Below, in pieces: positions 1-64,000 of a DNA stretch of 64,000 nucleotides (positions within the stretch are counted from its first letter, which is position 1; every line of letters begins with the position of its first letter). This DNA comes from Mytilus trossulus. Lineage: Eukaryota. Under the pieces are notes generated by a model. That model was not told where the DNA came from. It ran no database searches and worked only from the letters and a program-made list of their open reading frames with translations. The stretch lies in contig NC_086380.1 in NCBI RefSeq assembly GCF_036588685.1, positions 10,277,347-10,341,346 on the forward strand. The letters are read 5' to 3'. Position numbers and translations under genes: made by a program.

Positions 1-1203
1 TCACCTAGTTAATCTCATTTGTTGCTCTTAATTGTGTATTACCTTAGAGTGAAGCCACAGCTAATGTTGGTCCTATCAGGAAAAATTAATTGTACAGTTA
101 GAAAGGAAATAATATTTCATGTTTTTGTTTTATCAAATCCTTCAAAAGGAAGGTGACAAATCTTTGTTTTTATTTTCATTTTATAGCGTTTACATTTCCT
201 TTGCTCTTACACATGTTTAATTTCTACATCTATCAATATGATAATAAAAAGTACACAATCTCTTCATCGATTTTTTTTTTATTTCTTCATCTTTCAATAT
301 AATCCTAAAAAATATTTTAATGTATGTGATAACAAAATGCATTCTTGTCGCTAAATAGCTTCTTGTTGCTTTTTGTCGCTTATTATTTTTCTTCTTGTCG
401 CTTCTTGACGCTTTTTGTCGCTAATTAGTGAGACCCCACATGCGTGTAGTTTTCCTGATTTCAAGGGGTATCAGATTGAGTGATTCCCCGCTTCATTGAT
501 TAATTTGAAACTCATGGGATTCTTTCTATGTCTGTCTGCATATGGAGGGCTATTGTTGTTGCATAATTTTAAATCACATGCATAATTTAAATTAAAATAA
601 ATGTTTCATCGTAAAAATTACCTATAACACCCCTTCAGCAGAAATGGAATCTTCCATGTTATCGTTTCGAGTTGTCTCCCTTTTCGAAGTATTCGTCAAG
701 AAGAATTAACTCGTTAATGCCGGTAAACGTCGTATTATATTAAGAACGATCTCAATGTAAACAGAGGAGTGTGTACGGAAAGGAGTCATGCCCTCTGACC
801 CAAAGGAACTTCAATAATTAAAGAGTAAGAAATGGGTTTCCTCCTAAACTGGTCCGCCGTTCTATATATAGCTTCGCACCGAAGGTCAGTGTAGCGATAA
901 GTGAACACAATATGATAGGGGTCCAGTTTAGGGTTCCTCCTAGAATTACGGTGATAAGATACGGAAGCAAGTTAACTCGTACCACGGCATTGGAACCAAA
1001 AAAGTTAACTTGTACTACTGGGAAGTCGTAACATTCAGAAAAATATATAAAAAATATGATGTTTTATGGGTTTCTGTTTGTAAACTTAATAGAAATAAAG
1101 TTGAATTACTTGAATTTTACACAGGAGTTAAATGAAAACTTAGACAAAAATAAAGAATGTTTTGAAGCATTAATGTTTTAACTGATCTTTCAAACTAGAA
1201 CGT

Positions 1204-1341
1204 AGGCGGATCCAGCCCCCCCCCCCTTTTTTTGGAAAAAATTTGGTTGATAATAAAGGGAATCATTGAAGCATGACTGGAGCGGGCCCCCTCTTAGGTC
1301 AGTCAGCGGGCTCCCCCTTAGGAAAAGTTCTGGATCCGCCA
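1204..1341. repeat. Inverted-repeat-bounded segment with C13 homopolymer
   Basis: ggcggatccag (1204-1214) and ctggatccgcc (1331-1341) are perfect inverted 11-mers. Between them lie 'ccccccccccccc tttttttt' and GC-rich blocks (gggccccc, gggctccccc) that are unusual for this AT-rich window. Confidence 0.4.
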
Positions 1342-3949
1342 CTGTAGAACTTAATCCAGAGGAAAGTTAAAACATTGCTTTAACTGTACCTTATTAAAAT
1401 TGATCATGTTGAATATGTATATATCCAATTTAAGTTAATTAAAGCTGTAATCCATGATCACAAATTGAATGCTATGTTTACAATTGTTGAAAGCCATGTG
1501 CTTTTTTTGCAGGGAAAATGCGGACCCCCTTAACAGGAATCAGTTAAATTTCATTGTTACATTTATTTATAGACAGTAAAAATAATTTTGGCAATCATTT
1601 TGACTAACTGCTAAGATTTTATTATTCATGAAAAATTTTCTTTGGGTGAAACTGTATATACCTTAATTATCTACATCTGCCACAGTATTTTCTATCCAAT
1701 ATACAAGGAACATAAGCTACACATTGGTCATTGTACTTTCAAATTATATACATTTTACAGACTTAAGAGGTATTGGGTGAAAGTAAGGTATATCATGTAT
1801 ATTCATCATTTAACACCATTTGAATGCATTTAAATAAGTTGGTACGAGTTAGCAATGGTTCGATTTTTTTTTTTAATGGTACGAGTTTACAATGGTACAG
1901 GATAACTATAATTCGATAAAACACACTAAGTACATGGCGCATACACTTGTAACGGGGATTGGCTATTCTTTAAGTTGAGTGACTATTCAGATTGTTACAT
2001 TTTGCATGTGCAGTTGAATTAGTTTAGAGAATAATACTATCCAGCTGTACCAGGGTTACCGGCCAAAAATGCTTGAGACTCGCGCATGTTCATGCTTTTT
2101 TTGCAACAGTATTCTTGGATCTATTTCTTTCCTCTTTGATCTTTTGAATTTTGGCCAAATCTCATGCATTTGTTTAATGAAAATTTGGCAGAACTGCTAT
2201 ACATGTGTCAATGAAAACTATGGCAATCGTATCCCTCAGAGCATTCTGCTCTTTGATTTTACCTCTTGATAGATAAGATAAATGTCTATGGTTTCAGATA
2301 AGGTATCACTCTCATCAAGTGAACTTTTCCTTGTCCTTTGAACCAAACTTTTGTTACATTTTCACCTTCTCCTTGCAATATTTTGTATCATTGTTGCACC
2401 AAAAAAAAGTTATATTTCACCATGTTTACTATTGGAAATGAAATCTATGGAAATTTCAAATGCATAAGCTAAGTTTTTAAGCCTTGTTTGTGAAAAAGGT
2501 AGGGAAACAGGTAGTTTAAAAATTATGAGTGTCACTTTTTTGGATTTTTCCCTAACGGTGTATCGCTACCTTAAGTAAAATCTACACCAAAGTCAAGTAC
2601 ATATAAGTATTGAACTAAATAAAAATATCATTTACAGCAACAAAAGACAACAGAATAACGGGATCCTAGATTAGGACAGGTACATGAAGACTGTGGCGGG
2701 ATTTAACTTTTTCGTGTGTGCCAACCCATTAACTTATCTGAGATAATGTTGAAACAGTTCAACATGTGAACAAATTATGAAAATCTGCAGAAATGGGCTT
2801 TACAAGTCAGACCAGTAGAAGTAACAAAAAATAATAAACACATAGACAGGACATGACAGAGTATTTATCCATCTCTACAACAAAAAAGACACTAATTACA
2901 GATCTTTCGAATATTCGCAGGGACTGATTTTTTTTTAAAGTCCAATTACATCTTTTTAAAAATCATTTGTCTAAGATTTCGGTATCAATCATTACAATGC
3001 CAACATTTTGTGGATCTAGTGTAAAGGCGACATTTACAACCGACAAAACATAGATATCAACACATCGTTGTGATTGTACATGAAGGCAGTAAAATACCGA
3101 TGTTCGAAAGTCACAAATCGATTGAAATTGAATTTGTACATAACATTAAAATTAGTTGGGTATTAAATTACGGATAACAAAACAATAATTATACCAATAA
3201 AACAATGTTTTTAACGAACAAATATCATCAAGATAACGATTAGTGTTACTAAAACTATCAAGAAAATGCAGTTGTGACGGGTCCTCACTAGAAAGTGTGA
3301 TTATATCAACATGAACAAAAAAGAGCAATTCTGTCATATAAGAGGCGCAGTGATGTCAGCTTGGATTAACTCTTAATATGTTAAATAAAAGTCATACCAG
3401 TGTAAGGTTCAAATAGGTTTATGCCACCACTTTCTTTGTAAAAGTCTGGAATATGTCACTCGTGTCCCATTTGTTTCGTTATTTGATATTGCCTTAAATG
3501 TTGTTATTTTTTTAATGGATTTCTCCATTTTGTTTTAATTTACCTTGGGTTTCTGACAGTTTTTAACGACAAGTAGATCTCTCTTTAAGAAAAGTCACCG
3601 GCATTTCACGGGTTACATGAAGGACTGCTATCTTAAAATATAAGTTGTTCAATCCCGCCATTCATTCATGTGACGGTCTTGAATTAAGGAATATAGTCAG
3701 TTGTTTTAATAATATGAAATATTTAGTAACTCTGGATTCGGTGTACATTACAGATCCTTTATAGTCAGTGCAGAGTTAAAAAGTAATTTTAGGAGAAGAG
3801 TCGATGTTCAGCTTGTTTTGAACAATGTCTAGTGATGCATTTATCCACTAGATTTGTTCTATTTTTTATTGTGAGGTATTTCCTCTTCTTCTCTCTTTCC
3901 CTTTTTGCTTCATTATTCATATATATGTGTAGTACAATGGTACTATAAA

Positions 3950-4160
3950 GCATGATGGTCAAGCTTAAATCCGATTCGTCTACGCTAAAGGTCGATGGTG
4001 TCCGTCGCTGGAGTGCGATATGACGATCATACCAAAATATTTATAAAGCCAAACAAGTACAAAGTTGAAGAGCATTGAGGATCCAAAATTCCAAAAAGTT
4101 GTGAAAAATACGACTACGGTTATCTATGCCTGGGATAAGAAAATCCTTAGTTTTTCGAAA
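3950..4160 (-). mobile_element. Degenerate reverse-oriented retrozyme-family fragment
   Basis: The reverse complement matches ggattttcttat...tttggaattttggatcctcaatgctcttcaactttgtacttgtttggctttataaatattttgGtatgaTcgtcaTatcg. The HHR position is mutated. Confidence 0.4.
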
Positions 4161-5789
4161 AATTCAAAGTTTTGTAACAGGAAATACATTATTCTTGTTA
4201 TTGTTTAGCGTACGATCTGATAGTTGTCCAAAAAGTGTAATAGTTACATTGCAGTAGTTAGTTTATACGGAATTAAGAGGTAGTTGTTTTTTGTTCGTTT
4301 ATTGTTGTTTATTTAAATTACGATGCTATTTTTCTCATTTGAATTGCTTCACACTAGTTGTATTGAGGCCCTTTGGTCGTAATAAAATACTATGCGGTGT
4401 ACATGCTGTAAGACAAATCGAATGTTCCACGTTAAAGGTCATACTGTAATAAAGGTTGCATTAATTACATCAAGTCATATTGGCAATCATATGATGATAC
4501 TATGCATCTAGGTTGCTGTAATTTTAAGATAAAAAAAAATGTATACTTATATAGAATTATCTAATTAGAAAGTAAAAAGGTATTGTTTTTACTACCCTAG
4601 CTGTTTTTAATTAAATTTTATTTTACAATTTTACAAATTAAGTTAACCTCGAGCTCCTCCGCAATGTTCAAGATTGATATTATTTGTTTCTTTCGTCCTT
4701 TATGTCTTGTGTTATAAAACAAACCCTTAATCTCGACAAACCCTTAATCTCGACAAACCTTCTCCTCATGACACTGTTAAACGTTGCCAACGTTGATAAT
4801 TTGTGGGAAAATACACTGTAGTGTTTTAAAATGAAAAACGCAGATCATCGCACTTTATTAGTGGATAACATTGTCGCACTTAAGGAGTAGGACATCACAC
4901 TTTATCGTGACAATAACGGGTAAAACATTACGAATTAAAACAAACATGACAAATGCGTTGCACATATTTAACCTTGTAATTTTATATCTTTTGACCTATC
5001 TTTAAGTGAGGGTAAATAGATATAAATCAATAAGATTATTCGACATTATTCGAGTAGATAAAAAAGAAATACTATTAAGTATGTGCACTTTGAATAGTCA
5101 CATGTTATTATTTAGTACTGCCTTCACAACCATGGATTTCATTTATAGAAGTTGACCGAATTTTTCACAACTCATTCATTTCATTTAATAAGTGATTGTT
5201 AACTCACTTCTTAACCGTAGATTCATATCTCGTCATAGCTCGTCGAATTGAAAATCAACATAGTTGATGTAAATTGGTTACTACAAATGGAGACGGGAGT
5301 TGGCCTTCAAACGTTTAGAACAACGACGAAAGGCAAGTTTGAAAGATTTATTTTTACTTACGGAATGCTTTATTATTTTATTGCTTCACCATGTTTCATT
5401 TGTGTTATAACATCAGGAATGAGGATTGAATATACAACACAATTCTGATAACAACTAGAGAAGAACAAATGTTCAACGGAAAGATAAACAGTACTTGAAA
5501 AGCTGAGGGCTACGTCGCTCATGGTGAAATATAATCCGATGATAACGATGATTGTCCACAAAGATTCTGTAGTTGTACTCAAGTGTCAATATAGCATAGG
5601 CCGAAATATTACGCGTTTAGTGATTCATTTGAAATGTACATAGGAAATTCATCTGTAAATCAAATAGACAGACTCGTTTTAACAACTAACGAAGGTTATA
5701 TGCGAAAGATATCTTAGTGACATACAAATTAATATTAAAGTCAAAACTTCATGGCAGAAAACTAAAAAGACCGACAGATAATTACAGTA

Positions 5790-6015
5790 TACACTTGTGA
5801 ATTGCTGGGTCCTGTGAAATCACAAAAACACTAAACTCCGAGGAAAATTCAAAACAGAAAGTCCCTAATTAAATGGCAAAATCAAATGATAGAACACGCC
5901 AAAGGAATGGACAACAACTGTCATTTCTGACTTGGAACAGGAATTTTCAAATGTAGAAAATGATGGATTGAACCTTGTTTTATAGCGCTAAATCCCTCAC
6001 TTGTATGACAGTCAC
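5790..6015 (+). repeat. Family B2 short repeat (shares the cctgacttgg.acagg...aatgtagaaaatg.tggatt.aacc core)
   Basis: It is ~85% identical to 33790-34015. The six-frame ORF 5921..6166 (-) lies inside it and is not a gene. Confidence 0.5.
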
Positions 6016-6448
6016 ATATTAATAAAGATGATTTTTGATGGGTGTCAATTTGAGTCATTTGTTTTGATTCTCGTTTGGTCATAATATTTCCCATTTTCCA
6101 TATCAATGTGCGTATGCATCTTTTACTTTCATGGTTTGAGGTTGAAGTATTCCTGACGAAAGGCAAATTTAATAAAATGTCATTTCATTTTCAACCTTAG
6201 TTTTGATGTTGTTTTTTTTTTTTATTTTTAAATGCTTCTTCTTTGTTGTGATATGTTTTTACAATGAAAACCTTAAGAAGGATAAAAGAAAAGTATATGA
6301 AAAATTACTTATACGTTGTATTTTTGATGTTTATGTAACTTGTACCAGTATATTCATTACCTATTTATTTAATTTCAGCCAGTATTTGACAAATTGATGT
6401 ACCTATGTTGTAAATGTATTATGTGGTGAAAGATAAACTGGATTTGAT

Positions 6449-6760
6449 ATGATGGCAGAGTCTAGTTATTTATATGTTGCAGCAATAGATTTTGGAACAA
6501 CCTATTCTGGTTATGCGTTTTCATCTTATGCCGATTTCAAACGAGATCCACTAGAGATCCATGCAAACCAATCATGGAATGCTGAGAGTAGAGAACTTGC
6601 GTCGTTAAAAACACCTACAAGTCTGCTTCTTGATAGTGACAAAAAGTTTGTTGCATTTGGATACGAAGCAGAAAATGAATATGCCGATTTAATTGGTGAC
6701 CAACTTCATGGAGATTACTTTTTCTTTTCAAGAATTAAAATGATATTGTATCAAAACAAG
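6449..6760 (+). CDS. HSP70 family member 12 (HSPA12A/B-like), coding exon 1 (start codon to GT donor)
   Basis: ORF MMAESSYLYVAAIDFGTTYSGYAF... carries the actin-like ATPase phosphate-1 motif (IDFGTTYSGYA) typical of HSPA12 N-termini. A 'aag|gtacat' donor at 6760/6761 leaves phase 0. The upstream acceptor-like 'atttcag' at ~6378 suggests this exon may also carry 5'UTR, with a possible non-coding exon upstream. Confidence 0.75.
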
Positions 6761-7589
6761 GTACATATATGAAGTTAAATCAAAATTACATATTACAATG
6801 TTTGCAATTTATAACTTAAAATGTGCATAACAAGTAATTTGACAAAACAGGCTATGGTATTAAGTTTTCTAAAAGGGGCACTAGCTGTCAAATTTTTGTT
6901 CAGTGATTTGCCGAAAATTATCATAATTGATTTATAACAATGTTAAACATTTATCCAAACTATTAAAAGTCGAAAATAAACAGTTAACATGGCATTGGTT
7001 CGATATTATGCAGCTTCTTTTCGTGTGTACTTTGGTTTAGACGCCATCTAATTAATGATTGGGTAGATTAAAAATATATGTTAAATTTTATGATCTTTAT
7101 AAGAATGATTTTTGTGGATCGAATCAGTTAATTACATGAATAACCTTTGTTTCGCTTTCAAAATTGACATTATTTTCCTTTAAATAACTTTACATGCACA
7201 CTGTATGTGTTATCCGTCTCTAGCTAAGGCTTTGAATTGAAGTTCACATGAATACGGATTCAATGAGGTCGAATTATTCACTTACAAGGGAATAATTTAT
7301 CATCAATGTTTCTTAGCTTATTTGACAAAATTGAACCATATTGGCTGCTAAAGAGAATGATTATTTCACTATTTCATTTTCATTATTGATTGAACAAACA
7401 AACAATCATATATTAGATTTTATATATATCTCGTATTAAGTGCCCATTCTAGCACGTATTTTTCAAAATATAGTTTATGAGCTTTGATGGAAATACGTTA
7501 CTGAATACAATTGATAACAACACGTTGGATAATTAAATGAGTCCGAAACGCTTGTCTGGATAAAAGAGGGAGGTTTTGGCATGCCACAA

Positions 7590-7995
7590 AACCAGGTTCA
7601 ACTCACCATTTTTTCTTTAAAAATGTCCTGTACCAAGTCAGGAATATGGCCATTGTTATATTATAGTTTGTTTCTGTGTGTGTTACATTTTAACGTTTTG
7701 TTTTCGTTGTGTCGTTTGTTTTCTCTTATTTTTGAGTGTGAATTCAGATTACTTTAAGACGTGTCACGGTACTTATCTTTCCCAGATTCATATATTTCGT
7801 TTTGATGTTATATTTGTTATTCTTATAGGATTTTGGCTAATACTTAGTCCGTTTCTGTGTGTGTTACATTTTAATGTTGTGTCGTTTTTCTCCTCTTATA
7901 TTTGATGCGTTTCCATCAGTTTTAGTTTGTTACCCCGAGTTTGTTTTGTCCATGGATTTATGAGTTTTAAATAGCGATATACTACTGTTGCCTTT
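7590..7995 (-). repeat. Family B copy in inverted orientation relative to 8541-9320 (with a 60-bp internal duplication at 7840-7900)
   Basis: The reverse complement of 7560-7995 aligns to 8541-8960 at roughly 85% identity (by eye). The two copies are ~550 bp apart inside HSPA12-like intron 1. Confidence 0.55.
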
Positions 7996-8540
7996 ATTTA
8001 CCTTCATCAGAAAAGCTCAAACAAAACAACTGAAATCCGAGGATGTATAAGTACCGTGCCCGTTGAAGAGTTATATGAAACAAAATACTTACAATAAATA
8101 GATTATTCATCTTCAGTCGTTTTTCCTTGAGGGAATGCAAATCTTAACATATAACTTTCAAGTGACATTTAAAATTTTTGGGAAAAAACGAATTAGAACA
8201 AAAATAGTATAACTAATCACGACCGTCAATCAGTTAATCGGGAAGATTATATCAAACACTAAATTGCTGTTAAATCGTGAAAGCAACAGAATCGGGAGAA
8301 ACATGCAACGTCAAATAATATTATAAGTTAAAGAATTATAATGACGATTTAAAACCTACTGTTAGGAGAACAAGCGAAGAATATTCTATCCATTACATTT
8401 TAAAATCGTCACTTCCCGTTTACTCAAATTTACTACTAGCTTTTATTAAATCATAGGTTTCTCATACAAATTCCAAACATTTATGATTTTTATGTACTTC
8501 TGCCTTATGTAAGTGAGACAAATGTCTACCTTTGGTCAAG

Positions 8541-9320
8541 AAAGGCAACATTAGTGTATCTCTGTTCAAAACTCATAAACCCATGGACAAAAACTAAATC
8601 GGGGTAAGAAACTAAAACTGAGGGAAACGCATTTAATATAAGAAGACAACAACGACACAACATTAAATTTTAACACACACAGAAACAAAATCCTATGAGA
8701 ATAACAAATCTAACATCAAAACCAAATACATGATTTTGGGATAGATAAGTACTGTGACACTTCTTATAGTTATGTGAATTCACACTCAAAAATAAGAGAA
8801 AACAAACGACACAACTGAAAAACAACGTTAAAATGTAACATACACAGAAACGAACTATAATATAACAATGGCCATAATCCTGACTTGGTACATGACATTT
8901 TTAAAGGAAAAAATGGTGGGTTGAACCTGATTTTGTGGCATGACAAACCTCCCTTTTTTATTGACATGTGAAATATAACATCGAAATGACAATACAACAT
9001 TACAAGACTACAATATAAATAAATAGGAGAACATTATTGACAAAGAAACACACAAATAATAGCTAACAAAAGGCAACAAGTTTAAAATTTTAATACGCCA
9101 AGAGTGCATTTTGTCCACACAAGACATACTAGTGACGCCCAGATACAAAAGTTTGAAAGCCGAAACAAGTTCAAAGTTGAACAGCATCGAGGACCAAAAG
9201 TTAACAAAATTGTGCCAAAAACGGCCAGGGTTTTCTGTTAGGTACCAGAAAATCCCTATAATAATTTATACTTTTGCAAACAGTATTTTTTATAAAATGA
9301 CTATACAAAAGATATGCATG
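8541..9320 (+). repeat. Interspersed repeat family B (SINE-like/retroelement-tail-like, ~800 bp composite)
   Basis: It has the head aaggcaac(a)gtagtata..c.gttc.aaa.tcataaa, an A-rich body, and the core cctgacttggtaca...ggtgggttgaacctg.ttttgt.gc...aaacctccc. That core is shared with the retroelement tail at 41700-41790. Its 3' part (9120-9320) is homologous to the reverse retrozyme body. Copies lie at 17570-17930 (+), 60540-61120 (+) and 7590-7995 (-). Confidence 0.55.
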
Positions 9321-10108
9321 ATAAAACTGAAGTATTAACTAATTACAGGAAACAACCGATGTACATTGCATAACCCGCCAAAATGCAACACAAAAAATAA
9401 ACACATCCGAACAAATTAAAACCTTAACGCCAAGTGACGTCATATTTTAAATTCTAAGAAATGACAAAAAAATGACATCACATTTGAATATGTAAAACAG
9501 ATCATCAAAAAATTAAAAATGACGTCACATTTGAATGAATAAGATAGAATTAGGATTGGTTCAAGGTTATAATGAACTAAATACTGATATTACATAGAGT
9601 AACAATGCACATTTCAATACTTATGAATAGCAAACTCAGGTAGCAATTAACTATATTATATAACTATGTCCGGTTTGTTTTGAATCTAACTTCAAACGTA
9701 AAACATCGTACAGATTACGTTGAACAAAATCAAATCTAATAAATGAAGGCGGTGATTAATTTTCTTTACCATTACACATCAATATAATAAAAAAAGACGT
9801 CAACACATTTGACAAAATCCGATGAGAATTACAAATATAACATTAAATATTAAACTGGATACATGAATTTGGGATAGATAAGCACCTTAACACGTAAAGA
9901 CCATGTCACTTCTTGTCTCATAAGATAGCTTTTTCACACTGATGATACATGAAAAAATACCATTAATTTCGAGTTTTGTTTTCATAATTATTATTAGATA
10001 TTTTCTCTGTAAAATGTCAAAATATATATCTGAAACTCCGATAATAAATATTTTGAAGTTAAATGACCTTATTTTTTGTCGATATCTAATATTGTACATG
10101 TTTTCTAG

Positions 10109-10327
10109 AATTTATCGAAAGATTTAATGATTGAAGATATTAGTGGCAAATCAGTTCTGGCTCTAGATGTATTTTCCTTATCAATAAAAGCACTGAAAGA
10201 TCATTTCGTTGAAAGAGTTAAAAAACTGGTGAAAAATATCAGAGTAGATGATATTTTGTGGGTACTAACAGTGCCAGCCATATGGAATGATAATGCAAAA
10301 CTGTTTATGAGGACAAGTGCTGAACAG
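10109..10327 (+). CDS. HSPA12-like coding exon 2
   Basis: A 'ttttctag|AAT' acceptor is followed by an in-frame ORF NLSKDLMIEDISGKSVLALDVFS...ILWVLTVPAIWNDNAKLFMRTSAEQ. (LTVPAIW..AK.FMR is an HSPA12 hallmark.) The donor is 'cag|gtagtt' at 10327/10328. The exon is 219 nt (73 codons) in phase 0, continuous with exons 1 and 3. Confidence 0.7.
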
Positions 10328-11237
10328 GTAGTTTTTGTTTTACATATGTATTTAAGCATCTTTTGTAGCCAAGTGTTACGATCCACTCTGAAAAAAGGGG
10401 AGTGGATCGAAACTATTGGTTAGCTAAGATAGTATTGAAGGGGATATTTATGCATTGGTATTACTAAAACTTTCAATTTTAGATAAATCATTGTCATTGA
10501 GAATGGAGAGTCGAGAGTCTACATATAAGACATTTTAATAAAGAATCATCGCAAAATTATTTCATTATTGCATGATTGCATTAAAACATTGTTACTTATA
10601 ATGCCAATTTAAACTGTTCAGCAAACAATTGAATATGATAGTTTATCCACTCAATCATTCAAACCAAATCAGTGTACCTTCTTACAAATTAAACTTTTAA
10701 TGAGCGGAGGAAACATTGTTCATACTTCTGACTGCGCAAATATTCTATTCTTAAAATACGTTTACAACTATCAGATTTTTAACAGAGGATTATTTGTAAA
10801 ACGACAAATAGAGTATAAACACATAATTTCGGAACCAATATAAAAAAAATGTTCAACATTAAACAAGTTATATAAAAAAAACATGTCGTTTAATTGATTT
10901 AAGGCGACGACATATAACAATAGTCCCCCAATTGCACATTTTGCCTGATTAGTCGAACATGTTTATTACTATGGTGGTATTTTACTATCTTCAAATGAAT
11001 GACCTCGTAGCATTTGACCAATGTAAACATTCGTATACAATGTGAATGTAAAATGTAAAAAAGATAGTGCTTTTTCATATGTTCATGGCGTCTTTCCACT
11101 TATTCATTAGTTTGTGTTCATATAGATATTATAGACTGGAAAAGCGTTATTTCATATGGATTCGATGCCTAAATATTTATTTTCATTAGTAGTTTGTTAT
11201 ATGTTATACAATAGTTCAAAGATTGATATTATCACAG

Positions 11238-11391
11238 GCAGGCATACTTTCACACAAACTTCGTATAGCCCTTGAACCAGAAGCAGCTTCAATTTACTGC
11301 CAAACGCAGCCCATTCAAAAAAGTGCTGATGCTGGCCCTGAAATAGTTGTTGCTCCGGTAGGAACGAAATATATAGTAGCTGACTTGGGAG
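11238..11391 (+). CDS. HSPA12-like coding exon 3
   Basis: A 'atcacag|GCAGGC' acceptor leads into AGILSHKLRIALEPEAASIYCQTQPIQKSADAGPEIVVAPVGTKYIVADLG(G). The donor 'ggag|gtaagg' leaves 1 nt (phase 1). The LEPEAA and DLGG motifs match HSP70/HSPA12. Confidence 0.8.
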
Positions 11392-11646
11392 GTAAGGTAT
11401 AAAATTATAAGTTAATCATAATTTAAAAAAGCGTCTTACTTCCCGAACTATATACGTATCAAATATATTCAAGCAAGACAGTCCGTTACATAGATATAGG
11501 AAGATGTGGAATGAGTGCCAATGAGACATCTCTTCATCAAAATAACAATTTATAAAAGTACACAACTATACATCTTATACATCGAAAATATATTTTTATG
11601 TTCATTCAATATATATCTACAGCCAGTCGGTATTCCAATGTTTTTT

Positions 11647-12248
11647 ATACCCCCGCTTTAAAAAAAAAGGGGGGGGTATACTGTTTTACCTCTGACTGTC
11701 AGTCCGTCCGTCATTCAGTCCTTCCCATGAAAATTTCGTCACATTTTTCTCAGGAACTACAATACAAGGATTTCTGAAATTTGGTTTCAGGATTTATCTA
11801 AGTCAGCTATACTGTGTGATGCGTTTTCAGACCGATCACTTGACAACTTCCTGTTTACCGAACACTTGTATAATTTTACACATGATAGCCAAGTTGAAAA
11901 TTTTCGTCACATTTTTCTCAGGAACTACAACACAAGGATTTCTGAAATTTGATTTCAGGATTTATATAAGTCAGCTATACCGTGTGATGCGTTTTCAGAT
12001 TGATCACTTAGCATCTTCCTGTTTACCGAACACTTGTATAATTTTACACATGATAGCCAAGTTGAAAATTTTTGTCACATTTTTCTCAGGAACTACAATA
12101 CAAGGATTTCTGAAATTTGGTTTCAGGATTTATATAAGTCAGCTATACCGTGTGATGCCTTTTCAGATTCATCACTTGACAACTTCCTGTTTACTGAACA
12201 CTTGCATATTTTTACACTATTAATATTATCCACTTGCGGCGGGGGTAT
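11647..12248. mobile_element. TIR-flanked element containing a 3-copy ~168-bp tandem (satellite-like) array
   Basis: TATACCCCCGC at 11647-11657 (itself part of a hairpin tataccccc-gcttt-a9-ggggggggtata) is the inverted complement of GCGGCGGGGGTAT at 12236-12248. Three tandem units (~11730-11897, 11898-12065, 12066-12230) share 90-95% identity. Confidence 0.5.
11730..12230. repeat. Tandem repeat, 3 x ~168 bp
   Basis: The unit is gaaaatttcgtcacatttttctcaggaactacaatacaaggatttctgaaatttggtttcaggatttat.taagtcagctatac.gtgtgatgcgttttcaga..gatcactt...ttcctgtttaccgaacacttgtataattttacacatgatagccaagtt. ORF 11816..12223 (135 aa) is an artefact of this periodicity. Confidence 0.8.
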
Positions 12249-12539
12249 CACCAGTGAGCAGTAGCTCGCAGTTTCACTTGTTTCTGTTTGTAGTAACTTA
12301 CTGACGTTTTTGTTTGTAACTCTTATGATGCAGCGTTAGTGCAAAACCTTCTCAAAGAAAAGAAAAGAAAGGCATCTACCCATTTTTTTCTTATTTGCGT
12401 TGGATATATTGATTATAATCAAATTACCAAAATAAGTGCTCGTATCACATATACCTATGTAAACTGTGTATTCAAGGTATTACCGAAACTAGAAGGCTAC
12501 TTCAAAGATAGATTTTCACATCGAAATTGACACCGAAAG

Positions 12540-14200
12540 GAGATTCAAACTAAAATATTTGACAAACATTATGATGTCAGCTTTACAAATGTCCACTACA
12601 CATTTCCTACTATACCATACATCTTTCACCATCGTATGGCATGTATATATATCAGTCCAGTCGTAGATAATCCCATACATACTTTATTTTTATAATTGAT
12701 ATTAAAAGAACATTGGTATTAAAGAGGTGAATTCTTCAAGTTTAATTGAAATAAACATGTAACAGTGTGCAAAGTGATATTTAAGAAAAAAAACGGACAA
12801 AATTCAGTGGAAATCAGCTCTGATTATTTCTACCCTAGAAAAGCATCAACAATTGTGTTTAATAATATATCATAGTATCTTTGAGGTATAGTGATAAAAG
12901 CTACTGACAGCCAATGACGATTATTGAAATCAAACAATATATTTCTTTGCTTTTGTTGAAATTCAAATGATTATATAGCATGGAGTAGAGCTTTGTCAAA
13001 TGATGTTATGGAGAATATTTTTTGTTCAACTAAAAACTACCTTAAAATACTTAAAACATTAGCTCTTGTACGCAATGTGTTTTCCTACTTCTAAATGTTC
13101 AGCATTACAACGCCATTGTTTAGTTTATGACAGAGTAAACTTTGCAGTAAATCTGGGGAAAAAAAACCCATTTGTTCGCATTTTTTACAGGTGAAAAAGA
13201 AAGATAAAATTGTGCTTAATGAAATGTCTTTCCAATTCATATGCTTGATTAAGTGTTGATGCGTAAAATGAAGCTGTGAAAAATATCATTTTGATTGGAT
13301 AATAATTTCAAATCTGTGTGTCCATCGATAATGTCGTAGACACTCATCTACAATATATATGCTTCTTTGAAACAATGTTAAAAAACTGAAATGCAGATTC
13401 AAACTAAAATATTATACAAACATGATGATGTACGCTTTACAAATGTCCACTACACATTTCCTACTATACCATACATGTATCTCCATCGTATGGCATGTAT
13501 ATATCTCATTCAAGTCGTAGATAGTCCCATACAGACTTTTTTTTTATAGTTATGATTAAAAGAAACCATAGTAAGAGGTGAATTCTTCAAGTTTTATTCA
13601 AATAAACATGTAACAGTATGCAAAGTGATATTGTAAGTAAAAACGGACAAAATTCAACGGAAATGAGCTCTGAATATTTTTACCTTAGATTAGCATCAAC
13701 AATTGTGTTTAATAGTATATCATAGTTTTCCCTTTCTTTGAAAAATAAGGATCAAAGCTACTGACACCCAATGACATTTATTGAAATCAAACAATATATT
13801 TCTATTGCCTTTGTCGAAATTCAAATGATTTCAGGGCATGGAGTAGAGCTTTGTCAAATGATGTTATGGAGAATATGTCTTGTTGAATTAAAAACTACGT
13901 TAAAATACTTTAAACATTTGCTCTTGTATTCAGTATTACAACGCCATTGTTTAGTTTATGACAGAGCAAACTTTGCAGTAAATCTGAGAAAGGTGAAAAA
14001 GAAACATAAAATTGTGCTTAATTAACTGTCTTTCGAATTTATATGCTTGATTAAGTGTTGTTGCGTAAAATGAAACTGTTAAAATATCATTTTGGTTGGA
14101 TAATAATTTCAGATCTGTGTGTCTTTCGATAATGTCGTAAACACTCATCTACAGTATATTTGCTTCTTTGAAACAATGTTAAAAAGCTGAAATCAAGTTC
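12540..14200. repeat. Tandem duplication of an ~860-bp segment (copy 1 12540-13398, copy 2 13399-14200; ~88% identity) in the intron upstream of HSPA12-like exon 4
   Basis: Each copy starts gattcaaactaaaatat...caaacat.atgatgt...ctttacaaatgtccactacacatttcctactataccatacat. Each ends tcatctaca.tatat.tgcttctttgaaacaatgttaaaaa.ctgaaat. Copy 2 lacks a ~35-bp stretch present in copy 1. Confidence 0.8.
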
Positions 14201-14262
14201 TTGTAAAATGATATCAATGTGTACATATATTCAAGTGAGATTCTTAACCTCAAACATTTCAG

Positions 14263-15311
14263 GCGGCACAGCTGACATAACAGTCCATGAAAAAATCAAT
14301 AATGGAAGACTTAAAGAGATATATTTTGCATCCGGTGGTAGTTGTGGGGGAACGTCAGTTGATGCTGAGTTTTTCAATTTGATGGAGAAAATCACCAATC
14401 CAGCAATAATGAATGCATTAAAAGGAGAACATCTTGCAAGTTACCTTGATCTAGCAAGAGAGTTTGAAAATAAAAAGAGATCAGTTAAACCTAATACCAC
14501 TGGGCGAATAAATATGAAAATACCAATTGCATTGAATCTTGTTTGTAAGGAATATGTGGGCCAAACTTTAAAATCCGTAATAGATTCTTCAGAATTTTCA
14601 TCAAAAGTGTCACTGAAAGGAGACAAAATAAGATTTGAATTTAGTCTTTTTAAATCTTTATTTCAGTCAAGAATTGATTCTCTGATTAAACTTATGTTAG
14701 ACATTCTTTCCGAGAAATGTTGCGATGGAATAACTCAAATCATTTTGGTCGGAGGTTTTTCACAATGCATGCTTGTTCAAAAGGCAGTAAAAGATACCTT
14801 TCCCAAACTTCCAGTTATCGTGCCAAAGAACTGTGATTTAGCCGTTATGCAAGGCGCAGTAATGTTTGGTCACCAACCAAGTATCATAGCTCACAGAATA
14901 TCTAGGTGCACATATGGGTTTAGGAAGAAAAAACCATTTGACCCTGCAATTCATGATCAGAGTCACCTTGAAATAGTAAATGGCGAAGCCAAGTGTATCC
15001 GTCTATTCGATGCATTTCTTAAGCGTAAGGAACCCATTCAACCAGGCAAAATTTTTAAGACAACGGCTATAAGTCGACCAAGCGAAGGCGGAGAATTCAA
15101 ATTGTATATTTTCAAAACAGAAAAAGAAAACCCCATGTATACGGACGAAGAAGGGTGTTCCGAATTAGGAGTAATCAAAGTTAAAAAACCAAATCCAACG
15201 ATTACTGAAAAAATAAAAGTACATGTGGTTTTAGGGGAAACAGAAATACAAGTAAACATTTCCGGAACTGAACTGGGCAAGAAACACAGAGTTACGATTG
15301 AAATGATATAA
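14263..15311 (+). CDS. HSPA12-like terminal coding exon 4 (to TAA stop)
   Basis: A 'aacatttcag|GC' acceptor completes the glycine codon split from exon 3, giving DLGGGTADITV, the HSP70 connect/adenosine motif. The exon encodes 349 codons to the stop at 15309-15311, including ILVGGFSQCMLVQKAV and CTYGF. The six-frame ORF 14208..15311 over-extends 5' into the intron. Confidence 0.9.
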
Positions 15312-15739
15312 CACATAGAATCAGTCGTTTGAATTAAATCTTCTTTCATTTGATTACTTTTTAACTTAATTATTTGTGTTTTTGACGAAAATATTTATAT
15401 TCTGGTTTATTTTAGATTCGACAGAATTTCATTGAAATCTTTATTCATACGTATACATACTTGTGATTAGCTTAAATCAATCATATTTATATCACTATTA
15501 AAACTGGTCATTTCAAAACAAGAAGAGTCTCAAATATCAATACAATAATCATAAATTGATAACGGAAAGTGTGAACTATTTCCGGAAACGTTGTCTTCCC
15601 AAACAAGGTAGATAATACATTTAGATAAATAAGAATTTCATTTTTACTTATTTTTTTACGATAAAAATGAAATATTTATGATACAGTTTAGATGAATTGT
15701 AATTCATTTAATGACTGGCTATCATCTATTTTGAATTTT

Positions 15740-15836
15740 TTGAACCATAAAACTAATTTTTGACTCTTCACATTGAATAATCCGCGAAGCGGGTTATGTA
15801 AAATGTGAAGAGTCAAAAATTAGTTTTATGGTTCAA
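15740..15836. repeat. Near-perfect 97-bp palindrome (35-bp perfect arms plus sub-palindromic centre), 430 bp downstream of the HSPA12-like stop codon
   Basis: ttgaaccataaaactaatttttgactcttcacatt (15740-15774) is the exact reverse complement of 15802-15836. The centre 'taatccgcgaagcgggtta' is itself palindromic. AATAAA at 15835-15840 overlaps the right arm end. Confidence 0.75.
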
Positions 15837-17569
15837 TAAAATCAAAATATATTATTGCCATTCATTATGAATAAATTTCTAAAAAAAAAAGGCTCAAAGA
15901 ACTGTTTATATAATTTGAATTAACAAAAACAACGTACAAACATGTTGGCGTATGAATACTCAATGTAATAGTGGGCGTGTCGCCATCAAAATTGAAAATA
16001 AAACTAATAATTTTAACCAACCAGAAGACAGTAAATACACCAAATTTATTTATTATTGATTAACAGAGAGAAACCCTGTATTTCTTGTAAAGACAATTTG
16101 ACCCCTCTCTAGAATGCTTGACTAATGCAGTAAATTGTTAACAGCATGCAATAGATTGAGTTTTTGAGCAAATAATTTTATAAAAGAGGCGAAAGATACT
16201 AAAGGAATGTTCAAACTCATAATTCATAAACATACTGTCAATGTTATGGCCTAGTGCGAAATAAACCAACACACAATCAATAGTACACAAAACACAGCAA
16301 AGAATACTGAGCCACATGAACCCCACCAAAATCTTTGGGTGATCTCAAGTGCTCCGTAAGAGTACGCTAAATGTGGCATCCGTTGTGTTGCTTGCTATTA
16401 AAATTCACGTCATTTGAGAATGTAAACAAACTATTTCATTCGAGTAAGTTAAGTATAAGACCGAATTGACACAATATTATAAAACCTCAGTTCTTTTGAA
16501 AAATATTTTATTTCAACAATATTTAGATAAAACGTATTGAATGTCTTTTTAATCAGAATAAAATCATCAAAGAAACTAGTCTTAAAAATAAATACGCCAT
16601 AGGAAGACGTGCGTAACGTCTAAAAACGATCCATGATTAATTGAATAGAATTTAAAAAATCAAAGTAAAGAAAGAACGAAACAAGCTTACTCGATCTTCA
16701 ATACGTTAGTACTAAAAAGGTAAAAATCATCATCATTATAGTAAGCTTTGAATTTTTTGAATCGGAAACATAAATCAAGGTAAATTAAGATATCACAGAA
16801 CATAAATCAACTAGGAAAAGACATGTACTTTGTAAATAAACCAGAAAAAACAAATAAAGAGAAATATTCCATAATACAGTCCTCAGAAAAAAATACTTCA
16901 AGTATTGTATATCCTCCGTTGGACTGATGACATAAGGAGAGACATAAAATACAAAAATACATAAGAGCCACTCTCTTACACCGTAGATGAATTATTACAG
17001 AGAAAAAAAAAATAAAGAAACATTTTTAAAGAGTTATGAAAAACGAAATGTGGACGGAATGATATTTGACACAAATGAACAGGTCGGTTTTCACAATAAA
17101 TCTCGCCCTTCCAATGCGCTATTCTGGTATTAGTTTTTTATAAGCACTCAAACCAGCCCGAACATTTGAAAGCTAAGAATTTGAAGGCTCGGAAAAGCTG
17201 AACATCTCAAAGAGACATTGTAAAACAGCATAAGTTTACCGTTGCTAAATTGTATTTGAATCTTAGTTGTTGTTTTTTTTTAAATATTTCAGGATATTTG
17301 AATATCATATGTAAAGAGGGATATGAGTTCTTTTTGTTATTGAAACCATAAAGGCCAGTAACTGTATTATTTTTATTCGTCATAATTTCCAGTGACATTT
17401 CTACTATTTTAATCTGGAATGTATGTGTCTTTCATCTGTATTAGATACTCAGCATTGTTTGTCTATAAAAGTACGTTTTCATTTCCAACGTACATGTTCG
17501 GTATAGTATTCTGGTTTGAATGATATAAATTTTACAATGAGTATGTACTTTTTCATTAGAAATTTTAAA

Positions 17570-17930
17570 TGAAGGCAACAGTAGTATACCGCTGTTCGAA
17601 ATTCATAAATCGATTGAGAGAAAACAAAATCGGGTCACAAACGAAAACTCAGGGAAACACGTCATTAATTAGAGGAAAATAACGAAACCACAGAAAAACA
17701 AACGACAATGTATAACACGCAGAAACAAATTATAAGATAACCATTGCCAGTTTCCTGACATTTTAAGAACAAGAAGGTAGTTGAACTTAGTTTTGTAGCT
17801 AGCCAAACCTCCCGCTTTTATGTTAAATATAACACTAAAATAACAACATTACATGACAGAACTGAAATACAAATAAATGGAAAAACCTTCAGGACAGAGA
17901 AAGACATAAACAAACAATACAGTAGAACAT
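17570..17930 (+). repeat. Family B copy
   Basis: The sequence gaaggcaacagtagtataccgctgttcgaaattcataaatcgat...cctgacattttaagaacaagaaggtagttgaacttagttttgtagctagccaaacctcccgc places it in family B. Confidence 0.5.
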
Positions 17931-18435
17931 TACGTCAACCTACATACACTATGCCGGATGCAGTTTAATCCCAAGCTTCTTAATAATTTGTATATTTATA
18001 AACAAGTAATTTGAGAAAGATTTGTATAAATCATGTCTAAACCAATGTACCGCCTACTGAGCTGATACTAACTTCAGATGCTGATAGACCACCTGCAATG
18101 TCGACCTAATGATTAAAAAAAAAAAAGAATTAAGTAGTCAATATAAGCATAAATACAGTAGAACATGTTTGTATATTCATCTTGAATTTTATATATAAGC
18201 AGTGAACGTAATTGTTTATAACTCATTGGTCGATATGTTATGTAGCAAAATGTGGTATATCAGAATGCAATAGCAATTAAGTAGTTCTTTATTTGGTGAT
18301 AATATCTAAACACTACTGATCGTCACAAATTTTCAAAAGTAAACTGACCAAAAAATAGTAGAAATCCGTTCTGGCGTTAGCACTAGTGTGTCTTCCTTCA
18401 ATAAATCTTTAAAACCAAAGATCCCTATTTCATAT

Positions 18436-18482
18436 GAGCGTCACTGATGATCTTAATTAGACGAAGCACGCGTCTGGCGTAC
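18436..18482 (+). ncRNA. Degenerate hammerhead ribozyme motif (upstream partner of the dimer)
   Basis: gagcgtca-CUGAUGA-ucuuaauuagac-GAAGC-ACGCGUC|uggcguac. G10.1 is lost and the GAAA box is mutated to GAAG, so it is probably catalytically impaired. Confidence 0.5.
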
Positions 18483-18810
18483 TAAATTATAATCCTGGTA
18501 CATTTGATAACTATTTGCACAACTGGATCAATGCCACAGCTGGTGGACGTTTCGTCTCCAAGGTTAACGCCAGCCCAGAAGTCAATACTTCGGTGTTGAC
18601 ATGAATATCAATAATGTGGTCATTTTATAAATTTTGTTTTTACAAAACTTTGAATTTTTCTAGATACTAAGGATTTTCTTATTTTGCCGTATTTGGCACA
18701 ACTTCTTGGAATTTGGATTATAAATGCTTTTCAACTTTGTACTTGTTTGGATTTATAAATTTTTTGATATGAGCGTCACTGATGAGTCTTATGTAGACGA
18801 AACGCGCGTC
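18475..18810 (+). mobile_element. Retrozyme-like unit (~336 nt) delimited by two hammerhead cleavage sites (head-to-tail HHR dimer 18436-18818)
   Basis: Two HHR copies lie in direct orientation 336 nt apart with a homologous intervening sequence. The unit is also found at 63556-63859. This size and arrangement match small non-autonomous circRNA-forming retrozymes reported in metazoans. Confidence 0.6.
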
Positions 18811-18818
18811 TTGCGTAC
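18771..18818 (+). ncRNA. Type-I hammerhead ribozyme motif (apparently intact core)
   Basis: gagcgtca-CUGAUGA-GUC uuaugua GAC-GAAA-CGCGCGUC|uggcguac. All invariant positions are present (C3 U4 G5 A6 N7 G8 A9; G12 A13 A14 A15.1; U16.1-H17 as GUC). Helix II is a 3-bp GUC/GAC with G10.1-C11.1. Helix III is the palindrome ACGCGCGU, as in dimer-acting Penelope-like-element (PLE)/retrozyme HHRs. Helix I pairs GAGCGUCA with UUGCGUAC. The predicted cleavage site is after C18810. Confidence 0.7.
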
Positions 18819-21800
18819 TAAATTATAATCCTGGTTCCTTTGATAACTATTAAGTTGCACTTATCCTCTTTGGAATTTTATTGAAACCATTATAATTTGG
18901 TTGGCATTGTGTAAGACATTCGTCATTATTAAAACCAATGTCATTTCAACTGATCGGACGGAGCTTGCGTTTCATTTACATAAAGACAGCCTATTGAAAG
19001 TTGTGTGTGATAAGGATGATGGCCTCTATAATTATAATTGATTTTTAATCACCTATCAGTGTCACAAAACGGATAATCACATACTGAGTGTATGATATTG
19101 GATGAATAACTGGATATTTCATTGACGAGTTTATCACGACACACCTGTCTGTGGTTGGGCAGGTATTAAATAAGCGATCCAGTTAACCTCGACCAGTTAA
19201 GTGAAATAAATCAAATAATACAACAGATAATTTGAGTAAAGTAATAGGTAGATAAAATAATGATTTCATTTATTTGATGGAACAATATTGCCAATCAGAT
19301 TTTGGTTTAACGTGCCAGACTTTTTAAAAATTATCAGTCAATTTGGAGAAAAAAAGTGAAACATGACCGAAACAAAACACCCACCTAACTTTCCTTTTTT
19401 AGTTAGAAATTTGAAATGATTTGTTCGTATGTGTCTGATAATTCAAGAAATCTCTGGATAACATTTGGTTAGAATGATAGCAAATTACATAGTACTATAT
19501 CTTGAAAAACAACAACAGGAAAACGAAACGGACATATATTTGCGCATTATTATACAGTTTGATGTACTCTTGGTGTACTCTGATGTTCTTCCTAACTTAT
19601 GTTTACTGTCCAAGGGGCAGTAACTCTACATCTTAATAATAGATTGTGGAATACATAGTATATTATACTTCTTCAAAGGTTTTTTGTATATTCTCTTTAA
19701 AGAACATAATTATTTTGTAAATGATTATAACTTAAGAAATTTTCGCCCAAAATTGTATTTTCGTTCTTCTGAATCATTTTGTAACTAGTGATTATTTCTA
19801 AACAGTTTATGAAAACACAACAAAGATATTTTGCACGAGGTTCAAAATATGATTCTTTTTACTGCATCATTTTTTTCTTAAATATAGCAATGGACGAATT
19901 TGAACAAAAGTGCCGCATCGAAGGTGAGTCTCACCAATGGGCCAGTTATAGAAAACAAACGTTCATTCACAAATATATCATTTAAAGAAGGACCCAAATG
20001 CATCATCTTTGTTTTATTAATCATCTCAATACTGAAACGTTTACTTTCCTAGCCTTTGTTCTGATTTAAGCAAACATCTTCACATATATACAATCATTTT
20101 GGTTTTTGTTTATAAACTTGCAGTCTTGGTTTTTTTTTAAATTTGGAAATAAAATAAGGACAGCAACACTGAAGTAGTTGTCTTTAATTTATTTCAACTA
20201 ATTATAAGCATCTTTGTTTTTTTCATATCCATTCAATTTTAAATATCTGAACATTTTATATATGTACGTGAAATTCCACCGTTCTTCTGAATATGCGAAG
20301 CAAATTTTCAAATTATTTAAACTGATCAATTGATATTGCATGTAACGCTAAGTATCTATAATATCTTAATACCGAATTAAATTAAGATCTAGTTTATAGT
20401 CTGATTCATTAGAATGATGACAATGTCTATCCCGTTTTAGTGTTTTAATTGTCCTGGGCTTTGTTGGTATTAAACAAATGTTAACTTCTATTCCCACGTT
20501 ACCGTTGTACATTGGAAAGCAATAAAGAATGGCTTATCGCTGTCATGACATTTACTACGATTCGCCGTTTACATTGACTTAAATATATTATTGACACTCC
20601 ATCCTGTAGCATACTGTTGCAAATCTCTTCCTGGAAGTTTTCTCAAGACAAGTATCTTATGTACCTTTAATCGGTTAAATGAATTGATTTGCTAGTTTGA
20701 AAGTTAGATTGATTTTTGTACGTTTTAATGTTTAACGGAGGTTTGCTACTCAGTTTACAAAACATACAAGTTTTCCATAACACTAGTATATATTGATATA
20801 AGATTAATAAAGGAACAAAACAAAACAAAATATATAGGTCAATGTGCTTGTTTTCGAGATAATAGCCATTGAAATTTTGGCATGAAATTGTACTCTCTTG
20901 ATTTTTCATAGCTTTATCATTGACAAGTTCTCAAAAACTATAAAAAAAAAATTACAAGGATTTTATAAAACTGTTACAGATGACTTATAAGTATACATGT
21001 AAAAGAATTATAAAAAGAAAAATGGGGGTCAATGTGCAAATGTTTTAAGGCATTCAAATGGGTAAACCAGAGGATTCTGAATATCTAACAAAAATTCAAA
21101 ACAATGACACGCGAACATCCTTAATGCTTGAAATGCTCATTAACATGTTTTATTTCTTCTAACTTATCGTATGTACTATCTTACTTAAGAAGCATGTAAC
21201 TTTGATTTTCATCAGTGCTCATTTTTTGTATTTGAAATAAATAAACGTTCGTTGTTTTTGCGTATAATTTGATAACTATTTATCATTCAGGACCTTATTT
21301 AATTCCTCAACGGTATGTGTGAATTATTGAAGCCATATGATGAGCTATATTAGAAAATTATAATATAGTTTTTGTTAAGGTGGAAAGTTTCTTTGATTGA
21401 CATCCTTATTTCTAAACTCAAATGTTCTCAATCGTTAAATTCATAATAAAGTTCAGTTTCCTTTCAGTCTTATGATTTTGTTTTTTAAATTACATGGCGA
21501 GGCACGATGTATACCATAAAATACTTACTGCACATTTGTTGATGATTCATTCTTAAAACAATTTAAGTTATTTTCTCAATGAAACATACATTTCTTGTTG
21601 TACTTGAAATATATAATTATTTATATCGTGCATTCCAATTATATCATACATCATACAAAAGATATAAAAGATCCACATATACATTTGTATAATTTGTTTT
21701 TCTCATCAGTTCTACATTATAACGTATTAGTTCTTTCGGTCAGTTATATTTGTCAGTACACTCTGTCGTTTATTCTTTATTTCCAGATTAACATTGGTAC

Positions 21801-22434
21801 TTAATTACAAACACCCTTTAATTCATGTGACATTTACATATGTTGGTCGATCGTGTAAATAAAATCATGACAGCCGATTATGCATCTATTGAAAATCTAT
21901 GTAAGTATTTTGAAAACTGATGTCACATTTTCATTAAAAAAATAAAAATAATCAATTATACGCTAGAGTTTACTTTCATAACGGTTATGTGCTAACGGGA
22001 ACCAGTTTCGAGTCGCCTTAGTCTGTATACAACTTTCCAATAGAAATATATTCAAAAGGTGCGTTCTGTAAAAGTGTCATAGATACAGCATTTGTAAAAG
22101 ATGAACTTAACATCAGGTACAGAAATATCGAGTCAATTAAGGTCTCGACGGCAGTCAATTATACTTTCCTAATTCATTGAAATGAACATAGATGTCAGTT
22201 TACAATACCAATTCATTATTTACGCATTGCACTAAGCTGTATTTGCAATTGCCGTCAATACATGATGTGAGTATAATCTTACATCGGTTGGTTTATTCTT
22301 TTAAAATCAATATTACGACGAACTTTAAGATTGTAGTTTAAACTAATGTTTTTGTTTCTAGTGTGTAAAGAATGAAAGTGAATATATCTCAACAGTACTA
22401 CAAACATCAAGCAATAAACGACATCTTCATATCA

Positions 22435-22575
22435 AATAATATAGATATAGGAAGATGTGGTGTGAGTGCCAATGAGTCAACTCTCCATCCAAATAACAAT
22501 TTAAAAAAAAAACATTATAGGTCAATGTACGGTCTTCAACACGGAGCCTCGGCTGCACTTTTGTACCTTGCCGTT
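22435..22575. repeat. Family D MITE partial copy (left end only)
   Basis: It reads gatataggaagatgtggtgtgagtgccaatgagtcaactctccatccaaataacaattt...caacacggagcctcggctg. The six-frame ORF 22372..22608 is a translation of this repeat. Another left-end fragment lies at 11495-11560. Confidence 0.5.
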
Positions 22576-24534
22576 GTCCTGTCGAGTGTTAGACCTGAGC
22601 AAAGATAGATGCGGTTTCGACCAGTTTAAATTTCTTTCACAAATAACAAAACATTTCAATCTAATTCTACTCAAACTAATGTGTTGTTAATAAAGACAAA
22701 ACTGAAATGATCACTCCTGGCATAAGCTGAAATAGAAGTCACTTGCATCAAAACTGGTTCCTACTGGTTTCGTCAATATGTACACTAGGAACACTAGAAA
22801 TAATGCTGGAAAGACAACAAAAATTCACAAACCGTAAAATGAGGTCCTCTGTTTTGTCATAAAAAAATTGTTCTCCACCGATTCCATTGTCATTTTTAAA
22901 ATATGAAGCAGTGCACAAGACCGTGTAAACAAAAAGTTTCCAATCAATGTGAAACCCAAATGGTGTATAGCATTGAATCTTGGTGCAAAATGAAACATTT
23001 TAGCATGAATTTAAAACACAAAAGAAGAAATTTTAGAAGAAATTGATATATCTATGTAACAAATGCTGTAAGTACCAATAGATTGCTTATTTTACTGTTT
23101 TTCAACTGTGAAGGTTTTGACATTCAATTATCGACATTTTAATAGACAAATTTATGTAGATAAGAAATATCATGATGCCAATACGTTTACCAATAGTGTT
23201 AACATTTCATCTCCTCATCATAATAGAACATTGCGATAGGGTTTCGGTTTTGTCTACATTTGTTTATTGAAGTGTCATCAGGAAGTTTTGTCAATATGTT
23301 TGCATTGATGCAGTCGAGAAGAATGCTAACTTTTAAGACTTCTTTAATTTTCTTGAAGTAATATAAAGTGAGTTTTTCACAGATTCGTTTGTATACGCCC
23401 AGATCGTGTGTATGTAATTGAGATAAAACAATCAGGTACTAAAAAAATCTTGAATGAGGTTCATTCTGTTTCAAGCACATTATGCTAACACATAAATAGT
23501 TGCCTATCTACGATCTAATCCAAAAACCAGTGAGTGTTCAAAGTTAATGTTCGTTATTTGAAATAGAACATTGGTTATGTGATGAGCTGTTGGTAAGATG
23601 TCAAGTAAAAAAGAACTCAAGCGGTCTAAGTAGGACTTCATCAATAAAAAGGGTGCCAGATGGGATCACACTCTTCCAGTAAACTCCCATTTTTGTATTG
23701 TTTGTTTTTTGGCCCTGTATAAAACTCTGTTCAGCTAGATTTTAGCTACCCAGTTTAAACAGCTCTATAACAAACTTATTTTACAAACACATAGTGTAAT
23801 CCATTAGGATCTTCTTTTTCGTCAACAAGATAACTACAACACATCCTTCTTCAATCGAATCATCGGATAACAAATTCAATATTTTTGCTTTATAATCAGT
23901 TTTTTGAGATAGTTATTAATTTTGTTCATTTACCGATCTTTATTACAAACAGCAAAATTCATTGCTCAATTAATTCAAGTATGATGTCGAAAAAGAATAT
24001 TAATATTATTTATTTCAATCAGTAAGATGTAACAGTTGACGGTAGACATGTTTGCTAAAAATTAAATATGTGAGCATATTTTAATTTGCTGTTCTGTAAA
24101 TTCAAAATAGGTATACAGATGAAGTCATATTGACATGAAAGAATCTTTCAAACCGTTAAATATTAGTTAAGGGTTTGAATAAACAATAAAAAAAAATAAT
24201 AATATCGAAATCCAAGGGATATTTGAATTGGAAAGTCGATTATCAAATGCCAAAATGAAAAGCTTGCTTTTATACACATCAATTGAATGGTACGCAAGTA
24301 TAATAATCCTTACCGAAGTTCAGTACTTTTGCTATTTTACTTTTCAGTATATATTTCTAGACTTCAAACATGTATTCTCCATCCCAAATTAAAAGACAAA
24401 TATAAAAAGTTGGTATTGCTTTTTTCATATAAAAAAAAAGTACGGCAAACGTAGATACAAGTATCTTGTCTTAGGGAGGGATAAATACTGCTTTGTAAAG
24501 AATCACTCTGATTCAAAATATCAAAATCTCTGAA

Positions 24535-24716
24535 ACTGACATTATCAAGATGCTTGAATTCTTGATCGACAACATGTTTGTTACGTTTAAGGACGTGCTT
24601 TGCATCAAAGTGTCGGCATTCCAATGGGAACCAATTGTGCATCTCTTCTTGCCGACTTGTTTCTTCATTATTACGAACATTCAGTAACTTCTGAGGAAGA
24701 GAGATAAAAAAAAAAG
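24535..24716 (+). pseudogene. Short frameshifted RT fragment of the same family
   Basis: The plus strand reads MLEFLIDNMFVTFKDVL.. followed by a frameshift into GIPMGTNCASLLADLFLHYYE. Compare MFDFLIDNIFVTF...GIPMGTNCAPLLADLFLYYYE at 39189. Confidence 0.55.
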
Positions 24717-26019
24717 TTAGCAATATACTTTAACTTTACGTTCCGCTATTTGAACTCATGAACTTTTCATGTCTATGTAGCAACATTCCAACAGCACCTG
24801 CATACAGAGTATATATCTACAAACTGATACAATATGCTTGTAATTCCTATCATTTTTATTTGTCTGTTTGTGTTTTTCTTTTTTAGCCATGGCGTTGTCA
24901 GTTTAATTTTTTGGATCTATGAGTTTATTCGCCACTCTTTCGCGATGTTAGTGTATTTGTTCTATAAGTGTAATCCATATCCATAAAACCTGTTGAACTT
25001 TTATATCTTAATGAAATAGTAAAACGACATTTGGCTTGAATCTCGCATAACCCAATACACTTGAAATCAATGATACTACAAAGGATATTAGGTAAGCTTT
25101 TTATTTTTGTTATTTAGACATTTTCCTTAATAAAGATACACACTAATTGACAGCAATAAAATTGAGAATGGAAATGGGGAATGTGTCAAAGAGACATATC
25201 AATCCCATATTGACTACGTCGTATTCTTGGGCAGTAGTATACTATCTTCATCTGCATAGATGTTTAAGTTTCTCAATATACTGAATTTGAAGTCCTCGAT
25301 GCCCTTCAATTTCATATTTTATGGTCTATAAAAAGTTATTTCGAACCTCAACGATGAATCTTTTGTAGCATGCACTTTCACTACCTTTTGTTTATAAGAT
25401 TTGTCAGCGATGGTTCTCGTTATAACAATTTCTTATTTTTTTAGCAAACGTATTCCACATGATAAAATGTCTCCCGACACTCATACATTGTCATATGAGT
25501 TTAATGTATGCGGAAATTATCATGTCCTAAGTTCCCTCGCCCTTTATGGTCAAATTAGTATTTTTTTCACCTCTTATCAAGAGTTTAAAGTTTCGTTTTA
25601 AATTCCCTTTTAAATTTTATGAACGCCATTACGAGTTGTCAGACTGTTTTGCATATCTGTTTCACGAATAACGACATATTTATTATAGGTATAATAGTCA
25701 TAAATGTCACCTTCTTTGTGCTTTTATTACCAATGATATGACCATGGGTTCCACATGTGGAGCAGGACCTGCTTACCCTTTGGCACACCTGGAATTACCT
25801 CCATCTTTTAATCGCTAAGTGTTTATTTGTGTATGATTTGTGTACTGTTATCCGTCTTTTCGTATTTTAATTTTGTATATTGTTAGTAGAATAACGAGAT
25901 TTGAACAATGGTAAGCTACATTTGTCCCTAAATTAATGGTATTTATAAGTGGATGCCTCCTTCGTTAGATTTTCAATGTTCTGTGTTTGACAATGATGTG
26001 TTTGTACAAAGGTGCATGA

Positions 26020-26215
26020 CGGATGTGGAGCAGAATCTGCTTATTCTTTCGGAGATCATCCCAAGTTTTTGTTGCTGTTCGTGTTGCTTAGTCTTTAGTT
26101 TTCTATGGTGTGTCGTCTGTACTACTATTTGTCTGTTTGTCTGTTTGTCCTTTTATTTTTAGCCATGGCGTTGTCATTATATCTATGATTTTGACTGTCC
26201 CTCTTTTGAATATAA
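26020..26215 (-). repeat. Family C copy (reverse orientation)
   Basis: It reads gtggagcagaatctgcttattctttcggagatc...tttttagccatggcgttgtcattatatctatgattttgactgtccctct. Partial reverse copies also lie at 24870-24960, 25745-25830, 31915-31990, 52385-52450 and 61600-61680. Partial forward copies lie at 16255-16400, 32950-33050 and 62090-62310. Confidence 0.5.
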
Positions 26216-26904
26216 TTCATTACTAACATAAAAATAAAGTGTTTCCAAGAAGGAATGTCATAAAATCCGACAAAATCAAACCTCAATAACCAAAGGTTAA
26301 GTGGGGAACAACTGTCATATTACCTACCAAAGTTTATTTCATATCAATTGAATAAAAGTAAGCTCATTTTTGTTTAAACAGAGAACAGTACACAACGACG
26401 GAAAAAAATATAAATTTAAAAAACATCATTGTCAAACCAAAATGGACAAGATGCAAAATTACAAAGAAAACTTAAGAAAGAATAAATGCAAAACCAAACA
26501 ATACTCAGAATCTAGGGAGCGGTAAACAGTTCTCTCATATAATGACAACATCGTCTCATAAAAAAATCGAGTGCCGATTTGCGAAATAGCAGGTTCTGTG
26601 GGTTTTTTTTCTGTTTTCTAAAAATTAGCGTTTAACTTTTGTTTTCTTTGCTTTAATTCTTTTAAGTTCCTTTAGATATCCCTGCAATGAGATCTTGTTT
26701 GATTGTTATCAAATCAGTAAATTAACGCATGTATTCTATTCCATTAATTTGTGCATATATTAAATAGTCCGTGTCTTTTGTTTTTGTTCAGTGATGGATA
26801 AAATACGCAATGTGCCGAATATACCTCTATTGTTAAAAAAATAAATTTTAATTTGAAGCGCAGTATTTTTCTTTGAGAGTTAAAAGTATTACCAAATATG
26901 ATGT

Positions 26905-27270
26905 ACTAGATATAGGAAGATGTGGTGTGAGTGCCAATGAGACAACTCTCCATCCAAATAACAATTTAAAAATTAAACCATTATAGGTTAAAGTACGGCC
27001 TTCAACACGGAGCCTTGGCTGACACCGAACAACAAGATAGTCATTCTTTCAAATGTTGTAATCATGATAGTATTTGTATATAGCCTTGTACATTTAAGTT
27101 CTTATTTCAACTTTTTGAAAGAGAAAAATTTAAAACGGTGGTTTTGTTTCATCGACAGTTTTCAACCCTTTTTAGGCAATATTAACTAAAAAAAGAAGAG
27201 TTTGCTGTCGACAGTGCAAAATATGCGTATGGACAGTTGTCTCATTGGAATTCATACCACATCTTCTTTT
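26905..27270. mobile_element. MITE-like element, family D (~365 bp) with ~40-bp terminal inverted repeats
   Basis: The left end atataggaagatgtggtgtgagtgccaatgagacaactctcc (26908-26950) is the inverted complement of the right end ggacagttgtctcattggaattcataccacatcttc (27232-27267). Confidence 0.55.
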
Positions 27271-28667
27271 TTATATTATGTTCTCACTAAAAAGTATCTT
27301 TATGTGGTTGGTTTTTTTTTTGTCATTCTTCTTCTTACAATATATATAATAAAATACACAACATACATTTTATTCAACAAATAATATTAAACTATAATAA
27401 CGTTTTTAATCATTGTTAAAGTTCACAACCATTATCATGATACATACATACACTTCATCAGAAACATGCTGTGTCCATTTCACTGGTAAATACAATGTTA
27501 TACAATTCGTATTTCATGTTTTTGAAACAAATCATTCGTTGTATAGTTTACAGTAGTTTTATCTTTCGATAAAATAGACACCCTAGATTTGTGCTTGCTG
27601 TCATTTTGTCTTTAACCTCGACAACACTCAATAATGATAATTGTTTAACACAAAGAGTTGAAACTGTCAATCATCGACACAATATAGTTGGTTTTTTTCT
27701 GAGCGTATTGTGCTTTTAAATCCACAAATATTAAAGATACAAATAAACTCATGTTAGACCAAAATCCTTTACATACGCATTGCAACATGGGTTTGTAATT
27801 ACAACTATTGTTTTCAATAAGACTGTTTCAGTTCTTGAAATTAAAAAAAAAACGATTTAATAATTATATTTTTTTAATCATTAAAACAACTTATTAAAAT
27901 AACGGTTTATTATTTTTTCCATTTGCAATGTGTGTTTATCCATGTGGAAAATGAAATGAAAACGTGTTTAAATAATTCCTGACTAAGTAGGAAAAAATGG
28001 TCATTTAGGCCTTGTGTAAAAAATGTTCAGTAACAAATAATAAGCTAATGGAGTGAATGAATTGACCAAAGAGCAACTGGTCAATTAATTATTTTTTTAG
28101 AAAACAATATTTTTCTATGAAAGGAAATTATCTGTGTCAACGATATTTCGTTCAAATTTGAGTGTATTGTATGGATAATGCCAAATGACTGTTTTTTGTT
28201 GATAATTGGTTTTTTTTTCCTTTGTTGGATTGTTAAATACGTATTTACTGTAAATACCTAACAGGAAACGGCTTTATTCATTTCGAATTAAGTCTAGAAT
28301 AACTGTCTATAGTAAGGATAAAAATATTCTGCTAACACTAACGCATATGAAATTGGTCTTCAAACATTCGATTATTTCAAGATTTATTATGGGCTTGTAA
28401 TTGCAAGATACATAGAATACAGTTTTAAACGTTACTATCATCAACATAGAATTATTTAAACTTTGAAAGTAGCCGCAGATCTGAAAAAAGTCGTCTGAAT
28501 TATTATTTTCAAAACATTGATAGGGTTAAAATTAGATGTAAGTAGCTACTTAACGTTATGTCATTGAATTATTTCATACACACTCTGAGAATGTTTTTTT
28601 TTTTATACCCTAAATTGATTTACTTTTCCCCTGGACTTAGTCTTTCTCATAGAAGAAAATGATATTA

Positions 28668-28894
28668 CTATACATATTCCTTAAATTGGAACTCATTCCA
28701 TTTCATTTCCTTAAAGCACCAAAGAACTGGACAGAAAATTGACAGTGATACAGACATGATTGCCAGCATATAACTCCATCCCATGGAACAGTTAGCTGAA
28801 TAAAACACCGATGCAGAATCTCCACAATAATACCGGAAGTAGTGCGAGCTGAGTCCAACCGGAAATGTAACTAATGCCGAGATCATCAACAAAA
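28668..28894 (-). CDS. Four-transmembrane membrane protein, coding exon 2 (to stop)
   Basis: The acceptor 'tttcag' (plus 28895-28900 'ctgaaa') is followed in phase 1 by VLLMISALVTFPVGLSSHYFRYYCGDSASVFYSANCSMGWSYMLAIMSVSLSIFCPVLWCFKEMKWNEFQFKEYV*. This encodes TM3 and TM4. The combined CDS is 594 nt (197 aa). Confidence 0.55.
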
Positions 28895-29575
28895 CTGAAA
28901 ATATATATAGAACATTGTAGTAACTTTATGGGAAATGTAAAGTCAAACATATTTTGTTATCCAAATTACGATCGCTATTTATCCGACTTATTGTTTACAC
29001 ACTGGTCAATAGGAGAAAACATATTCTCAAGTATAGTTTTCTGTTTTGTGGGCTTTTTCGTTGATCTTTCAACCCCAAAGCCAAATATTTTACCAACAAA
29101 ATGAAGTCTAGCAACAAGTATAAAGGTAAAACAGAGAATCTACAAAAGAAAATTCTACATGTCTATCGACAGAGCTGAAATTCTGCCTCAAGTATATTTT
29201 TGATAGATTTTTATCTTAAGTCTTTCAGCAGTCATCTTCTTTTTTATATATTCGAATATTTGTTTGCCAACTCATCTTACATTTTGTAAAGATGGTAAGC
29301 CTAAATTCAACAATGTATAAGACTACGTTACCCTTGCAGTGATGATTATTTTATGGTGTTTATTGCATAAATGTTGACAGAAACTCCGATCTTTTTGGTT
29401 GACCGCAAATTCACTTATAAAAATGATTAAAGAATAACATTGTATGTTAATACATTAAAAAGCAAAGGTACCATTAGGGCATAGCACTTGTTTATATAAA
29501 CCAATTTTTCATTTATAGTGATATTCATCATGCCGCTTTGTTTGTTAAACCTGCAAATCATATTACAGGACTTAC

Positions 29576-29942
29576 CTGCCGATGTTTGTAGATATAACAC
29601 AAGTGAACTAATGCTGTAGACGTATCTCTCTCTGATACAATTTATCAATATTCCCAATATCACAGTGACTCCAAAAGAAAATGCTCCTGTAGAAATTAAC
29701 AGAAACGAAGCTTGCCACGCTCCAGATGGTATGTTTGCTAGACCAAATGTTCCGCCGTATGTTTGGCACCGACTTTGAATTTGTTGATCCTCGGTTGATA
29801 ATCCCTCACAGAATACTGTCAATCCAAATGAATGTATATGGTTATTGTGTATATACCATGCAGGGTTAAATATACAAAATATTGTTAAAATTGTTATAGC
29901 AATTGTCAACAATATCCATATGGAATACACAAGTTTGTTCAT
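29576..29942 (-). CDS. Four-transmembrane membrane protein (PMP22/EMP/claudin-superfamily-like), coding exon 1
   Basis: Minus-strand ORF MNKLVYSIWILLTIAITILTIFCIF...NPAW..FGLTVFCEG...C...AWQASFLLISTGAFSFGVTVILGILINCIRERYVYSISSLVLYLQTSAG. It ends at a strong donor GGCAG|GTAAGT (plus 29571-29580 'cttacctgcc'). It contains two hydrophobic TM segments with a Cys-containing first loop (G-L-x3-C-x12-C). Confidence 0.6.
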
Positions 29943-30949
29943 TTTATATAGATCGCATGTTTATTATATCTTCACCATTTATATTGTGCTAAATTAATTA
30001 CTTATTGTTAAAAAATAAACATAGCAATTGTTTTCCTCATGGCGATGTTGAGCCATCATTTTTCCAAGTTTGAATGAAAATAATGATTTATCAACTGAGA
30101 TATATAAGAAATTACGCGTTTAAATTCTCGACAATATTCTCGGAACGAAATCTAATAATTAAATAAAACTTTCACATTTTCCCAGATTGTAAGTTTAAAT
30201 AAATGTGATTAACGTAACATTTCACGTGGGTGATATCGGATATATAGTTGTCTTTAATTCCATTTCCCGACAACGTGTTGTCCATACTAAGCCATTCCAA
30301 CAAGTGAATTCTCCTACTGTTGCTTTTCTATTAAAGTCAGACCCAGGAATCAATATGACCGGATTAGTGAATAAACATTATAATTCTATCGGATAACACG
30401 GTTACTGTCAATCAAACCGTATAACGTCTGATCTATTGAGTCGCTTAGGAATATTGTATTGCATTGGAAAGGTTTTTAGATGTTTACGATTGCTGCAATT
30501 TAAGAGAAGTTGGTAGAAAGATAAAGGGAATCTACTAATGGAATTGACTTGAACTGACTATAAAAGGGAACATGAAACACTTGGCTTTTATATGTCTTTT
30601 ACAAAATATAAATAGCAACTCATTTGGGACAAGTTTAACTGCTCTGTAGTTTTTCAAATTATTGCTGTTATTGTGTTTACATTTGAAGTTATTTGTACTG
30701 TATTGTCAAATGTACTTTTAACAAAACATGTATCCGTAATTCAAACAGATACACCATCCCAATACATGGTTCTTATTACAATTAGATGCATCCACCAAAG
30801 AACATAATTTCAAAAGAACAACCGACGTATAAACTTCAATTATTAAAACTAAGGTTTGATTTATTGATGTTTGCTAAATGCTGTATCAGCGCCTTAAGGC
30901 TATACCGCGGCGATATAAATAGGTTTAACAAAAGATGATCATGTTTGGT

Positions 30950-31700
30950 ATATGGAAACAGATGTAACTGGTTGTAAATGGTAGGGTGTACGGTACACGA
31001 TTAAATGATATACTGTGGAAGTCATTTTATTCGTGGGGTACCAATTTTCGTGGTTTTCGTGGATGACTTTATCCACGAATTTAAGTGTCCAACGAAATAA
31101 AACAACCATTGTCCAAATCAAGACATGGAAAAATCCACATCGGAAGGTTTGACTATTGATATGATCTAGAGAATATATTGAGTAACGCAAAATCTGAGAA
31201 TACTTTAATGGCAGTCACAAAACTCTAACCACATTCAGGATTATACCCATTTAGTTATTAATAAGCTTTTGTTTCTAAAGGCTTTAATTTTTCATTTTTA
31301 TCTTTTTTTTTTAAAACTAAAATCCACGAATTTAAAAACCCACGAACATGTAAAAATTGCTCAAACCACTAAAATTGATACCCACGAATTAAAGTACTTT
31401 CACAGTATGCTACACTGTTTAATGATGTGTAGTACACGGTGTAATAATGTATGGTTTATGGTGTAAAAGTGTGTTGTACACGCTGTATTGAAGTAAAACG
31501 AAACAATGTTTGATTTTGTCGGCGTGAAAGTATGGTTCACAGTGTAAAAATGTGGTTCGTGTTTAAAAGATGCATTGAACCAGGTTTAGTAATGTATGGT
31601 ACACGGTGTAATGACTTGTGGTACACAACGTAATAAAGTGTTGTACGTACGGTCCACATACACCTACGGTATGGAATATATTCACTACGTTTTTTCGTAT
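30950..31700. repeat. Degenerate minisatellite-like region (repeated ~25-nt 'TGTRTGGTWCACRGTGTAAWA' and 'CCACGAA' motifs)
   Basis: Visible repeats include tatggtttatggtgtaaaagtgtgttgtacacgctgta, tatggttcacagtgtaaaaatgtggttcgtg and tatggtacacggtgtaatgacttgtggtacacaacgtaataaagtgttgtacg, plus cgtggggtaccaattttcgtggttttcgtggatg. Confidence 0.5.
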
Positions 31701-33789
31701 ACACATTTTAGAAAAGACTGTCCTTATGAAAATTGAAACATAAGCTCCACCCGATCACTTAAACACACATTGGTTAAACTTGAATTTACAAAACATCAAA
31801 GTTGCGCTGGTATTTGAAAATAGTCGAATCAGGATTTTTTTATAGCTTGCATACGAATATTAATTCGTAATAATGCATTATGAATAAACTAATTTAGTAT
31901 ACTAGTATTACTTTTAAGTTGTTTGCAATAGCGTTGTCAGTTTATTTTCGATTTATGAGTTTGATTGTCCCTCTTGTATCTGTCGTCCCTCTTGTATATG
32001 TATGATACATTTATAGCGTAATCATACATAGTACACGGTGTAAATATGTATGGTTCACAGAATAATAATATTTGTTTCACTTTTAAATTTAAATAATTCA
32101 GGATTGTCGATGGTAGCCCTCATTCATAAAGCAGAATCAAAATAACGTTGAATTGTATAAGGCCGTTAAATGATATTTGTTATGCTTGTTTCACCTTTAA
32201 ACATTTCAAGACATCTTTTATTGACGAATACTCCATATCTTCTGTTATTTTAAGTTCAACATCTTCCGGAATATGGAGCTTCATCTTTATACAAAAGAAT
32301 CAAATGTTAGTCTGATTCCGATATCTGTCATACGATAGTCAATTATCTGTACTTTTTATACGTGGAAAGAATCCTTATATATAACAAAGCCTTTTATTTA
32401 CCTCATTAATGCAGCATCATTCTAATGTATTTCTTCTCAACAATTTCTCCACTGATTTATTGGATTATTTGTGATAAGAAAGCTTTCCATATACATAGCG
32501 TGAAACATCGAGACATATCCGCTCCTTCCACCTGATTTGTTTGACATTTGAATAATAACGTTTACATACATCTGAAGTGGAAATATACAATGCTGTCATT
32601 ACTGTAAATGTGATAAATTAGATCAGAAAGAACGTGCCTGGTAATTAAGTAACATCAGATTATAATTGAAACCCAATATATTCTACATAAAAATCGTATT
32701 TCATATATTGATAGAATACATAAAATATAGTTATATACTAAACATCAAAGTTGCGCTAGTATTTGAAAAAAATCGAATCGGGATTCTTGCATACGAATAT
32801 AAAATCCTAATAATACTTCACGACGAAATTGATAAAGTATTTTACTTTTTTATAGTTTATGTACCAGCGTTTAAATCTCATAAATCCATTGAAGATGATT
32901 AAAAAATACAAATCAAAGTAAACCAAAAACATTGAATGAACTTGAATCTGGTTATCCCAGGATGCACGATAAAAGAGGGACGAAGAATACCAGAGGGACA
33001 TTCAAACTCATAGATCGAAAATAAACTGACAACGCCATGGCTAAAAATGAAATATCGTCAATAGGCGTATCTTGCTATTCATGCACAATACAACATTTTC
33101 ATTTCAACTTAGTCAAAATGGCAAAATATGGATAAGGGCACATTATTTCTAAATATAAGATTAAAAAAATATTGCACTATAGAGCTAATCGTAAGACAAG
33201 TCATTTTAATATGCTGATCTATATAATCAATAAGGTATTAAAACCACGTCGATAAAGCCTTCAGCTTAATAAATGAACAATAAATGCATGCTCTTTGTTC
33301 ATTTGAAATAATGACCAAATATGAGCGGAATCTTCTTTCAAGGCTTGTCAGTTTTTTTTACTTGAGTTAGAATGTCTCTTTGGTATCTTTCGTCTCTATT
33401 TCACTTAAACTAAAATAGATATATACATTATTATATTGCAAAAGTGTCCAAAGTATTTGATCTGCCACGTCCGTCATTTCTTATTTATTTACATCAATTT
33501 TATTACCAATCAATTTTGGGATTCAGAGTTATTGTTGAACGTCTTCCTCTAAGGTGAAGTCGTCCATCTGTGTCAATATCGATGAGGAGACGAAAGTATG
33601 AAGCAGCCCTTTAGTAGTATCATTAATGTAAAGTTCAAAGGGATATATGAAATGAAAGTACTAGTTGAAATATGGCGTATTCAATGATAGGACATCGTCA
33701 ATACATCTGAAAGTAATTTCGCAAGGTGCATTTTCTCTCTGTGTTTTAGAAGGTTTTGAATGAACTCTTATTCATACGAGTTCAATAAA

Positions 33790-34015
33790 CAATCGGAGAG
33801 TAAAAAGTAAAATCACAAAAATACTGAACTCAGAGGAAAATCAATTTGGAAAGTCCATAATCACATGGCAAAATCAAAAAACAAAACGCATCAAAAACGA
33901 ATGGACAAGAACTGTCATATTCCTGACTTGGTACAGGCATTTTCAAATGTAGAAAATGGTGGATTAAACCTGGTTCTATAGCGCTAACCCTCTCACTTTA
34001 ATAACAGTCTCATCA
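33790..34015 (+). repeat. Family B2 copy
   Basis: It is homologous to 5790-6015. Confidence 0.5.
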
Positions 34016-34674
34016 AATTCCGTTACATTTACATGATGCGTTAAATAAACAGTCACAATCAATAAAATAGTCAAAATTTGGGAACATCAGTCATCATCGT
34101 ATAACAATTTAACAGGACACAACAACATCTACTATCTACGAACACATGGATTGATTTGAGTGTCTGACGTCAGAAAAATTATATACGTCACATAAATTTG
34201 TCGTTCAATGTGCATACAATAGTTATCCAAAGTACCTGGATTATAAACAATTTTAAATTTTACATAGGCAATGAGCGCAGACAGGGTTAAAAAATCAAAA
34301 GTATGTAAGTAAATGTGCACACAATAAGTACCGATTGGAATACCGATTGTCTGTCAAAAAATCAATCCTAGTAACTCAACAAATTTAGAATCAGAAATAC
34401 TCTTATCACCCAAAAATTGAAAAATCCCATTTTGACGGAAAGGCTTTCTTATAATGAGACGATATAGTCGATTGAGCATGAAAAATCGTAGTGTAAAGCA
34501 TGAAAAATCAAAGGTCTTATTCTTGCTGCAAAATTGCAAAGATCGAGACCTAAGATTTAACAGGAGATCTTTAGAATTTGTTAGAATTTACATCTGATTA
34601 ACACCACTAGTATATCTCATCACAATATTTTCGAGAGCCATATTATATTTAGAAAGAATAGTGGTCAGCACTTA

Positions 34675-34910
34675 AGAAAAATAGGGGAAAAATATACCAG
34701 AGGGACAGTCAAACTTAAAGATCGAAAACTATCAGACTTCGACACGTTTAAAAAATAAAAAGACAAACAGACAATTATTAGTTAACAGTACACAACATAG
34801 AAAACTAAAGTCTAAGCAATCCGATCTCAGGTGCTCCGGAAGGGTAAGCAGATCCTGCTCCGCATGTGGCACCCGTCGTGTTGCTCGTGTTATTACAATT
34901 CCGGTTAATT
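34675..34910 (+). repeat. Family C short interspersed repeat (~240 bp, SINE-like; same sequence as the RT element tail at 38215-38465)
   Basis: The 5' region taccagagggacagtcaaact.a.agatcgaaaa...aaactgacaacgccatggctaaaaat is shared by family copies. The 3' core ggtgctccggaagggtaagcagatcctgctccgcatgtggcacccgtcgtgttgct is present in this copy. Confidence 0.55.
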
Positions 34911-36134
34911 GTCTAAAAGAAAGATATTTAGTCGATCATGTTGATGATCCAGAAATGCTATCCAGTATAATGATGATAAATTTTCTTCGTTTTGTTTTAT
35001 GTTGATGCAAAAAGAAAGGAAGACAGATTTTGTATCATATAATTTGTCTTGCCCTTTATCAAATGTAACATGTATGATTCGAAATATAACACTTGAACAG
35101 TTTAAATATCATTTTACAAGGTTATTTCCGATATTTACCTTTCTGGAGTAATGCTCATTTTTAGATTTTAGAATGCGTCACTTGTTTATAAGCAGTTAAA
35201 TAAAAATAACACTGTATATTTCGTACGTCTAAAGTTTTTGTCTGGATTACCATTCTTTGGAACAGTTGGAGGTCAGGTAGGTATATTATCTTAAACAAAT
35301 TACGAGTATTTATGACCAAACTGAACTAACAATTAGCCAAAGTCGTCTAAAGGCAACACTACCTTAGGGAGCTAAAAACCTTCTTAGACATGTGTAAATT
35401 AGAATTTCAAATACTAGGTATGTTTTACATTTCTGTGGACTCATTAAACTTCTAACGTAAGTCTTCGGTCCATTGTTATCGAACATTGTTATCCTGGTAT
35501 CTACGAGTTTATTTATACCTTTGCAACCAATACTCTTTTCGTTGTGCTGAAACTGTTTTGACATTTCAACTCATTTGATATAATTTTACATTTTCCCAGT
35601 AAAATGTATATGAATGGTTTTGTTAACTGCATTTTCTTATTACAATGACAGAAAATTAAAAAGCAAAAATAAATGCATAAGTTAATAAATGCTCAATCTT
35701 ATTTTCTGCTATAACTTGATCTAATAAGAAAACAGTGTCCATAAGAATTTGCTTGAAATAAAAAAAAACATCCATAATCAAACATCGTAGATTTAAGATT
35801 CATCAAAAAAAAGAACGGAACATTTTGCTGATTAATCGGCTATTTCTTATATCCTTGGGAACAGCGTACAAAATGTCAAAAAGAAAAATTCAGACAGCAA
35901 ATAAATGTTGTCATCATATTTAGTTTTAAGCTAAAAGTATTGCTAAATATGACAACTCTCACTGTCAAATGCAATTTAATTAATTTCTATATGTAAAGAG
36001 AAAGTGTTTTCGATTCCCTGTAGCTTTGTGAAACAATCAGCGGTACTTTGATATGTCTACATAGATTAACATCTGAACGGCGTTAAATATTGTTTTCAAC
36101 AAATGTTTTTTAATGACATCTCACTTCATTATAC

Positions 36135-36245
36135 AACGAAATCCATAATAAAATTGAGAATGGAAATGGGGAATATGTCAAAGAGACAACAACCCGACAA
36201 AAGAAAAAAAAACAGCAGAAGGTCACCAACAATAAGACATCATGT
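36135..36245 (-). repeat. Extremely 5'-truncated copy (last ~105 nt) of the retroelement 3' tail
   Basis: ataaaattgagaatggaaatggggaatatgtcaaagagacaacaacccgacaaaag...cagcagaaggtcaccaaca matches 41456-41540 and then diverges. A shorter copy lies at 25145-25200. Confidence 0.55.
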
Positions 36246-38214
36246 GTACGTTTTTTTTTCAAATACAAAATTGAATTGAAAGCTTCAATTTTTATCTCAC
36301 AAATATTTATCGCGTTATGTGACCAGCCCATTTAAATAAGGATTCCAACAAAACCAATGTACACGTCTTATAGCTTAATATATTCTGTTTTTGATAAAAT
36401 ATGGCTCAGAAGGAAGATTTCAGAAAAGAAAATTTGACAAGTTGATGATTTGTACTTTCAAGTTATCTATTTCTCATTAGAAAACATACATGATGAACTA
36501 TCGTTTAGTTTACAAATATTTCAATGAATAAAATATACTCATGCATGTACAAACTATATTGACTTTTCAAGAAATGTGTGCGTCTGACATAAATTATGCC
36601 GCAACAGGGTTAAACAGCTTTTTAAACGAAAATTACAAAATCTAGCAGAAATACGTCTTGGTAAGTGTACAGTGGCGTGGTTTTTTTTTCATTTTGTGGT
36701 ACAAACAATGAAATTACACAGAATGCATTAGATTTTAAAAAGGGGAATTACAAGGCATCATTGCAGCTACACTTTTACAGGTATAATCATAGAAACACAC
36801 TTAAGAGTGTGATCGTTTGTAATTTTTTTTACATCAATTGAATAAACTCTAATTACAATATTGTTGAAATTGCTATCTTATTCAAAAGAGACGATATTGA
36901 CGAGGTGTATGACCGCCCAAGGACGACATGAAAAATATGCTTCTTTTAGGTCCTTTTATGAAAAAAAATACTTGATCAATTATATTCTATTTTGAAGCTA
37001 ACAAGAACTCATATGATTGAATCGAATTATGCTTGGAGTTTCTTCTTTGTCTGGTGATACAAAAACAAATTTACACTTAACAATCAGTTGAAATTCTTTC
37101 ATCAGCAATTAAGAAACAAACTGATTTAAAATTTTATGATTAAATTATACAGTATGTCTACAGTTTCCTAAAATCATTGAATTACCGATAAAATCAGATG
37201 AAAAAACAATTTGCTTTTCTGCCTAATAAAAAATGACGGTTATAAAGCTAAAATGAAATAATTGATTTTTAAATCAAATATTGTTAACATACTAATTGTG
37301 AACTTGTATTGATCAAGTGCTTTCTGATTTTACAAGTATATTCATTTTTCTTTTTTTAGTAAAAAAATACCTTGCTCAGTATGACACAAATGCTTTCCAA
37401 CACGATTGATCAATTGTAGCATAAAAGTAGTCAAATGGATGTCTGATTTGAAGCTATTTCTATTCGGTTGATCAACTTAAAGGAATATTTTGAATGGGCG
37501 TGCATTCTTTATCTTTATTTGATTACTATTTATGAGATTTTCACCCATATTCTACAAAATATTATGAACTGTCTGTTATACTTTGCTTCATTAGTTTTTC
37601 GGTGTATGAATGGCATTCTCCGTACACTCATGTGGAAACTCGCCTCGCTATTGTGTGATTTAAAGTAATACATTATATCGGATGAAAGAGATTAGTAATT
37701 AACTTCTATTCCGTTTGGATTATAACTGATGTTGTCGATGAGATAGAGGCAATTTAAACAGCCAACATATTCGTCAGTAACCTATTGTATCAACAGAGTT
37801 TGAAAAGAATTCGCAAGAAAAACATCCGTGGCAAATATTCACTGATTAGTTTTGTTTAAAATAGAATGTATGCTGCAATTACTTATTAAACGGCCAAAAG
37901 GCAAGGCAAAGCTCAACAGTGTTGTATGAAAGAGGTGCGCGTCAGAAGCGCTGTTGTTTTTTTTGCCGGTATCTTTCTAAAATCATACCACCTCCTTTGT
38001 TCTATCAGAAGTAATATGTGCAAAACCGGATCTCCCTAGCTTGAGTTGTTTTTATTCTAAATTCTTTGTTCTGTTCTGTAACGGTTTTGCGGGTATGTAA
38101 AATTCATAATAAAAACTAAGAAATATTTATACGGAAATAACTAACTATCAAAAATTATTTTGAAAACAAATCAGTGCATTTGCTTGGAATAGAACATGTT
38201 ATATAGTAATATAT

Positions 38215-39300
38215 AAAAGAGGGACCAAAGATACCAAAGGGACAGTCAAACTCGTAAATCTAAAACAAACTGACAACGCCATGGCTAAAAATGAAAAAGA
38301 CAAACAGAAAAACAATAGTACACATGACACAACATAGAAAACTAAAGAATAAACAACACGAACCCCACCAAAAACCAGGGGTGATCTGAGGTGCTCCGGA
38401 AGGGTAACCAGATCCTGCTCTACATGCGGCACCCGTCGTGTTGCTTTTGTGATTACAAATCCGGTAAAATTCTAATTCAGTAGGTCAAATTCATGAAAGG
38501 GAAGGGGATTGTAGCTACGACGTAAGGAACATATCCGATATCATTTGTGAAAAGGTTATTCCATAACGGTCAACCAACTCGTGATGGCGTCCGTAAAATT
38601 TACGAAGGGATGATTTCAACTTCACTATTTGGAACTCTTGGTTTAATAGCTTCCTTGTGAGCAGTAACCCTCTATCAAGAAAATCATGATAGGAAATGCA
38701 AGCACGGAAATATCGTATCAATTGGGACATATATACCCCGTATGCAGGTGCTGCTGGAATGTTGCTACTTAAAAATGGAAAGTTCACAATTGGAAAGCTG
38801 AAATCATCTCTTTTGTCGTAAAGTTTTGTCTTCAACCGACCCTCATTGTCAATTTCTAGATGTAAGTCAAGATATGAAGCCGACTTAACTGTATCTGTAG
38901 TATCCTTTATCTCCAATTCGATGGGATAGATGCGATCAACATAGTCACCGAATTTTGAATTGTTTAGTGAAAGAACGTCATCTATATAGCGGAAAGTAGA
39001 GTTAAAGGATATTGCTAACTTCTTATCTTTCTTCCTAAGAAGTTCCTGCATGAAGTCAGCCTCATAATAATAAAGAAACAAGTCAGCAAGTAGAGGGGCA
39101 CAGTTTGTTCCCATTGGGATGCCGACAGTCTGTTGAAAAACACGTCCTCCGAACGTAACAAATATGTTGTCAATCAAGAAATCAAACATCTTGATAATAT
39201 CGGTATCAGAGAATTTTTTATTTGAATCAGAATGATTCTTTACAAGGTAGGAATATATAAAGTATATTATAATGATTTGTGTCGCGTTCTAAACTAGTTT
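38215..39300 (-). mobile_element. Decayed retroelement copy: RT fragment plus 3' tail that is a family-C SINE-like sequence
   Basis: The RT ORF stop at 38515 is followed in minus sense by ~300 bp (38215-38465). That stretch equals the family-C short repeat (GGTGCTCCGGAAGGGTAACCAGATCCTGCTC...GGCACCCGTCGTGTTGC) seen many times elsewhere in the window. Confidence 0.55.
38515..39189 (-). pseudogene. Reverse transcriptase domain fragment of a retroelement (Penelope-like motif pattern; class uncertain)
   Basis: ORF with GIPMGTNCAPLLADLFL (an 'xMG..xAP..AxLF' motif, not the QG..LSP of LINEs) and FRYIDDVL (a Y-x-DD catalytic box). Its C-terminal region KLYDKRDDFSFPIVNFPFL...PAYGVYMSQLIRYFRAC is shared with the ORF at 42097-42600. 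The N-terminal RT motifs are missing, so the copy is truncated or decayed. Confidence 0.6.
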
Positions 39301-41455
39301 TTCTGAAGCTAAAATGTTATTTATCTATTCTAAGTAGTTATCTATTCGGACTTTGTAAGTCAGTGTGAGATCACCCTCTGGCCTCTGGCCATTGGGATGA
39401 TCTTACACTGACACACTGCATCCTCATGAGATAACTATCACAGAACAAAATCACTTACTTGAAACCTCATATCTTCAGTACAGATGGTATAACCAAGAAA
39501 AAATGTTGTTTAAATAACTGGAAATAATGAAATTAATTTCACCGGAAAAAACTCGTCAATGATACGCGCCTTTATGACCTCATTTACCAGATAGAGGGGA
39601 TCGCCTGTATCCCTGCATTATTAACGTTCATCAATCGTTTTATATTAGTGATCATCATTGTAAGATAAACTCGAAATAATGGTTGTTCTGTAGGTACTCA
39701 ATGACAATTCTCTAATGCCAGCAGTGCTGATTATTTATATTGAGAATTCAATTTGACGAAAAATTCGTACAATATAGAATTTTAGTTTTCCAACCACTCG
39801 CTCAAGATTGGAATGGGAGGACGCCCCTTAACGCACAAATGACGTTCACTAACACCAGAGTTTTTGACGGAGATGAAGCTAACTCGAAAGTTGTCTATTC
39901 AATTATTTATAGTCCTCTTACTAGTTTGTGCGCCTATTTGTGTATACAATAGTTATTGTAAATATATAATAAGACATATTCCGCTATTAAGCTGATATTT
40001 GTCTTAAAAACGCAGAAGAGATGATAAGAATGGTCAAATAGAAGCAAAACAAATACCTAACTCCATAAAAAATAACTAAAACAGACATGAAAATTTAATA
40101 TTATATACACCAACGGAACTAATGGATAACAACATAAAATTCCTGACTTGGTACTGACAATTTGTTAATAGAACAATGCGTATAAAATCAGGTTTTATAG
40201 CAAGGTACAATTCCTGCTTATAAGACGTATGTTTATAGTTCCATTATTTAGAGAATATAGTTTAGTATCAAAGAAATGAATATTTTGGTAAAATGTTAAT
40301 TTCTCTCCTTTTCCTTTGCCCAGTCAAATAATTCAAGCAAAATTGGATTTCTTTTGCAATACAATATTTCCAGGAATTTAGTTGTCAAGAGTTTTGTGGA
40401 CAGCTTTTTGTCTTTCTTTTTTTTTAACAATGGCCTAACGCTGATATCAACTTCGCCTTTATGTCAAGTAATTAGAAATACCACTAGATAGAAAAGGCCA
40501 TGGTTCTAGGAATCATTACGAATGACATTGAAATATAATTCAAAATCTTAAATATAAAGGGTTTTATAAGTTTGATTTATTATAGAATCAAGAAAGCTAT
40601 TTTCAAAATGTCATTCACATGTATTAATAAGTATTTACGCGTTTTTCCATATTTATGGCATATTCTAGTGTGTTGCAAAAAAAAAAATATATATAAAGTA
40701 AGATTGAATGCGATTACAATGAATCATCTCGGGTTAACTGATTTTCTTAGCTTCGGTGTTATTTATTCTAAAAATTCTTATTTGTTAAGCACATTAGAAA
40801 GGTTCTTAGAAAAATATGCAATCGCAATATAAATATGATTATAAAATAATACCTTTCATTTATTTACAAAGTGAGTCTTTAATCACCTTAAGCATTTTCA
40901 AAGCCGTAATGTAGACAAAAAGAATTATTCAAAATAGTACATAAAGTTCCATTTTCGTTAAAACTATGTCGGTCCACTCACAACTCCTTTATTCTAACAA
41001 TGAATGTGTATTCAATGTGACATAGATACATTGGGACTATTGTATATGTCTTAAAAGTTTTTGCCCGTGATATGTATTACAGGATACTGTCGTTATAAAC
41101 CTCGGATAATCATTCTTTTTTTTCGAATACAAAACAATTACTTAAATGTCTTCAGATTTAGCTTACTTAGTTTCTGTAAATTTGAGTAAATTTTAAATAC
41201 ATGTATTCTAAATGATTAATATCAAACTCTACGAAAATACAGAGCTAAACATTGTACATATTGTACACTGTGGGTAGAGAGCCACCCACCTAGAGTCCAA
41301 AGTAAAGTTAATTTGCCTGTCAACACCTTTCGGTTGATATAAATATATTGACAAAATGATATAGTCGGGACGGGTAATTTATTTTTCAATAGAAATGTAG
41401 AAAGAATTCAAGTTTAGGTTGCCATTGGTTTAATCAATTTTGACCTTTTATACAC

Positions 41456-42610
41456 TTATAAAATTGAGAATGGAAATGGGGAATGTGTCAAAGAGACAAC
41501 AACCCGACCAAATAAAAAAACAACAGCAGAAGGTCACCAACAGGTCTTCAATGTAGCGAGAAATTCCCGCACCCGGAGGCGTCCTTCAGCTGGCCCCTAA
41601 ACAAATATATACTAGTTCAGTGATAATGAACGCCATACTAATTTCCAAATTGTACACAAGAAACTAAAATTAAAATAATACAAGACTAACAAAGGCCAGA
41701 GGCTCCTGACTTGGGACAGGCGCAAAAATGCGGCGGGGTTAAACATGTTTGTGAGATCTCAACCCTCCCCCTATACCTCTAACCAATGTAGAAAGGTAAA
41801 TGCATAACAATACGCACATTAAAATTCAGTTCAAGAGAAGTCCGAGTCTGATGTCAGAAGAAGTAACCAAAGAAAATAAACAAAATGACAATAATACATA
41901 AATGACAACAGACTACTAGCAGTTAACTGACATGCTAGCTCCAGACTTCAATTAAACTGACTGAAAGATTATGATTTCATCATATGAACATCAGGCATAA
42001 TCCTTCCCGTTAGGGGTTTAGTATCATACCATCATAACATATATGAGAAGAACATAACCCGTGTCATGCCAACAACTATTTTTAGAATAAATGTGTTTAG
42101 TTCCGACGCAAAGACCTTATCAGTGACTCAATATTAACGCCAAAATATGCAATCTTTAATGACTTGACAACAGTATCGTAATTATATCCCTTCTTAATAA
42201 GTCTATTCAAAGGTTTTGTAAGTTTTTGAAGTGAATACTGACAGCTTTGTGCTTTATACAGAATATTTCCATAAAAAATTGGATGTGAAATACCTGAACG
42301 TATAAGAAGTCTGCATGTTGAGCTATATTTACGAATGATGTCTTTATACCGATGATAAAATTTAGTAAATGTTTTGACTAGTTTGTGATATCGAAAACCC
42401 TGGTGTAATAATTTTTTAGTAATACATAAATTTCTCTCGTTAAAATCTAAAACATTGTTACATACACGACTGAATCGTACAAGTTGAGATATATAAACAC
42501 CGTTAGATGGTGACAAGGGAACGTCACCATCTAAAAACGGATAATTAACGATAGGAAATGAAAAATCATCCCTTTGATCATAAATTTTAGTATTTTAGTA
42601 ACTATTTCTA
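41456..42610 (-). mobile_element. 5'-truncated retroelement copy of the same RT family: C-terminal ORF plus ~640-bp 3' tail
   Basis: The minus ORF 42097-42516 extends in-frame to ~42600 as ...KIYDQRDDFSFPIVNYPFLDGDVPLSPSNGVYISQLVRFSRVC..., homologous to the 38515-39189 ORF C-terminus. Its 3' tail (41456-42096) is ~98% identical to 55476-56100. The tail terminus 'aaaattgagaatggaaatgggg' (plus) recurs as short 3' fragments at 36135-36245, 25145-25200 and 49165-49200. Confidence 0.6.
42097..42516 (-). pseudogene. C-terminal ORF fragment of the retroelement polymerase
   Basis: It is homologous to the C-terminal 90 aa of the 38515-39189 RT ORF (GVY[IM]SQL[VI]R[FY].R.C....F..R.L..TKKLL.QG). No upstream RT core is present. 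Confidence 0.5.
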
Positions 42611-45600
42611 CGTTTCCTTGTGTGTTTTTGTTGCACCTCGGTCGGTGTTCCTGTTGGTCCTTAGATTTCCTCTTACAGTTGATGTGTTTCCCTCGGTTTA
42701 GGTTTGTGACCTGGAGTTTTTTACTCTAAATTAATTCATGACTTTCGCACACCGGTATACTACTGGATCATATTTTCCTCTTTTTGATCATTGACGTTGA
42801 ATCGAATAGACATTCTGCAAAATGGATGACAAAAGTATGTTGTGTTTGTACATAGTAATTGTCTCCACAAAACCACAAAATTAGATATTTACAAAAATTT
42901 CAAAGATGGATTGAAATGTCGTTAAATCGTCTTTTGATTCATGTATTTCAATTTCTCTATGTCATCTTTTCAACATTGATGTATTACATACGTCAATACA
43001 TGGTATAGAAAAAGAAAGATTTGAAATTGATCCTTCATTGTCTACACAAAGAATGCTCGTTTTATACATCCCCATCTGATGTGTCCACACCGTTTTACTT
43101 AGCTACCAAGGTATTTATCAAGGTTGGTGATTGATTCGAACAGGTTGGGAACAAACACCCACATGGGTGATAATTAACCCATTTTGTGTTTCAAAGTCTA
43201 TATGGGATATAAATTTACTGAGCAAACAAGAAGTTGTAGTAATTAAGATATTGAAAATATAATTTGGTCGTTATTGATTTTTCCAGAAAAAGGAACACGT
43301 TTCTCTATAGAATCCTTTGAAAACAGAATATTCCAAAGGATCATACTCATAAAGATATTCAAATATGTTGGAAACAAATGTTGCTGCCTTTTTTTAACTA
43401 TAAATGCATATCCCATTGGTGTATTTAATAATCAACTAGATATGGTAACCATATGAGTTAATGTTCAAAACATGTTGGATGGTAGATAAAAGACGAAACG
43501 TGAAATGAGAGTATAAAAAAGTACTGTTGTATTCCAAGGTTAAATTCCAGCTGTAGAATAGTGATTTATTTTACGTACTTTAACTGGTCTAGAATTTTTG
43601 AATTATTTTGTCATGAAGAATGATTTGATAGAGGTTTCTTCAATGATCACTCTATCAATTATCACTTACAGAAGAGGAATTCACATATCCAACCATAATT
43701 ATAAAAACAATCAAGACTATTTCAAAAATGCATTATATGAAATATTTGTTACTAGCTGTTATATCAAACACCACTAAAACAATAATCTTCTATTAAATGA
43801 AAGAACAACGATGACCAAGGACATTTAAACTTTTAAGTCGATGCAAACGTTGAAAAAATAGAAGCATTTAATAAAACAAGCGTATAATAGTACAAGCGTA
43901 TGGTAAAAGAAAGCGTATAATTATTGTGATTATGGACTCTCCGAATTGATTTTTCTCTAAGTTTAGTATTTTTGTGATTTTACTTTTCATTACTGTTGCA
44001 AACACAGATAATGGAAATATTCTATTTCAACCGATATTATTTTCCCTTGTTTATGATTATGAGGCAACGTTGATCAACAATTTTGTTTTGTTTTGTTTTT
44101 ATTTTTCAATATTCTGTCGACTAAATATTATGCACTGTCTATTTTAATTCGCTTCATTACTTTTATATTCCATCGATGACTTTCTCCGTACACTTGTATG
44201 GACATTAACAATATTTATGTTTGATTTCGAGTGATAAATCATATCGAATGGATGAGAATGGTAATTAAATCTCCTCTCTTTTTGTATTTTACTAATATTT
44301 GTGTTGAATATATAAGTCTTCACCAGTCTAGCATTTTCTATAGATTGATTGATCGGACATGGTTTTAACAATGTTAAAGAATTAATGGAAGAAAGGTCAT
44401 TACCCAGAAAGAAATTTCAGTAGTATTTTTTCACAGTGTGGTTTGTTTTGATTCATGGCAACATTTTCTCCTTTAATAATGAATTCCATTATGAGACTAA
44501 CTTACACAATCCTATCCTTTGGACAGAACAATTTTAAAACATATGCATTTGCATATCTACTAACTAATTATCTAACCTACAAAAATAATAAACATTTCTT
44601 TAAAAGGAAAGATCTGTCCAAATAAACCTAATTAAAAGCCTGGGAGCATTGAAAAGACAGGCGAAAATTAACAAAATGTAAGGAATGTTTAAACCCATAA
44701 CAGGCATACTTCGAAAATAGACTGACAACGTCAAGGCTTTAAGGATGTATTCTTCTGACTTTTCAGTCTCGTTCAGTCTCGTTGAAATCTCGTTCTTAAA
44801 TCATTTCCAAAACATATGATAGAGGTGGAAAATATCAATGAATTTTAAAAAAAATTATAATCAAACATAACTCTGTGAAAAAAATGTGTATTTACCATGA
44901 ACGGTTTTTGAATAATCCAGTTTTCAAATTTTACGACCATTCAAGTCAGTATTTTTAGTCAAAATTTTGAGAAAGTGGGTGAGGGATATAAAAATGATTT
45001 TACAAGAATAATATACATCCCATCTCATTTTGGTCTTTTCAAATTTCTTAGATATGTATTTTTTCAATCATTTATAACAAAAAAGTTGAATTAATATGCA
45101 TTTTGTTCTTTAAAATGAGAAAAATCATAAAAATACAAAATTGGCAGTATGGTAAATTTTACACAAAAAAGCATCAAAATATGATAAAACTTTCTTATAT
45201 TAACACCTACCTATAGTTTTTGTAAGTTAAATTTATTCAGATTGGTCCACTTCATCTTTATGGAAAGTATGAAAAAAAGTTTAATTGTGGAACTGTGATT
45301 TTTTTCATGATATTAGCCCAAAAATAGGTAAAAATCAATGAAAAGTGAGAAAATCATCAAAATTGGGCATTTTCAAAGGGCCGTAGCAAAAAAAGAAGCA
45401 CACCACCATATGATTTTTTCTTCACCAATTGTTTTGTTAAAGTCTTATAAACCTAAAAATCAGGTTAAGAAAAAAAGTTTAATTCTAGAAATGTTTGGCT
45501 CCTCAGAGGTGTACATCCTTGACATGATTTATGTCATACTGACATGATTTATAACAAACCTCAACATAGTTTCTGAATAAATTTTGAAATTAAAAGAAAC

Positions 45601-46698
45601 TAGAGGTGTAAACTTCCTCCGGCTAAGGTGACCTTGAATTAACCTTACTATTATGTAGGTGTTGTTGTTTGCCCACCTGTTTTGTTTCTTCTGCATCATT
45701 AGCTCGGAAATGTTTTGATTTTATCATTCTTGATGAAGGCAAATCAAGAAAGGGGTCCAGACATAAGACATCTATATCGGTTTTTGTTCTAGTATACTTT
45801 AGACCGTAGTAAATTTTCATTTGACCAATTCTACTGTTTACCTTTATTATTATTTTATTCTCACAAAATTTTCTTTAGAAATTCTTTATTTAAGATCTCA
45901 ATTTTGATAATAAAATGATTTCCAAGAAAACATCACAAACCAGTTTTGTTTTAACCTGAAATAGTTTTATTAGTAAGTGGCATTGTGTATATTGTATATC
46001 CACGATACATTAAAATACACGACAACGAAATATTGGTAACTATATATTCTCTCTTTCAATTCAAACGAATATTAGAACCTGAATGCATAATTAAGTGTGT
46101 CACTGAAATGACTCGAGAGAATTTGTCGTCTGTGATCAACAGCTGAGAGAAATGCCAGGCTCCTATGTTTTGTGGTTTATTTAATGAAAACTAAATACAA
46201 AAGACTTGCTTCAATTCCCTGGCTATCATTTCGCCTAAACACAAAATTAAAACAAAATTAGTTTTTGGTTTTGTAATGATTTCAGTTCCCGCTGAATAGA
46301 ACAATATGATGAATAATGGGAAGACGCAGATAGAAGGAATTTTTGTTTGTAATCGGTATGACTCATATTTTAAATTAAAGAATTTTGTTCCCTTTCTTTT
46401 TTCACATTGTTTTGAGACAGAAAATCGCTCTGTCACTTGTCACGTGTTCTGAGGGATGCATGGGAGAATGAATAGTTCTTTTTTTTCAAATACTACTTTC
46501 ATGCTACGGCTTAACAACAAAAAATCGTCGACCGTTGAAAGAAAAATATAATGCATAATAATTATAGAGTAAAACACATAAAAAATATTTTATAACATAA
46601 TGTCAGTTGCTGTAAATAGTATATATCAAGATCAACTTTAAATAATCACCAATGCTCTTCAACTTTGTACTTGTTTGGCTTTATAAATATTTTGATAT

Positions 46699-46746
46699 GA
46701 GCGTCACTGATGAGTCTTATGTAGACGAAACGCGCGTCTGGCGTAC
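46699..46746 (+). ncRNA. Hammerhead ribozyme motif (intact core) in a solo retrozyme fragment (46650-46790)
   Basis: gagcgtca-CUGAUGA-GUCuuauguaGAC-GAAA-CGCGCGUC|uggcguac. It is identical in its core to the 18771 copy. The flanking 50 bp upstream and 'ctaaattataattctggtacttttgataactat' downstream match the retrozyme unit. Confidence 0.65.
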
Positions 46747-48289
46747 TAAATTATAATTCTGGTACTTTTGATAACTATCTACAATATATATATATGCATT
46801 TCACGTACAATCATTTGTTACATTGTAAAACGTTCATCGACACAGGTGTTACAATATATGAAAAACAATGACTATGTGTTATACTCATCGGGTTTTTCAA
46901 TTATCCAGATAAAAATTAATTAAAGGTAATAAGTGAATAATGTAGATATACTTTTGGTGTAACTTTATACCAAATTCTGTCTGTGAAGTTTAACAAATTT
47001 CCAAACTTTTATAACATTGTAATAATTCGTCGACACCGGTGTTCTGAAGCAATAATGACTCCATGTTATATTTCTTCAGGTTTTGCCTTATTATTTAGAT
47101 AAAGTTGATTAGATATAATGAAGTATTAAATTGTAGATATATTTATATTATATTCGAAATTTCCTTTTTGAAATTAAGAAAATGGAAAAACTTTATTTTT
47201 ACGTTTGTATTGTTTACATGCTCAATATATTTTTTATTTATATTCAAGGATGTTTAAAGAATCAGAAAATTACCGACGACATATTTTTTTGTGTTTTCTG
47301 TCAAGTAATAACAATTTCGTATTTAAATAGGTCTGTTTGTGTGACAATCTTTTGTGATAATCAGCCTTTCTGACAATATCTTTATTTTCTCAACAATGTA
47401 TTTAACATTTAACATTTTTTTCATTATTTGCACATGAGTCTATGAGGGATTGATCAATACAGAGTAAAATTAGAATTACAGATTATAATGTTGTCAATTC
47501 AAGAACCAATAGTTTCTTTTAATTAAGAAACCTCTTTGGTATATATTCTTCTGTCTATGAAAAAAACACCATCAGCAATGTGTTGCACACTGCATAACTC
47601 CCTAAGCTGGTTTTTTTAAAGGTGTGTATCACATGTTTTAGATTATTTCGAATAGACAGAAAATGTATTGCAGTCATTCCTTGTAAGATTTTCATTGTTT
47701 TCGACTTTTTAAACATGTAGACTATGGAAATGCTTATTTACAATATTTGTCTAATCTGCTCTATAAATAATTTTGTTCTTTTTATTCAATAGATCAACTA
47801 TTCGCATACAATGTGTTTGATTTTAAATGATTAAGAAATAAGCTTCTTCTATCTATACAACTTGATACATTTATTACCATTTGCACGATCCATTTAAAAT
47901 TTCTTTTGATTTGTAAGATTAAAGCAAAGATTAAAGTGTAAAAGTCTTTCAATTATTGGAAACATTTTCTAGTTGACATTTGAAAAATAATCTTTTAACT
48001 CTAATCTTACTACTTATTTCAAATCAGTTTAATTAAGGTCTTACGAAGGCATCCATCTGCTATCAAAGAACAAAAATAATCAACTCGCTCATTTTAGTAA
48101 ATAGACATACATGGTAATAGTAAGAGAGATATGAAGCTGATACACACGAAGTAACAATTAAATGAAACATGTTACGATCAAGTGATAAACGAGAAGTGGT
48201 TTTATTTTAAATTATATTGTCGTTAATATTACGACTGAAACAATTGTTTAAGAAATAAATGTTGTTTTTATGTATTTCAACAAAGACAG

Positions 48290-48520
48290 TGCGGAATGCA
48301 TCACGACAGATTTCACATTTGGAGCAGGATCTGCTTAACCTTCCGGTGCACCTGAAATCATCTTCAGTGTTTTTATGGGGTTCGTGTTGCTTAGTTTTGT
48401 GTTTTCTTTGTTTTAAATTTTGTACTAATAGTTGTCGGTTTTTTTTTTAATTTTTAGCCATTCCGTTGTCAGTTTATTTTCGTTCTAAGAGTTGTACTGT
48501 CCCTCTGTCCTCTTTCGTCC
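48290..48520 (-). repeat. Family C copy (reverse orientation, full length)
   Basis: It reads ggagcaggatctgcttaaccttccggtgcacc...tttttagccattccgttgtcagtttattttcgttctaagagttgtactgtccctctgtcctc. Confidence 0.55.
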
Positions 48521-49861
48521 TTCTTTTCGATGAATCATCAACACAGTTTGAGTTATTTGTTGTTGATACAATTAGCATTAACAGATCTAGAGTAAACAAA
48601 TCAAGAAAAAATCAAGAAAACCGAACTTTACTATGTTTACTATGATACTATAATAGCATAATCTCTTCATTAGAGATTAACACAAGTTATATGTACACAT
48701 CCTCACAAGAATATTAAGATTTTATATTTCCACCAGGAGCGCGTTATGATGGCGTTTCCATTACCGAATATCTCATAAAAGAAAACACTTCAATGATTGT
48801 CACTGTTTTTTCTATGTTTATAAGACAAGCTTGGTACACATATTAAATCTATAAATATTAAAATATGCTTTCAGTTCACGTCAGTTTTATCTTTTTGCCG
48901 CGTGCTTTCAAAAACATTTGTTCTCAAACCAGTTGTTTGCATGATACAGGTTATGTTCTATGATACTAAACCCCTTACAGGAAGGATAGTGTTTGGTATT
49001 GATATGGTGAAGACACAATCTTTCAATCAGTTTAATTGAGGTCTGAAGCTGAAATGTCAGAAACTGCTAGTAGTCCTTTATTTATTTATGTATCATTGTC
49101 ATTTTGCTTAGTTTCTTTTGTAACCTATTCTGAAATCGGACTTGGACTTCTTAAAAACTACGTTTTACTAAAAATTGAGAACTGAAATGGGGAATGAACG
49201 TATTGCCGTGTGTTTGATTTTCCTTATTGGATAGCGGTATTGGGGCAAAATTGAGACATCATAAAACATTTTAACCCCGCCGCATGTTTTAGCCTCTGTC
49301 CTGTCTTAGGTTCTGTATGATTTTCACTTTTCGTTCTTATACATTTCTTTGAAAATTCACTGATTTTTTAAAAATTTTAGTAAGGTGTCAGCTGAAGACC
49401 TCCTTTGGATGCGGGTATGTATCACTGTGTTGTAGACTTATTGGTGACTTTCTCCTGTATTTGTCAATTTTGTCATATTGTTGTCTTTTTGACACATTTC
49501 CCAGATCTATTTTATTTCTTGTTTTTACGTTGCTTGAATATAGTTTTATGTGATGGACTGCATGTGATCCTAAAATAAACATTATTTTAATAATGATACA
49601 CAATATATCTACCTATCTTTGACATTTGTATGTTTTGTTCACACATTGTTTTTTATGCGACTGTCATGCTAGTGGGACGTTTAACTAGCGATTAAAACAT
49701 TTTCTACATAAGCTTGTTCATTCTTTTGATGTGTTTTGAGCTTTTTATTTGGCGATTTGATTGTGAATGTTTTCTACATAACAATAACCTGTTCATTCTT
49801 TGATGTGTTTTGAGCTTTTATTTTGCCATTTGATTTGGGATGTTTTTGAAATTTTCTCGAA

Positions 49862-49898
49862 GTTCAGTATAAAGAAGAAGAAGAACAACAACAACAAC
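49862..49898. repeat. Microsatellite (AAG)n(AAC)n
   Basis: The sequence is agaagaagaagaacaacaacaacaacat. Confidence 0.8.
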
Positions 49899-49959
49899 AT
49901 ATTCCAAATAAAAACAGAAGAGAAACCAATCATTTCATCATTGATACCAGGATTGAAAT

Positions 49960-50075
49960 TTAGCCAGACGCAAGACAATAAGACGCATCAGTGACGCTAG
50001 AAAATAAAAAAAGTTAAAAAAGTTAAAAATGCCAAATAAAGTACGAAGTGAAAGAGTATGAAGGACCAAAAATTC
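49960..50075 (-). mobile_element. Diverged reverse-oriented retrozyme fragment (HHR remnant lacking GAAA box)
   Basis: The minus strand reads agcgtcaCTGATGcGTCTTATtGTcttg, followed by a body-homologous region (ggaatttttggtccttcatactctttcacttcgtactttatttggc). Confidence 0.4.
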
Positions 50076-53000
50076 CTTAAATTTTTGCAAAATACTGCTT
50101 AGGTTATCAATGTATTCAATATTATATCACTAGCATGATTGAATCATTAGACATCAAGACATTTGTTTAAACTAATCCGAAGAAATACATCAAGTTTCAC
50201 TAAACAAGAAAACTCATTTGCATAATCCACTTAAGGAATATTTGTTTTTCCAATATTTAAACAGAGTGGTTATAATAAATCAGACTGATTGACACTTTAC
50301 ATAATGTTTCGCAAATCTGATGCCATCAACTTGGAAAGTTTTTTAATCAAATTGATGCGAGACAACACACAGTGACTGACAGTTTAGATTTCCGTCTGTC
50401 GGATTCTCAAATGCATGTACGCTTTAATTCATTTAACGAATCATCAATGTCACTATTCATTTTACAAATTCAACGTTGACTAACATTTTTACAACATTGC
50501 TTTATTATAATTTTACAGACCGACGATTCTACATTTATAATATTTAAAATTTTAAGATCCAGTTATACATGTATACATATATACAATTCTTCATAGCTAT
50601 ATGAAAAAAAGCATATTTCATTATCATTGTTTGATTCACGTTCAATAGCATATTAATATATATATGTAATGAAATGGTATGAACAGTAAAATTGGCGTCA
50701 AAAATCATTCAGAAAGAACGCCGAACAAAGCGGTATTTTTGTGATTTTCTCATATTTCATGAAACAACATAATAAAGATCGATAACAAAAAATGGCATTT
50801 TCGAAAACAAAATTAAAAACAGAAAAATATAAATTTCAAGCATTTAAAGACGAATAATTGAAAGCCAGAGATATATAAGAGAAAAAAAAAGCTGTTTGGC
50901 CAAAAAAAAATAGCCAATCAATATGAAGTCAAATTTATCAGAGGAAGTTGATACCTTATTTTCTTAATAATTTAACACAAAAAATGCTCAAACAGATCTT
51001 TCCGGGACAACGACAGAAATCGACAGCTCATTTAAAGTTCACTATCATGACGATGTTTATGTGTCCCAACTCACGAGAGACATCTTTTCTATCTCGTAGA
51101 TGTTTAGATACCAGATAGATAGGTGGTTTGATGAGTAATTTTACAGATTGGTACTATTTCCAATTGTGATATATCGGTAAACATATGTTGCCTTTGTCTT
51201 ACAGAACTGTTACATAAATATCAAATTAACTTGTTTTTCGACTGATTGGAATGAGTTATTTAGGAAAACCTACTTTTTAACATTTTCAAACGGTATACAA
51301 AAACAGTCATATCATACATAATATTTCCTAGTATCAAATTTCGAATTGAGATATGAAAATTTGGAAAGCTTAATTTATTTGGTCTGTTATTTCCATATCA
51401 TAAAATTCCTATAAATTCAAACTGATATTACGAACATTTGATATGAAACCATTGTGTACTAATCTGTTAATCTATTTAAAGATAATTTAATTGTGAAAAC
51501 AGGAAAACGTCCTAACAAATGACGTAATGACCTTACAATCTGAAACACTTTTCAAATTAATATTAGAAAAAATAGATTTATACATCAACACAATTCAGGA
51601 AAATCTCATATTGGGAGGATTTATTCTGCTAAATATCTCAATTTTCTGAGTAGACTGTTATGGATTGTATCACGTTGTTTATCTTTCCCTCTCTTTCCTT
51701 TCTGTTGCTCAGTCTTGATTTGTCTACCTTGTGTTTGTGTATATTTCTCTCTTCTCTCTTTTTCTCGTTCTTCTATCAATTATCAATATTTGTATGCTGA
51801 GCATATTTTCCCTTTTTGTAAATTTTAGTGAAAGGGTAAATCATATGATGAAAAATGGAAAGTTTAGCATAGAAACGTACGATATTCATTCGTGGCGAAT
51901 AATGATTCGTTCCCGAGTTTGAAAAAAGCTCGTTTAAATGTTTCTCTCTTTTCAATTGATTTTTTATTCCATAAAACTCTTCGTTCTTATGAAGTGTGGA
52001 GTCATTCCTTGATATTTTCTTCTTTTCGTCAAATAAATAGGTTCATAAAGTTTATTTGTATAATATATGTCGCAGTTTGAAGCTTTTACAATATTTTATT
52101 TTGTTTAAGAATTCATACTATACCATGAATGTGCATACATCGTCTGTATCAGTTATTCAATGACGATGACATGGTAACCAATCAAGCACCAATGATAAAC
52201 AAAAATATATTTTGAGATCATCTTATGTAAACTTATCTTTAGTTTGTCAAAAGAAGTTACTAGTTAGAAACTAATAGACATTATAAAATATTTGTTTTTA
52301 ACGACTTTGACTGGCTATAAAACTCGTATGGTCGTTTTGCTCAGTCTTGAATAATCTGCGTTGTGCTTTGTGTACTTATCGTTCTTTTGTTGTCATTGCA
52401 TTGTCAGTTTGTTTTTGGATTTATAAGTTTGAAAATACCTTTGGTATATTTCGTTTATCTTTGAATTGAACACTTACTCCTTCATAAACATAATAACAAA
52501 GAGACACCAATACTGGACATGGTCGAGATGACTACATTTTTTATTAGTACTTAACACTCTGCTTAGTGAATTGTGGTTGTAAAATAAGAGCACACATAAC
52601 ATTTTTAAATCCATTAAAAGTTACACTAAAGAGGTTCAAACATCTTTTTAAATGAAATTAAATTACTTAGTTTGTGTTTAAGATCAACTCGACATGAATG
52701 CAAAATTTAGTTCTGAATGTGTACGTTTAAATAGCACATAAATATAAATAGTGTGATTGCAAAAGACGCAACGTTGAAGATCAAAGTATGTGATGGTAAC
52801 ACTTTTATGTCACCATAATGCATTCAACAACTAGCAAACCCCATGACGTATGGTGAGGTTAAAGGCCAAAAGGATGACAAAATGCGCAAAAAAAGAGAGA
52901 AACCAAAAGACGGCATCGATTGTACTAAACCTATCAAAGACATTTAGTCAGTAGATTTTCAGTCCACGAACAGGCCAAATAAGTATTTGGTGCGAATAAG

Positions 53001-53159
53001 CATTGTTTTGAGAGCATGATTTCTCATACAAAGGATATTTTTTTAACAGCGCAACATATGAAATAGACTGTTAACATCAGATGGAAAGGGAAAAACAGAT
53101 ACAAACAGTTGCTTAAAGCTAAGTCGAAAATATGTATGTATTTTTTGTCAGATAGCTAT

Positions 53160-53400
53160 TCAAAAAGGGCGACAGATACCAGAGTGACAGTCAAACTCAT
53201 AGATCGAAAATAAACTGACAACACCAGGGCTAAAATAGTAAACGACAGACAAATAACAGTACACAAGACACAAGATAGAAAACTAATGACTAAGCAACAC
53301 TATCCCCGAAAAGAAATGGGGGTGATCTCAGGTGCTCCGGGAGAGTAAGCAGATCCTGCTCCTTGAGTGGCACCCACCGTGTAACTCTTCTTATAATAAT
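53160..53400 (+). repeat. Family C copy
   Basis: It reads gggcgacagataccagagtgacagtcaaactcatagatcgaaaataaactgacaacaccagggctaaaa...ggtgctccgggagagtaagcagatcctgctccttgagtggcacccaccgtgtaactc. Confidence 0.55.
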
Positions 53401-55475
53401 CCTTTCATTCATTCATAACTTTCCACGGCTTTCACATATTCAGCTTTGTTATAAGAAAAGTTTTTATAGAAATGTTCAATCTTACGGGTTTTTTTTTTGT
53501 TGAAGGGTCTCTGAATCTGTTGTGAATCCTGTTCAGCCCTATTTTAATTTATACAAAAATCTTCATATGTTAAGCGATCAAAATCACATATATTCATAAA
53601 ATAGAATTGAGAATCATGATATAGCTTGCAAAAAAACTTATAAACAAAATATAAATTTCAAACCGATACCGATTCTTTGATTATTGTCTATCACGTGTCG
53701 CTGTTTTTTTCTTTATTTCTTTAATAACGATTAACTCCTTTGAATGCATATTTTACATCGTCTTGACTAAAGCCTGTAGTGCAATTGTGCAATATTTTGA
53801 AAGTTATTGAAAATGCGAAAATGACATTGGAATAACTGAATATTTAATAAAATCTTTTTAAAAAAAAGTATTTTGTGACATCGAATTTTAGATTTATTTG
53901 TTCCAATGATCTCTTTGAAATTGCTTAAGAGAAATTAATCATTTATCATATGTGAAGTAGTTCCATAAATTTCATCTTGAAAACTGTACAAAAGTACTGT
54001 CAAAATATAATCAATCACAGAAATTAGACGTTTGGACATTTTACATAATGCTAAAATCGATCTGTCCTTCTTGTGTTGATTTAATTTTATTTTAATCAAT
54101 CTAAAAAATATTTTTTTACTATGTCGTTCGGATGGCAACCTTGTTCTCTGTATACTATATGATTTGATGTTAAGAATTTCGCAATTTAAATTATTTTGAA
54201 GAATTTTACGTATTGTCGCTAACTGCCTTATTCATTGCTTTCATATGATTTAATGACAGCATGTGTCTTGTGATTTATAAGCTTGCTATCTTCATGATTT
54301 TTGATGAGTTTTTTTTCATATAGACATATCAAACGTTGCTCATTCTTTAATCTATTTTTTTCACACTATTGATGTTTCAACTAAATATTTTATAATCAAT
54401 ATGTTATTATATACCTACTGAATCTGTTAAACATCATTACGGAATAAAGAAAAATATAATGACCTAGACATTCGCTGGTAGATATATAGACAATTCCTTC
54501 GCATAAAGGTACCTTTTCTCTTGATAAATGCAATCAAAGACATCAAAGTAAAACCAAAATGTATGTTGAATATTTAGTACAAAGTTGAACTTAATTAGGC
54601 GTCTTTTTTCTTTTCTTCATTTATCTGGGTTATTTTTATCCATTCTTTTTATTCATATTTCAAGATTTCTTATTATAACATGTATGTAAAACAAAATTAC
54701 TAAAGAGCACAATTTTAAAAAGGATATTGATAAAAAGACAAAATCTTTCTTGTTATTTAAACAAATTTAAAAAGTATAGGTCTGAATAATAAAAGTAAGA
54801 GTGAATAATATATATTCCAAAAATGTTTAAGTGATACATTATGATCATCTTATTCGGTAACAAGTATATATGTATGAACATTACAAATTACATTTATGTG
54901 TATAACAACTTGCGCGAACAGATGATCTAAAACAGTTGAAGTAATGCAGTAATGGCTATTTATAAAAAGACATTGACCAAATGAGTCAAGAATAAATGTG
55001 TTCCCGGATGAGGTTGTAATCATCGTTATGACTCGAAGAGTTATATTATTTTAACTGTCCGTTAAGACAAAACGGTATCAAGAGAATTAAAATTCTCGTT
55101 TCGGTGTCGGATTTTTGATGGAATATCCGAAGCAATTAACAAGTTTGATTTATAAATTTGTCTTCAATTACGACACTTGCAGTGTGACTCACACCCATGT
55201 TAATAGCCCTCTGGAAATAAATACATGACTGCAATAGGATGCGGTCAACACTGCGATTTAACAGGTTTTTCGTTCTTAAAGGGTTTCATTGTTTTATTGA
55301 TAGCATTTATATATATATACTTGTAATTTTACTTTAACTGTTTAGAGATTAATCAATTTTTCTAGATACTAAATAAATTATGTTCGTAGAAATGTTTATT
55401 GTGTTCGCACTCTTCCTGACTACTTAAATTTCTTGTTTTGTCTTTTTTTTCTTCAAAATTGTGACTTTTGATTTA

Positions 55476-56290
55476 CTTGATAAAATTGAGAATGGAAATG
55501 GGGAATGTGTCAAAGAGACAACAACCCGACCAAAATAAAAAAACACAACAGCAGAAGGTCACCAACAGGTCTTCAATGTAGCGAGAAATTCCCGCACCCG
55601 AAGGCGTCCTTCAGCTGGCCCCTAAACAAATATATACTAGTTCAGTGATAATGAACGCCATACTAATTTCCAAATTGTACACAAGAAACTAAAATTGAAA
55701 TAATACAAGACTAACAAAGGCCAGAGGCTCCTGACTTGGGACAGGCGCAAAAATGCGGCGGGGTTAAACATGTTTGTGAGATCTCAACCCTCCCCCTATA
55801 CCTCTAACCAGTGTAGAAAAGTAAAAGCATAACAATACGCACATTAAAATTCAGTTCAAGAGAAGTCCGAGTCTGATGTCAGAAGATGTAACCAAAGAAA
55901 ATAAACAAAATGACAATAATACATAAATAACAACAGACTACTAGCAGTTAACTGACATGCCAGCTCCAGACTTCAATTAAACTGACTGAAAGATTATGAT
56001 TTCATCATATGAACATCAGGCACAATCCTTCCCGTAAGGGGTTTAGTATCATACCATCATAACATATATGAGAAGAACATAACCCGTGTCATGCCAACAA
56101 CTGTTTTTAGAATAAATGTGTTTAGTTCCGACGCAAAGACCTTATCAGTGACTCAATATTAACTCCAAAATATGCAATCTTTAATGACTTGACAACAGTA
56201 TCGTAATTATATCCCTTCTTAATAAGTCTATTCAAAGGTTTTGTAAGTTTATGAGGTGAATACTGACACCTTTGTGCTTTATAAATTGAT
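55476..56290 (-). mobile_element. Second, more 5'-truncated copy of the retroelement 3' region
   Basis: It is ~98% identical to 41456-42280 over ~815 bp, including the last ~60 codons of the ORF. Homology stops abruptly at ~56283, the 5' truncation point. Confidence 0.65.
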
Positions 56291-59200
56291 GCATTTTATG
56301 ATCACACTAAATTGAAAGCATGTCCTAACAGGTTTTAACCAAGCAACCTTTTTTTTATATTCTCTTAATGGATATTTTGATCCAGATTTTCAAAAAAAAC
56401 AATTTACTCGTTTTCCCTTGTTTAATGCATATTTTCAAAAAAGAAACGAAAATCTAACGAATAAATTGTCTAAAGGACAAAGTAATCTTAAAGATAAGAA
56501 AATGTCAGGTTTAATTTCATTATAATTAGATTAGATTGAAATTTAATCAATAACATAATAATTATTAGACATATTTTTTTTTCTCCATTTTAGCGATAGA
56601 AATCTGCTGTCTGTCCAAATGATTCTTTTATTAGACAAATGAGAATTATACGGCTTTTTTGTGTTTTAATATAACTAAATAAGCCAACAGAAGTTCTTAT
56701 CAAATATCTTATGAAAATACTGAATACGTGCGCAGGGACTGTGTTTAATTAATGCAAACAAATGAGAGCAAACATCACAAGTTATATTGACTAAAACATT
56801 TAACTAATTCAGATCAAGCCGCATGGTACTAAGGAAAATAAAAAAAAACATAACATCCTAACATTATTATATTATTATTATAGTTGGGGAAAAATAAGTG
56901 ACAATTATGCAAATTATATCCCCACGATATATCACTATTTACTAGTTGGGTATCGGGCAGACGATATAGGTTCCAACCATTTATATTTGCCATAGCATTT
57001 TCTATTTTCTGAGATATATGAATGAAAAAATGAAAACTGACAAAAAAACGTACTATTGATGTGAATAATAGATTAAAGGTAACAATTTAAATGCACTAGA
57101 TGCGCATTTCGATAGTTAATGTTTATTAATTCTAAGAAGCTCCAGGTTGAAATGTTTGAAAATCCGAAACGTTTAGTAGATCACAATTTCTTATTTTAAT
57201 TATTTTGAATGGTTTGTTTTTGGCGGTGTATAATGCATTTTATCAAATTTTTGGTATGATTTTATATTTAATTTGATATAAATTAACTACAATGTAAATC
57301 GATGAAAGAAATAAAAACATGTTCGTTTATTGTACATGATCGTTTTAACGATTTATGTCCAAATTCACGTTAATCGAGGTTTTTTTTTTTATCAATTTTA
57401 ACTAACTGCCGCCCTTTTCAGTCGGTACACTCTTTCATTTCATTTTGTAATTGTGTGTGCTATCGATTGCTTTGCGAATAAAAAAAAATACAGAGATGAT
57501 AATCTGTGCGACATACTTCGATTCACAACCTTTCAAACAATGTTAATGTAGGAAACTAAAGTTGACTATATGACCTTCAACAATGAGTGAACCCAATATG
57601 GTATACTATAGTTAGCGTAAAATGCCCAAAAATGAAAAAAAAATGTTGGCCTTTTATTCAATTTGATTTATAATTTATTCAGATTTGTTTAAACTTTGCG
57701 TAATTTAGAGCGAAGCATTTTGTAAAGACACATATCTACCTATGAATAACATGACTTTGTCTATATACATGTATGTGTCTTTTGTAGTGCGTTGGCACTC
57801 TGGTTTAACATGTTCTGTATTTTCATTTATTTATATTTCGAGGAGTACATAATTATATACAATCACTTTTTCCTTATTTGAATGTAGCTTTCATATTCTG
57901 TTATATTGTTTTAAAATTACTTAATTTCATTTGAGGTGACTTATAGGTCCATTGGGCCGGGTGTATTGATATTTATCATATATTGTATATTTATAATCTG
58001 TACATATTTACACATGTCACTATCATAAATAATTTACTTACTTTACTTACTTATACTAGTTCAACAATTGACAGAGTTCGGTATTATCGAATTTAATTTT
58101 AATAAACGATAATCGTAGATTCAGCACATGTAAATTTTGTTTCCAGGCTCTGTCTCTGTTCGTATTCAAATTGTCATGTCCATATAACTCCGGTAGTTTT
58201 ATCGATATCTCTTGTTCGTATTTTCTCCTAAAGTACGACATTAAATTACACCTTGAGTGTCGACTACCTGTTCATTTCAATACAAGTATTTGGTTATTTA
58301 ATGTAATGCACTGATATAAAGTAACTTGTGCTTCATAACCTATCCAAGGTTGAATCCTAATAAGGACTTTCTTTGTTGTTTATTGCTTTTCAATTGTATT
58401 CTGTTTTCTATAGTGATTGTCCGTACTGTCAATAAAAAGTCGCTTACATTTGATGAAAGAAGTTGATCTATACTATATGGCCATGCCTTGGTAATCAAAA
58501 TATACGACCTTTAACAATGAATTATCCATTTTTCGATATGTGCGATGTCCAAAACTCGTTATTGGAATAATGATTAACACAATGTAAAGAACAGTAAAAT
58601 AAGGAATGGTTCAAATGTTATAATGTATTGTCTTCAGATGTTATTTAGTGCTGAACTAGTATTCTAGTGCAGTCTCTGTTGGTATATTTTCAATAAATAA
58701 CTAACTATCTTGAATAAATACATGTAAATTATTTGAAAAAAAAATCACACATTGAATAAGTACAACGATTAATGTCCCACTGGCAGTAAATTGTGATAAT
58801 ATTGGATTATGTTTACTGTCAATCATTTCTCAATATATAATGCTCAATAATCAAATTTATATCAGTATGCAGCAGCGAGTTAATTAATTGTTCCATGGAG
58901 ATATGTGTTATACAGTAGTTTTAAATTAATTTTCTATATTACAACACGGAAACGGATAGTGTCAACTATATTGGCCTTTTTTAATAAAGCACGTTGATGG
59001 AAAATTTACACAATTAACTGTAATAAGTTGTTCCAGATTTGGTGGGAAAGTTGAGTTTTTTGGTATAAACAATGGTTGGTTCCGTAGATTTTAGCGTCAA
59101 GGACAAAACCAAATACGTTCCCAAGCCAAATAACAGAATAATAATAGTAGATTATAAAATTTAATGAAATTCATAATACTTTTTTCATTCTAGGTAACGC

Positions 59201-60539
59201 TATTAACGTATAACAATAAACGTTAAAACGTAAAATAGTAGCTTGGCATACAATTGTACTTGTCATTACAATCAAAAAACATAAAATTGAATGCATATTA
59301 GCATATACATATATCTGAAACTTTTCCATGTGACTTTTATCTAACTCTTTAGATTTTATCCTTTTGGTAGGATAAAATGCATATCAATCAATTAGGTTAT
59401 TTCACATAAATAAGTAGAGTTTGATTGATGACGAAGTATTTAGAGAGATGAGACCTTATCTTTGTTGTGCAAGTGGTACTTCTAATGGTTCCAGACAATT
59501 ATAAGTAGATTATTTAGATCACTTTGTCACTTAGTATGCTTAAAAGCACATGATTAATGACTTTCCGATAACTAGATAAAATGATAAGTAAACGTAGTAA
59601 TTCCCATTTCGTACGCTATGTCGAAAGTAAAATACTATTTGAAGCATTATATTAATAGTAGACATAAGCTAATATATGTCAATGTAACATTGGGGTCAAC
59701 ATGTACATCTGCAAATAAAGTACAAACTATTTTTTTGTCAACTGACATTTACTTGATATCTCAAGAGGGAGGACGTGACAGATAAATAAAGATGTTTAAT
59801 TTGTTATAATTGGCTTGTTGTATTTTTCATTGTATGGATGTGAAGCAAACGACAATAAATGAACAGATCATTGGTTTCTTTTTGTTTGAGCACTAGTCTA
59901 GAAATGTGTCGTGTATCATTAGTCATTGTTTGTATTAACAATAGGAGGCCAACTTACTTTTAAACGACCTTGACTGGCTATAAAGCCTTCACACCATCGG
60001 TAGTTGGCTAAGAAGTTTACTAGAGTTTTACTGAAGTATTTTATAGTGTTGAAGAGAATATTCCATCAGTTACTATTATTTATTTATAAATCGTTCTCCT
60101 ATTGGATTCCATGTCTTTTTAGCTGACAAAAAAGTTATATTCCTGGATTGGTTGCATAATAATGTGTAAATGTTTGTGGACATTTTTCTATTATTGCCCA
60201 AACCATTGAGTAACTTTGATAGACACAAGTTGACAAAAGTTTATATAAAAAATACCGACTTTCATTCCAGTTTTTCAAGATTGCAAGCGTCATTTTTTTT
60301 TATATTCTGTGGTTTTTGCCGTTGATGAATTACATTCGTTGTTGTCTTGCAGTTGTATCGACTTTTATTTTTTTTGTGTGTGCGTTTCCTTGTAATGAAG
60401 GTTCGTGTGTGCTTGTGTTGTATTTCTGTAATGTAATGTCGTTTCGGTGGTAATTTTTAACATTTTAATACAGTGGGGATTTTTGGTTAGCCATAAAACC
60501 AGGTTCAATTAAAGGCAACAGTAGTATACCGATGTTCAA

Positions 60540-61120
60540 AATTGATAAATCGATAGAGAAAAAAACAAATATGGGTTACAAACTAGAACTGAAGGAAATG
60601 TATCAAATATAAGAGAACTACGACATAACAGAGACACAACACCGAAACGTAACACACAGAGTAACGAACTATAGTGTAATAGTGGTAATTTTCCTGAATT
60701 GGGACAGGGCATTTTATGAAGAAAAAAAGTGGGTTGAACCTGGTTTTGTTGAATGCCAAACCTCCCGCTTTATTGGCAGTGTTAATTATAACATTAAACG
60801 ACAGGGTTAAAATGACAAAACCAGATAACTGGGAGAAAATATAGGACAGAGAAACAAACGAATAACAGCCATCCAAAGGTAACAGCTCGAAAAATATTTA
60901 TTATCACCAGTCGCACTACGTCCACACAAAACTATGCTTAGTTGTAAAAGGTTTGAAAGCTACCAAGTTGAAGATCGCCGAGGATCACAAGTTCCAGAAA
61001 GTTGTGAGGCCAGGGTTATCCGCCTGCGACAAAACATCATTATTATCAAGAATAATACATTGTTTTGCAAACAGTAAATTTTATAAAATGACTATATAAT
61101 AGATATACATGATTTAACTT
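60540..61120 (+). repeat. Family B copy plus retrozyme-related 3' segment
   Basis: It reads aaaggcaacagtagtataccgatgttcaaaattgataaatcgat...cctgaattgggacagggc...gggttgaacctggttttgttgaatgccaaacctcccgc. The segment 60950-61120 is homologous to 9120-9320. Confidence 0.5.
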
Positions 61121-61734
61121 AAGTGGTGACTAGTTATAGAATAAAAAACGAATAAATTACAAAATCACAGCCCTGTTACCCATACCATAGTCAATGCAAC
61201 GCCCAAAATGACGTCATATATAAATTTCTAAAACGTGTTCCGAAAATTAAGAGAATTTGGATAAAATTCAAGATTAGATTTGTATGACTTATCTAACTTA
61301 TATAGATAACAGTGAAAAATATAATACTAATTAATATTCAATTGAAGTAGTAATTAGATAATTAATTGTATTATCTAGCTTTGTGGTTGTTTCTTCTGAT
61401 TAAACTGCAAACCAAATATATAGTGTAAATTTCTTTGATCCAAAATTAAATCTACTAAATGAACTGGATGAGTAGTTATTCCCCAATACAACACAAAAAT
61501 ACAAAAGAAAAATACTAGTTACAACAACAAATGTAAAACAAATGTAATAGCCTACCCTTCCGGATACTGTTCCTTGTTCTGTTTTGTATGCTGACGTTTC
61601 TCGTATTGTCTTTTTTGTTTGAATTGCATGGCGTTGTCATTTGAATTTCAATTAATCAGAATGTTGGAATTTTTCGCCTCTCTTTTATAATCTAGTTGAA
61701 GGTTTATTAAAATAAACTCATCAAAGATACGAGG

Positions 61735-61870
61735 ACCAAATTTTATATATACGCCAGACGCGCGTTTCGTTTAGAAAAGACTAATCAGTGACGCTCGAAT
61801 AAAAAAAAGTTAAAAAGGCCAAATAAAGTATGAAGTTGAAGAGCATTGAGGACCAAAATTCCTAAATGTT
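61735..61870 (-). mobile_element. Reverse-oriented retrozyme fragment with a dead HHR (61752-61796)
   Basis: The minus strand reads gagcgtcaCUGAUUAGucuuuucuaaacGAAACGCGCGUCugg. G8 is changed to U and the helix II 3' strand is mutated. Adjacent sequence matches the retrozyme body. Confidence 0.5.
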
Positions 61871-62514
61871 TTGTCATTCCTTTTCACAAGATACATTCCC
61901 TATAAATGCTTTATCTAAGGACCCCATTTCGATATATCTAATAAGCCATCAAGAATGGTAATTCCATATAACATGCGATCCCCAATTTAATCCACAAATG
62001 TTTGATTCACTAATGGAGTCGAAATGATAAGATAGAAGCAAAAGATACGCAACGGATCTTTTAACTCATGATAGGTCGAATATAAAATGAACATTCCATG
62101 GCTTTAACGGAAATATACCAACAGAAAAACAGACAAATAACAGTACATAAAACATACTACATACTACATAAAATTACATATAAATATAAAAACTGCGCAA
62201 CACCAACCCCACTAGAAACTGGATCATCGCATGGCTCGTTATTTGTAAGCAGATATTGCTCCTTATGTGGTATCCGTCGTGTTGCTCATGCAGTTACAAA
62301 CACGCTAATAAGTCTATTTTGAAAGGTCAGATTTGGAAAAAAAGGAACGGAACGACAATTGGAACATATTCGTCGATACCTGTGAAAAAGATATTTTATA
62401 ACGCTTAACAAACTCTTGATGGAGTCCTTAAAATTTACGAAAGGGTTGAATTTATGAAACTGACAGGATTTATAAAACCTTTATAAATTGTCTGTTAGTA
62501 GATTTATGAATAGA

Positions 62515-62660
62515 CAGTAGTAGTGCATTGACTTGACATATCAACAATATAAGGATGAGGCTTAGAAACGGGGAAATGCGAGGCTGTGCCGAGCATTTTT
62601 CCCGTTTCGGGACGAATCCTTATATCGTTGATATGTTCAGTCAATGCACTATTATTGTCT
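62515..62660. repeat. Long imperfect foldback/hairpin (~145 bp)
   Basis: agtgcattgacttgacatatcaacaatataaggat ... atccttatatcgttgatatgttcagtcaatgcact, with an inner inverted pair gaaacggggaaa / tttcccgtttc. Confidence 0.55.
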
Positions 62661-63555
62661 TTATACTGCAATTAAAAAAAAAACACATTTTCAATTGTTG
62701 TTTAGTGTGTTGATGTTATTTATTTGATTTAAATATTGGGAAAAAAATCTCCCTTTAAAAAGGCCTCGCATCACACAGGCATAGAAATATACAACACGAT
62801 GAAATGTACATCATTACGCAATCAATGGTGAACGAATTCGTTTGTTTACAGACTAAAATAGCAACAATAAACATAAAACATAATGATTTATAGGTTGCAA
62901 ACAAAACATATTAATAAGTGAAATATGTTTTTCAAAAAATTGTAAAAGAAACAAGTTTGAGTCGTTAAACACATCATTGCTTACATTGGAAACAAGAACA
63001 GGTCGAAGAGGTCGAATGAATAATTAAATATAATTTCAATAATTTCTATTTAAATATTCATGAGGAAAAGTGATATCAGGTTAGTGACTGTATATGACAT
63101 AGAAATATACGGTCAACGCATTTTGACTGCTCAAATAGAACGAGTGCAGTATAAACAGCAGTATACTACTGTTGCCTTTATTTACAAATTGCTAGAAATT
63201 ATTTTTTCAATTCCCTTAGACAAAGTTTACCTTAGATGGATCCGTCTGTTTTGTTAGGTTCCTTTTTGTTATTTACATAACTTGAACTGTTTTGGTTCTT
63301 ATATATTTTCAAATATTTGGTTTAATTCCAGAAAAGCGACTCGGACTCATGAAATTTATAACGTGTTGGGTTTTTTTCAACTTTTTGTTGAGTTGCTACC
63401 TTTGGATCAGTATAACTTTCAGTTTCACCAATGTCAAATGCACCTTTTCAATTTTCAGTAAACTTCTGCAAAATTGTATGCAAGGTTACAACAGTCAACA
63501 TTGTGTTATACTAGAACGAACGGTTGAAATAAACTCTACTATGTCTACGTAACGA

Positions 63556-63900
63556 CGTATGCTGGTGGACGTTTCGTCCTCGAGGGAATCACCAGCCCAG
63601 TAGTCAACACTTCGGTGTTGACATGAATATCAATAATGTGGTCATTTTTATAAATTTCCTGTTTACCAAACTTTTGAATTTTTCGAAAAACTAAAGATTT
63701 TCTTATCCCAAACTAGATTACCTTAGCCATATTTGGCACAACGTTTTGGAATTTTGGATCCTCAATGCTCTTCAACTTTGTACTTGTTTGGCTTTAAAAA
63801 TTGTTTGACATGAGCGTGACTGATGAGTCTTATGTAGACGAAACGCGCGTCTGGCGTACTAAATTATAATCCTGGTACCTTTGATAACTATTAGCAGTCT
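63556..63900 (+). mobile_element. Retrozyme family copy (single unit, 5' boundary ~63556)
   Basis: It is homologous along its length to 18530-18850 (gctggtggacgtttcgtc...cagcccag.agtcaa.acttcggtgttgacatgaatatcaataatgtggtcatttt...), including the HHR and the shared 3' flank 'ctaaattataatcctggtacctttgataactatt'. Confidence 0.6.
63812..63859 (+). ncRNA. Hammerhead ribozyme motif (intact core) at the 3' end of retrozyme copy 63556-63900
   Basis: gagcguga-CUGAUGA-GUCuuauguaGAC-GAAA-CGCGCGUC|uggcguac. The unit upstream (63556-63811) is ~85% identical to 18530-18770. Confidence 0.65.
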
Positions 63901-64000
63901 TAGATCTTTTAAGGAACGAGAATAGTCATGCTTTCATGACATTTTGACATAATTGGTATTCAGGTGATAATTGCATATAATGTATCTACCCATTCTCTCT

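Follow-up and report, generated by a model that had tools for sequence, protein, structure and literature searches.

The window analysed here is a stretch of 64,000 nucleotides from Mytilus trossulus (NC_086380.1, positions 10,277,347 to 10,341,346), and all positions given below refer to it. The open reading frame at 14208-15311 encodes a protein identical (100%, 367 aa) to 'heat shock 70 kDa protein 12A-like [Mytilus trossulus]'. At 18430-18851 (+), self-comparison and BLAST mapping delimited a non-coding insertion of 422 bp with a GC content of 0.35, which comprises 1.26 head-to-tail units of a repeat (locus A) and has a terminal redundancy of ~86 nt of simple tandem. The locus A unit contains no ORF of more than 34 aa, and neither further homology nor extra decayed units were found in its flanks.

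The downstream part of the insertion contains, at 18773-18816 (+), a type I hammerhead whose catalytic core is intact (Rfam Hammerhead_1, 28.1 bits, E = 1.2e-4; the E-value comes from an 800-nt local scan). Its sequence is GCGUCA CUGAUGA GUC-UUAUGUA-GAC GAA ACGCGCGU C | UUGCGU, in which the ACGCGCGU segment is palindromic and the cleavage triplet is GUC, and cleavage is predicted at C18810|U18811. The topology was assigned from the Rfam covariance model: helices II and III are closed and helix I is open. Helix II can alternatively be paired as 4 bp with a 5-nt loop, and helix I has one C-U mismatch (G1.2 to U). The catalytic core (C3-U-G-A-N-G-A9, G12-A-A14, A15.1-U16.1 and GUC) is complete at 18779-18810, and likewise at 46707-46738 and 63820-63851. 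The first-pass annotation had described a full set of hammerhead nucleotides at 18771-18818, and every one of these features was found where it had been placed.

The upstream hammerhead, at 18438-18480 (+), is degenerate (Rfam Hammerhead_1, 14.1 bits, E = 5.3). It has a deletion of G10.1 and, in place of GAAA-C, reads GAAG-CA, through a change of A15.1 to G and an insertion of 1 nt, so that neither the G10.1-C11.1 pair nor A15.1 is left; the cleavage-site triplet GUC|U is retained at 18472-18475. The two cleavage sites are exactly 336 nt apart, and the sequence between the two hammerheads is homologous to other copies of the unit. Thus, the mutated copy annotated 336 nt upstream in the same orientation does exist, but the description of the two as a head-to-tail pair of ribozymes could not be upheld, since the upstream member lacks these core elements and gives no significant covariance-model match. 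Given that the upstream hammerhead is without G10.1 and A15.1 and that the downstream helix I is mismatched, the proposed release of a ~336-nt RNA by cleavage at both sites also appears doubtful from the sequence, and RNA of locus A would be cleaved once at best. The upstream site could conceivably be cut by the downstream core through a double-hammerhead arrangement. Locus A is probably a decaying 1.26-unit insertion, because its upstream ribozyme has been inactivated and its downstream helix I is mismatched.

Between the two GUC| sites lies the 336-nt monomer (18475-18810, +), which aligns over its full length, at ~75% identity, with Mg353, a genomic retrozyme of M. galloprovincialis. Two hairpins within it were recognized from the alignment and the RNAalifold consensus. 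The first, at 18539-18574 (+), is a conserved GCUGGUG...CACCAGC hairpin whose inner stem, GGACG/CGUC(U), differs from that of Mg353 (GGAGA/UCUCC) by two compensatory pairs. The second, at 18581-18600 (+), is an 8-bp hairpin with a UUCG cap (GUCAAUAC-UUCG-GUGUUGAC); it occurs in locus A, in copy C described below and in metagenome contig L002, but not in the cloned Mg353.

Exact matches to the 25-nt core CTGATGAGTCTTATGTAGACGAAAC are also present at 46707 and 63820, and recurrence of the unit near 46650-46790 and 63556-63859, as first annotated, was borne out by BLAST at 46651-46778 (94.5% identity) and 63561-63893 (85%), respectively. Copy B (46645-46778, +) is a 5'-truncated insertion of ~0.4 unit, the hammerhead of which (46701-46744, +; Rfam 33.0 bits, E = 2.2e-6) has a perfect 6-bp helix I. 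Copy C (63556-63892, +) is ~1.0 unit long and carries a single hammerhead with a G-G mismatch in helix I (63814-63857, +; Rfam 27.8 bits, E = 4.4e-4). Six diverged, decayed fragments on the minus strand had been missed. The one at 61720-61876 (-) is a 5'-truncated copy of a second, Mg353-type subfamily (89% identity to Mg353), in which both the core (CUGAUUA) and helix II of the hammerhead are mutated (61751-61794, -; 22.5 bits). An old, heavily decayed copy of near unit length lies at 9057-9385 (-), its hammerhead core destroyed (CUAGUAU..GACAAAAUGCACUCU). The remainder, also mapped by BLAST, are a fragment broken within the hammerhead (4021-4177, -), a ~40-nt stub consisting of the 3' tail of the unit only, with the terminus GATAACTATT (34209-34250, -; BLAST match to 34246), a fragment with an internal deletion in the hammerhead (49939-50071, -), and a short internal fragment (61033-61111, -). 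Apart from locus A, the copies of the window are at most one unit long, solo or truncated, and dispersed, and no ORF was found in or adjoining any of them. In L002, at least 2.5 units of 353-355 nt each stand in tandem. The ribozyme-carrying metagenome contigs L001 and L003 encode no reverse transcriptase, and a ribozyme scan of viral contigs gave no match.

A default scan of the whole window at Rfam gathering thresholds returned no hammerhead and only a SECIS element; the window holds a SECIS-carrying Naiad-type retroelement, and reverse-transcriptase fragments of Naiad type occur at 38515-39245, 42097-42594 and 56122-56286, all on the minus strand. The 3' ends of the Naiad family are located at 41514-42594 and 55539-56286. 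For Hammerhead_1 (RF00163), the curated gathering score is 34, and the three hammerheads with intact cores (33.0, 28.1 and 27.8 bits) fall 1-6 bits under it. The first-pass annotation had named the lack of a covariance-model hit as grounds for abandoning the hammerhead; there is indeed no hit at the gathering threshold, but the local scan gives 1.2e-4 for the downstream copy. The lesson for annotation is that default Rfam thresholds overlook every hammerhead here by this narrow range of scores.

In the canonical fold, 92% of pair cells were standard, compared with 18-50% in slid controls. The canonical monomer fold, at -0.4 to -3.4 kcal/mol, is not the minimum free energy structure (-8 to -10), and neither the 62-nt hammerhead region (z = 0.24) nor the 336-nt circle (z = -0.6) was more stable than its shuffles. 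These values do not contradict the hammerhead, because hammerheads with a 2-bp helix III lean on tertiary contacts or dimers. For the consensus-like copy B, the dimer of lowest predicted energy is the double-hammerhead. No compensatory covariation was detected among 12 hammerhead copies, which are too similar to one another for this to speak for or against the fold, and RNAalifold on six units, too few and too similar, returned a covariation term that was positive, hence unfavourable, and paired the hammerhead non-canonically.

Taken together, these features identify locus A, with high confidence, as a genomic insertion of the Mytilus non-LTR retrozyme in M. trossulus. The class had been called correctly at first annotation, because the unit has full-length homology to the experimentally studied Mg353 (75-79% identity for copies A and C). 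Mg353 was cloned by Cervera & de la Peña (NAR 2020, PMC7229834), and its sequence was taken from Suppl. Table 2 of that paper. Repeats of metazoan non-LTR retrozymes are ~170-400 bp long, low in GC and non-coding (PMC7229834); here, a type I hammerhead likewise sits in a short, non-coding, low-GC repeat (336 nt, GC 0.35), and a head-to-tail arrangement is seen in the two hammerhead positions of locus A and in the array of L002. The element family is already known, having been published in 2020 for the sister species M. galloprovincialis, and the M. trossulus copies, as members of the same family, carry little weight as a discovery.

The biology of the family has been described in the sister species (all PMC7229834). 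The mussel genome holds ~5000 hammerhead copies in repeats of 350-390 bp. Mg353 self-cleaves in vitro as a single-ribozyme construct with a kobs of ~0.1/min. Most of the nucleotides that make the canonical tertiary contacts between loop 1 and loop 2 are missing from mussel hammerheads, and helix III of invertebrate hammerheads is drawn as 2 bp plus a tetraloop. Northern blots and RT-PCR revealed unit-length linear and circular RNA with abundant circRNA, and RtcB circularises ~30% of monomers compared with ~1% for self-ligation. A Penelope-like element has been proposed as the mobiliser of mussel retrozymes. By analogy, the M. trossulus copies may undergo Mg2+-dependent self-cleavage to 5'-OH and 2',3'-cyclic phosphate ends, and unit-length linear and circular RNAs may be expressed in this species. 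The palindromic helix III, taken at first annotation as a signature of dimer action, is present in the downstream hammerhead, but it is no proof that dimers are obligatory, as Mg353 with an identical helix III cleaves singly.

One property of the insertions is a small new point beyond the published description of the family, namely a common 3' end. Across the window and unrelated metagenome contigs, nine or more independent insertions belonging to two subfamilies end at the same place, 40-41 nt past the cleavage site; for every independent insertion, the BLAST alignment stops at query position 419-421. The 5' ends differ, the shortest insertion being a 40-nt stub and the longest exceeding 2.5 units. 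A fixed 3' end combined with variable 5' ends is what target-primed reverse transcription should leave behind if it has a fixed start on a template joined across the cleavage site, either a circular or an uncleaved RNA. Since 40-41 nt past the site are retained, the template was not a ribozyme-cleaved linear monomer, and the transposition model is constrained accordingly to a template joined across the site and to priming at a defined position. Convincing target-site duplications were not found, the only candidate being TTTGTGT at the 9-kb copy.

The steps of the mechanism come from experiments on the M. galloprovincialis homologue and are carried over to M. trossulus. Transcription of head-to-tail copies would be followed by hammerhead cleavage after GUC into unit-length RNAs with 5'-OH and 2',3'-cyclic-phosphate ends, which an RtcB-type tRNA ligase would circularise. 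The circle, or an uncleaved multimer, would then be copied by a reverse transcriptase acting in trans, probably from a Penelope-like element, and the cDNA would be inserted elsewhere as tandem or partial copies.

We suggest, tentatively and as a possibility rather than an expectation, that the common 3' end marks a specific initiation site of reverse transcription on the circular RNA and that the tail is a recognition handle to one autonomous partner. The 40-41-nt tail resembles the 30-40-bp 'tail' of Penelope-like insertions, and the relation of retrozyme and partner would resemble that of a SINE sharing its 3' tail with its LINE. If this is true, the partner could be found in the mussel genome as a reverse-transcriptase element with the same 3' terminus (...UAAUCCUGGUAC-UUUGAUAACUAUU) or with a hammerhead. 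Within the window, a search for a partner bearing the retrozyme tail yielded none: the abundant reverse-transcriptase element there ends at ~38211-38216 with an unrelated 3' end.

The same 3' end lends some support to a different reading, in which the element is a SINE-like retroposon derived from linear, uncleaved read-through transcripts ending in ...GAUAACUAUU, with circRNA as a by-product. Every insertion keeps the nucleotides beyond the cleavage site, and most window copies are shorter than one unit and dispersed, as SINEs are. Nevertheless, we consider it unlikely. A ligated circle supplies a site-spanning template equally well; insertions exceeding one unit, namely locus A (1.26) and L002 (at least 2.5), would readily arise from repeated rounds of copying on a circle; a fixed linear 3' end at GATAACTATT is not accounted for by poly(A), a terminator or any other feature; and circRNAs outweigh linear forms in mussel tissues (PMC7229834).

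That the unit could be the pseudo-LTR of an autonomous, coding Penelope-like element (PLE), and not a separate retrozyme, was also considered. The pseudo-LTRs of canonical PLEs contain type I hammerheads, these elements integrate as 5'-truncated partial tandems, a 2026 preprint relates vertebrate retrozymes to PLE pseudo-LTRs, and PLE-type reverse-transcriptase fragments occur in the window. However, these fragments are unlinked to any copy and belong to the Naiad type, from which canonical hammerheads are missing. Moreover, the unit has no ORF above the 34-aa limit noted earlier, an ORF for reverse transcriptase plus GIY-YIG endonuclease is absent, the flanks share no homology with the unit, and direct head-to-tail repeats without a coding body are found at locus A and in L002. 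The hammerheads of PLEs are atypical minimal variants (PMC7229834), whereas those observed here are canonical. A pseudo-LTR origin is therefore very improbable, and we retain the non-LTR retrozyme.

Even less can be said for satellite or other tandem-repeat DNA spread by unequal crossing-over or segmental duplication, with the hammerhead as an inert relic, an explanation to which we assign hardly any probability. Type I hammerheads of the newt and other organisms were first described in satellite DNA (PMC7229834), and some window copies are clearly dead. Yet copies occur on both strands in unrelated flanks, with no flanking sequence seen in common between different copies, and they share one 3' end with differing 5' truncations; this combination of dispersal, common 3' end and varied 5' truncation is a signature of retrotransposition and not of duplication at the DNA level. 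In the sister species, moreover, the homologous family gives rise to transcripts and has catalytic activity (PMC7229834).

Chance hammerhead-like motifs in AT-rich DNA can be dismissed as practically impossible: no match attains the gathering threshold and one unrelated match (CTGATGA...GAAAC at 23241-23281, -) is evidently fortuitous, but the homology to Mg353 had already refuted this reading, the local scans give E = 2e-6 to 1e-4, copy B is 43/44 identical to an experimentally tested ribozyme, a looser hammerhead pattern has 4 matches in the window compared with 0.32 expected (0/100 shuffles reached 4), and canonical pairing far exceeds that of the slid controls.

Among known systems, the LTR retrozymes of plants (Cervera et al. 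2016, PMC4918200) are, like the mussel retrozyme, ribozyme-flanked non-autonomous retroelements that spread via circRNA. They differ in having type III hammerheads in LTRs of ~350 bp, a primer-binding site, a polypurine tract, 4-bp target-site duplications and a GC content above 55%, and their circles of 600-1000 nt are mobilised by Gypsy elements (PMC4918200); the mussel unit is type I. Membership of this class was rejected for locus A, where helix I is open and the terminal redundancy is far shorter than such an LTR. PLEs (Penelope/Poseidon and Neptune) likewise carry hammerheads in their pseudo-LTRs and are the proposed donors of reverse transcriptase, but they encode a reverse transcriptase and a GIY-YIG endonuclease, whereas the mussel unit encodes nothing.

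Further counterparts are the amphibian retrozymes (axolotl Rtz331 and Rtz353, newt satellite 2), which share with those of mussels tandem repeats of ~330-350 nt, a type I hammerhead, a palindromic helix III that permits double-hammerhead dimers, and circRNA products. Amphibian hammerheads, with a 1-bp helix III, need dimerisation for efficient cleavage, whereas the mussel hammerhead cleaves singly (PMC7229834), and the two groups of units have no sequence homology beyond the core. The members of RF00163 (Schistosoma Sm-alpha, newt satellite 2, cave-cricket pDo500) share this three-way junction, in which helix I is open. The window hammerheads match this model exactly in CUGAUGA, GAAA and GUC, and ACGCGCGUC is the exact consensus helix III, but their helix I differs from the model consensus, and they score 28-33 bits, just under threshold.

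The closest system is the M. galloprovincialis retrozyme itself. Mg353 and the main subfamily of the window are homologous over the whole unit, and both lack coding capacity, have a low GC content and repeat head-to-tail. One loop 2 base is the sole difference between the ribozymes of Mg353 and copy B, which agree in helices I and III, in the stem of helix II and in the core; the downstream hammerhead of locus A is identical to the Mg353 ribozyme at 42/44 positions. Compared with Mg353, the locus A unit has an extra 11-nt segment that completes the UUCG-capped hairpin, and its 336 nt fall short of the 350-390 reported for M. galloprovincialis (PMC7229834) because of a ~17-nt deletion. Two subfamilies coexist in the window, distinguished by loop 2 and by the sequence past helix I, as are hammerhead families A and B of M. 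galloprovincialis, and the main window variant may belong to family A or B. Unlike the M. galloprovincialis retrozyme, most window copies are scattered, shorter than one unit and do not form arrays. Collectively, the chromosome-level assembly offers a clean view of the family, with copies mostly dispersed and 5'-truncated, free of arrays, and sharing one fixed 3' end.

Mg353, a genomic M. galloprovincialis retrozyme clone printed in Supplementary Table 2 of Cervera & de la Peña 2020 (PMC7229834), aligned over its full length with the 336-nt monomer between the two GUC| sites of locus A (18430-18851, +), with an identity of about 75%. Apart from one loop 2 base, Mg353 has the same ribozyme segment, GAGCGUCACUGAUGAGUCUU(A/U)UGUAGACGAAACGCGCGUC|UGGCGUA, and copy B, another plus-strand insertion, matched it at 43 of 44 positions. 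Because of this homology, the element is assigned to the published Mytilus non-LTR retrozyme family; it is thus already known, and its closest relative is the same family in the sister species M. galloprovincialis. The whole-length match also bears out the retrozyme class proposed in the first-pass annotation. A second subfamily was found at 61720-61876 (-), which is 89% identical to Mg353 and carries ...UGGCGUAUAUAUAAAAUUUGGUCC, the target of primer 109D (PMC7229834). Mussel hammerheads are described as falling into two families, told apart by loops 1 and 2 and by upper helix I (PMC7229834), and two variants of this kind co-exist in the window.

Direct reading of 18300-18950 placed the downstream hammerhead of locus A at 18773-18816 (+), as GCGUCA-CUGAUGA-GUC(UUAUGUA)GAC-GAA-ACGCGCGU-C|UUGCGU. 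The features described in the first-pass annotation were all found: every invariant hammerhead nucleotide, the GUC triplet, a helix II of 3 bp (4 bp counting U-A), the self-complementary octamer ACGCGCGU and the predicted cleavage site C18810|U18811. The GUC| of the upstream hammerhead (18438-18480) lies exactly 336 nt before the downstream one, and the sequence between them is homologous to other unit copies, again as described. To map insertions, the unit was compared with the window by BLAST and the copies were then aligned with MAFFT. Besides copy A (1.26 units), this recovered the recurrences noted near 63556 and 46650, namely copy C (63556-63892, +; about 1.0 unit) and copy B (about 46645-46778, +; about 0.4 unit).

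In local E-value scans, Hammerhead_1 scores were obtained for the hammerheads of copy B (46701-46744, +; 33.0 bits, E = 2.2e-6), locus A downstream (28.1 bits, E = 1.2e-4), copy C (63814-63857, +; 27.8 bits, E = 4.4e-4), the Mg353-type copy (61751-61794, -; 22.5 bits, E = 0.026) and locus A upstream (+; 14.1 bits, E = 5.3). All five scores fall under the curated gathering score of 34 for Hammerhead_1 (type I, RF00163). Over the whole window at default settings, Rfam reported no hammerhead, a SECIS element being its sole match, so that the expected covariance-model hit was obtained locally but not by default. The three core-intact copies fall 1-6 bits short of that threshold, so routine annotation of mussel genomes with Rfam will overlook this ribozyme family, which has been validated by experiment. 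The pattern CTGATGA-N6-30-GAAAC occurred four times in the window against 0.32 expected, a count reached in none of 100 shuffles, and three of the four matches were an identical 25-mer. The fourth (23241-23281, -) was judged a chance match, as it lies outside the repeat family and has neither helix II or III nor a covariance-model hit.

Helix I of copy B is a perfect 6 bp (GCGUCA/UGGCGU). In the downstream hammerhead of locus A, G1.2 is changed to U, giving a C-U mismatch, and in copy C, C2.2 is changed to G, giving a G-G mismatch. In the upstream hammerhead of locus A, G10.1 is missing and the sequence runs GAAG-CA-CGCGUC, with A15.1 changed to G and a 1-nt insertion. Established hammerhead mutagenesis indicates that A15.1-U16.1 and G10.1-C11.1 are needed, so the upstream core should be inactive. 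The two-ribozyme circRNA unit first proposed for locus A therefore survives only in part, with an intact downstream core but a defective upstream one and a mismatched downstream helix I; most likely, judging from these changes, locus A is an insertion in decay rather than an active circRNA source. By inspection, the downstream core could pair with the upstream substrate strand through a 6-bp helix I and a 4-5 bp helix III, and the upstream site could accordingly be cut by the downstream core in a dimer-like arrangement.

ViennaRNA put the canonical monomer fold at only -0.4 to -3.4 kcal/mol, whereas the minimum free energies lay between -8 and -10. For two copies of the consensus-like copy B hammerhead, the minimum-energy dimer was the double hammerhead, in which helix III forms between the molecules over 8 bp (-29.5 vs 2 x -9.2 kcal/mol), but for the actual locus A pair it was not. 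The palindromic helix III had been read as a sign of dimer action, but the Mg353 construct, whose only hammerhead shares this helix III, cleaves at about 0.1/min (PMC7229834); dimerisation is thus possible without being required. No compensatory changes were found across 12 aligned hammerheads, the copies being too alike for covariation to test the fold. Outside the ribozyme, the unit has a conserved hairpin, GCUGGUG...CACCAGC, whose inner stem is GGACG/CGUCC against GGAGA/UCUCC in Mg353 (two compensatory pairs). A second conserved hairpin, an 8-bp stem with a UUCG cap, is absent from the Mg353 clone.

Among the minus-strand insertions, the Mg353-type copy is 5'-truncated with its core mutated to CUGAUUA, and a decayed copy of near unit length (9057-9385, -) has its core destroyed. 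Fragments were located at 4021-4177 (-; broken within the hammerhead), 49939-50071 (-; hammerhead with an internal deletion) and 61033-61111 (-; a short internal piece), and a stub of about 40 nt at 34209-34250 (-) comprises the 3' tail only. The unit has a GC content of 0.35 in a eukaryotic, AT-rich window (31% GC) and no ORF >34 aa, and the flanks of copy A gave no further homology to it. An exact-ribozyme scan of metagenome contigs yielded five, including L002, where at least 2.5 units of 353-355 nt each stand in tandem, and L003, L004 and L005, whose copies are truncated. In L003, the two subfamilies lie inverted about 750 bp apart (1687-1857, +; 2613-2682, -), with no RT ORF between them.

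All insertions with a visible 3' end (A, B, C, the 34.2-kb stub, the 9-kb and 61.7-kb copies and those of L003, L004 and L005) stop at GATAACTAT(T), or at GATGAGTTTA in the Mg353-type subfamily. This common end is 40-41 nt past the cleavage site, BLAST alignments stopping at query 419-421; the 5' ends of independent insertions vary widely, and no convincing target-site duplications were seen at the insertions. Since every insertion keeps 40-41 nt beyond the site, we infer that the template was joined across it, which would make it a circle or an uncleaved multimer, and that reverse transcription must begin at a defined position.

The SECIS match (41981-42045, -; 35.6 bits) is a SECIS_1-type hairpin over its gathering score, with a paralogue at 56006-56070 (-; 32.8 bits). 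Both hairpins sit about 50 nt past the stop codon of a 5'-truncated RT tail ORF (42097-42594 and 56122-56286, both -) in a retroelement repeated at 41514-41813 / 55539-55838; the ORF is the retroelement's own and does not come from a selenoprotein gene of the host. L006, a metagenome relative of the ORF with 75% aa identity, shows the Naiad-diagnostic CxC and DKA motifs and a single in-frame TGA (nt 680), eight codons past DKA, where the selenocysteine of clam and spider Naiad selenoproteins is reported (PMC8557442). No SECIS was detected in L006-L008, and no N-terminal part of the retroelement was found in the window. The hairpins, the motifs and the TGA suggest a selenoprotein-encoding Naiad-type PLE in mussels. 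Another, very abundant family occupies 38211-39245 (-) and about 12 further sites (e.g. 53162-53382, 34678-34916, 48295-48527, 26017-26202, 16179-16393 and 62176-62452). Most of its copies consist of roughly 230 bp from the 3' end and share a terminus near 38211-38216. An RT ORF (FRYIDDV; weak RVT_1 match) is retained in one copy and has 48% identity with the RT tail next to the SECIS. The family probably represents a further Naiad-type PLE; the literature describes bivalve genomes as dominated by families of this kind.

Elsewhere in the window, an intronless ORF at 14208-15311 (+), of the bivalve-expanded HSPA12 family, shows 100% identity across 367 aa with the NCBI protein 'heat shock 70 kDa protein 12A-like' of M. 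trossulus, which places the window on a chromosome of that species. Just upstream lies a 168-bp tandem repeat (11728-12233; 2.9 copies, 93% identity), which gives rise to an artefactual 135-aa 'ORF' at 11816-12223. A block of about 800-858 bp is duplicated there as well (12536-14193; families D8, D15, D18 and D20, 89-93% identity). The ORF at 29427-29942 (-) matches Pfam L_HMGIC_fpl (lipoma HMGIC fusion partner-like; E = 1.6e-10) and probably represents one exon of an LHFPL-type tetraspan gene of the host.

Direct evidence in the window comprises the motif, the Mg353 homology and a set of copies that are dispersed, truncated at the 5' end and fixed at the 3' end. The M. galloprovincialis homologue self-cleaves in vitro, its circRNA is abundant in gonad and mantle, and RtcB circularises about 30% vs about 1% by self-ligation; in the proposed model, a primed circRNA is reverse-transcribed to tandem cDNA, probably by a Penelope-like element (PMC7229834). 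A 2026 preprint supports the view that vertebrate retrozymes arose from Penelope-like elements. The retrozyme unit has no ORF, which rejects an autonomous Penelope-like element, and its type I hammerhead likewise rejects a plant LTR retrozyme. Amphibian retrozymes have no sequence in common with the mussel element beyond the catalytic core.

Follow-up and report, generated by a model that had tools for sequence, protein, structure and literature searches.

Two Reverse Transcriptase Remnants in the Window

The window, that is, the whole 64,000-nt stretch of Mytilus trossulus DNA analyzed here, contains two reverse transcriptase (RT) remnants, both on the minus strand and referred to as copy 1 and copy 2 (Table 1). 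The first-pass annotation had placed them between 38215 and 42610 as two copies of one family. The measured ends, 38213 and 42594, are nearby, and both remnants are real, but their proteins are ~50% identical across the common part, indicating two families and not two copies of one.

In copy 1, the 224-aa ORF described earlier (38515-39189, minus strand), with FRYIDDVL and a C-terminal extension, was present as claimed, and in-frame homology continued upstream to 39252, which extends it to 245 codons. This ORF contains motif B GIPMGTNCAPLLADLFL, motif C FRYIDDV, the thumb, and KLYDKRDDFSFPIVNFPFL...GVYMSQLIR. It is 97% identical to residues 756-1000 of the protein encoded by L047, a related unit of 3370 nt (tblastn, E 1e-151). 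At the nucleotide level, copy 1 corresponds to nt 2477-3447 plus 1-147 of L047, with identities of 97.9% over 971 nt and 98.6% over 147 nt (blastn). Copy 2 corresponds to nt 3013-4093 plus 1-135 of L035, a unit of 4017 nt (98.3% over 1081 nt and 97.8% over 135 nt, blastn). Its frame starts with KIYDQRDDFSFPIVNYPFLDGDVPLSPSNGVYISQLVRFSRVC... at 42594, runs down to 42097 for ~165 codons, compared with the 170 aa claimed previously, and codes for the RT thumb and a long C-terminal extension (...GISHPIFYG...). The mechanical ORF call was 139 aa, and a TAA lies immediately upstream at 42595-42597. The match of copy 2 to its full-length relative has an E value of 2e-95 (tblastn). In the database, > 7,997 proteins match the copy 1 ORF, and the family profile finds 36,851 cluster representatives. 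No exact match to the window ORF was recorded among public assemblies. The homology of the RT remnants is not due to chance.

Table 1. Features in the window. Naiad labels follow the assignment judged very probable in the text; SECIS elements are predicted.
Feature	Position	Strand	Evidence
Copy 1, Naiad family 1, Cys-type, 5'-truncated insertion	38213-39252	-	blastn vs L047, junctions read
Copy 1 ORF remnant, RT C-terminal 245 codons; stop 38515-38517	38515-39252	-	tblastn
Copy 1 3'UTR (tail 1), 302 nt, terminus ...CCCTCTTTTAT	38213-38514	-	
Copy 2, Naiad family 2, Sec-type, 5'-truncated insertion	41458-42594	-	blastn vs L035, junctions read
Copy 2 ORF remnant, last 165 codons; TAA stop 42097-42099	42097-42594	-	96% to L035 residues 844-1008
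Copy 2 3'UTR (tail 2), 639 nt, terminus ...CTCAATTTTAT	41458-42096	-	
SECIS in copy 2 3'UTR, 51 nt past stop; AUGA, AAA, UGAU core intact	41981-42045	-	Rfam SECIS_1
Copy 2 twin, deeper 5' truncation, 54 ORF codons plus tail	55480-56285	-	blastn 99% to L035; tblastn L035 residues 955-1008
SECIS of copy 2 twin	56006-56070	-	SECIS_1 32.8 bits, below gathering score 35
Older tail-only copy of the family-2 lineage, SECIS 5' half deleted	48910-49528	+	67-71% identity
Family-2 extreme 3'-terminal fragment, 85 nt, same TTTTAT(T) terminus	36147-36231	-	
Family-2 3'-terminal fragment, 42 nt	25155-25196	-	
Tail-1-like short unit directly upstream of degenerate RT fragment 34680-33548 (partial tandem)	34678-34916	-	
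Tail-1-like short unit	16180-16393	-	
Tail-1-like short unit	26017-26202	+	
Tail-1-like short unit	48298-48527	+	
Tail-1-like short unit	53162-53382	-	
Further tail-1-like short unit	31911-31997	+	
Further tail-1-like short unit	32969-33052	-	
Further tail-1-like short unit	52382-52462	+	
Degenerate family-1-like Naiad copy, RT part plus tail piece, internal deletions	24354-24926	+	
Family-1-like Naiad remnant	62176-62452	-	

Domain Architecture and Probable Assignment to the Naiad Clade

The architecture of the two families was read from L047 and L035, which are full-length units from metagenome contigs and not from the host genome, at 98% identity. The nuclease, CxC, DKA, and UGA codons are known from these references alone, those parts being missing from the window copies. 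Each reference has one ORF of ~1000 aa, in the order CX4CxxC finger, N-terminal GIY-YIG/CCHH endonuclease, KR-rich block, CxC, GxKY, DKA, C-terminal RT, and thumb. The L047 ORF has 1000 codons and zero TGA, and contains CETKGCKTC, VVYGLECNLCGLVYVGET (GIY-YIG with CCHH), PDCTC (CxC), GPKY, PADKAPNNIVFIC, and the RT; no motif residue varied among the 12 sequences aligned. The Cys, His, R, E, and N columns of the Naiad-type region (residues ~94-180 in L047, ~56-140 in L035; alignment A4) and the residues C426, C428, D553, K554, and A555 were also invariant. The DKA motif reads PADKAPNN in L047 and PADKAANN in L035, where the CxC motif is SCNC.

Profile searches agreed on the type of endonuclease. 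Pfam GIY-YIG was at or above the cut-off at the N-terminus of the relatives P0161 and P0255, and the family profile matched the I-TevI catalytic domain in the PDB (1ln0, E 0.0014). The endonuclease of the full-length references is thus of the GIY-YIG and not of the AP or restriction-like type. PDB sequence searches gave no TERT or RT match, I-TevI being obtained with the family profile only. The Pfam check proposed for the window ORFs did find RVT_1, but at 18.4 bits, which is under the cut-off and within the range of generic RVT_1 matches (18-22 bits). L047 gave a weak RVT_1 and a weak GIY-YIG match, and the Pfam search of L035 gave nothing useful.

The 3' tail recurs at the upstream contig end, with 95-100% identity, in most of the related full-length loci that were checked. 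Six loci (L016, L019, L026, L029, L046, and L077) have imperfect, non-assembly-type tail repeats with 95-98% identity. These ends are pseudo-LTR (pLTR) partial tandems and not true LTRs. The contigs L001-L003 are all 5'-truncated.

Naiad is a PLE clade described by Craig, Yushenova, Rodriguez and Arkhipova (2021) that includes the re-extended Repbase element Penelope-2_CGi (PMC8557442). Both window families are similar to Naiads in the N-terminal GIY-YIG with CX2-5CxxC and CCHH fingers, KR-rich block, CxC, GxKF/Y, DKA instead of DKG, and C-terminal RT. They are also similar in unit length (3370 and 4017 nt, inside the range of 3.4-4.4 kb), absence of a canonical hammerhead, heavy 5' truncation, partial-tandem pLTRs, very high copy number, and 3' ends appearing as 'unknown' short repeats. 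Compared by the published description, no defining feature differs. Naiads have an insertion-in-fingers domain, which adds ~20 aa between RT3(A) and RT4(B) (PMC8557442); in L047, motif A (D707) and motif B (G794) are 87 aa apart. Naiads also favor (TA)n microsatellite targets (PMC8557442). The flanks of copy 1 are ...ctttatatat and atattactatataac, and copy 2 and its twin lie outside TA repeats, few insertions being available. The canonical PLEs, in which the endonuclease is C-terminal (Penelope/Poseidon, Neptune, Nematis, and Hydra), are alike in probable RT lineage, GIY-YIG, pLTR/tandem structure, and 5' truncation, but they have a permuted domain order, and the window families have no hammerhead in the tail or pLTR.

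Taken together, the interval very probably holds two independent, dead, 5'-truncated minus-strand insertions of two PLE families of the Naiad clade. The earlier view that the RT is Penelope-like and not of LINE origin agrees with the GIY-YIG nuclease and pLTR ends of the relatives, among which neither an AP endonuclease nor true LTRs were seen. The missing nuclease had been attributed to an endonuclease-less lineage or a decayed copy. This explanation is not supported: the Naiad nuclease is N-terminal, and it is absent from the window because both copies are 5'-truncated.

Tails, Short Repeats, and Hammerhead Repeats

The tails of the RT elements recur as short repeats of the window, as had been reported. 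Tail 1 has 11 more partial matches in the window, and tail 2 is found in the twin with 97-99% identity and in the older tail-only copy (Table 1). Tail-tail pieces occur at 25604-26202. The 3' terminus of the copies is always TTTTAT, and their 5' ends are variable.

The window also contains tandem type I hammerhead repeats (~336 nt), which the first-pass annotation had connected with the RT elements. No hammerhead was found by Rfam in copy 1, copy 2, L047, or L035, so a link through the copies or references themselves is not supported, which agrees with the statement that Naiads lack canonical HHRs (PMC8557442). A different link was found, however: the 5' part of the hammerhead repeat unit is homologous to the 5'UTR of family-1 Naiads over a common segment of 50-86 nt. 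This shared module showed no supporting covariation for an RNA structure, and no Rfam family matched it in the window and L047 scans. A minimal hammerhead suggested by eye next to a Naiad fragment in L002 (CTGATGAG...CGAAA) gave no Rfam hammerhead even at E<=10. A preprint proposes that non-LTR (metazoan) retrozymes derive from PLE pLTRs as non-autonomous elements; it detected Naiads in one coral only and made the pLTR/retrozyme comparison in Xenopus (bioRxiv 10.64898/2026.07.22.740005). The tandem type I hammerhead repeats with a 5' part homologous to the family-1 5'UTR resemble such a relationship, whereas the Naiad copies of the window are themselves without a hammerhead.

Predicted Selenocysteine-Type Coding in Family 2

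Family 1, represented by copy 1, has cysteine codons throughout. In L035, four in-frame TGA codons (U61, U92, U103, and U528) are each located at an otherwise invariant Cys, and the ORF is open for 1008 codons only if all are read as selenocysteine. These UGA positions are shared by the sibling loci L034 and L036. Among 22 read-through ORFs, the TGA positions recurring in at least two loci were all on Cys columns and were confined to five invariant ones. L004, the first independent example, has a TGA exactly 8 aa after DKA. In related metagenome loci, the first Cys of CxC is also a UGA site, one that PMC8557442 does not list.

A predicted SECIS, absent from the earlier account, was found in the tail of copy 2 with 35.6 bits (Rfam SECIS_1), just over the gathering score of 35. 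A SECIS match 0-55 nt after the stop was obtained in 7 of the 12 Sec-type loci and in 0 of the 3 Cys-type loci. Three of the five Sec-type loci with no Rfam match (L016, L021, and L014) have a SECIS-like hairpin by eye; no such hairpin was seen by eye right after the stop in L029 and L037. Across lineages, pairing was kept in 92% of cells, compared with 33-51% in slid controls, and double changes occurred in 11 of 18 pairs, in an alignment built from model hits that favors structure.

Sec-encoding Naiads have been described as Naiad_Scon, Naiad_Mmer, Naiad_Sdum, and Naiad_Smim (PMC8557442). Similarly, family 2 has several in-frame UGA codons at conserved Cys and a SECIS just past the stop, and it shares with them the sites at the Cys before GIY-YIG, the first Cys of CCHH, and the Cys 8 aa after DKA. 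It differs in that one of the four UGA codons of L035 falls within the CX4CxxC finger, at its middle Cys, and RT6(D) has none, and in that the SECIS is 51 nt after the stop, compared with 1-21 nt after or overlapping the stop in the described families. Set apart by these descriptions, the predicted pattern of family 2 fits none of the four. Family 2, including copy 2 and its twin, appears to be a selenoprotein-type Naiad with predicted Sec incorporation.

Alternative Explanations

The RT could in principle derive from a non-LTR LINE clade or from an endonuclease-less PLE of the Athena/Coprina type, since the window contains the RT C-terminus alone and Pfam gives only a weak generic RVT_1 match. 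This origin is extremely unlikely, however. The window ORFs stop directly after the RT thumb or extension, with no domain downstream, and the tails end in TTTTAT without poly(A), whereas non-LTR LINEs have a poly(A) or simple-repeat tail. With the Naiad assignment, it might still be argued that family 2 is an ordinary decayed Naiad in which the SECIS is fortuitous and the in-frame TGAs of related contigs are inactivating. The score of the copy 2 element is marginal, those of its twin and of L035 (32.3 bits) are below the gathering score, and the window holds no Sec codon. But decay would hardly restrict recurrent TGAs to five invariant Cys columns or leave ~1000 codons free of TAA and TAG in many independent contigs. 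A SECIS right after the stop is found only in TGA-bearing lineages and shows compensatory changes, and the same phenomenon has been published for Naiads (PMC8557442). We regard a fortuitous SECIS as very unlikely.

The short repeats themselves raise another question. Pairs of LINEs and SINEs with common 3' tails are well known, such as the tRNA-SINEs mobilized by CR1 or RTE, and the short repeats of the window resemble them in being abundant and having the same 3' end as an autonomous RT-encoding element. The first-pass annotation accordingly saw a classic SINE/partner relationship. On this view the short repeats would be non-autonomous SINE-like elements borrowing the Naiad tail, or at least the ~235-nt tail-1 units would form a discrete element. 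Five of them (16180-16393, 26017-26202, 34678-34916, 48298-48527, and 53162-53382) start at L047 3254-3299 and end at 144-147, have unrelated flanks, and have no ORF remnant. Their starts fall within ~45 nt, a tighter clustering than expected from simple random truncation. At 70-80% identity to the young copy's tail, they form an older or separate population. Such units could be transcribed from an in-tail promoter (pLTR) and retrotransposed by the Naiad RT. However, the peaked 5' ends come from only five copies, and each unit is co-linear with the Naiad 3'UTR from end to end and has no head of its own. A tRNA-derived head had been considered because of the box-B-like GGTTCGTG, but neither ARAGORN nor Rfam supported it: ARAGORN found no tRNA gene, and Rfam gave no tRNA, 5S, or 7SL match at E<=5 across the whole window. 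Unlike the LINE/SINE partners, the short repeats thus lack both a Pol III-type head and a body of their own. Those of family 2 form a nested truncation series with a shared TTTTAT terminus, in which the twin retains 54 codons of the ORF. In addition, according to Craig et al., the short repeat models left unclassified in genomes of this kind are Naiad 3' ends (PMC8557442). A SINE-like origin is therefore improbable, and the partner interpretation appears to be mostly wrong. The short repeats are most probably co-linear 3'-terminal pieces of the Naiad elements themselves.

Proposed Mechanism and Significance

From what is known of Penelope-like elements, we infer that the GIY-YIG nuclease would nick the target, and that the RT would then copy the element RNA starting at the fixed 3' end (...TTTTAT). 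Copying would mostly halt early, giving insertions with a common 3' terminus and differing 5' ends. Early halting would account for the presence of the RT C-terminus alone, for the apparent lack of a nuclease, and for the abundance of the tails as short repeats. Every truncated family-2 copy would drag along the SECIS in its 3'UTR.

A more far-reaching joint reading is possible, though on the whole we consider it unlikely. Family 2 would be an undescribed Sec-Naiad, one branch of a far larger radiation of such elements in marine invertebrates, with as many as 5-6 Sec residues in a protein, the CxC motif included. The hammerhead retrozymes of the host genome would be non-autonomous partners of hammerhead-less Naiads through the shared 5'-terminal module, and the ~235-nt tail units would be a second Naiad-dependent element arising from the pLTR promoter.

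With the Naiad label, one known mechanism accounts for several 'unknown' short repeat families as well as for an apparently nuclease-less RT, and the annotation of invertebrate repeats hinges on recognizing such repeats as Naiads. Family 2 would add to the sole known case of selenoprotein-encoding transposons. The spread of SECIS elements by Naiad copies has been proposed as a route for host genes to gain a SECIS (Craig et al., PMC8557442), and this 64-kb window alone contains two truncated copies spreading apparently intact SECIS elements. The segment common to the Naiad 5'UTR and the hammerhead repeats may be a lead on which element mobilizes invertebrate retrozymes.

Classification of the RT Remnants

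The window is AT-rich (~31% GC), dense in interspersed repeats, and contains at least seven Naiad-derived RT remnants. The 224-aa ORF reported in the first-pass annotation, with its quoted motifs, was present at 38515-39189 (-). It lies in copy 1, where relatives match in frame from 39252 to the stop codon at 38515-38517. The frame of copy 2 (-) runs from 42594 to a stop codon at 42097-42099 (KIYDQRDDFSFPIVNYPFLDGDVPLSPSNGVYISQL...). The two proteins are ~50% identical, so they represent two separate families, here called 1 and 2. The family is very large: more than 7,997 database proteins matched the copy 1 ORF, and the family profile matched 36,851 cluster representatives (E<=1e-3). Nearly all matching proteins were short C-terminal fragments. 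In the longest relatives (P0138, P0161, P0255, and P0230; 960-1055 aa), the RT is located at the extreme C-terminus and GIY-YIG at the N-terminus, the latter at or above the Pfam cut-off in P0161 and P0255.

A scan of metagenome contigs provided near-identical full-length references, L047 (3447 nt; 97.9% identity to copy 1 over 971 nt) and L035 (4094 nt; 98.3% identity to copy 2 over 1081 nt). Each contig has identical 77-nt ends, indicating assembly as head-to-tail units of 3370 and 4017 nt, respectively. The window tails span the head-to-tail junction, which sets the 3' ends of the elements at 38213 and 41458. The L047 ORF (1000 codons) starts with CETKGCKTC, followed by VVYGLECNLCGLVYVGET (GIY-YIG with CCHH), a KR-rich block, PDCTC (the CxC motif), GPKY, PADKAPNNIVFIC (DKA), the RT motifs, the thumb, and the stop codon. 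Its motif residues are invariant in an alignment of 12 sequences, and a profile from that alignment matches the GIY-YIG domain of I-TevI. These features are diagnostic of Naiads, a clade within the Penelope-like elements (PLEs) (Craig et al., 2021, PMC8557442). In addition, the 3' tail is repeated at the upstream contig end in most related full-length loci checked. In six of them (L016, L019, L026, L029, L046, and L077) the repeat is imperfect (95-98%) and is thus more than an assembly overlap. Such upstream tail repeats are the pseudo-LTR (pLTR), or partial-tandem, organization of PLEs. The transposon is of an ordinary type that has been described before, and on this evidence the first-pass annotation rightly sensed it as Penelope-like. 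The missing endonuclease that had puzzled it is accounted for by the permuted domain order, with GIY-YIG at the N-terminus, and the 5' truncation of the copies.

Coordinates of repeats and related features (window positions unless a contig is named)
Feature	Position	Strand	Remarks
Copy 1, family 1	38213-39252	-	
Copy 2, family 2	41458-42594	-	
Family-2 twin	55480-56285	-	54 ORF codons retained
Family-2 copy	48910-49528		begins at stop codon; SECIS 5' half lost; older
Family-2 terminal fragments	36147-36231; 25155-25196		85 nt; 42 nt
Degenerate Naiad RT fragment	24354-24926	+	
Degenerate Naiad RT fragments	33548-34680; 62176-62452; 3212-3352	-	
SECIS_1, copy 2	41981-42045	-	35.6 bits
SECIS, twin	56006-56070	-	32.8 bits
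Hammerhead, type I	46701-46744		33 bits (Rfam)
Hammerheads, type I	18773-18816; 63814-63857		Rfam, sub-threshold
Hammerhead, type I	61751-61794	-	Rfam, sub-threshold
Hammerhead repeat family	18434-18855; 46631-46783; 63561-63896	+	
Hammerhead repeat family	61750-61815; 4021-4126	-	
Shared module elsewhere, with family-1 5'UTR	L082 1928-1999; L045 1614-1656		
Near-perfect hairpin	~39358-39414		GTCAGTGTAAGATCA...TGATCTCACACTGAC; ~100 nt past copy 1 5' truncation point
168-nt tandem repeat	11730-12233		3 copies, 85-94% identical
Repeat block after the 168-nt repeat	12536-14193		~800-860 nt spacing
Inverted repeat	7609-7835 / 8686-8912		227 nt, 91%
Inverted repeat	7851-7947 / 8590-8686		97 nt, 89%

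Short Repeats and Element Ends

The abundant short repeats had been interpreted as SINEs sharing tails with a partner retroelement, a reading that needs correction. The family-2 pieces are nested, all share the end ...CAATTTTAT(T), and form a truncation series rather than a SINE. The family-1 tail has 11 partial matches in the window, and five of these are tail-only units of 220-260 nt with unrelated flanks. The five units start at L047 3254-3299, 40-85 nt past the stop codon, end at a shared ...CTTTTAT terminus, and lack a separate head: no tRNA was found by ARAGORN, and Rfam gave no tRNA, 5S, or 7SL match in the window at E<=5. The same lack of a head weighs against a discrete tail-derived element, perhaps transcribed from a promoter that might reside in the pLTR. 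This alternative appears unlikely, but it is retained because the 5' ends of the units cluster more sharply than random truncation predicts.

The terminal TTTTAT(T) is common to both families (element 3' ends at 38213, 41458, 55480, 36147, and 25155), although their tails are otherwise mostly unrelated. It may be a site recognized by the RT or a priming site.

Hammerhead Repeats and Other Repeats

Rfam detected four type I hammerheads in the window, all below threshold (gathering score 34). They mark a retrozyme-like repeat family (Rfam scores just short of threshold, 22.5-33 bits) with tandem units of ~336 nt, unrelated to the Naiad tails. A proposed connection between hammerheads and the RT elements held only in part. 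Rfam found no hammerhead in copies 1 and 2, L047, or L035, and Naiads have been published as lacking them (PMC8557442). However, a family-1 5'UTR segment (L047 148-230) shares 73-87% identity over 44-86 nt with the 5' portion of the hammerhead unit (18516-18605, 63541-63627) and with a tandem repeat in the contig locus L002 (6958-7045, 7338-7409). The shared, conserved module is ~50-85 nt long with the core CTGCTGGTGGAC...GTCCCCGAGG...GCCCAGTAG; it displayed no clear covariation, and Rfam scans of the window and L047 assigned it to no family. This module offers a lead on a link between hammerhead repeats and Naiad 5'UTRs. At L002 6722-7409, the homology of a Naiad RT remnant ends near the C-terminus and is followed by the 380-nt tandem repeat with the module. 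That repeat also holds a CTGATGAG...CGAAA motif, for which Rfam made no hammerhead call.

The long inverted repeats at 7609-8912 resemble a MITE or foldback element. They have relatives at 17564-17841 and 60504-60794, and a piece of the family at 42666-42765 adjoins the 5' end of copy 2.

A Selenocysteine-Type Naiad Family

The L035 frame is open over 1008 codons only when four TGA codons are read through, namely U61 (middle Cys of the CX4CxxC finger), U92 (Cys preceding GIY-YIG), U103 (first Cys of CCHH), and U528 (Cys 8 aa past DKA). Many marine-metagenome Naiads (L006-L037, L048) similarly carry 2-6 in-frame TGA codons, the recurrent ones at conserved Cys only; nine loci have one at the first Cys of the CxC motif and six at the middle Cys of the CX4CxxC finger. 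Across 22 read-through ORFs from independent contigs, the recurrent TGA codons fell in five columns that hold Cys in all other sequences, the first CxC Cys being one of these columns. Craig et al. (2021, PMC8557442) described Sec-encoding Naiads from two clams and two spiders, and for the clams they list neither the CxC position nor the middle Cys of the finger. The UGA pattern and SECIS spacing of L035 are unlike those of any of the four published Sec-Naiads as described, and a literature search found no later report on such elements. Family 2 is probably an undescribed selenocysteine-type Naiad family.

The only above-threshold Rfam match in the window was the SECIS_1 element of copy 2, which starts 51 nt past the stop codon in the 3'UTR; the 3'UTR of the truncated twin carries another. 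A SECIS hit starts 0-55 nt past the stop codon in 7 of 12 Sec-type loci compared with 0 of 3 Cys-type loci, the type of family 1. AUGA, AAA, and GA are retained across lineages, where pairing reaches 92% vs. 33-51% in slid controls, with double changes in 11 of 18 pairs, in sequences picked by the model itself. The presence of SECIS elements in two truncated family-2 copies means that SECIS signals are being scattered by a transposon.

Follow-up and report, generated by a model that had tools for sequence, protein, structure and literature searches.

We found that the hammerheads (HHRs) scattered over the 64,000-nucleotide stretch of DNA analysed here (the window) very probably represent the ribozyme parts of mussel non-LTR retrozyme copies dispersed through it, with a probability of roughly 0.8 for this best explanation as a whole. 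The motifs are genuine, and their carriers are ordinary 5'-truncated or one-unit retrozyme copies, in which some ribozymes are intact and others have decayed. The family has already been described in Mytilus and the novelty is low; the main value of the result lies in annotation, namely the recognition of fragments of a described, very abundant mussel retroelement. The hammerheads found here are neither independent ribozyme genes nor evidence of covariation.

Table 1. Hammerheads, repeat copies and related features of the window
Feature	Position	Strand	Description
Hammerhead, complete core	46699-46746	+	6-bp helix I, then an A/A mismatch and a G-C pair; 4-bp helix II; 2-bp helix III within the palindrome ACGCGCGU
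Hammerhead, core intact	63812-63859	+	helix I mismatch G2.2/G1.2 adjoining the cleavage site
Hammerhead, core intact	18771-18818	+	helix I mismatch C2.2/U1.2
Dead hammerhead, upstream partial unit	18436-18482	+	G10.1 deleted, A15.1>G, loops 2 and 3 altered
Inactivated hammerhead	61751-61798	-	reads CUGAUUAG (G8>U); 11.3 G>A in helix II
Hammerhead remnant	~49960-50000	-	CUGAUGC (A9>C); ~14 nt gone, including GUAGACGAAAC
Copy A18	18428-18857	+	1.27 units head-to-tail; truncated first unit begins just 5' of its HHR
Window reference monomer	18475-18810	+	336 nt, cleavage site to cleavage site
Copy B46	46650-46783	+	5'-truncated, ~0.4 unit; common 3' terminus ...GATAACTAT, then a (TA)n run
Copy C63	63560-63896	+	~0.94 unit, single HHR; common 3' terminus ...GATAACTATT
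Copy D61	61710-61876	-	5'-truncated, ~0.48 unit; Mg353/circRNA-consensus subfamily; common terminus ...GAGTTTATTT
Copy E49	49928-50115	-	old, 5'-truncated; damaged HHR remnant ~49960-50000
Copy F4	4021-4185	-	unit positions ~155-304 only; 3'-deleted, ends immediately before CUGAUGA, without ribozyme
Copy G9	9046-9340	-	old, ~65% identity; HHR heavily mutated (CUAGUAUG...GACAAAAUG)
Copy H60	60874-61131	-	old, 62-67% identity; HHR mostly erased
Tail-only fragment	34209-34250	-	~40 nt, no HHR; terminus ...GATAACTATT; extreme 5' truncation
Predicted match in the 3' 40-50 nt of a mobilising partner element			sequence TAAATTATAATCCTGGTACCTTTGATAACTATT

Identification of the hammerhead motifs

The first-pass annotation of this DNA had reported hammerhead cores at 46699-46746 and 63812-63859, and both proved to be real. 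The exact 48-nt string GAGCGTCACTGATGAGTCTTATGTAGACGAAACGCGCGTCTGGCGTAC was found with 0 mismatches at the former position and with 1 mismatch each at 63812-63859 and 18771-18818, always on the plus strand. Shuffles of the window gave 0 matches to this string, which rules out a chance motif, and the looser pattern CTGATGA..GAAAC gave 4 matches in the window vs 0.32 expected. With the Rfam model Hammerhead_1 (RF00163), the scores were 33.0 bits at 46701-46744 (local E = 2e-6), 28.1 bits at 18773-18816, 27.8 bits at 63814-63857 and 22.5 bits at 61751-61794 on the minus strand. The gathering score of this model is 34 bits, and a default scan therefore listed none of the four hammerheads; the shortfall is 1 bit for the best copy and ~6 bits for the two copies with a mismatch. 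In the three plus-strand matches, the three helices and every core position were aligned, and the core CUGANGA...GAAA...UH was present in type I topology (helix I open). Matches to RF00163 of 28-33 bits, below the threshold, can be true members once the repeat around them is taken into account. The exact HHR string was also searched for in the literature, with no hits.

The type I core is broken at 61751-61798 (G8U) and ~49960-50000 (A9C, no GAAA), the two minus-strand copies whose inactivation had been claimed and is borne out here, as well as at 18436-18482 (A15.1G, G10.1 deleted). The ~14-nt deletion at ~49960-50000 takes out the 3' strand of helix II together with the GAAA box. Fully paired helices occur only in 46699-46746, where the predicted cleavage site lies after GUC at 46738. 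The breaks in helix I of the other two plus-strand cores hit one pair (1.2-2.2), adjoining the cleavage site. These changes had been described as compensatable, a description that does not hold: both are uncompensated mismatches at that pair, and covariation among 14 copies did not exceed that of shuffled data (score 0.097 vs 0.089; 110/500 shuffles as high), the variation being too little. The one pair changed on both sides is distal and lies in decayed copies.

The free energy of the HHR fold was -4.6 kcal/mol for 46699-46746, -1.7 kcal/mol for 63812-63859 and +0.9 kcal/mol for 18771-18818, and in two-copy folding of 46699-46746 the predicted dimer MFE structure was a double hammerhead. When the HHR was folded with short flanks, the MFE structure was not a hammerhead (z ~0), and folding of the whole 336-nt unit gave z = -0.75. 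Thermodynamics alone neither supports nor refutes the hammerhead motif, and our assessment of the fold rested on evaluation of the HHR fold and on dimer folding, in place of plain MFE.

The repeat and its relationship to Mg353

Self-BLAST and BLAST with a unit dimer identified nine recognisable repeat copies and one tail-only fragment within the window. The repeat unit is ~336 nt (~340 nt) long and contains one type I hammerhead. The cores had been regarded as solo copies; they are not free-standing ribozymes, and each is embedded in 130-340 nt of recognisable repeat and not in unique sequence. Five features had been overlooked, namely the dead hammerhead 18436-18482 on the plus strand and, all on the minus strand, 4021-4185, 9046-9340, 60874-61131 and 34209-34250. 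Two HHR types, with loop 2 UAUGU or UUUGU, are present in the window.

The window repeat is non-coding and low in GC (31% for the window) and has no LTR, PBS or PPT, and no ORF of at least 75 aa was found in or near the copies. A tRNA-like part was sought in the unit and none was found, which rules out a SINE with a tRNA head. An LTR-type retrozyme was also rejected: the apparent 'LTR' 18428-18515/18763-18851 is the overlap within a 1.27-unit tandem.

The reference unit 18475-18810 shows 77% identity to the Mytilus galloprovincialis retrozyme Mg353 over 324 aligned positions, at full length, and 47/48 identical positions in the HHR. Identity to Mg353 reaches 89% for copy 61710-61876, whose tail agrees with the cloned gonad circRNA consensus. 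The HHR of Mg353 departs from 46699-46746 at one base of loop 2 and at base 1.8. Mg353 is self-cleaving (kobs ~0.1/min) and is circularised by RtcB, with abundant corresponding circRNAs (Cervera & de la Peña, NAR 2020, PMC7229834). Linear and circular unit-length RNA of the retrozyme was also reported for M. galloprovincialis, as were two HHR subfamilies distinguished by loops 1 and 2 and by distal helix I, and the mussel HHR reportedly cleaves as a cloned single unit, more slowly than the coral HHR (PMC7229834). About 5000 HHR copies have been reported in M. galloprovincialis. Self-cleavage after C17 is known experimentally for the homologous Mg353 HHR alone. The earlier reading of the hammerheads as retrozyme-derived, and of the decayed ones as decaying insertions, is supported.

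One metagenome scan yielded five loci outside the window (L001-L005), while scans of viral and prokaryotic genomes for further copies found none. Head-to-tail units occur at 18428-18857 and in the metagenome locus L002 (at least 2.5 units), and only these two show the family's head-to-tail repeats of 150-450 bp with one type I HHR each, in which two cleavages would release a unit; the upstream HHR of 18428-18857 is dead. None of the copies 46650-46783, 63560-63896, 61710-61876 and 49928-50115 exceeds one unit, and each has only one HHR; they are derivatives of the family and not functional retrozymes.

Ends of the copies and route of insertion

Wherever a copy retains its 3' end, that end lies no more than 3 nt from a single position of the unit, 40-47 nt beyond the cleavage site. 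This set comprises 11 terminal copies, six in the window and five in L001, L003 (two copies), L004 and L005, and the tail-only fragment shares the same end. By subfamily, the common 3' end lies at +40..+42 (window subfamily) or +45..+47 (Mg353 subfamily), and internal units continue through this position. The 5' ends, in contrast, are variable (unit positions ~65, ~106, ~208, ~233, ~249 and ~289), such that between ~40 nt and at least 1.27 units are retained. All of the insertions cross the cleavage site without a break; therefore, a linear monomer that had been cleaved and then primed at its 3' end did not serve as the template. Target-site duplications (TSDs) were not found at any copy, where only 5-7-nt matches at chance level were seen.

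Fixed 3' ends combined with variable 5' ends form the pattern that target-primed reverse transcription would leave if its RNA template, whether circular or multimeric, contained the junction, and we infer retrotransposition as the insertion route from the structure of the ends only. A link with Penelope-like elements (PLEs) fits this picture: their insertions have been described as marked by a 30-40 bp 'tail', partial tandems and 5' truncation (Craig et al. 2021, PMC8557442), and a short terminal tail, partial tandems and 5' truncation are all found here. PLE pseudo-LTRs (pLTRs) have also been proposed in the literature as ancestors or mobilisers of animal retrozymes. Tentatively, and with somewhat less than an even chance, the common 3' terminus may map the priming site of the reverse transcriptase (RT) on retrozyme RNA, the junction-spanning template being a ligated circle or an uncleaved multimer and never a cleaved linear monomer. 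Should this prove true genome-wide and undescribed, it would provide direct evidence at the genomic level for a PLE-like integration step with circRNA as the template, as has been proposed, and it would delimit a short 3' recognition sequence with which to search for the partner element. Together, the uniform 3' terminus and the fact that every insertion reads through the cleavage site limit the ways in which retrozymes can be copied back into DNA, a step that the literature still treats as hypothetical.

The solo copies might instead be the pseudo-LTR 3' ends of 5'-truncated autonomous PLEs that share this terminal sequence, and not offspring of retrozyme RNA. PLE insertions are mostly 5'-truncated and then consist of a single terminal repeat with an HHR, and retrozymes are reportedly related to PLE pLTRs. 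The sub-unit copies 46650-46783, 61710-61876 and 49928-50115 are compatible with either source, and fragments of RT-like retroelements do occur in the window. However, the long copies halt at 0.94 unit (63560-63896) or run into another unit (18428-18857; L002), no copy continues into coding sequence, and homology to the cloned Mg353, which is non-coding and forms circRNA, extends over the whole unit. In addition, the RT-bearing elements of the window carry neither tail nor HHR. We therefore consider this origin unlikely. Against the retrozyme scenario itself, no autonomous element with the retrozyme 3' tail was found in the 64-kb window, where the tail is confined to retrozyme copies, and classification of the RT-like ORFs as PLE/Naiad was not supported: the Pfam search gave a weak RVT_1 match only, the homologue search gave thousands of fragments, and the element is 5'-truncated without an upstream ORF.

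That the copies multiplied as DNA, through satellite-type unequal crossing-over or segmental duplication and with no RNA intermediate, is very improbable: although the tandem units at 18428-18857 and L002 and the lack of TSDs would fit it, and 9046-9340 and 60874-61131 share ~270 nt of extra flanking similarity, which might mean that a larger block was duplicated, the remaining copies have unrelated sequence on either side, and a single 3' terminus with graded 5' truncation over 11 independent loci plus a tail fragment is not predicted by it.

Probable selective constraint on the ribozyme

In a small-sample test, from which the five outside loci were left out because they had been picked by the exact HHR pattern, the pairwise difference among copies with an intact core was 2-6% in the HHR vs 10-35% in the remainder (Fisher p down to 1e-5), and private substitutions relative to the subfamily consensus numbered 2/144 in the HHR vs 41/636 in the rest (p=0.0075). 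In the old minus-strand copies, the HHR is 31-54% diverged and the remainder 35-47%, a pattern that points to uniform neutral decay. Slower evolution of the HHR than of the rest of the repeat is thus seen in the intact-core copies, several-fold, but not in the old copies, where the two are equal. As for the suggestion of recent spread or selective maintenance, the better preservation of the HHR stands, whereas recency is merely relative, with the non-HHR parts of the three plus-strand copies 3.5-9% from their consensus.

The conservation of the HHR most likely results from selection on transcribed source lineages, not on these loci. The contrast between sense and antisense copies is best explained, from the divergence pattern, by age and subfamily, and the idea that the antisense copies were inactivated by selection was rejected, the decay being uniform across them. 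A recurrent G8 mutation, present in three copies, was likewise rejected as a meaningful pattern; it is not significant allowing for 48 sites. The first-pass annotation had proposed the contrast of conserved and decayed copies as a natural mutational test. There is a dead HHR on the plus strand (18436-18482) and the old copies decay uniformly; therefore, the decayed copies are not informative on which positions matter.

Solo hammerheads, especially 46699-46746, might alternatively have been co-opted for cis cleavage of a host transcript and selected at the locus, and a role in host transcripts has been proposed for the conserved intronic HHRs of amniotes. The core 46699-46746 shows 0/48 changes from the subfamily consensus vs 3/85 in its flanks, but 0 vs 1.7 expected changes is alone not significant. 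The three intact cores share one strand, and every copy on the minus strand is dead (Fisher p about 0.05, post hoc), yet this contrast is confounded by age and subfamily, and the plus strand has a dead copy as well. Furthermore, the surrounding several kb contain neither a coding ORF nor anything exon-like, 2/3 of the 'intact' copies are mismatched at the helix I pair adjoining the cleavage site, and the predicted 2-bp helix III in a palindrome suggests that the motif may need a second HHR, which a solo copy lacks; dependence on HHR-HHR pairing has been shown in principle for amphibian retrozymes. Co-option at these loci is thus a highly unlikely explanation.

Proposed origin of the dispersed copies

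In the retrozyme scenario that we favor, tandem copies are transcribed and their HHRs cut the transcript into unit-length RNAs, which a host RtcB-type ligase can circularise, as established for the family in the literature. The RT of a retroelement, most plausibly Penelope-like, would start the cDNA at a fixed site 40-47 nt 3' of the junction, as the anatomy of the copies suggests, and synthesis would run back over the cleavage/ligation junction and through the HHR, stopping at a variable distance. With the HHR inside the first ~90 nt from the start site, nearly every insertion, even one of 130 nt, would keep one complete HHR, and two HHRs would be found only in insertions exceeding one unit. 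The 'solo' copies 46650-46783 and 63560-63896 would be dead-end offspring subject to neutral decay; with a single HHR each, they would therefore release no unit-length RNA. The near-identity of the three plus-strand cores would reflect purifying selection on the ribozyme in transcribed source lineages together with the relative youth of the copies, and would imply no function at these loci. The minus-strand copies would be older or belong to another subfamily.

Comparison with known systems

Like the mussel repeat, plant LTR retrozymes form a non-autonomous, HHR-processed, circRNA-forming family; however, they have type III HHRs in true LTRs, a PBS and PPT, 4-bp TSDs and Gypsy-type mobilisation, none of which is seen here. 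Amphibian satellite 2 and axolotl retrozymes share with the window copies a type I HHR, units of ~330-350 nt and a helix III that is unstable alone, and, as in amphibian dimeric hammerheads, helix III lies in a self-complementary stretch through which two HHRs can pair. In contrast, the amphibian retrozymes show no homology with the mussel unit outside the core, and the mussel HHR was reported to cleave as a single unit. Dispersed single-unit copies resemble the monomer derivatives of vertebrate non-LTR retrozymes, which are read as offspring unable to transpose and are distributed along the chromosomes, whereas multimers form clusters (Li, Clavereau & Pollet, bioRxiv 2026, 10.64898/2026.07.22.740005); the host group is a different one, and that study is not known to describe a fixed 3' terminus.

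The window copies share with PLE pseudo-LTRs (Cervera & de la Peña 2014; PMC8557442) a type I HHR near the 3' end, a very short helix III, frequent 5' truncation, a truncated upstream copy followed by a full one and a terminal extension of tens of bp. Unlike PLEs, the ~340-nt window unit is non-coding, without an RT/GIY-YIG ORF between repeats.

Mg353 shares homology over the whole unit (77-89%) with the window copies. The main subfamily of the window is 23% diverged from it, with a 17-nt deletion/insertion, and an 11-nt hairpin is shared by this subfamily and the gonad circRNA consensus but absent from Mg353. Tandem arrays were emphasized in PMC7229834, whereas the window copies are dispersed and of sub-unit or single-unit length. 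Nevertheless, the type I HHR core, the helix II stem, helix III ACGCGCGU and proximal helix I are identical in the two, and the units, 336 nt in the window and 353 nt in M. galloprovincialis, are both AT-rich, non-coding and arranged head-to-tail.

Hammerhead motifs and their repeat family

A 48-nt hammerhead ribozyme (HHR) sequence, GAGCGTCACTGATGAGTCTTATGTAGACGAAACGCGCGTCTGGCGTAC, was found at 46699-46746 (+), and it recurs with one mismatch at 18771-18818 (+) and 63812-63859 (+); no copy of this type is expected in the shuffled window. The generic pattern CTGATGA-N6-30-GAAAC gave four matches, compared with 0.32 expected. In the Rfam type I hammerhead model, all of the core positions (CUGAUGA, GAAA and GUC) and the three helices were aligned. 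Because all four HHR scores (see the table) fall under the gathering score of 34 bits, a default Rfam scan gave only a SECIS match. The motifs reported in the first-pass annotation are real and correctly positioned. Its account of two degraded antisense copies also held: at 61751-61798 (-), CUGAUUAG carries G8>U, along with a helix II change, and at about 49960-50000 (-) the core reads CUGAUGC and a deletion of about 14 nt has taken out GUAGACGAAAC.

Self-comparison of the window indicated that every HHR core belongs to a longer repeat. Two HHRs lie head-to-tail, 335 nt apart, in 18428-18857; the stretch between their cleavage sites gives a 336-nt monomer, 18475-18810. In this window of 31% GC, the monomer aligned end to end with Mg353, a cloned self-cleaving Mytilus galloprovincialis retrozyme (sequence from the supplement of Cervera and de la Peña, NAR 2020, PMC7229834), at 77% identity, with 47 of 48 HHR positions identical. 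The copy at 61710-61876 (-) showed 89% identity to Mg353, with a tail that agrees with the consensus for cloned mussel circRNAs. M. galloprovincialis has about 5000 HHRs in units of 350-390 bp, in two subfamilies distinguished by loops 1 and 2 and distal helix I, and the mussel retrozyme shows self-cleavage (kobs ~0.1/min), RtcB circularisation and abundant circRNAs (PMC7229834). The window motifs are members of this already known family, and whole-unit homology to Mg353 confirms their earlier attribution to retrozymes. A functional retrozyme is defined in part by two HHRs in tandem, which the copies listed in the first-pass annotation lack; they are best classed as truncated members of the known family. 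Dispersed single-unit "monomer derivatives" are described for vertebrate retrozymes in one preprint (bioRxiv 10.64898/2026.07.22.740005). A single metagenome scan by HHR string added copies on five contigs; one of these, L002, carries at least 2.5 units in tandem.

Retrozyme copies and other features of the window
Feature	Coordinates	Strand	Description
Copy A18	18428-18857	+	1.27 units; dead upstream HHR
Copy B46	46650-46783	+	0.4 unit
Copy C63	63560-63896	+	0.94 unit
Copy D61	61710-61876	-	0.48 unit; subfamily of Mg353
Copy E49	49928-50115	-	old
Copy G9	9046-9340	-	old; ~65% identical
Copy H60	60874-61131	-	old; 62-67% identical
Copy F4	4021-4185	-	breaks off directly before CUGAUGA
Tail-only fragment	34209-34250	-	~40 nt; without HHR
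Rfam type I hammerhead	46701-46744	+	33.0 bits
Rfam type I hammerhead	18773-18816	+	28.1 bits
Rfam type I hammerhead	63814-63857	+	27.8 bits
Rfam type I hammerhead	61751-61794	-	22.5 bits
SECIS_1 match	41981-42045	-	35.6 bits
SECIS_1 match	56006-56070	-	32.8 bits
SECIS-bearing repeat	41469-42098	-	
SECIS-bearing repeat	55491-56123	-	
Repeat copy of the same family	48910-49511	+	
RT-like ORF remnants	42097-42516, 56122-56286	-	93% amino-acid identity
RT-like ORF	38515-39189	-	224 aa; YIDD motif; weak Pfam RVT_1
HSP70-like (HSP70-12-like) ORF	14208-15311	+	367 aa; Pfam HSP70 19.9 bits, slightly below cutoff
LHFPL-family ORF	29427-29942	-	Pfam L_HMGIC_fpl, E 1.6e-10

The two oldest retrozyme-like copies, G9 and H60, each begin at unit position ~106 and have an extra common flank of ~270 nt (8786-9348 (-) and 60603-61139 (-); 69% over 578 nt). 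This flank belongs to another repeat family of the window, with related pieces at 17564-17902, 7563-8000 and 42666-42765; an ancient retrozyme piece may have become part of a composite element here, or of a block that was duplicated. In addition, a retrozyme tail of ~40 nt within interrupted RT-like sequence at 34209-34360 (-), with the motif ...QTIGIPIGT... at about 34310-34355 and more RT pieces at 33548-33714 (-), indicates nested retroelement insertions.

Ribozyme structure

By standard numbering, helix I consists of GAGCGUCA / UGGCGUAC, with six contiguous pairs from 1.1-2.1 (two being G·U) followed by A/A and then G-C. Helix II (GUCU/AGAC) carries the loop UAUGU. Helix III, enclosed by the 8-nt palindrome ACGCGCGU, is just A15.1-U16.1 and C-G, closed by GCGC. 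Cleavage of 46699-46746 is predicted after GUC, at position 46738. The predicted minimum-energy dimer of this copy is a double hammerhead formed via an 8-bp intermolecular helix III; this arrangement is in use in amphibian retrozymes.

Single helix I changes between copies had been described as compensatable, which proved an over-reading: C2.2>G faces an unaltered G1.2 in 63812-63859 and G1.2>U an unaltered C2.2 in 18771-18818, so neither change is compensated, and both disrupt an identical position, the pair next but one to the scissile bond. Each change costs ~5 bits in the covariance model, and the free energy of the HHR fold goes from -4.6 (46699-46746) to -1.7 and +0.9 kcal/mol, respectively. 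A pair count over 14 copies revealed no excess of covariation over shuffled controls; what supports the structure is therefore its conservation, the match to the Rfam model and the homology to a ribozyme known to be active.

Selective constraint on the ribozyme

Conservation was compared only among the window copies and Mg353, all of them identified by whole-repeat similarity. Copies with intact cores differed pairwise by 2-6% in the HHR versus 10-35% in the rest of the unit, with gap columns scored as differences; for copy A18 against Mg353, the counts were 3/48 and 110/318 (p = 1.3e-5). With substitutions only, the three + strand copies departed from the subfamily consensus at 2/144 HHR positions and 41/636 elsewhere (p = 0.0075). 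Within 18428-18857, the upstream HHR has about six changes and the downstream HHR one. In the old copies (9046-9340, 49928-50115 and 60874-61131), the HHR is 31-54% diverged and the rest 35-47%, the HHR being equal or worse. Most simply, the ribozyme is under purifying selection in those RNA lineages from which new copies continue to arise, and it decays neutrally once inserted.

The first-pass annotation had staked maintenance of the ribozyme on slower HHR evolution and on covariation; the former was found among intact copies, and the latter gave no signal in the small, nearly invariant sample of 14 copies. Its use of decayed copies as a natural mutational test went too far, since the HHR in old copies decays like the rest. 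The same applies to its sense/antisense contrast (three intact HHRs on +, none on -), for which the nominal p of about 0.05 comes from a post hoc comparison in which strand is confounded with age and subfamily. Near the HHR copies there is no coding sequence that could define a host transcript.

G8 is the mutated core base (G8U, G8U and G8C) in three independent copies of two subfamilies, located at 61751-61798 (-), L002 about 650-700 (-) and L003 about 1770-1820 (+), and the remaining core is intact in two of them. In this small sample, the recurrence is not significant once 48 sites are allowed for; some contexts might tolerate or favour variants whose ribozyme is dead.

Other sequences in the window

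The SECIS_1 matches (gathering score 35) belong to one repeat family, in which each follows the stop codon of a 5'-truncated RT-like ORF remnant by ~50 nt. Selenoprotein-encoding Naiad Penelope-like elements (PLEs) have so far been reported in two clams and two spiders only (PMC8557442), and the arrangement, here in a mussel, resembles them by analogy; the short RT-like remnant shows no in-frame UGA. The ORF at 38515-39189 has thousands of unnamed relatives (fragments, 70-98% identical) among public metagenome and genome protein sets and represents a 5'-truncated retroelement family of very high abundance. The HSP70-like and LHFPL ORFs are the sole evident host coding sequences, distant from the hammerhead copies first annotated.

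Insertion ends and mode of insertion

All copies were aligned around the HHR. Internal tandem units (18436-18536, L002a, L002b and Mg353) continue into ...TGCACAACTGG..., and the terminal copies (A18, B46, C63, D61, E49 and G9; L001, L003a, L003b, L004 and L005 on metagenome contigs; fragment 34209-34250) all change to unrelated sequence inside a 3-nt window. The change comes after ...GATAACTAT(T), 40-42 nt beyond the cleavage site, in the window subfamily and after ...GAGTTTAT(TT), at +45 to +47, in that of Mg353. The 5' ends are scattered (unit positions about 65, 106, 208, 233, 249 and 289), and all insertions run uninterrupted through the cleavage site. A search at the copies found no target-site duplications.

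Target-primed reverse transcription from a defined start would give a fixed 3' end and graded 5' truncation, and the same priming would give the occasional insertions that run past one unit. Because the insertions are contiguous across the cleavage site, a cleaved linear monomer primed at its end is disfavoured as template, and a ligated circle or uncleaved multimer would have served. We put at roughly 0.4 the probability that reverse transcription starts, on junction-containing RNA, at the point marked by the fixed 3' terminus. The HHR falls in the last ~90 nt before the 3' end, so one whole HHR is kept by short insertions too. Hence the commonness of solo hammerheads, which, with only one cleavage site, cannot release the unit RNA.

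A short (TA)n run (46784-46797) lies directly 3' of copy 46650-46783, a single case; (TA)n is reported as a favoured target of Naiad PLEs, and a link to PLE-type targeting is only hinted at.

The uniform 3' terminus past the cleavage site, a modest mechanistic detail, is the sole element here that we did not find stated in the retrozyme and PLE literature compared. The lack of target-site duplications weakens the model without contradicting it, because PLE duplications are reportedly variable and often undetectable (PMC8557442). PLE insertions show high 5' truncation, partial tandems making pseudo-LTRs and a 30-40-bp tail (PMC8557442), and the ends of the window copies match this description. 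By analogy, the pattern fits the proposal that PLEs mobilise animal retrozymes or gave rise to them.
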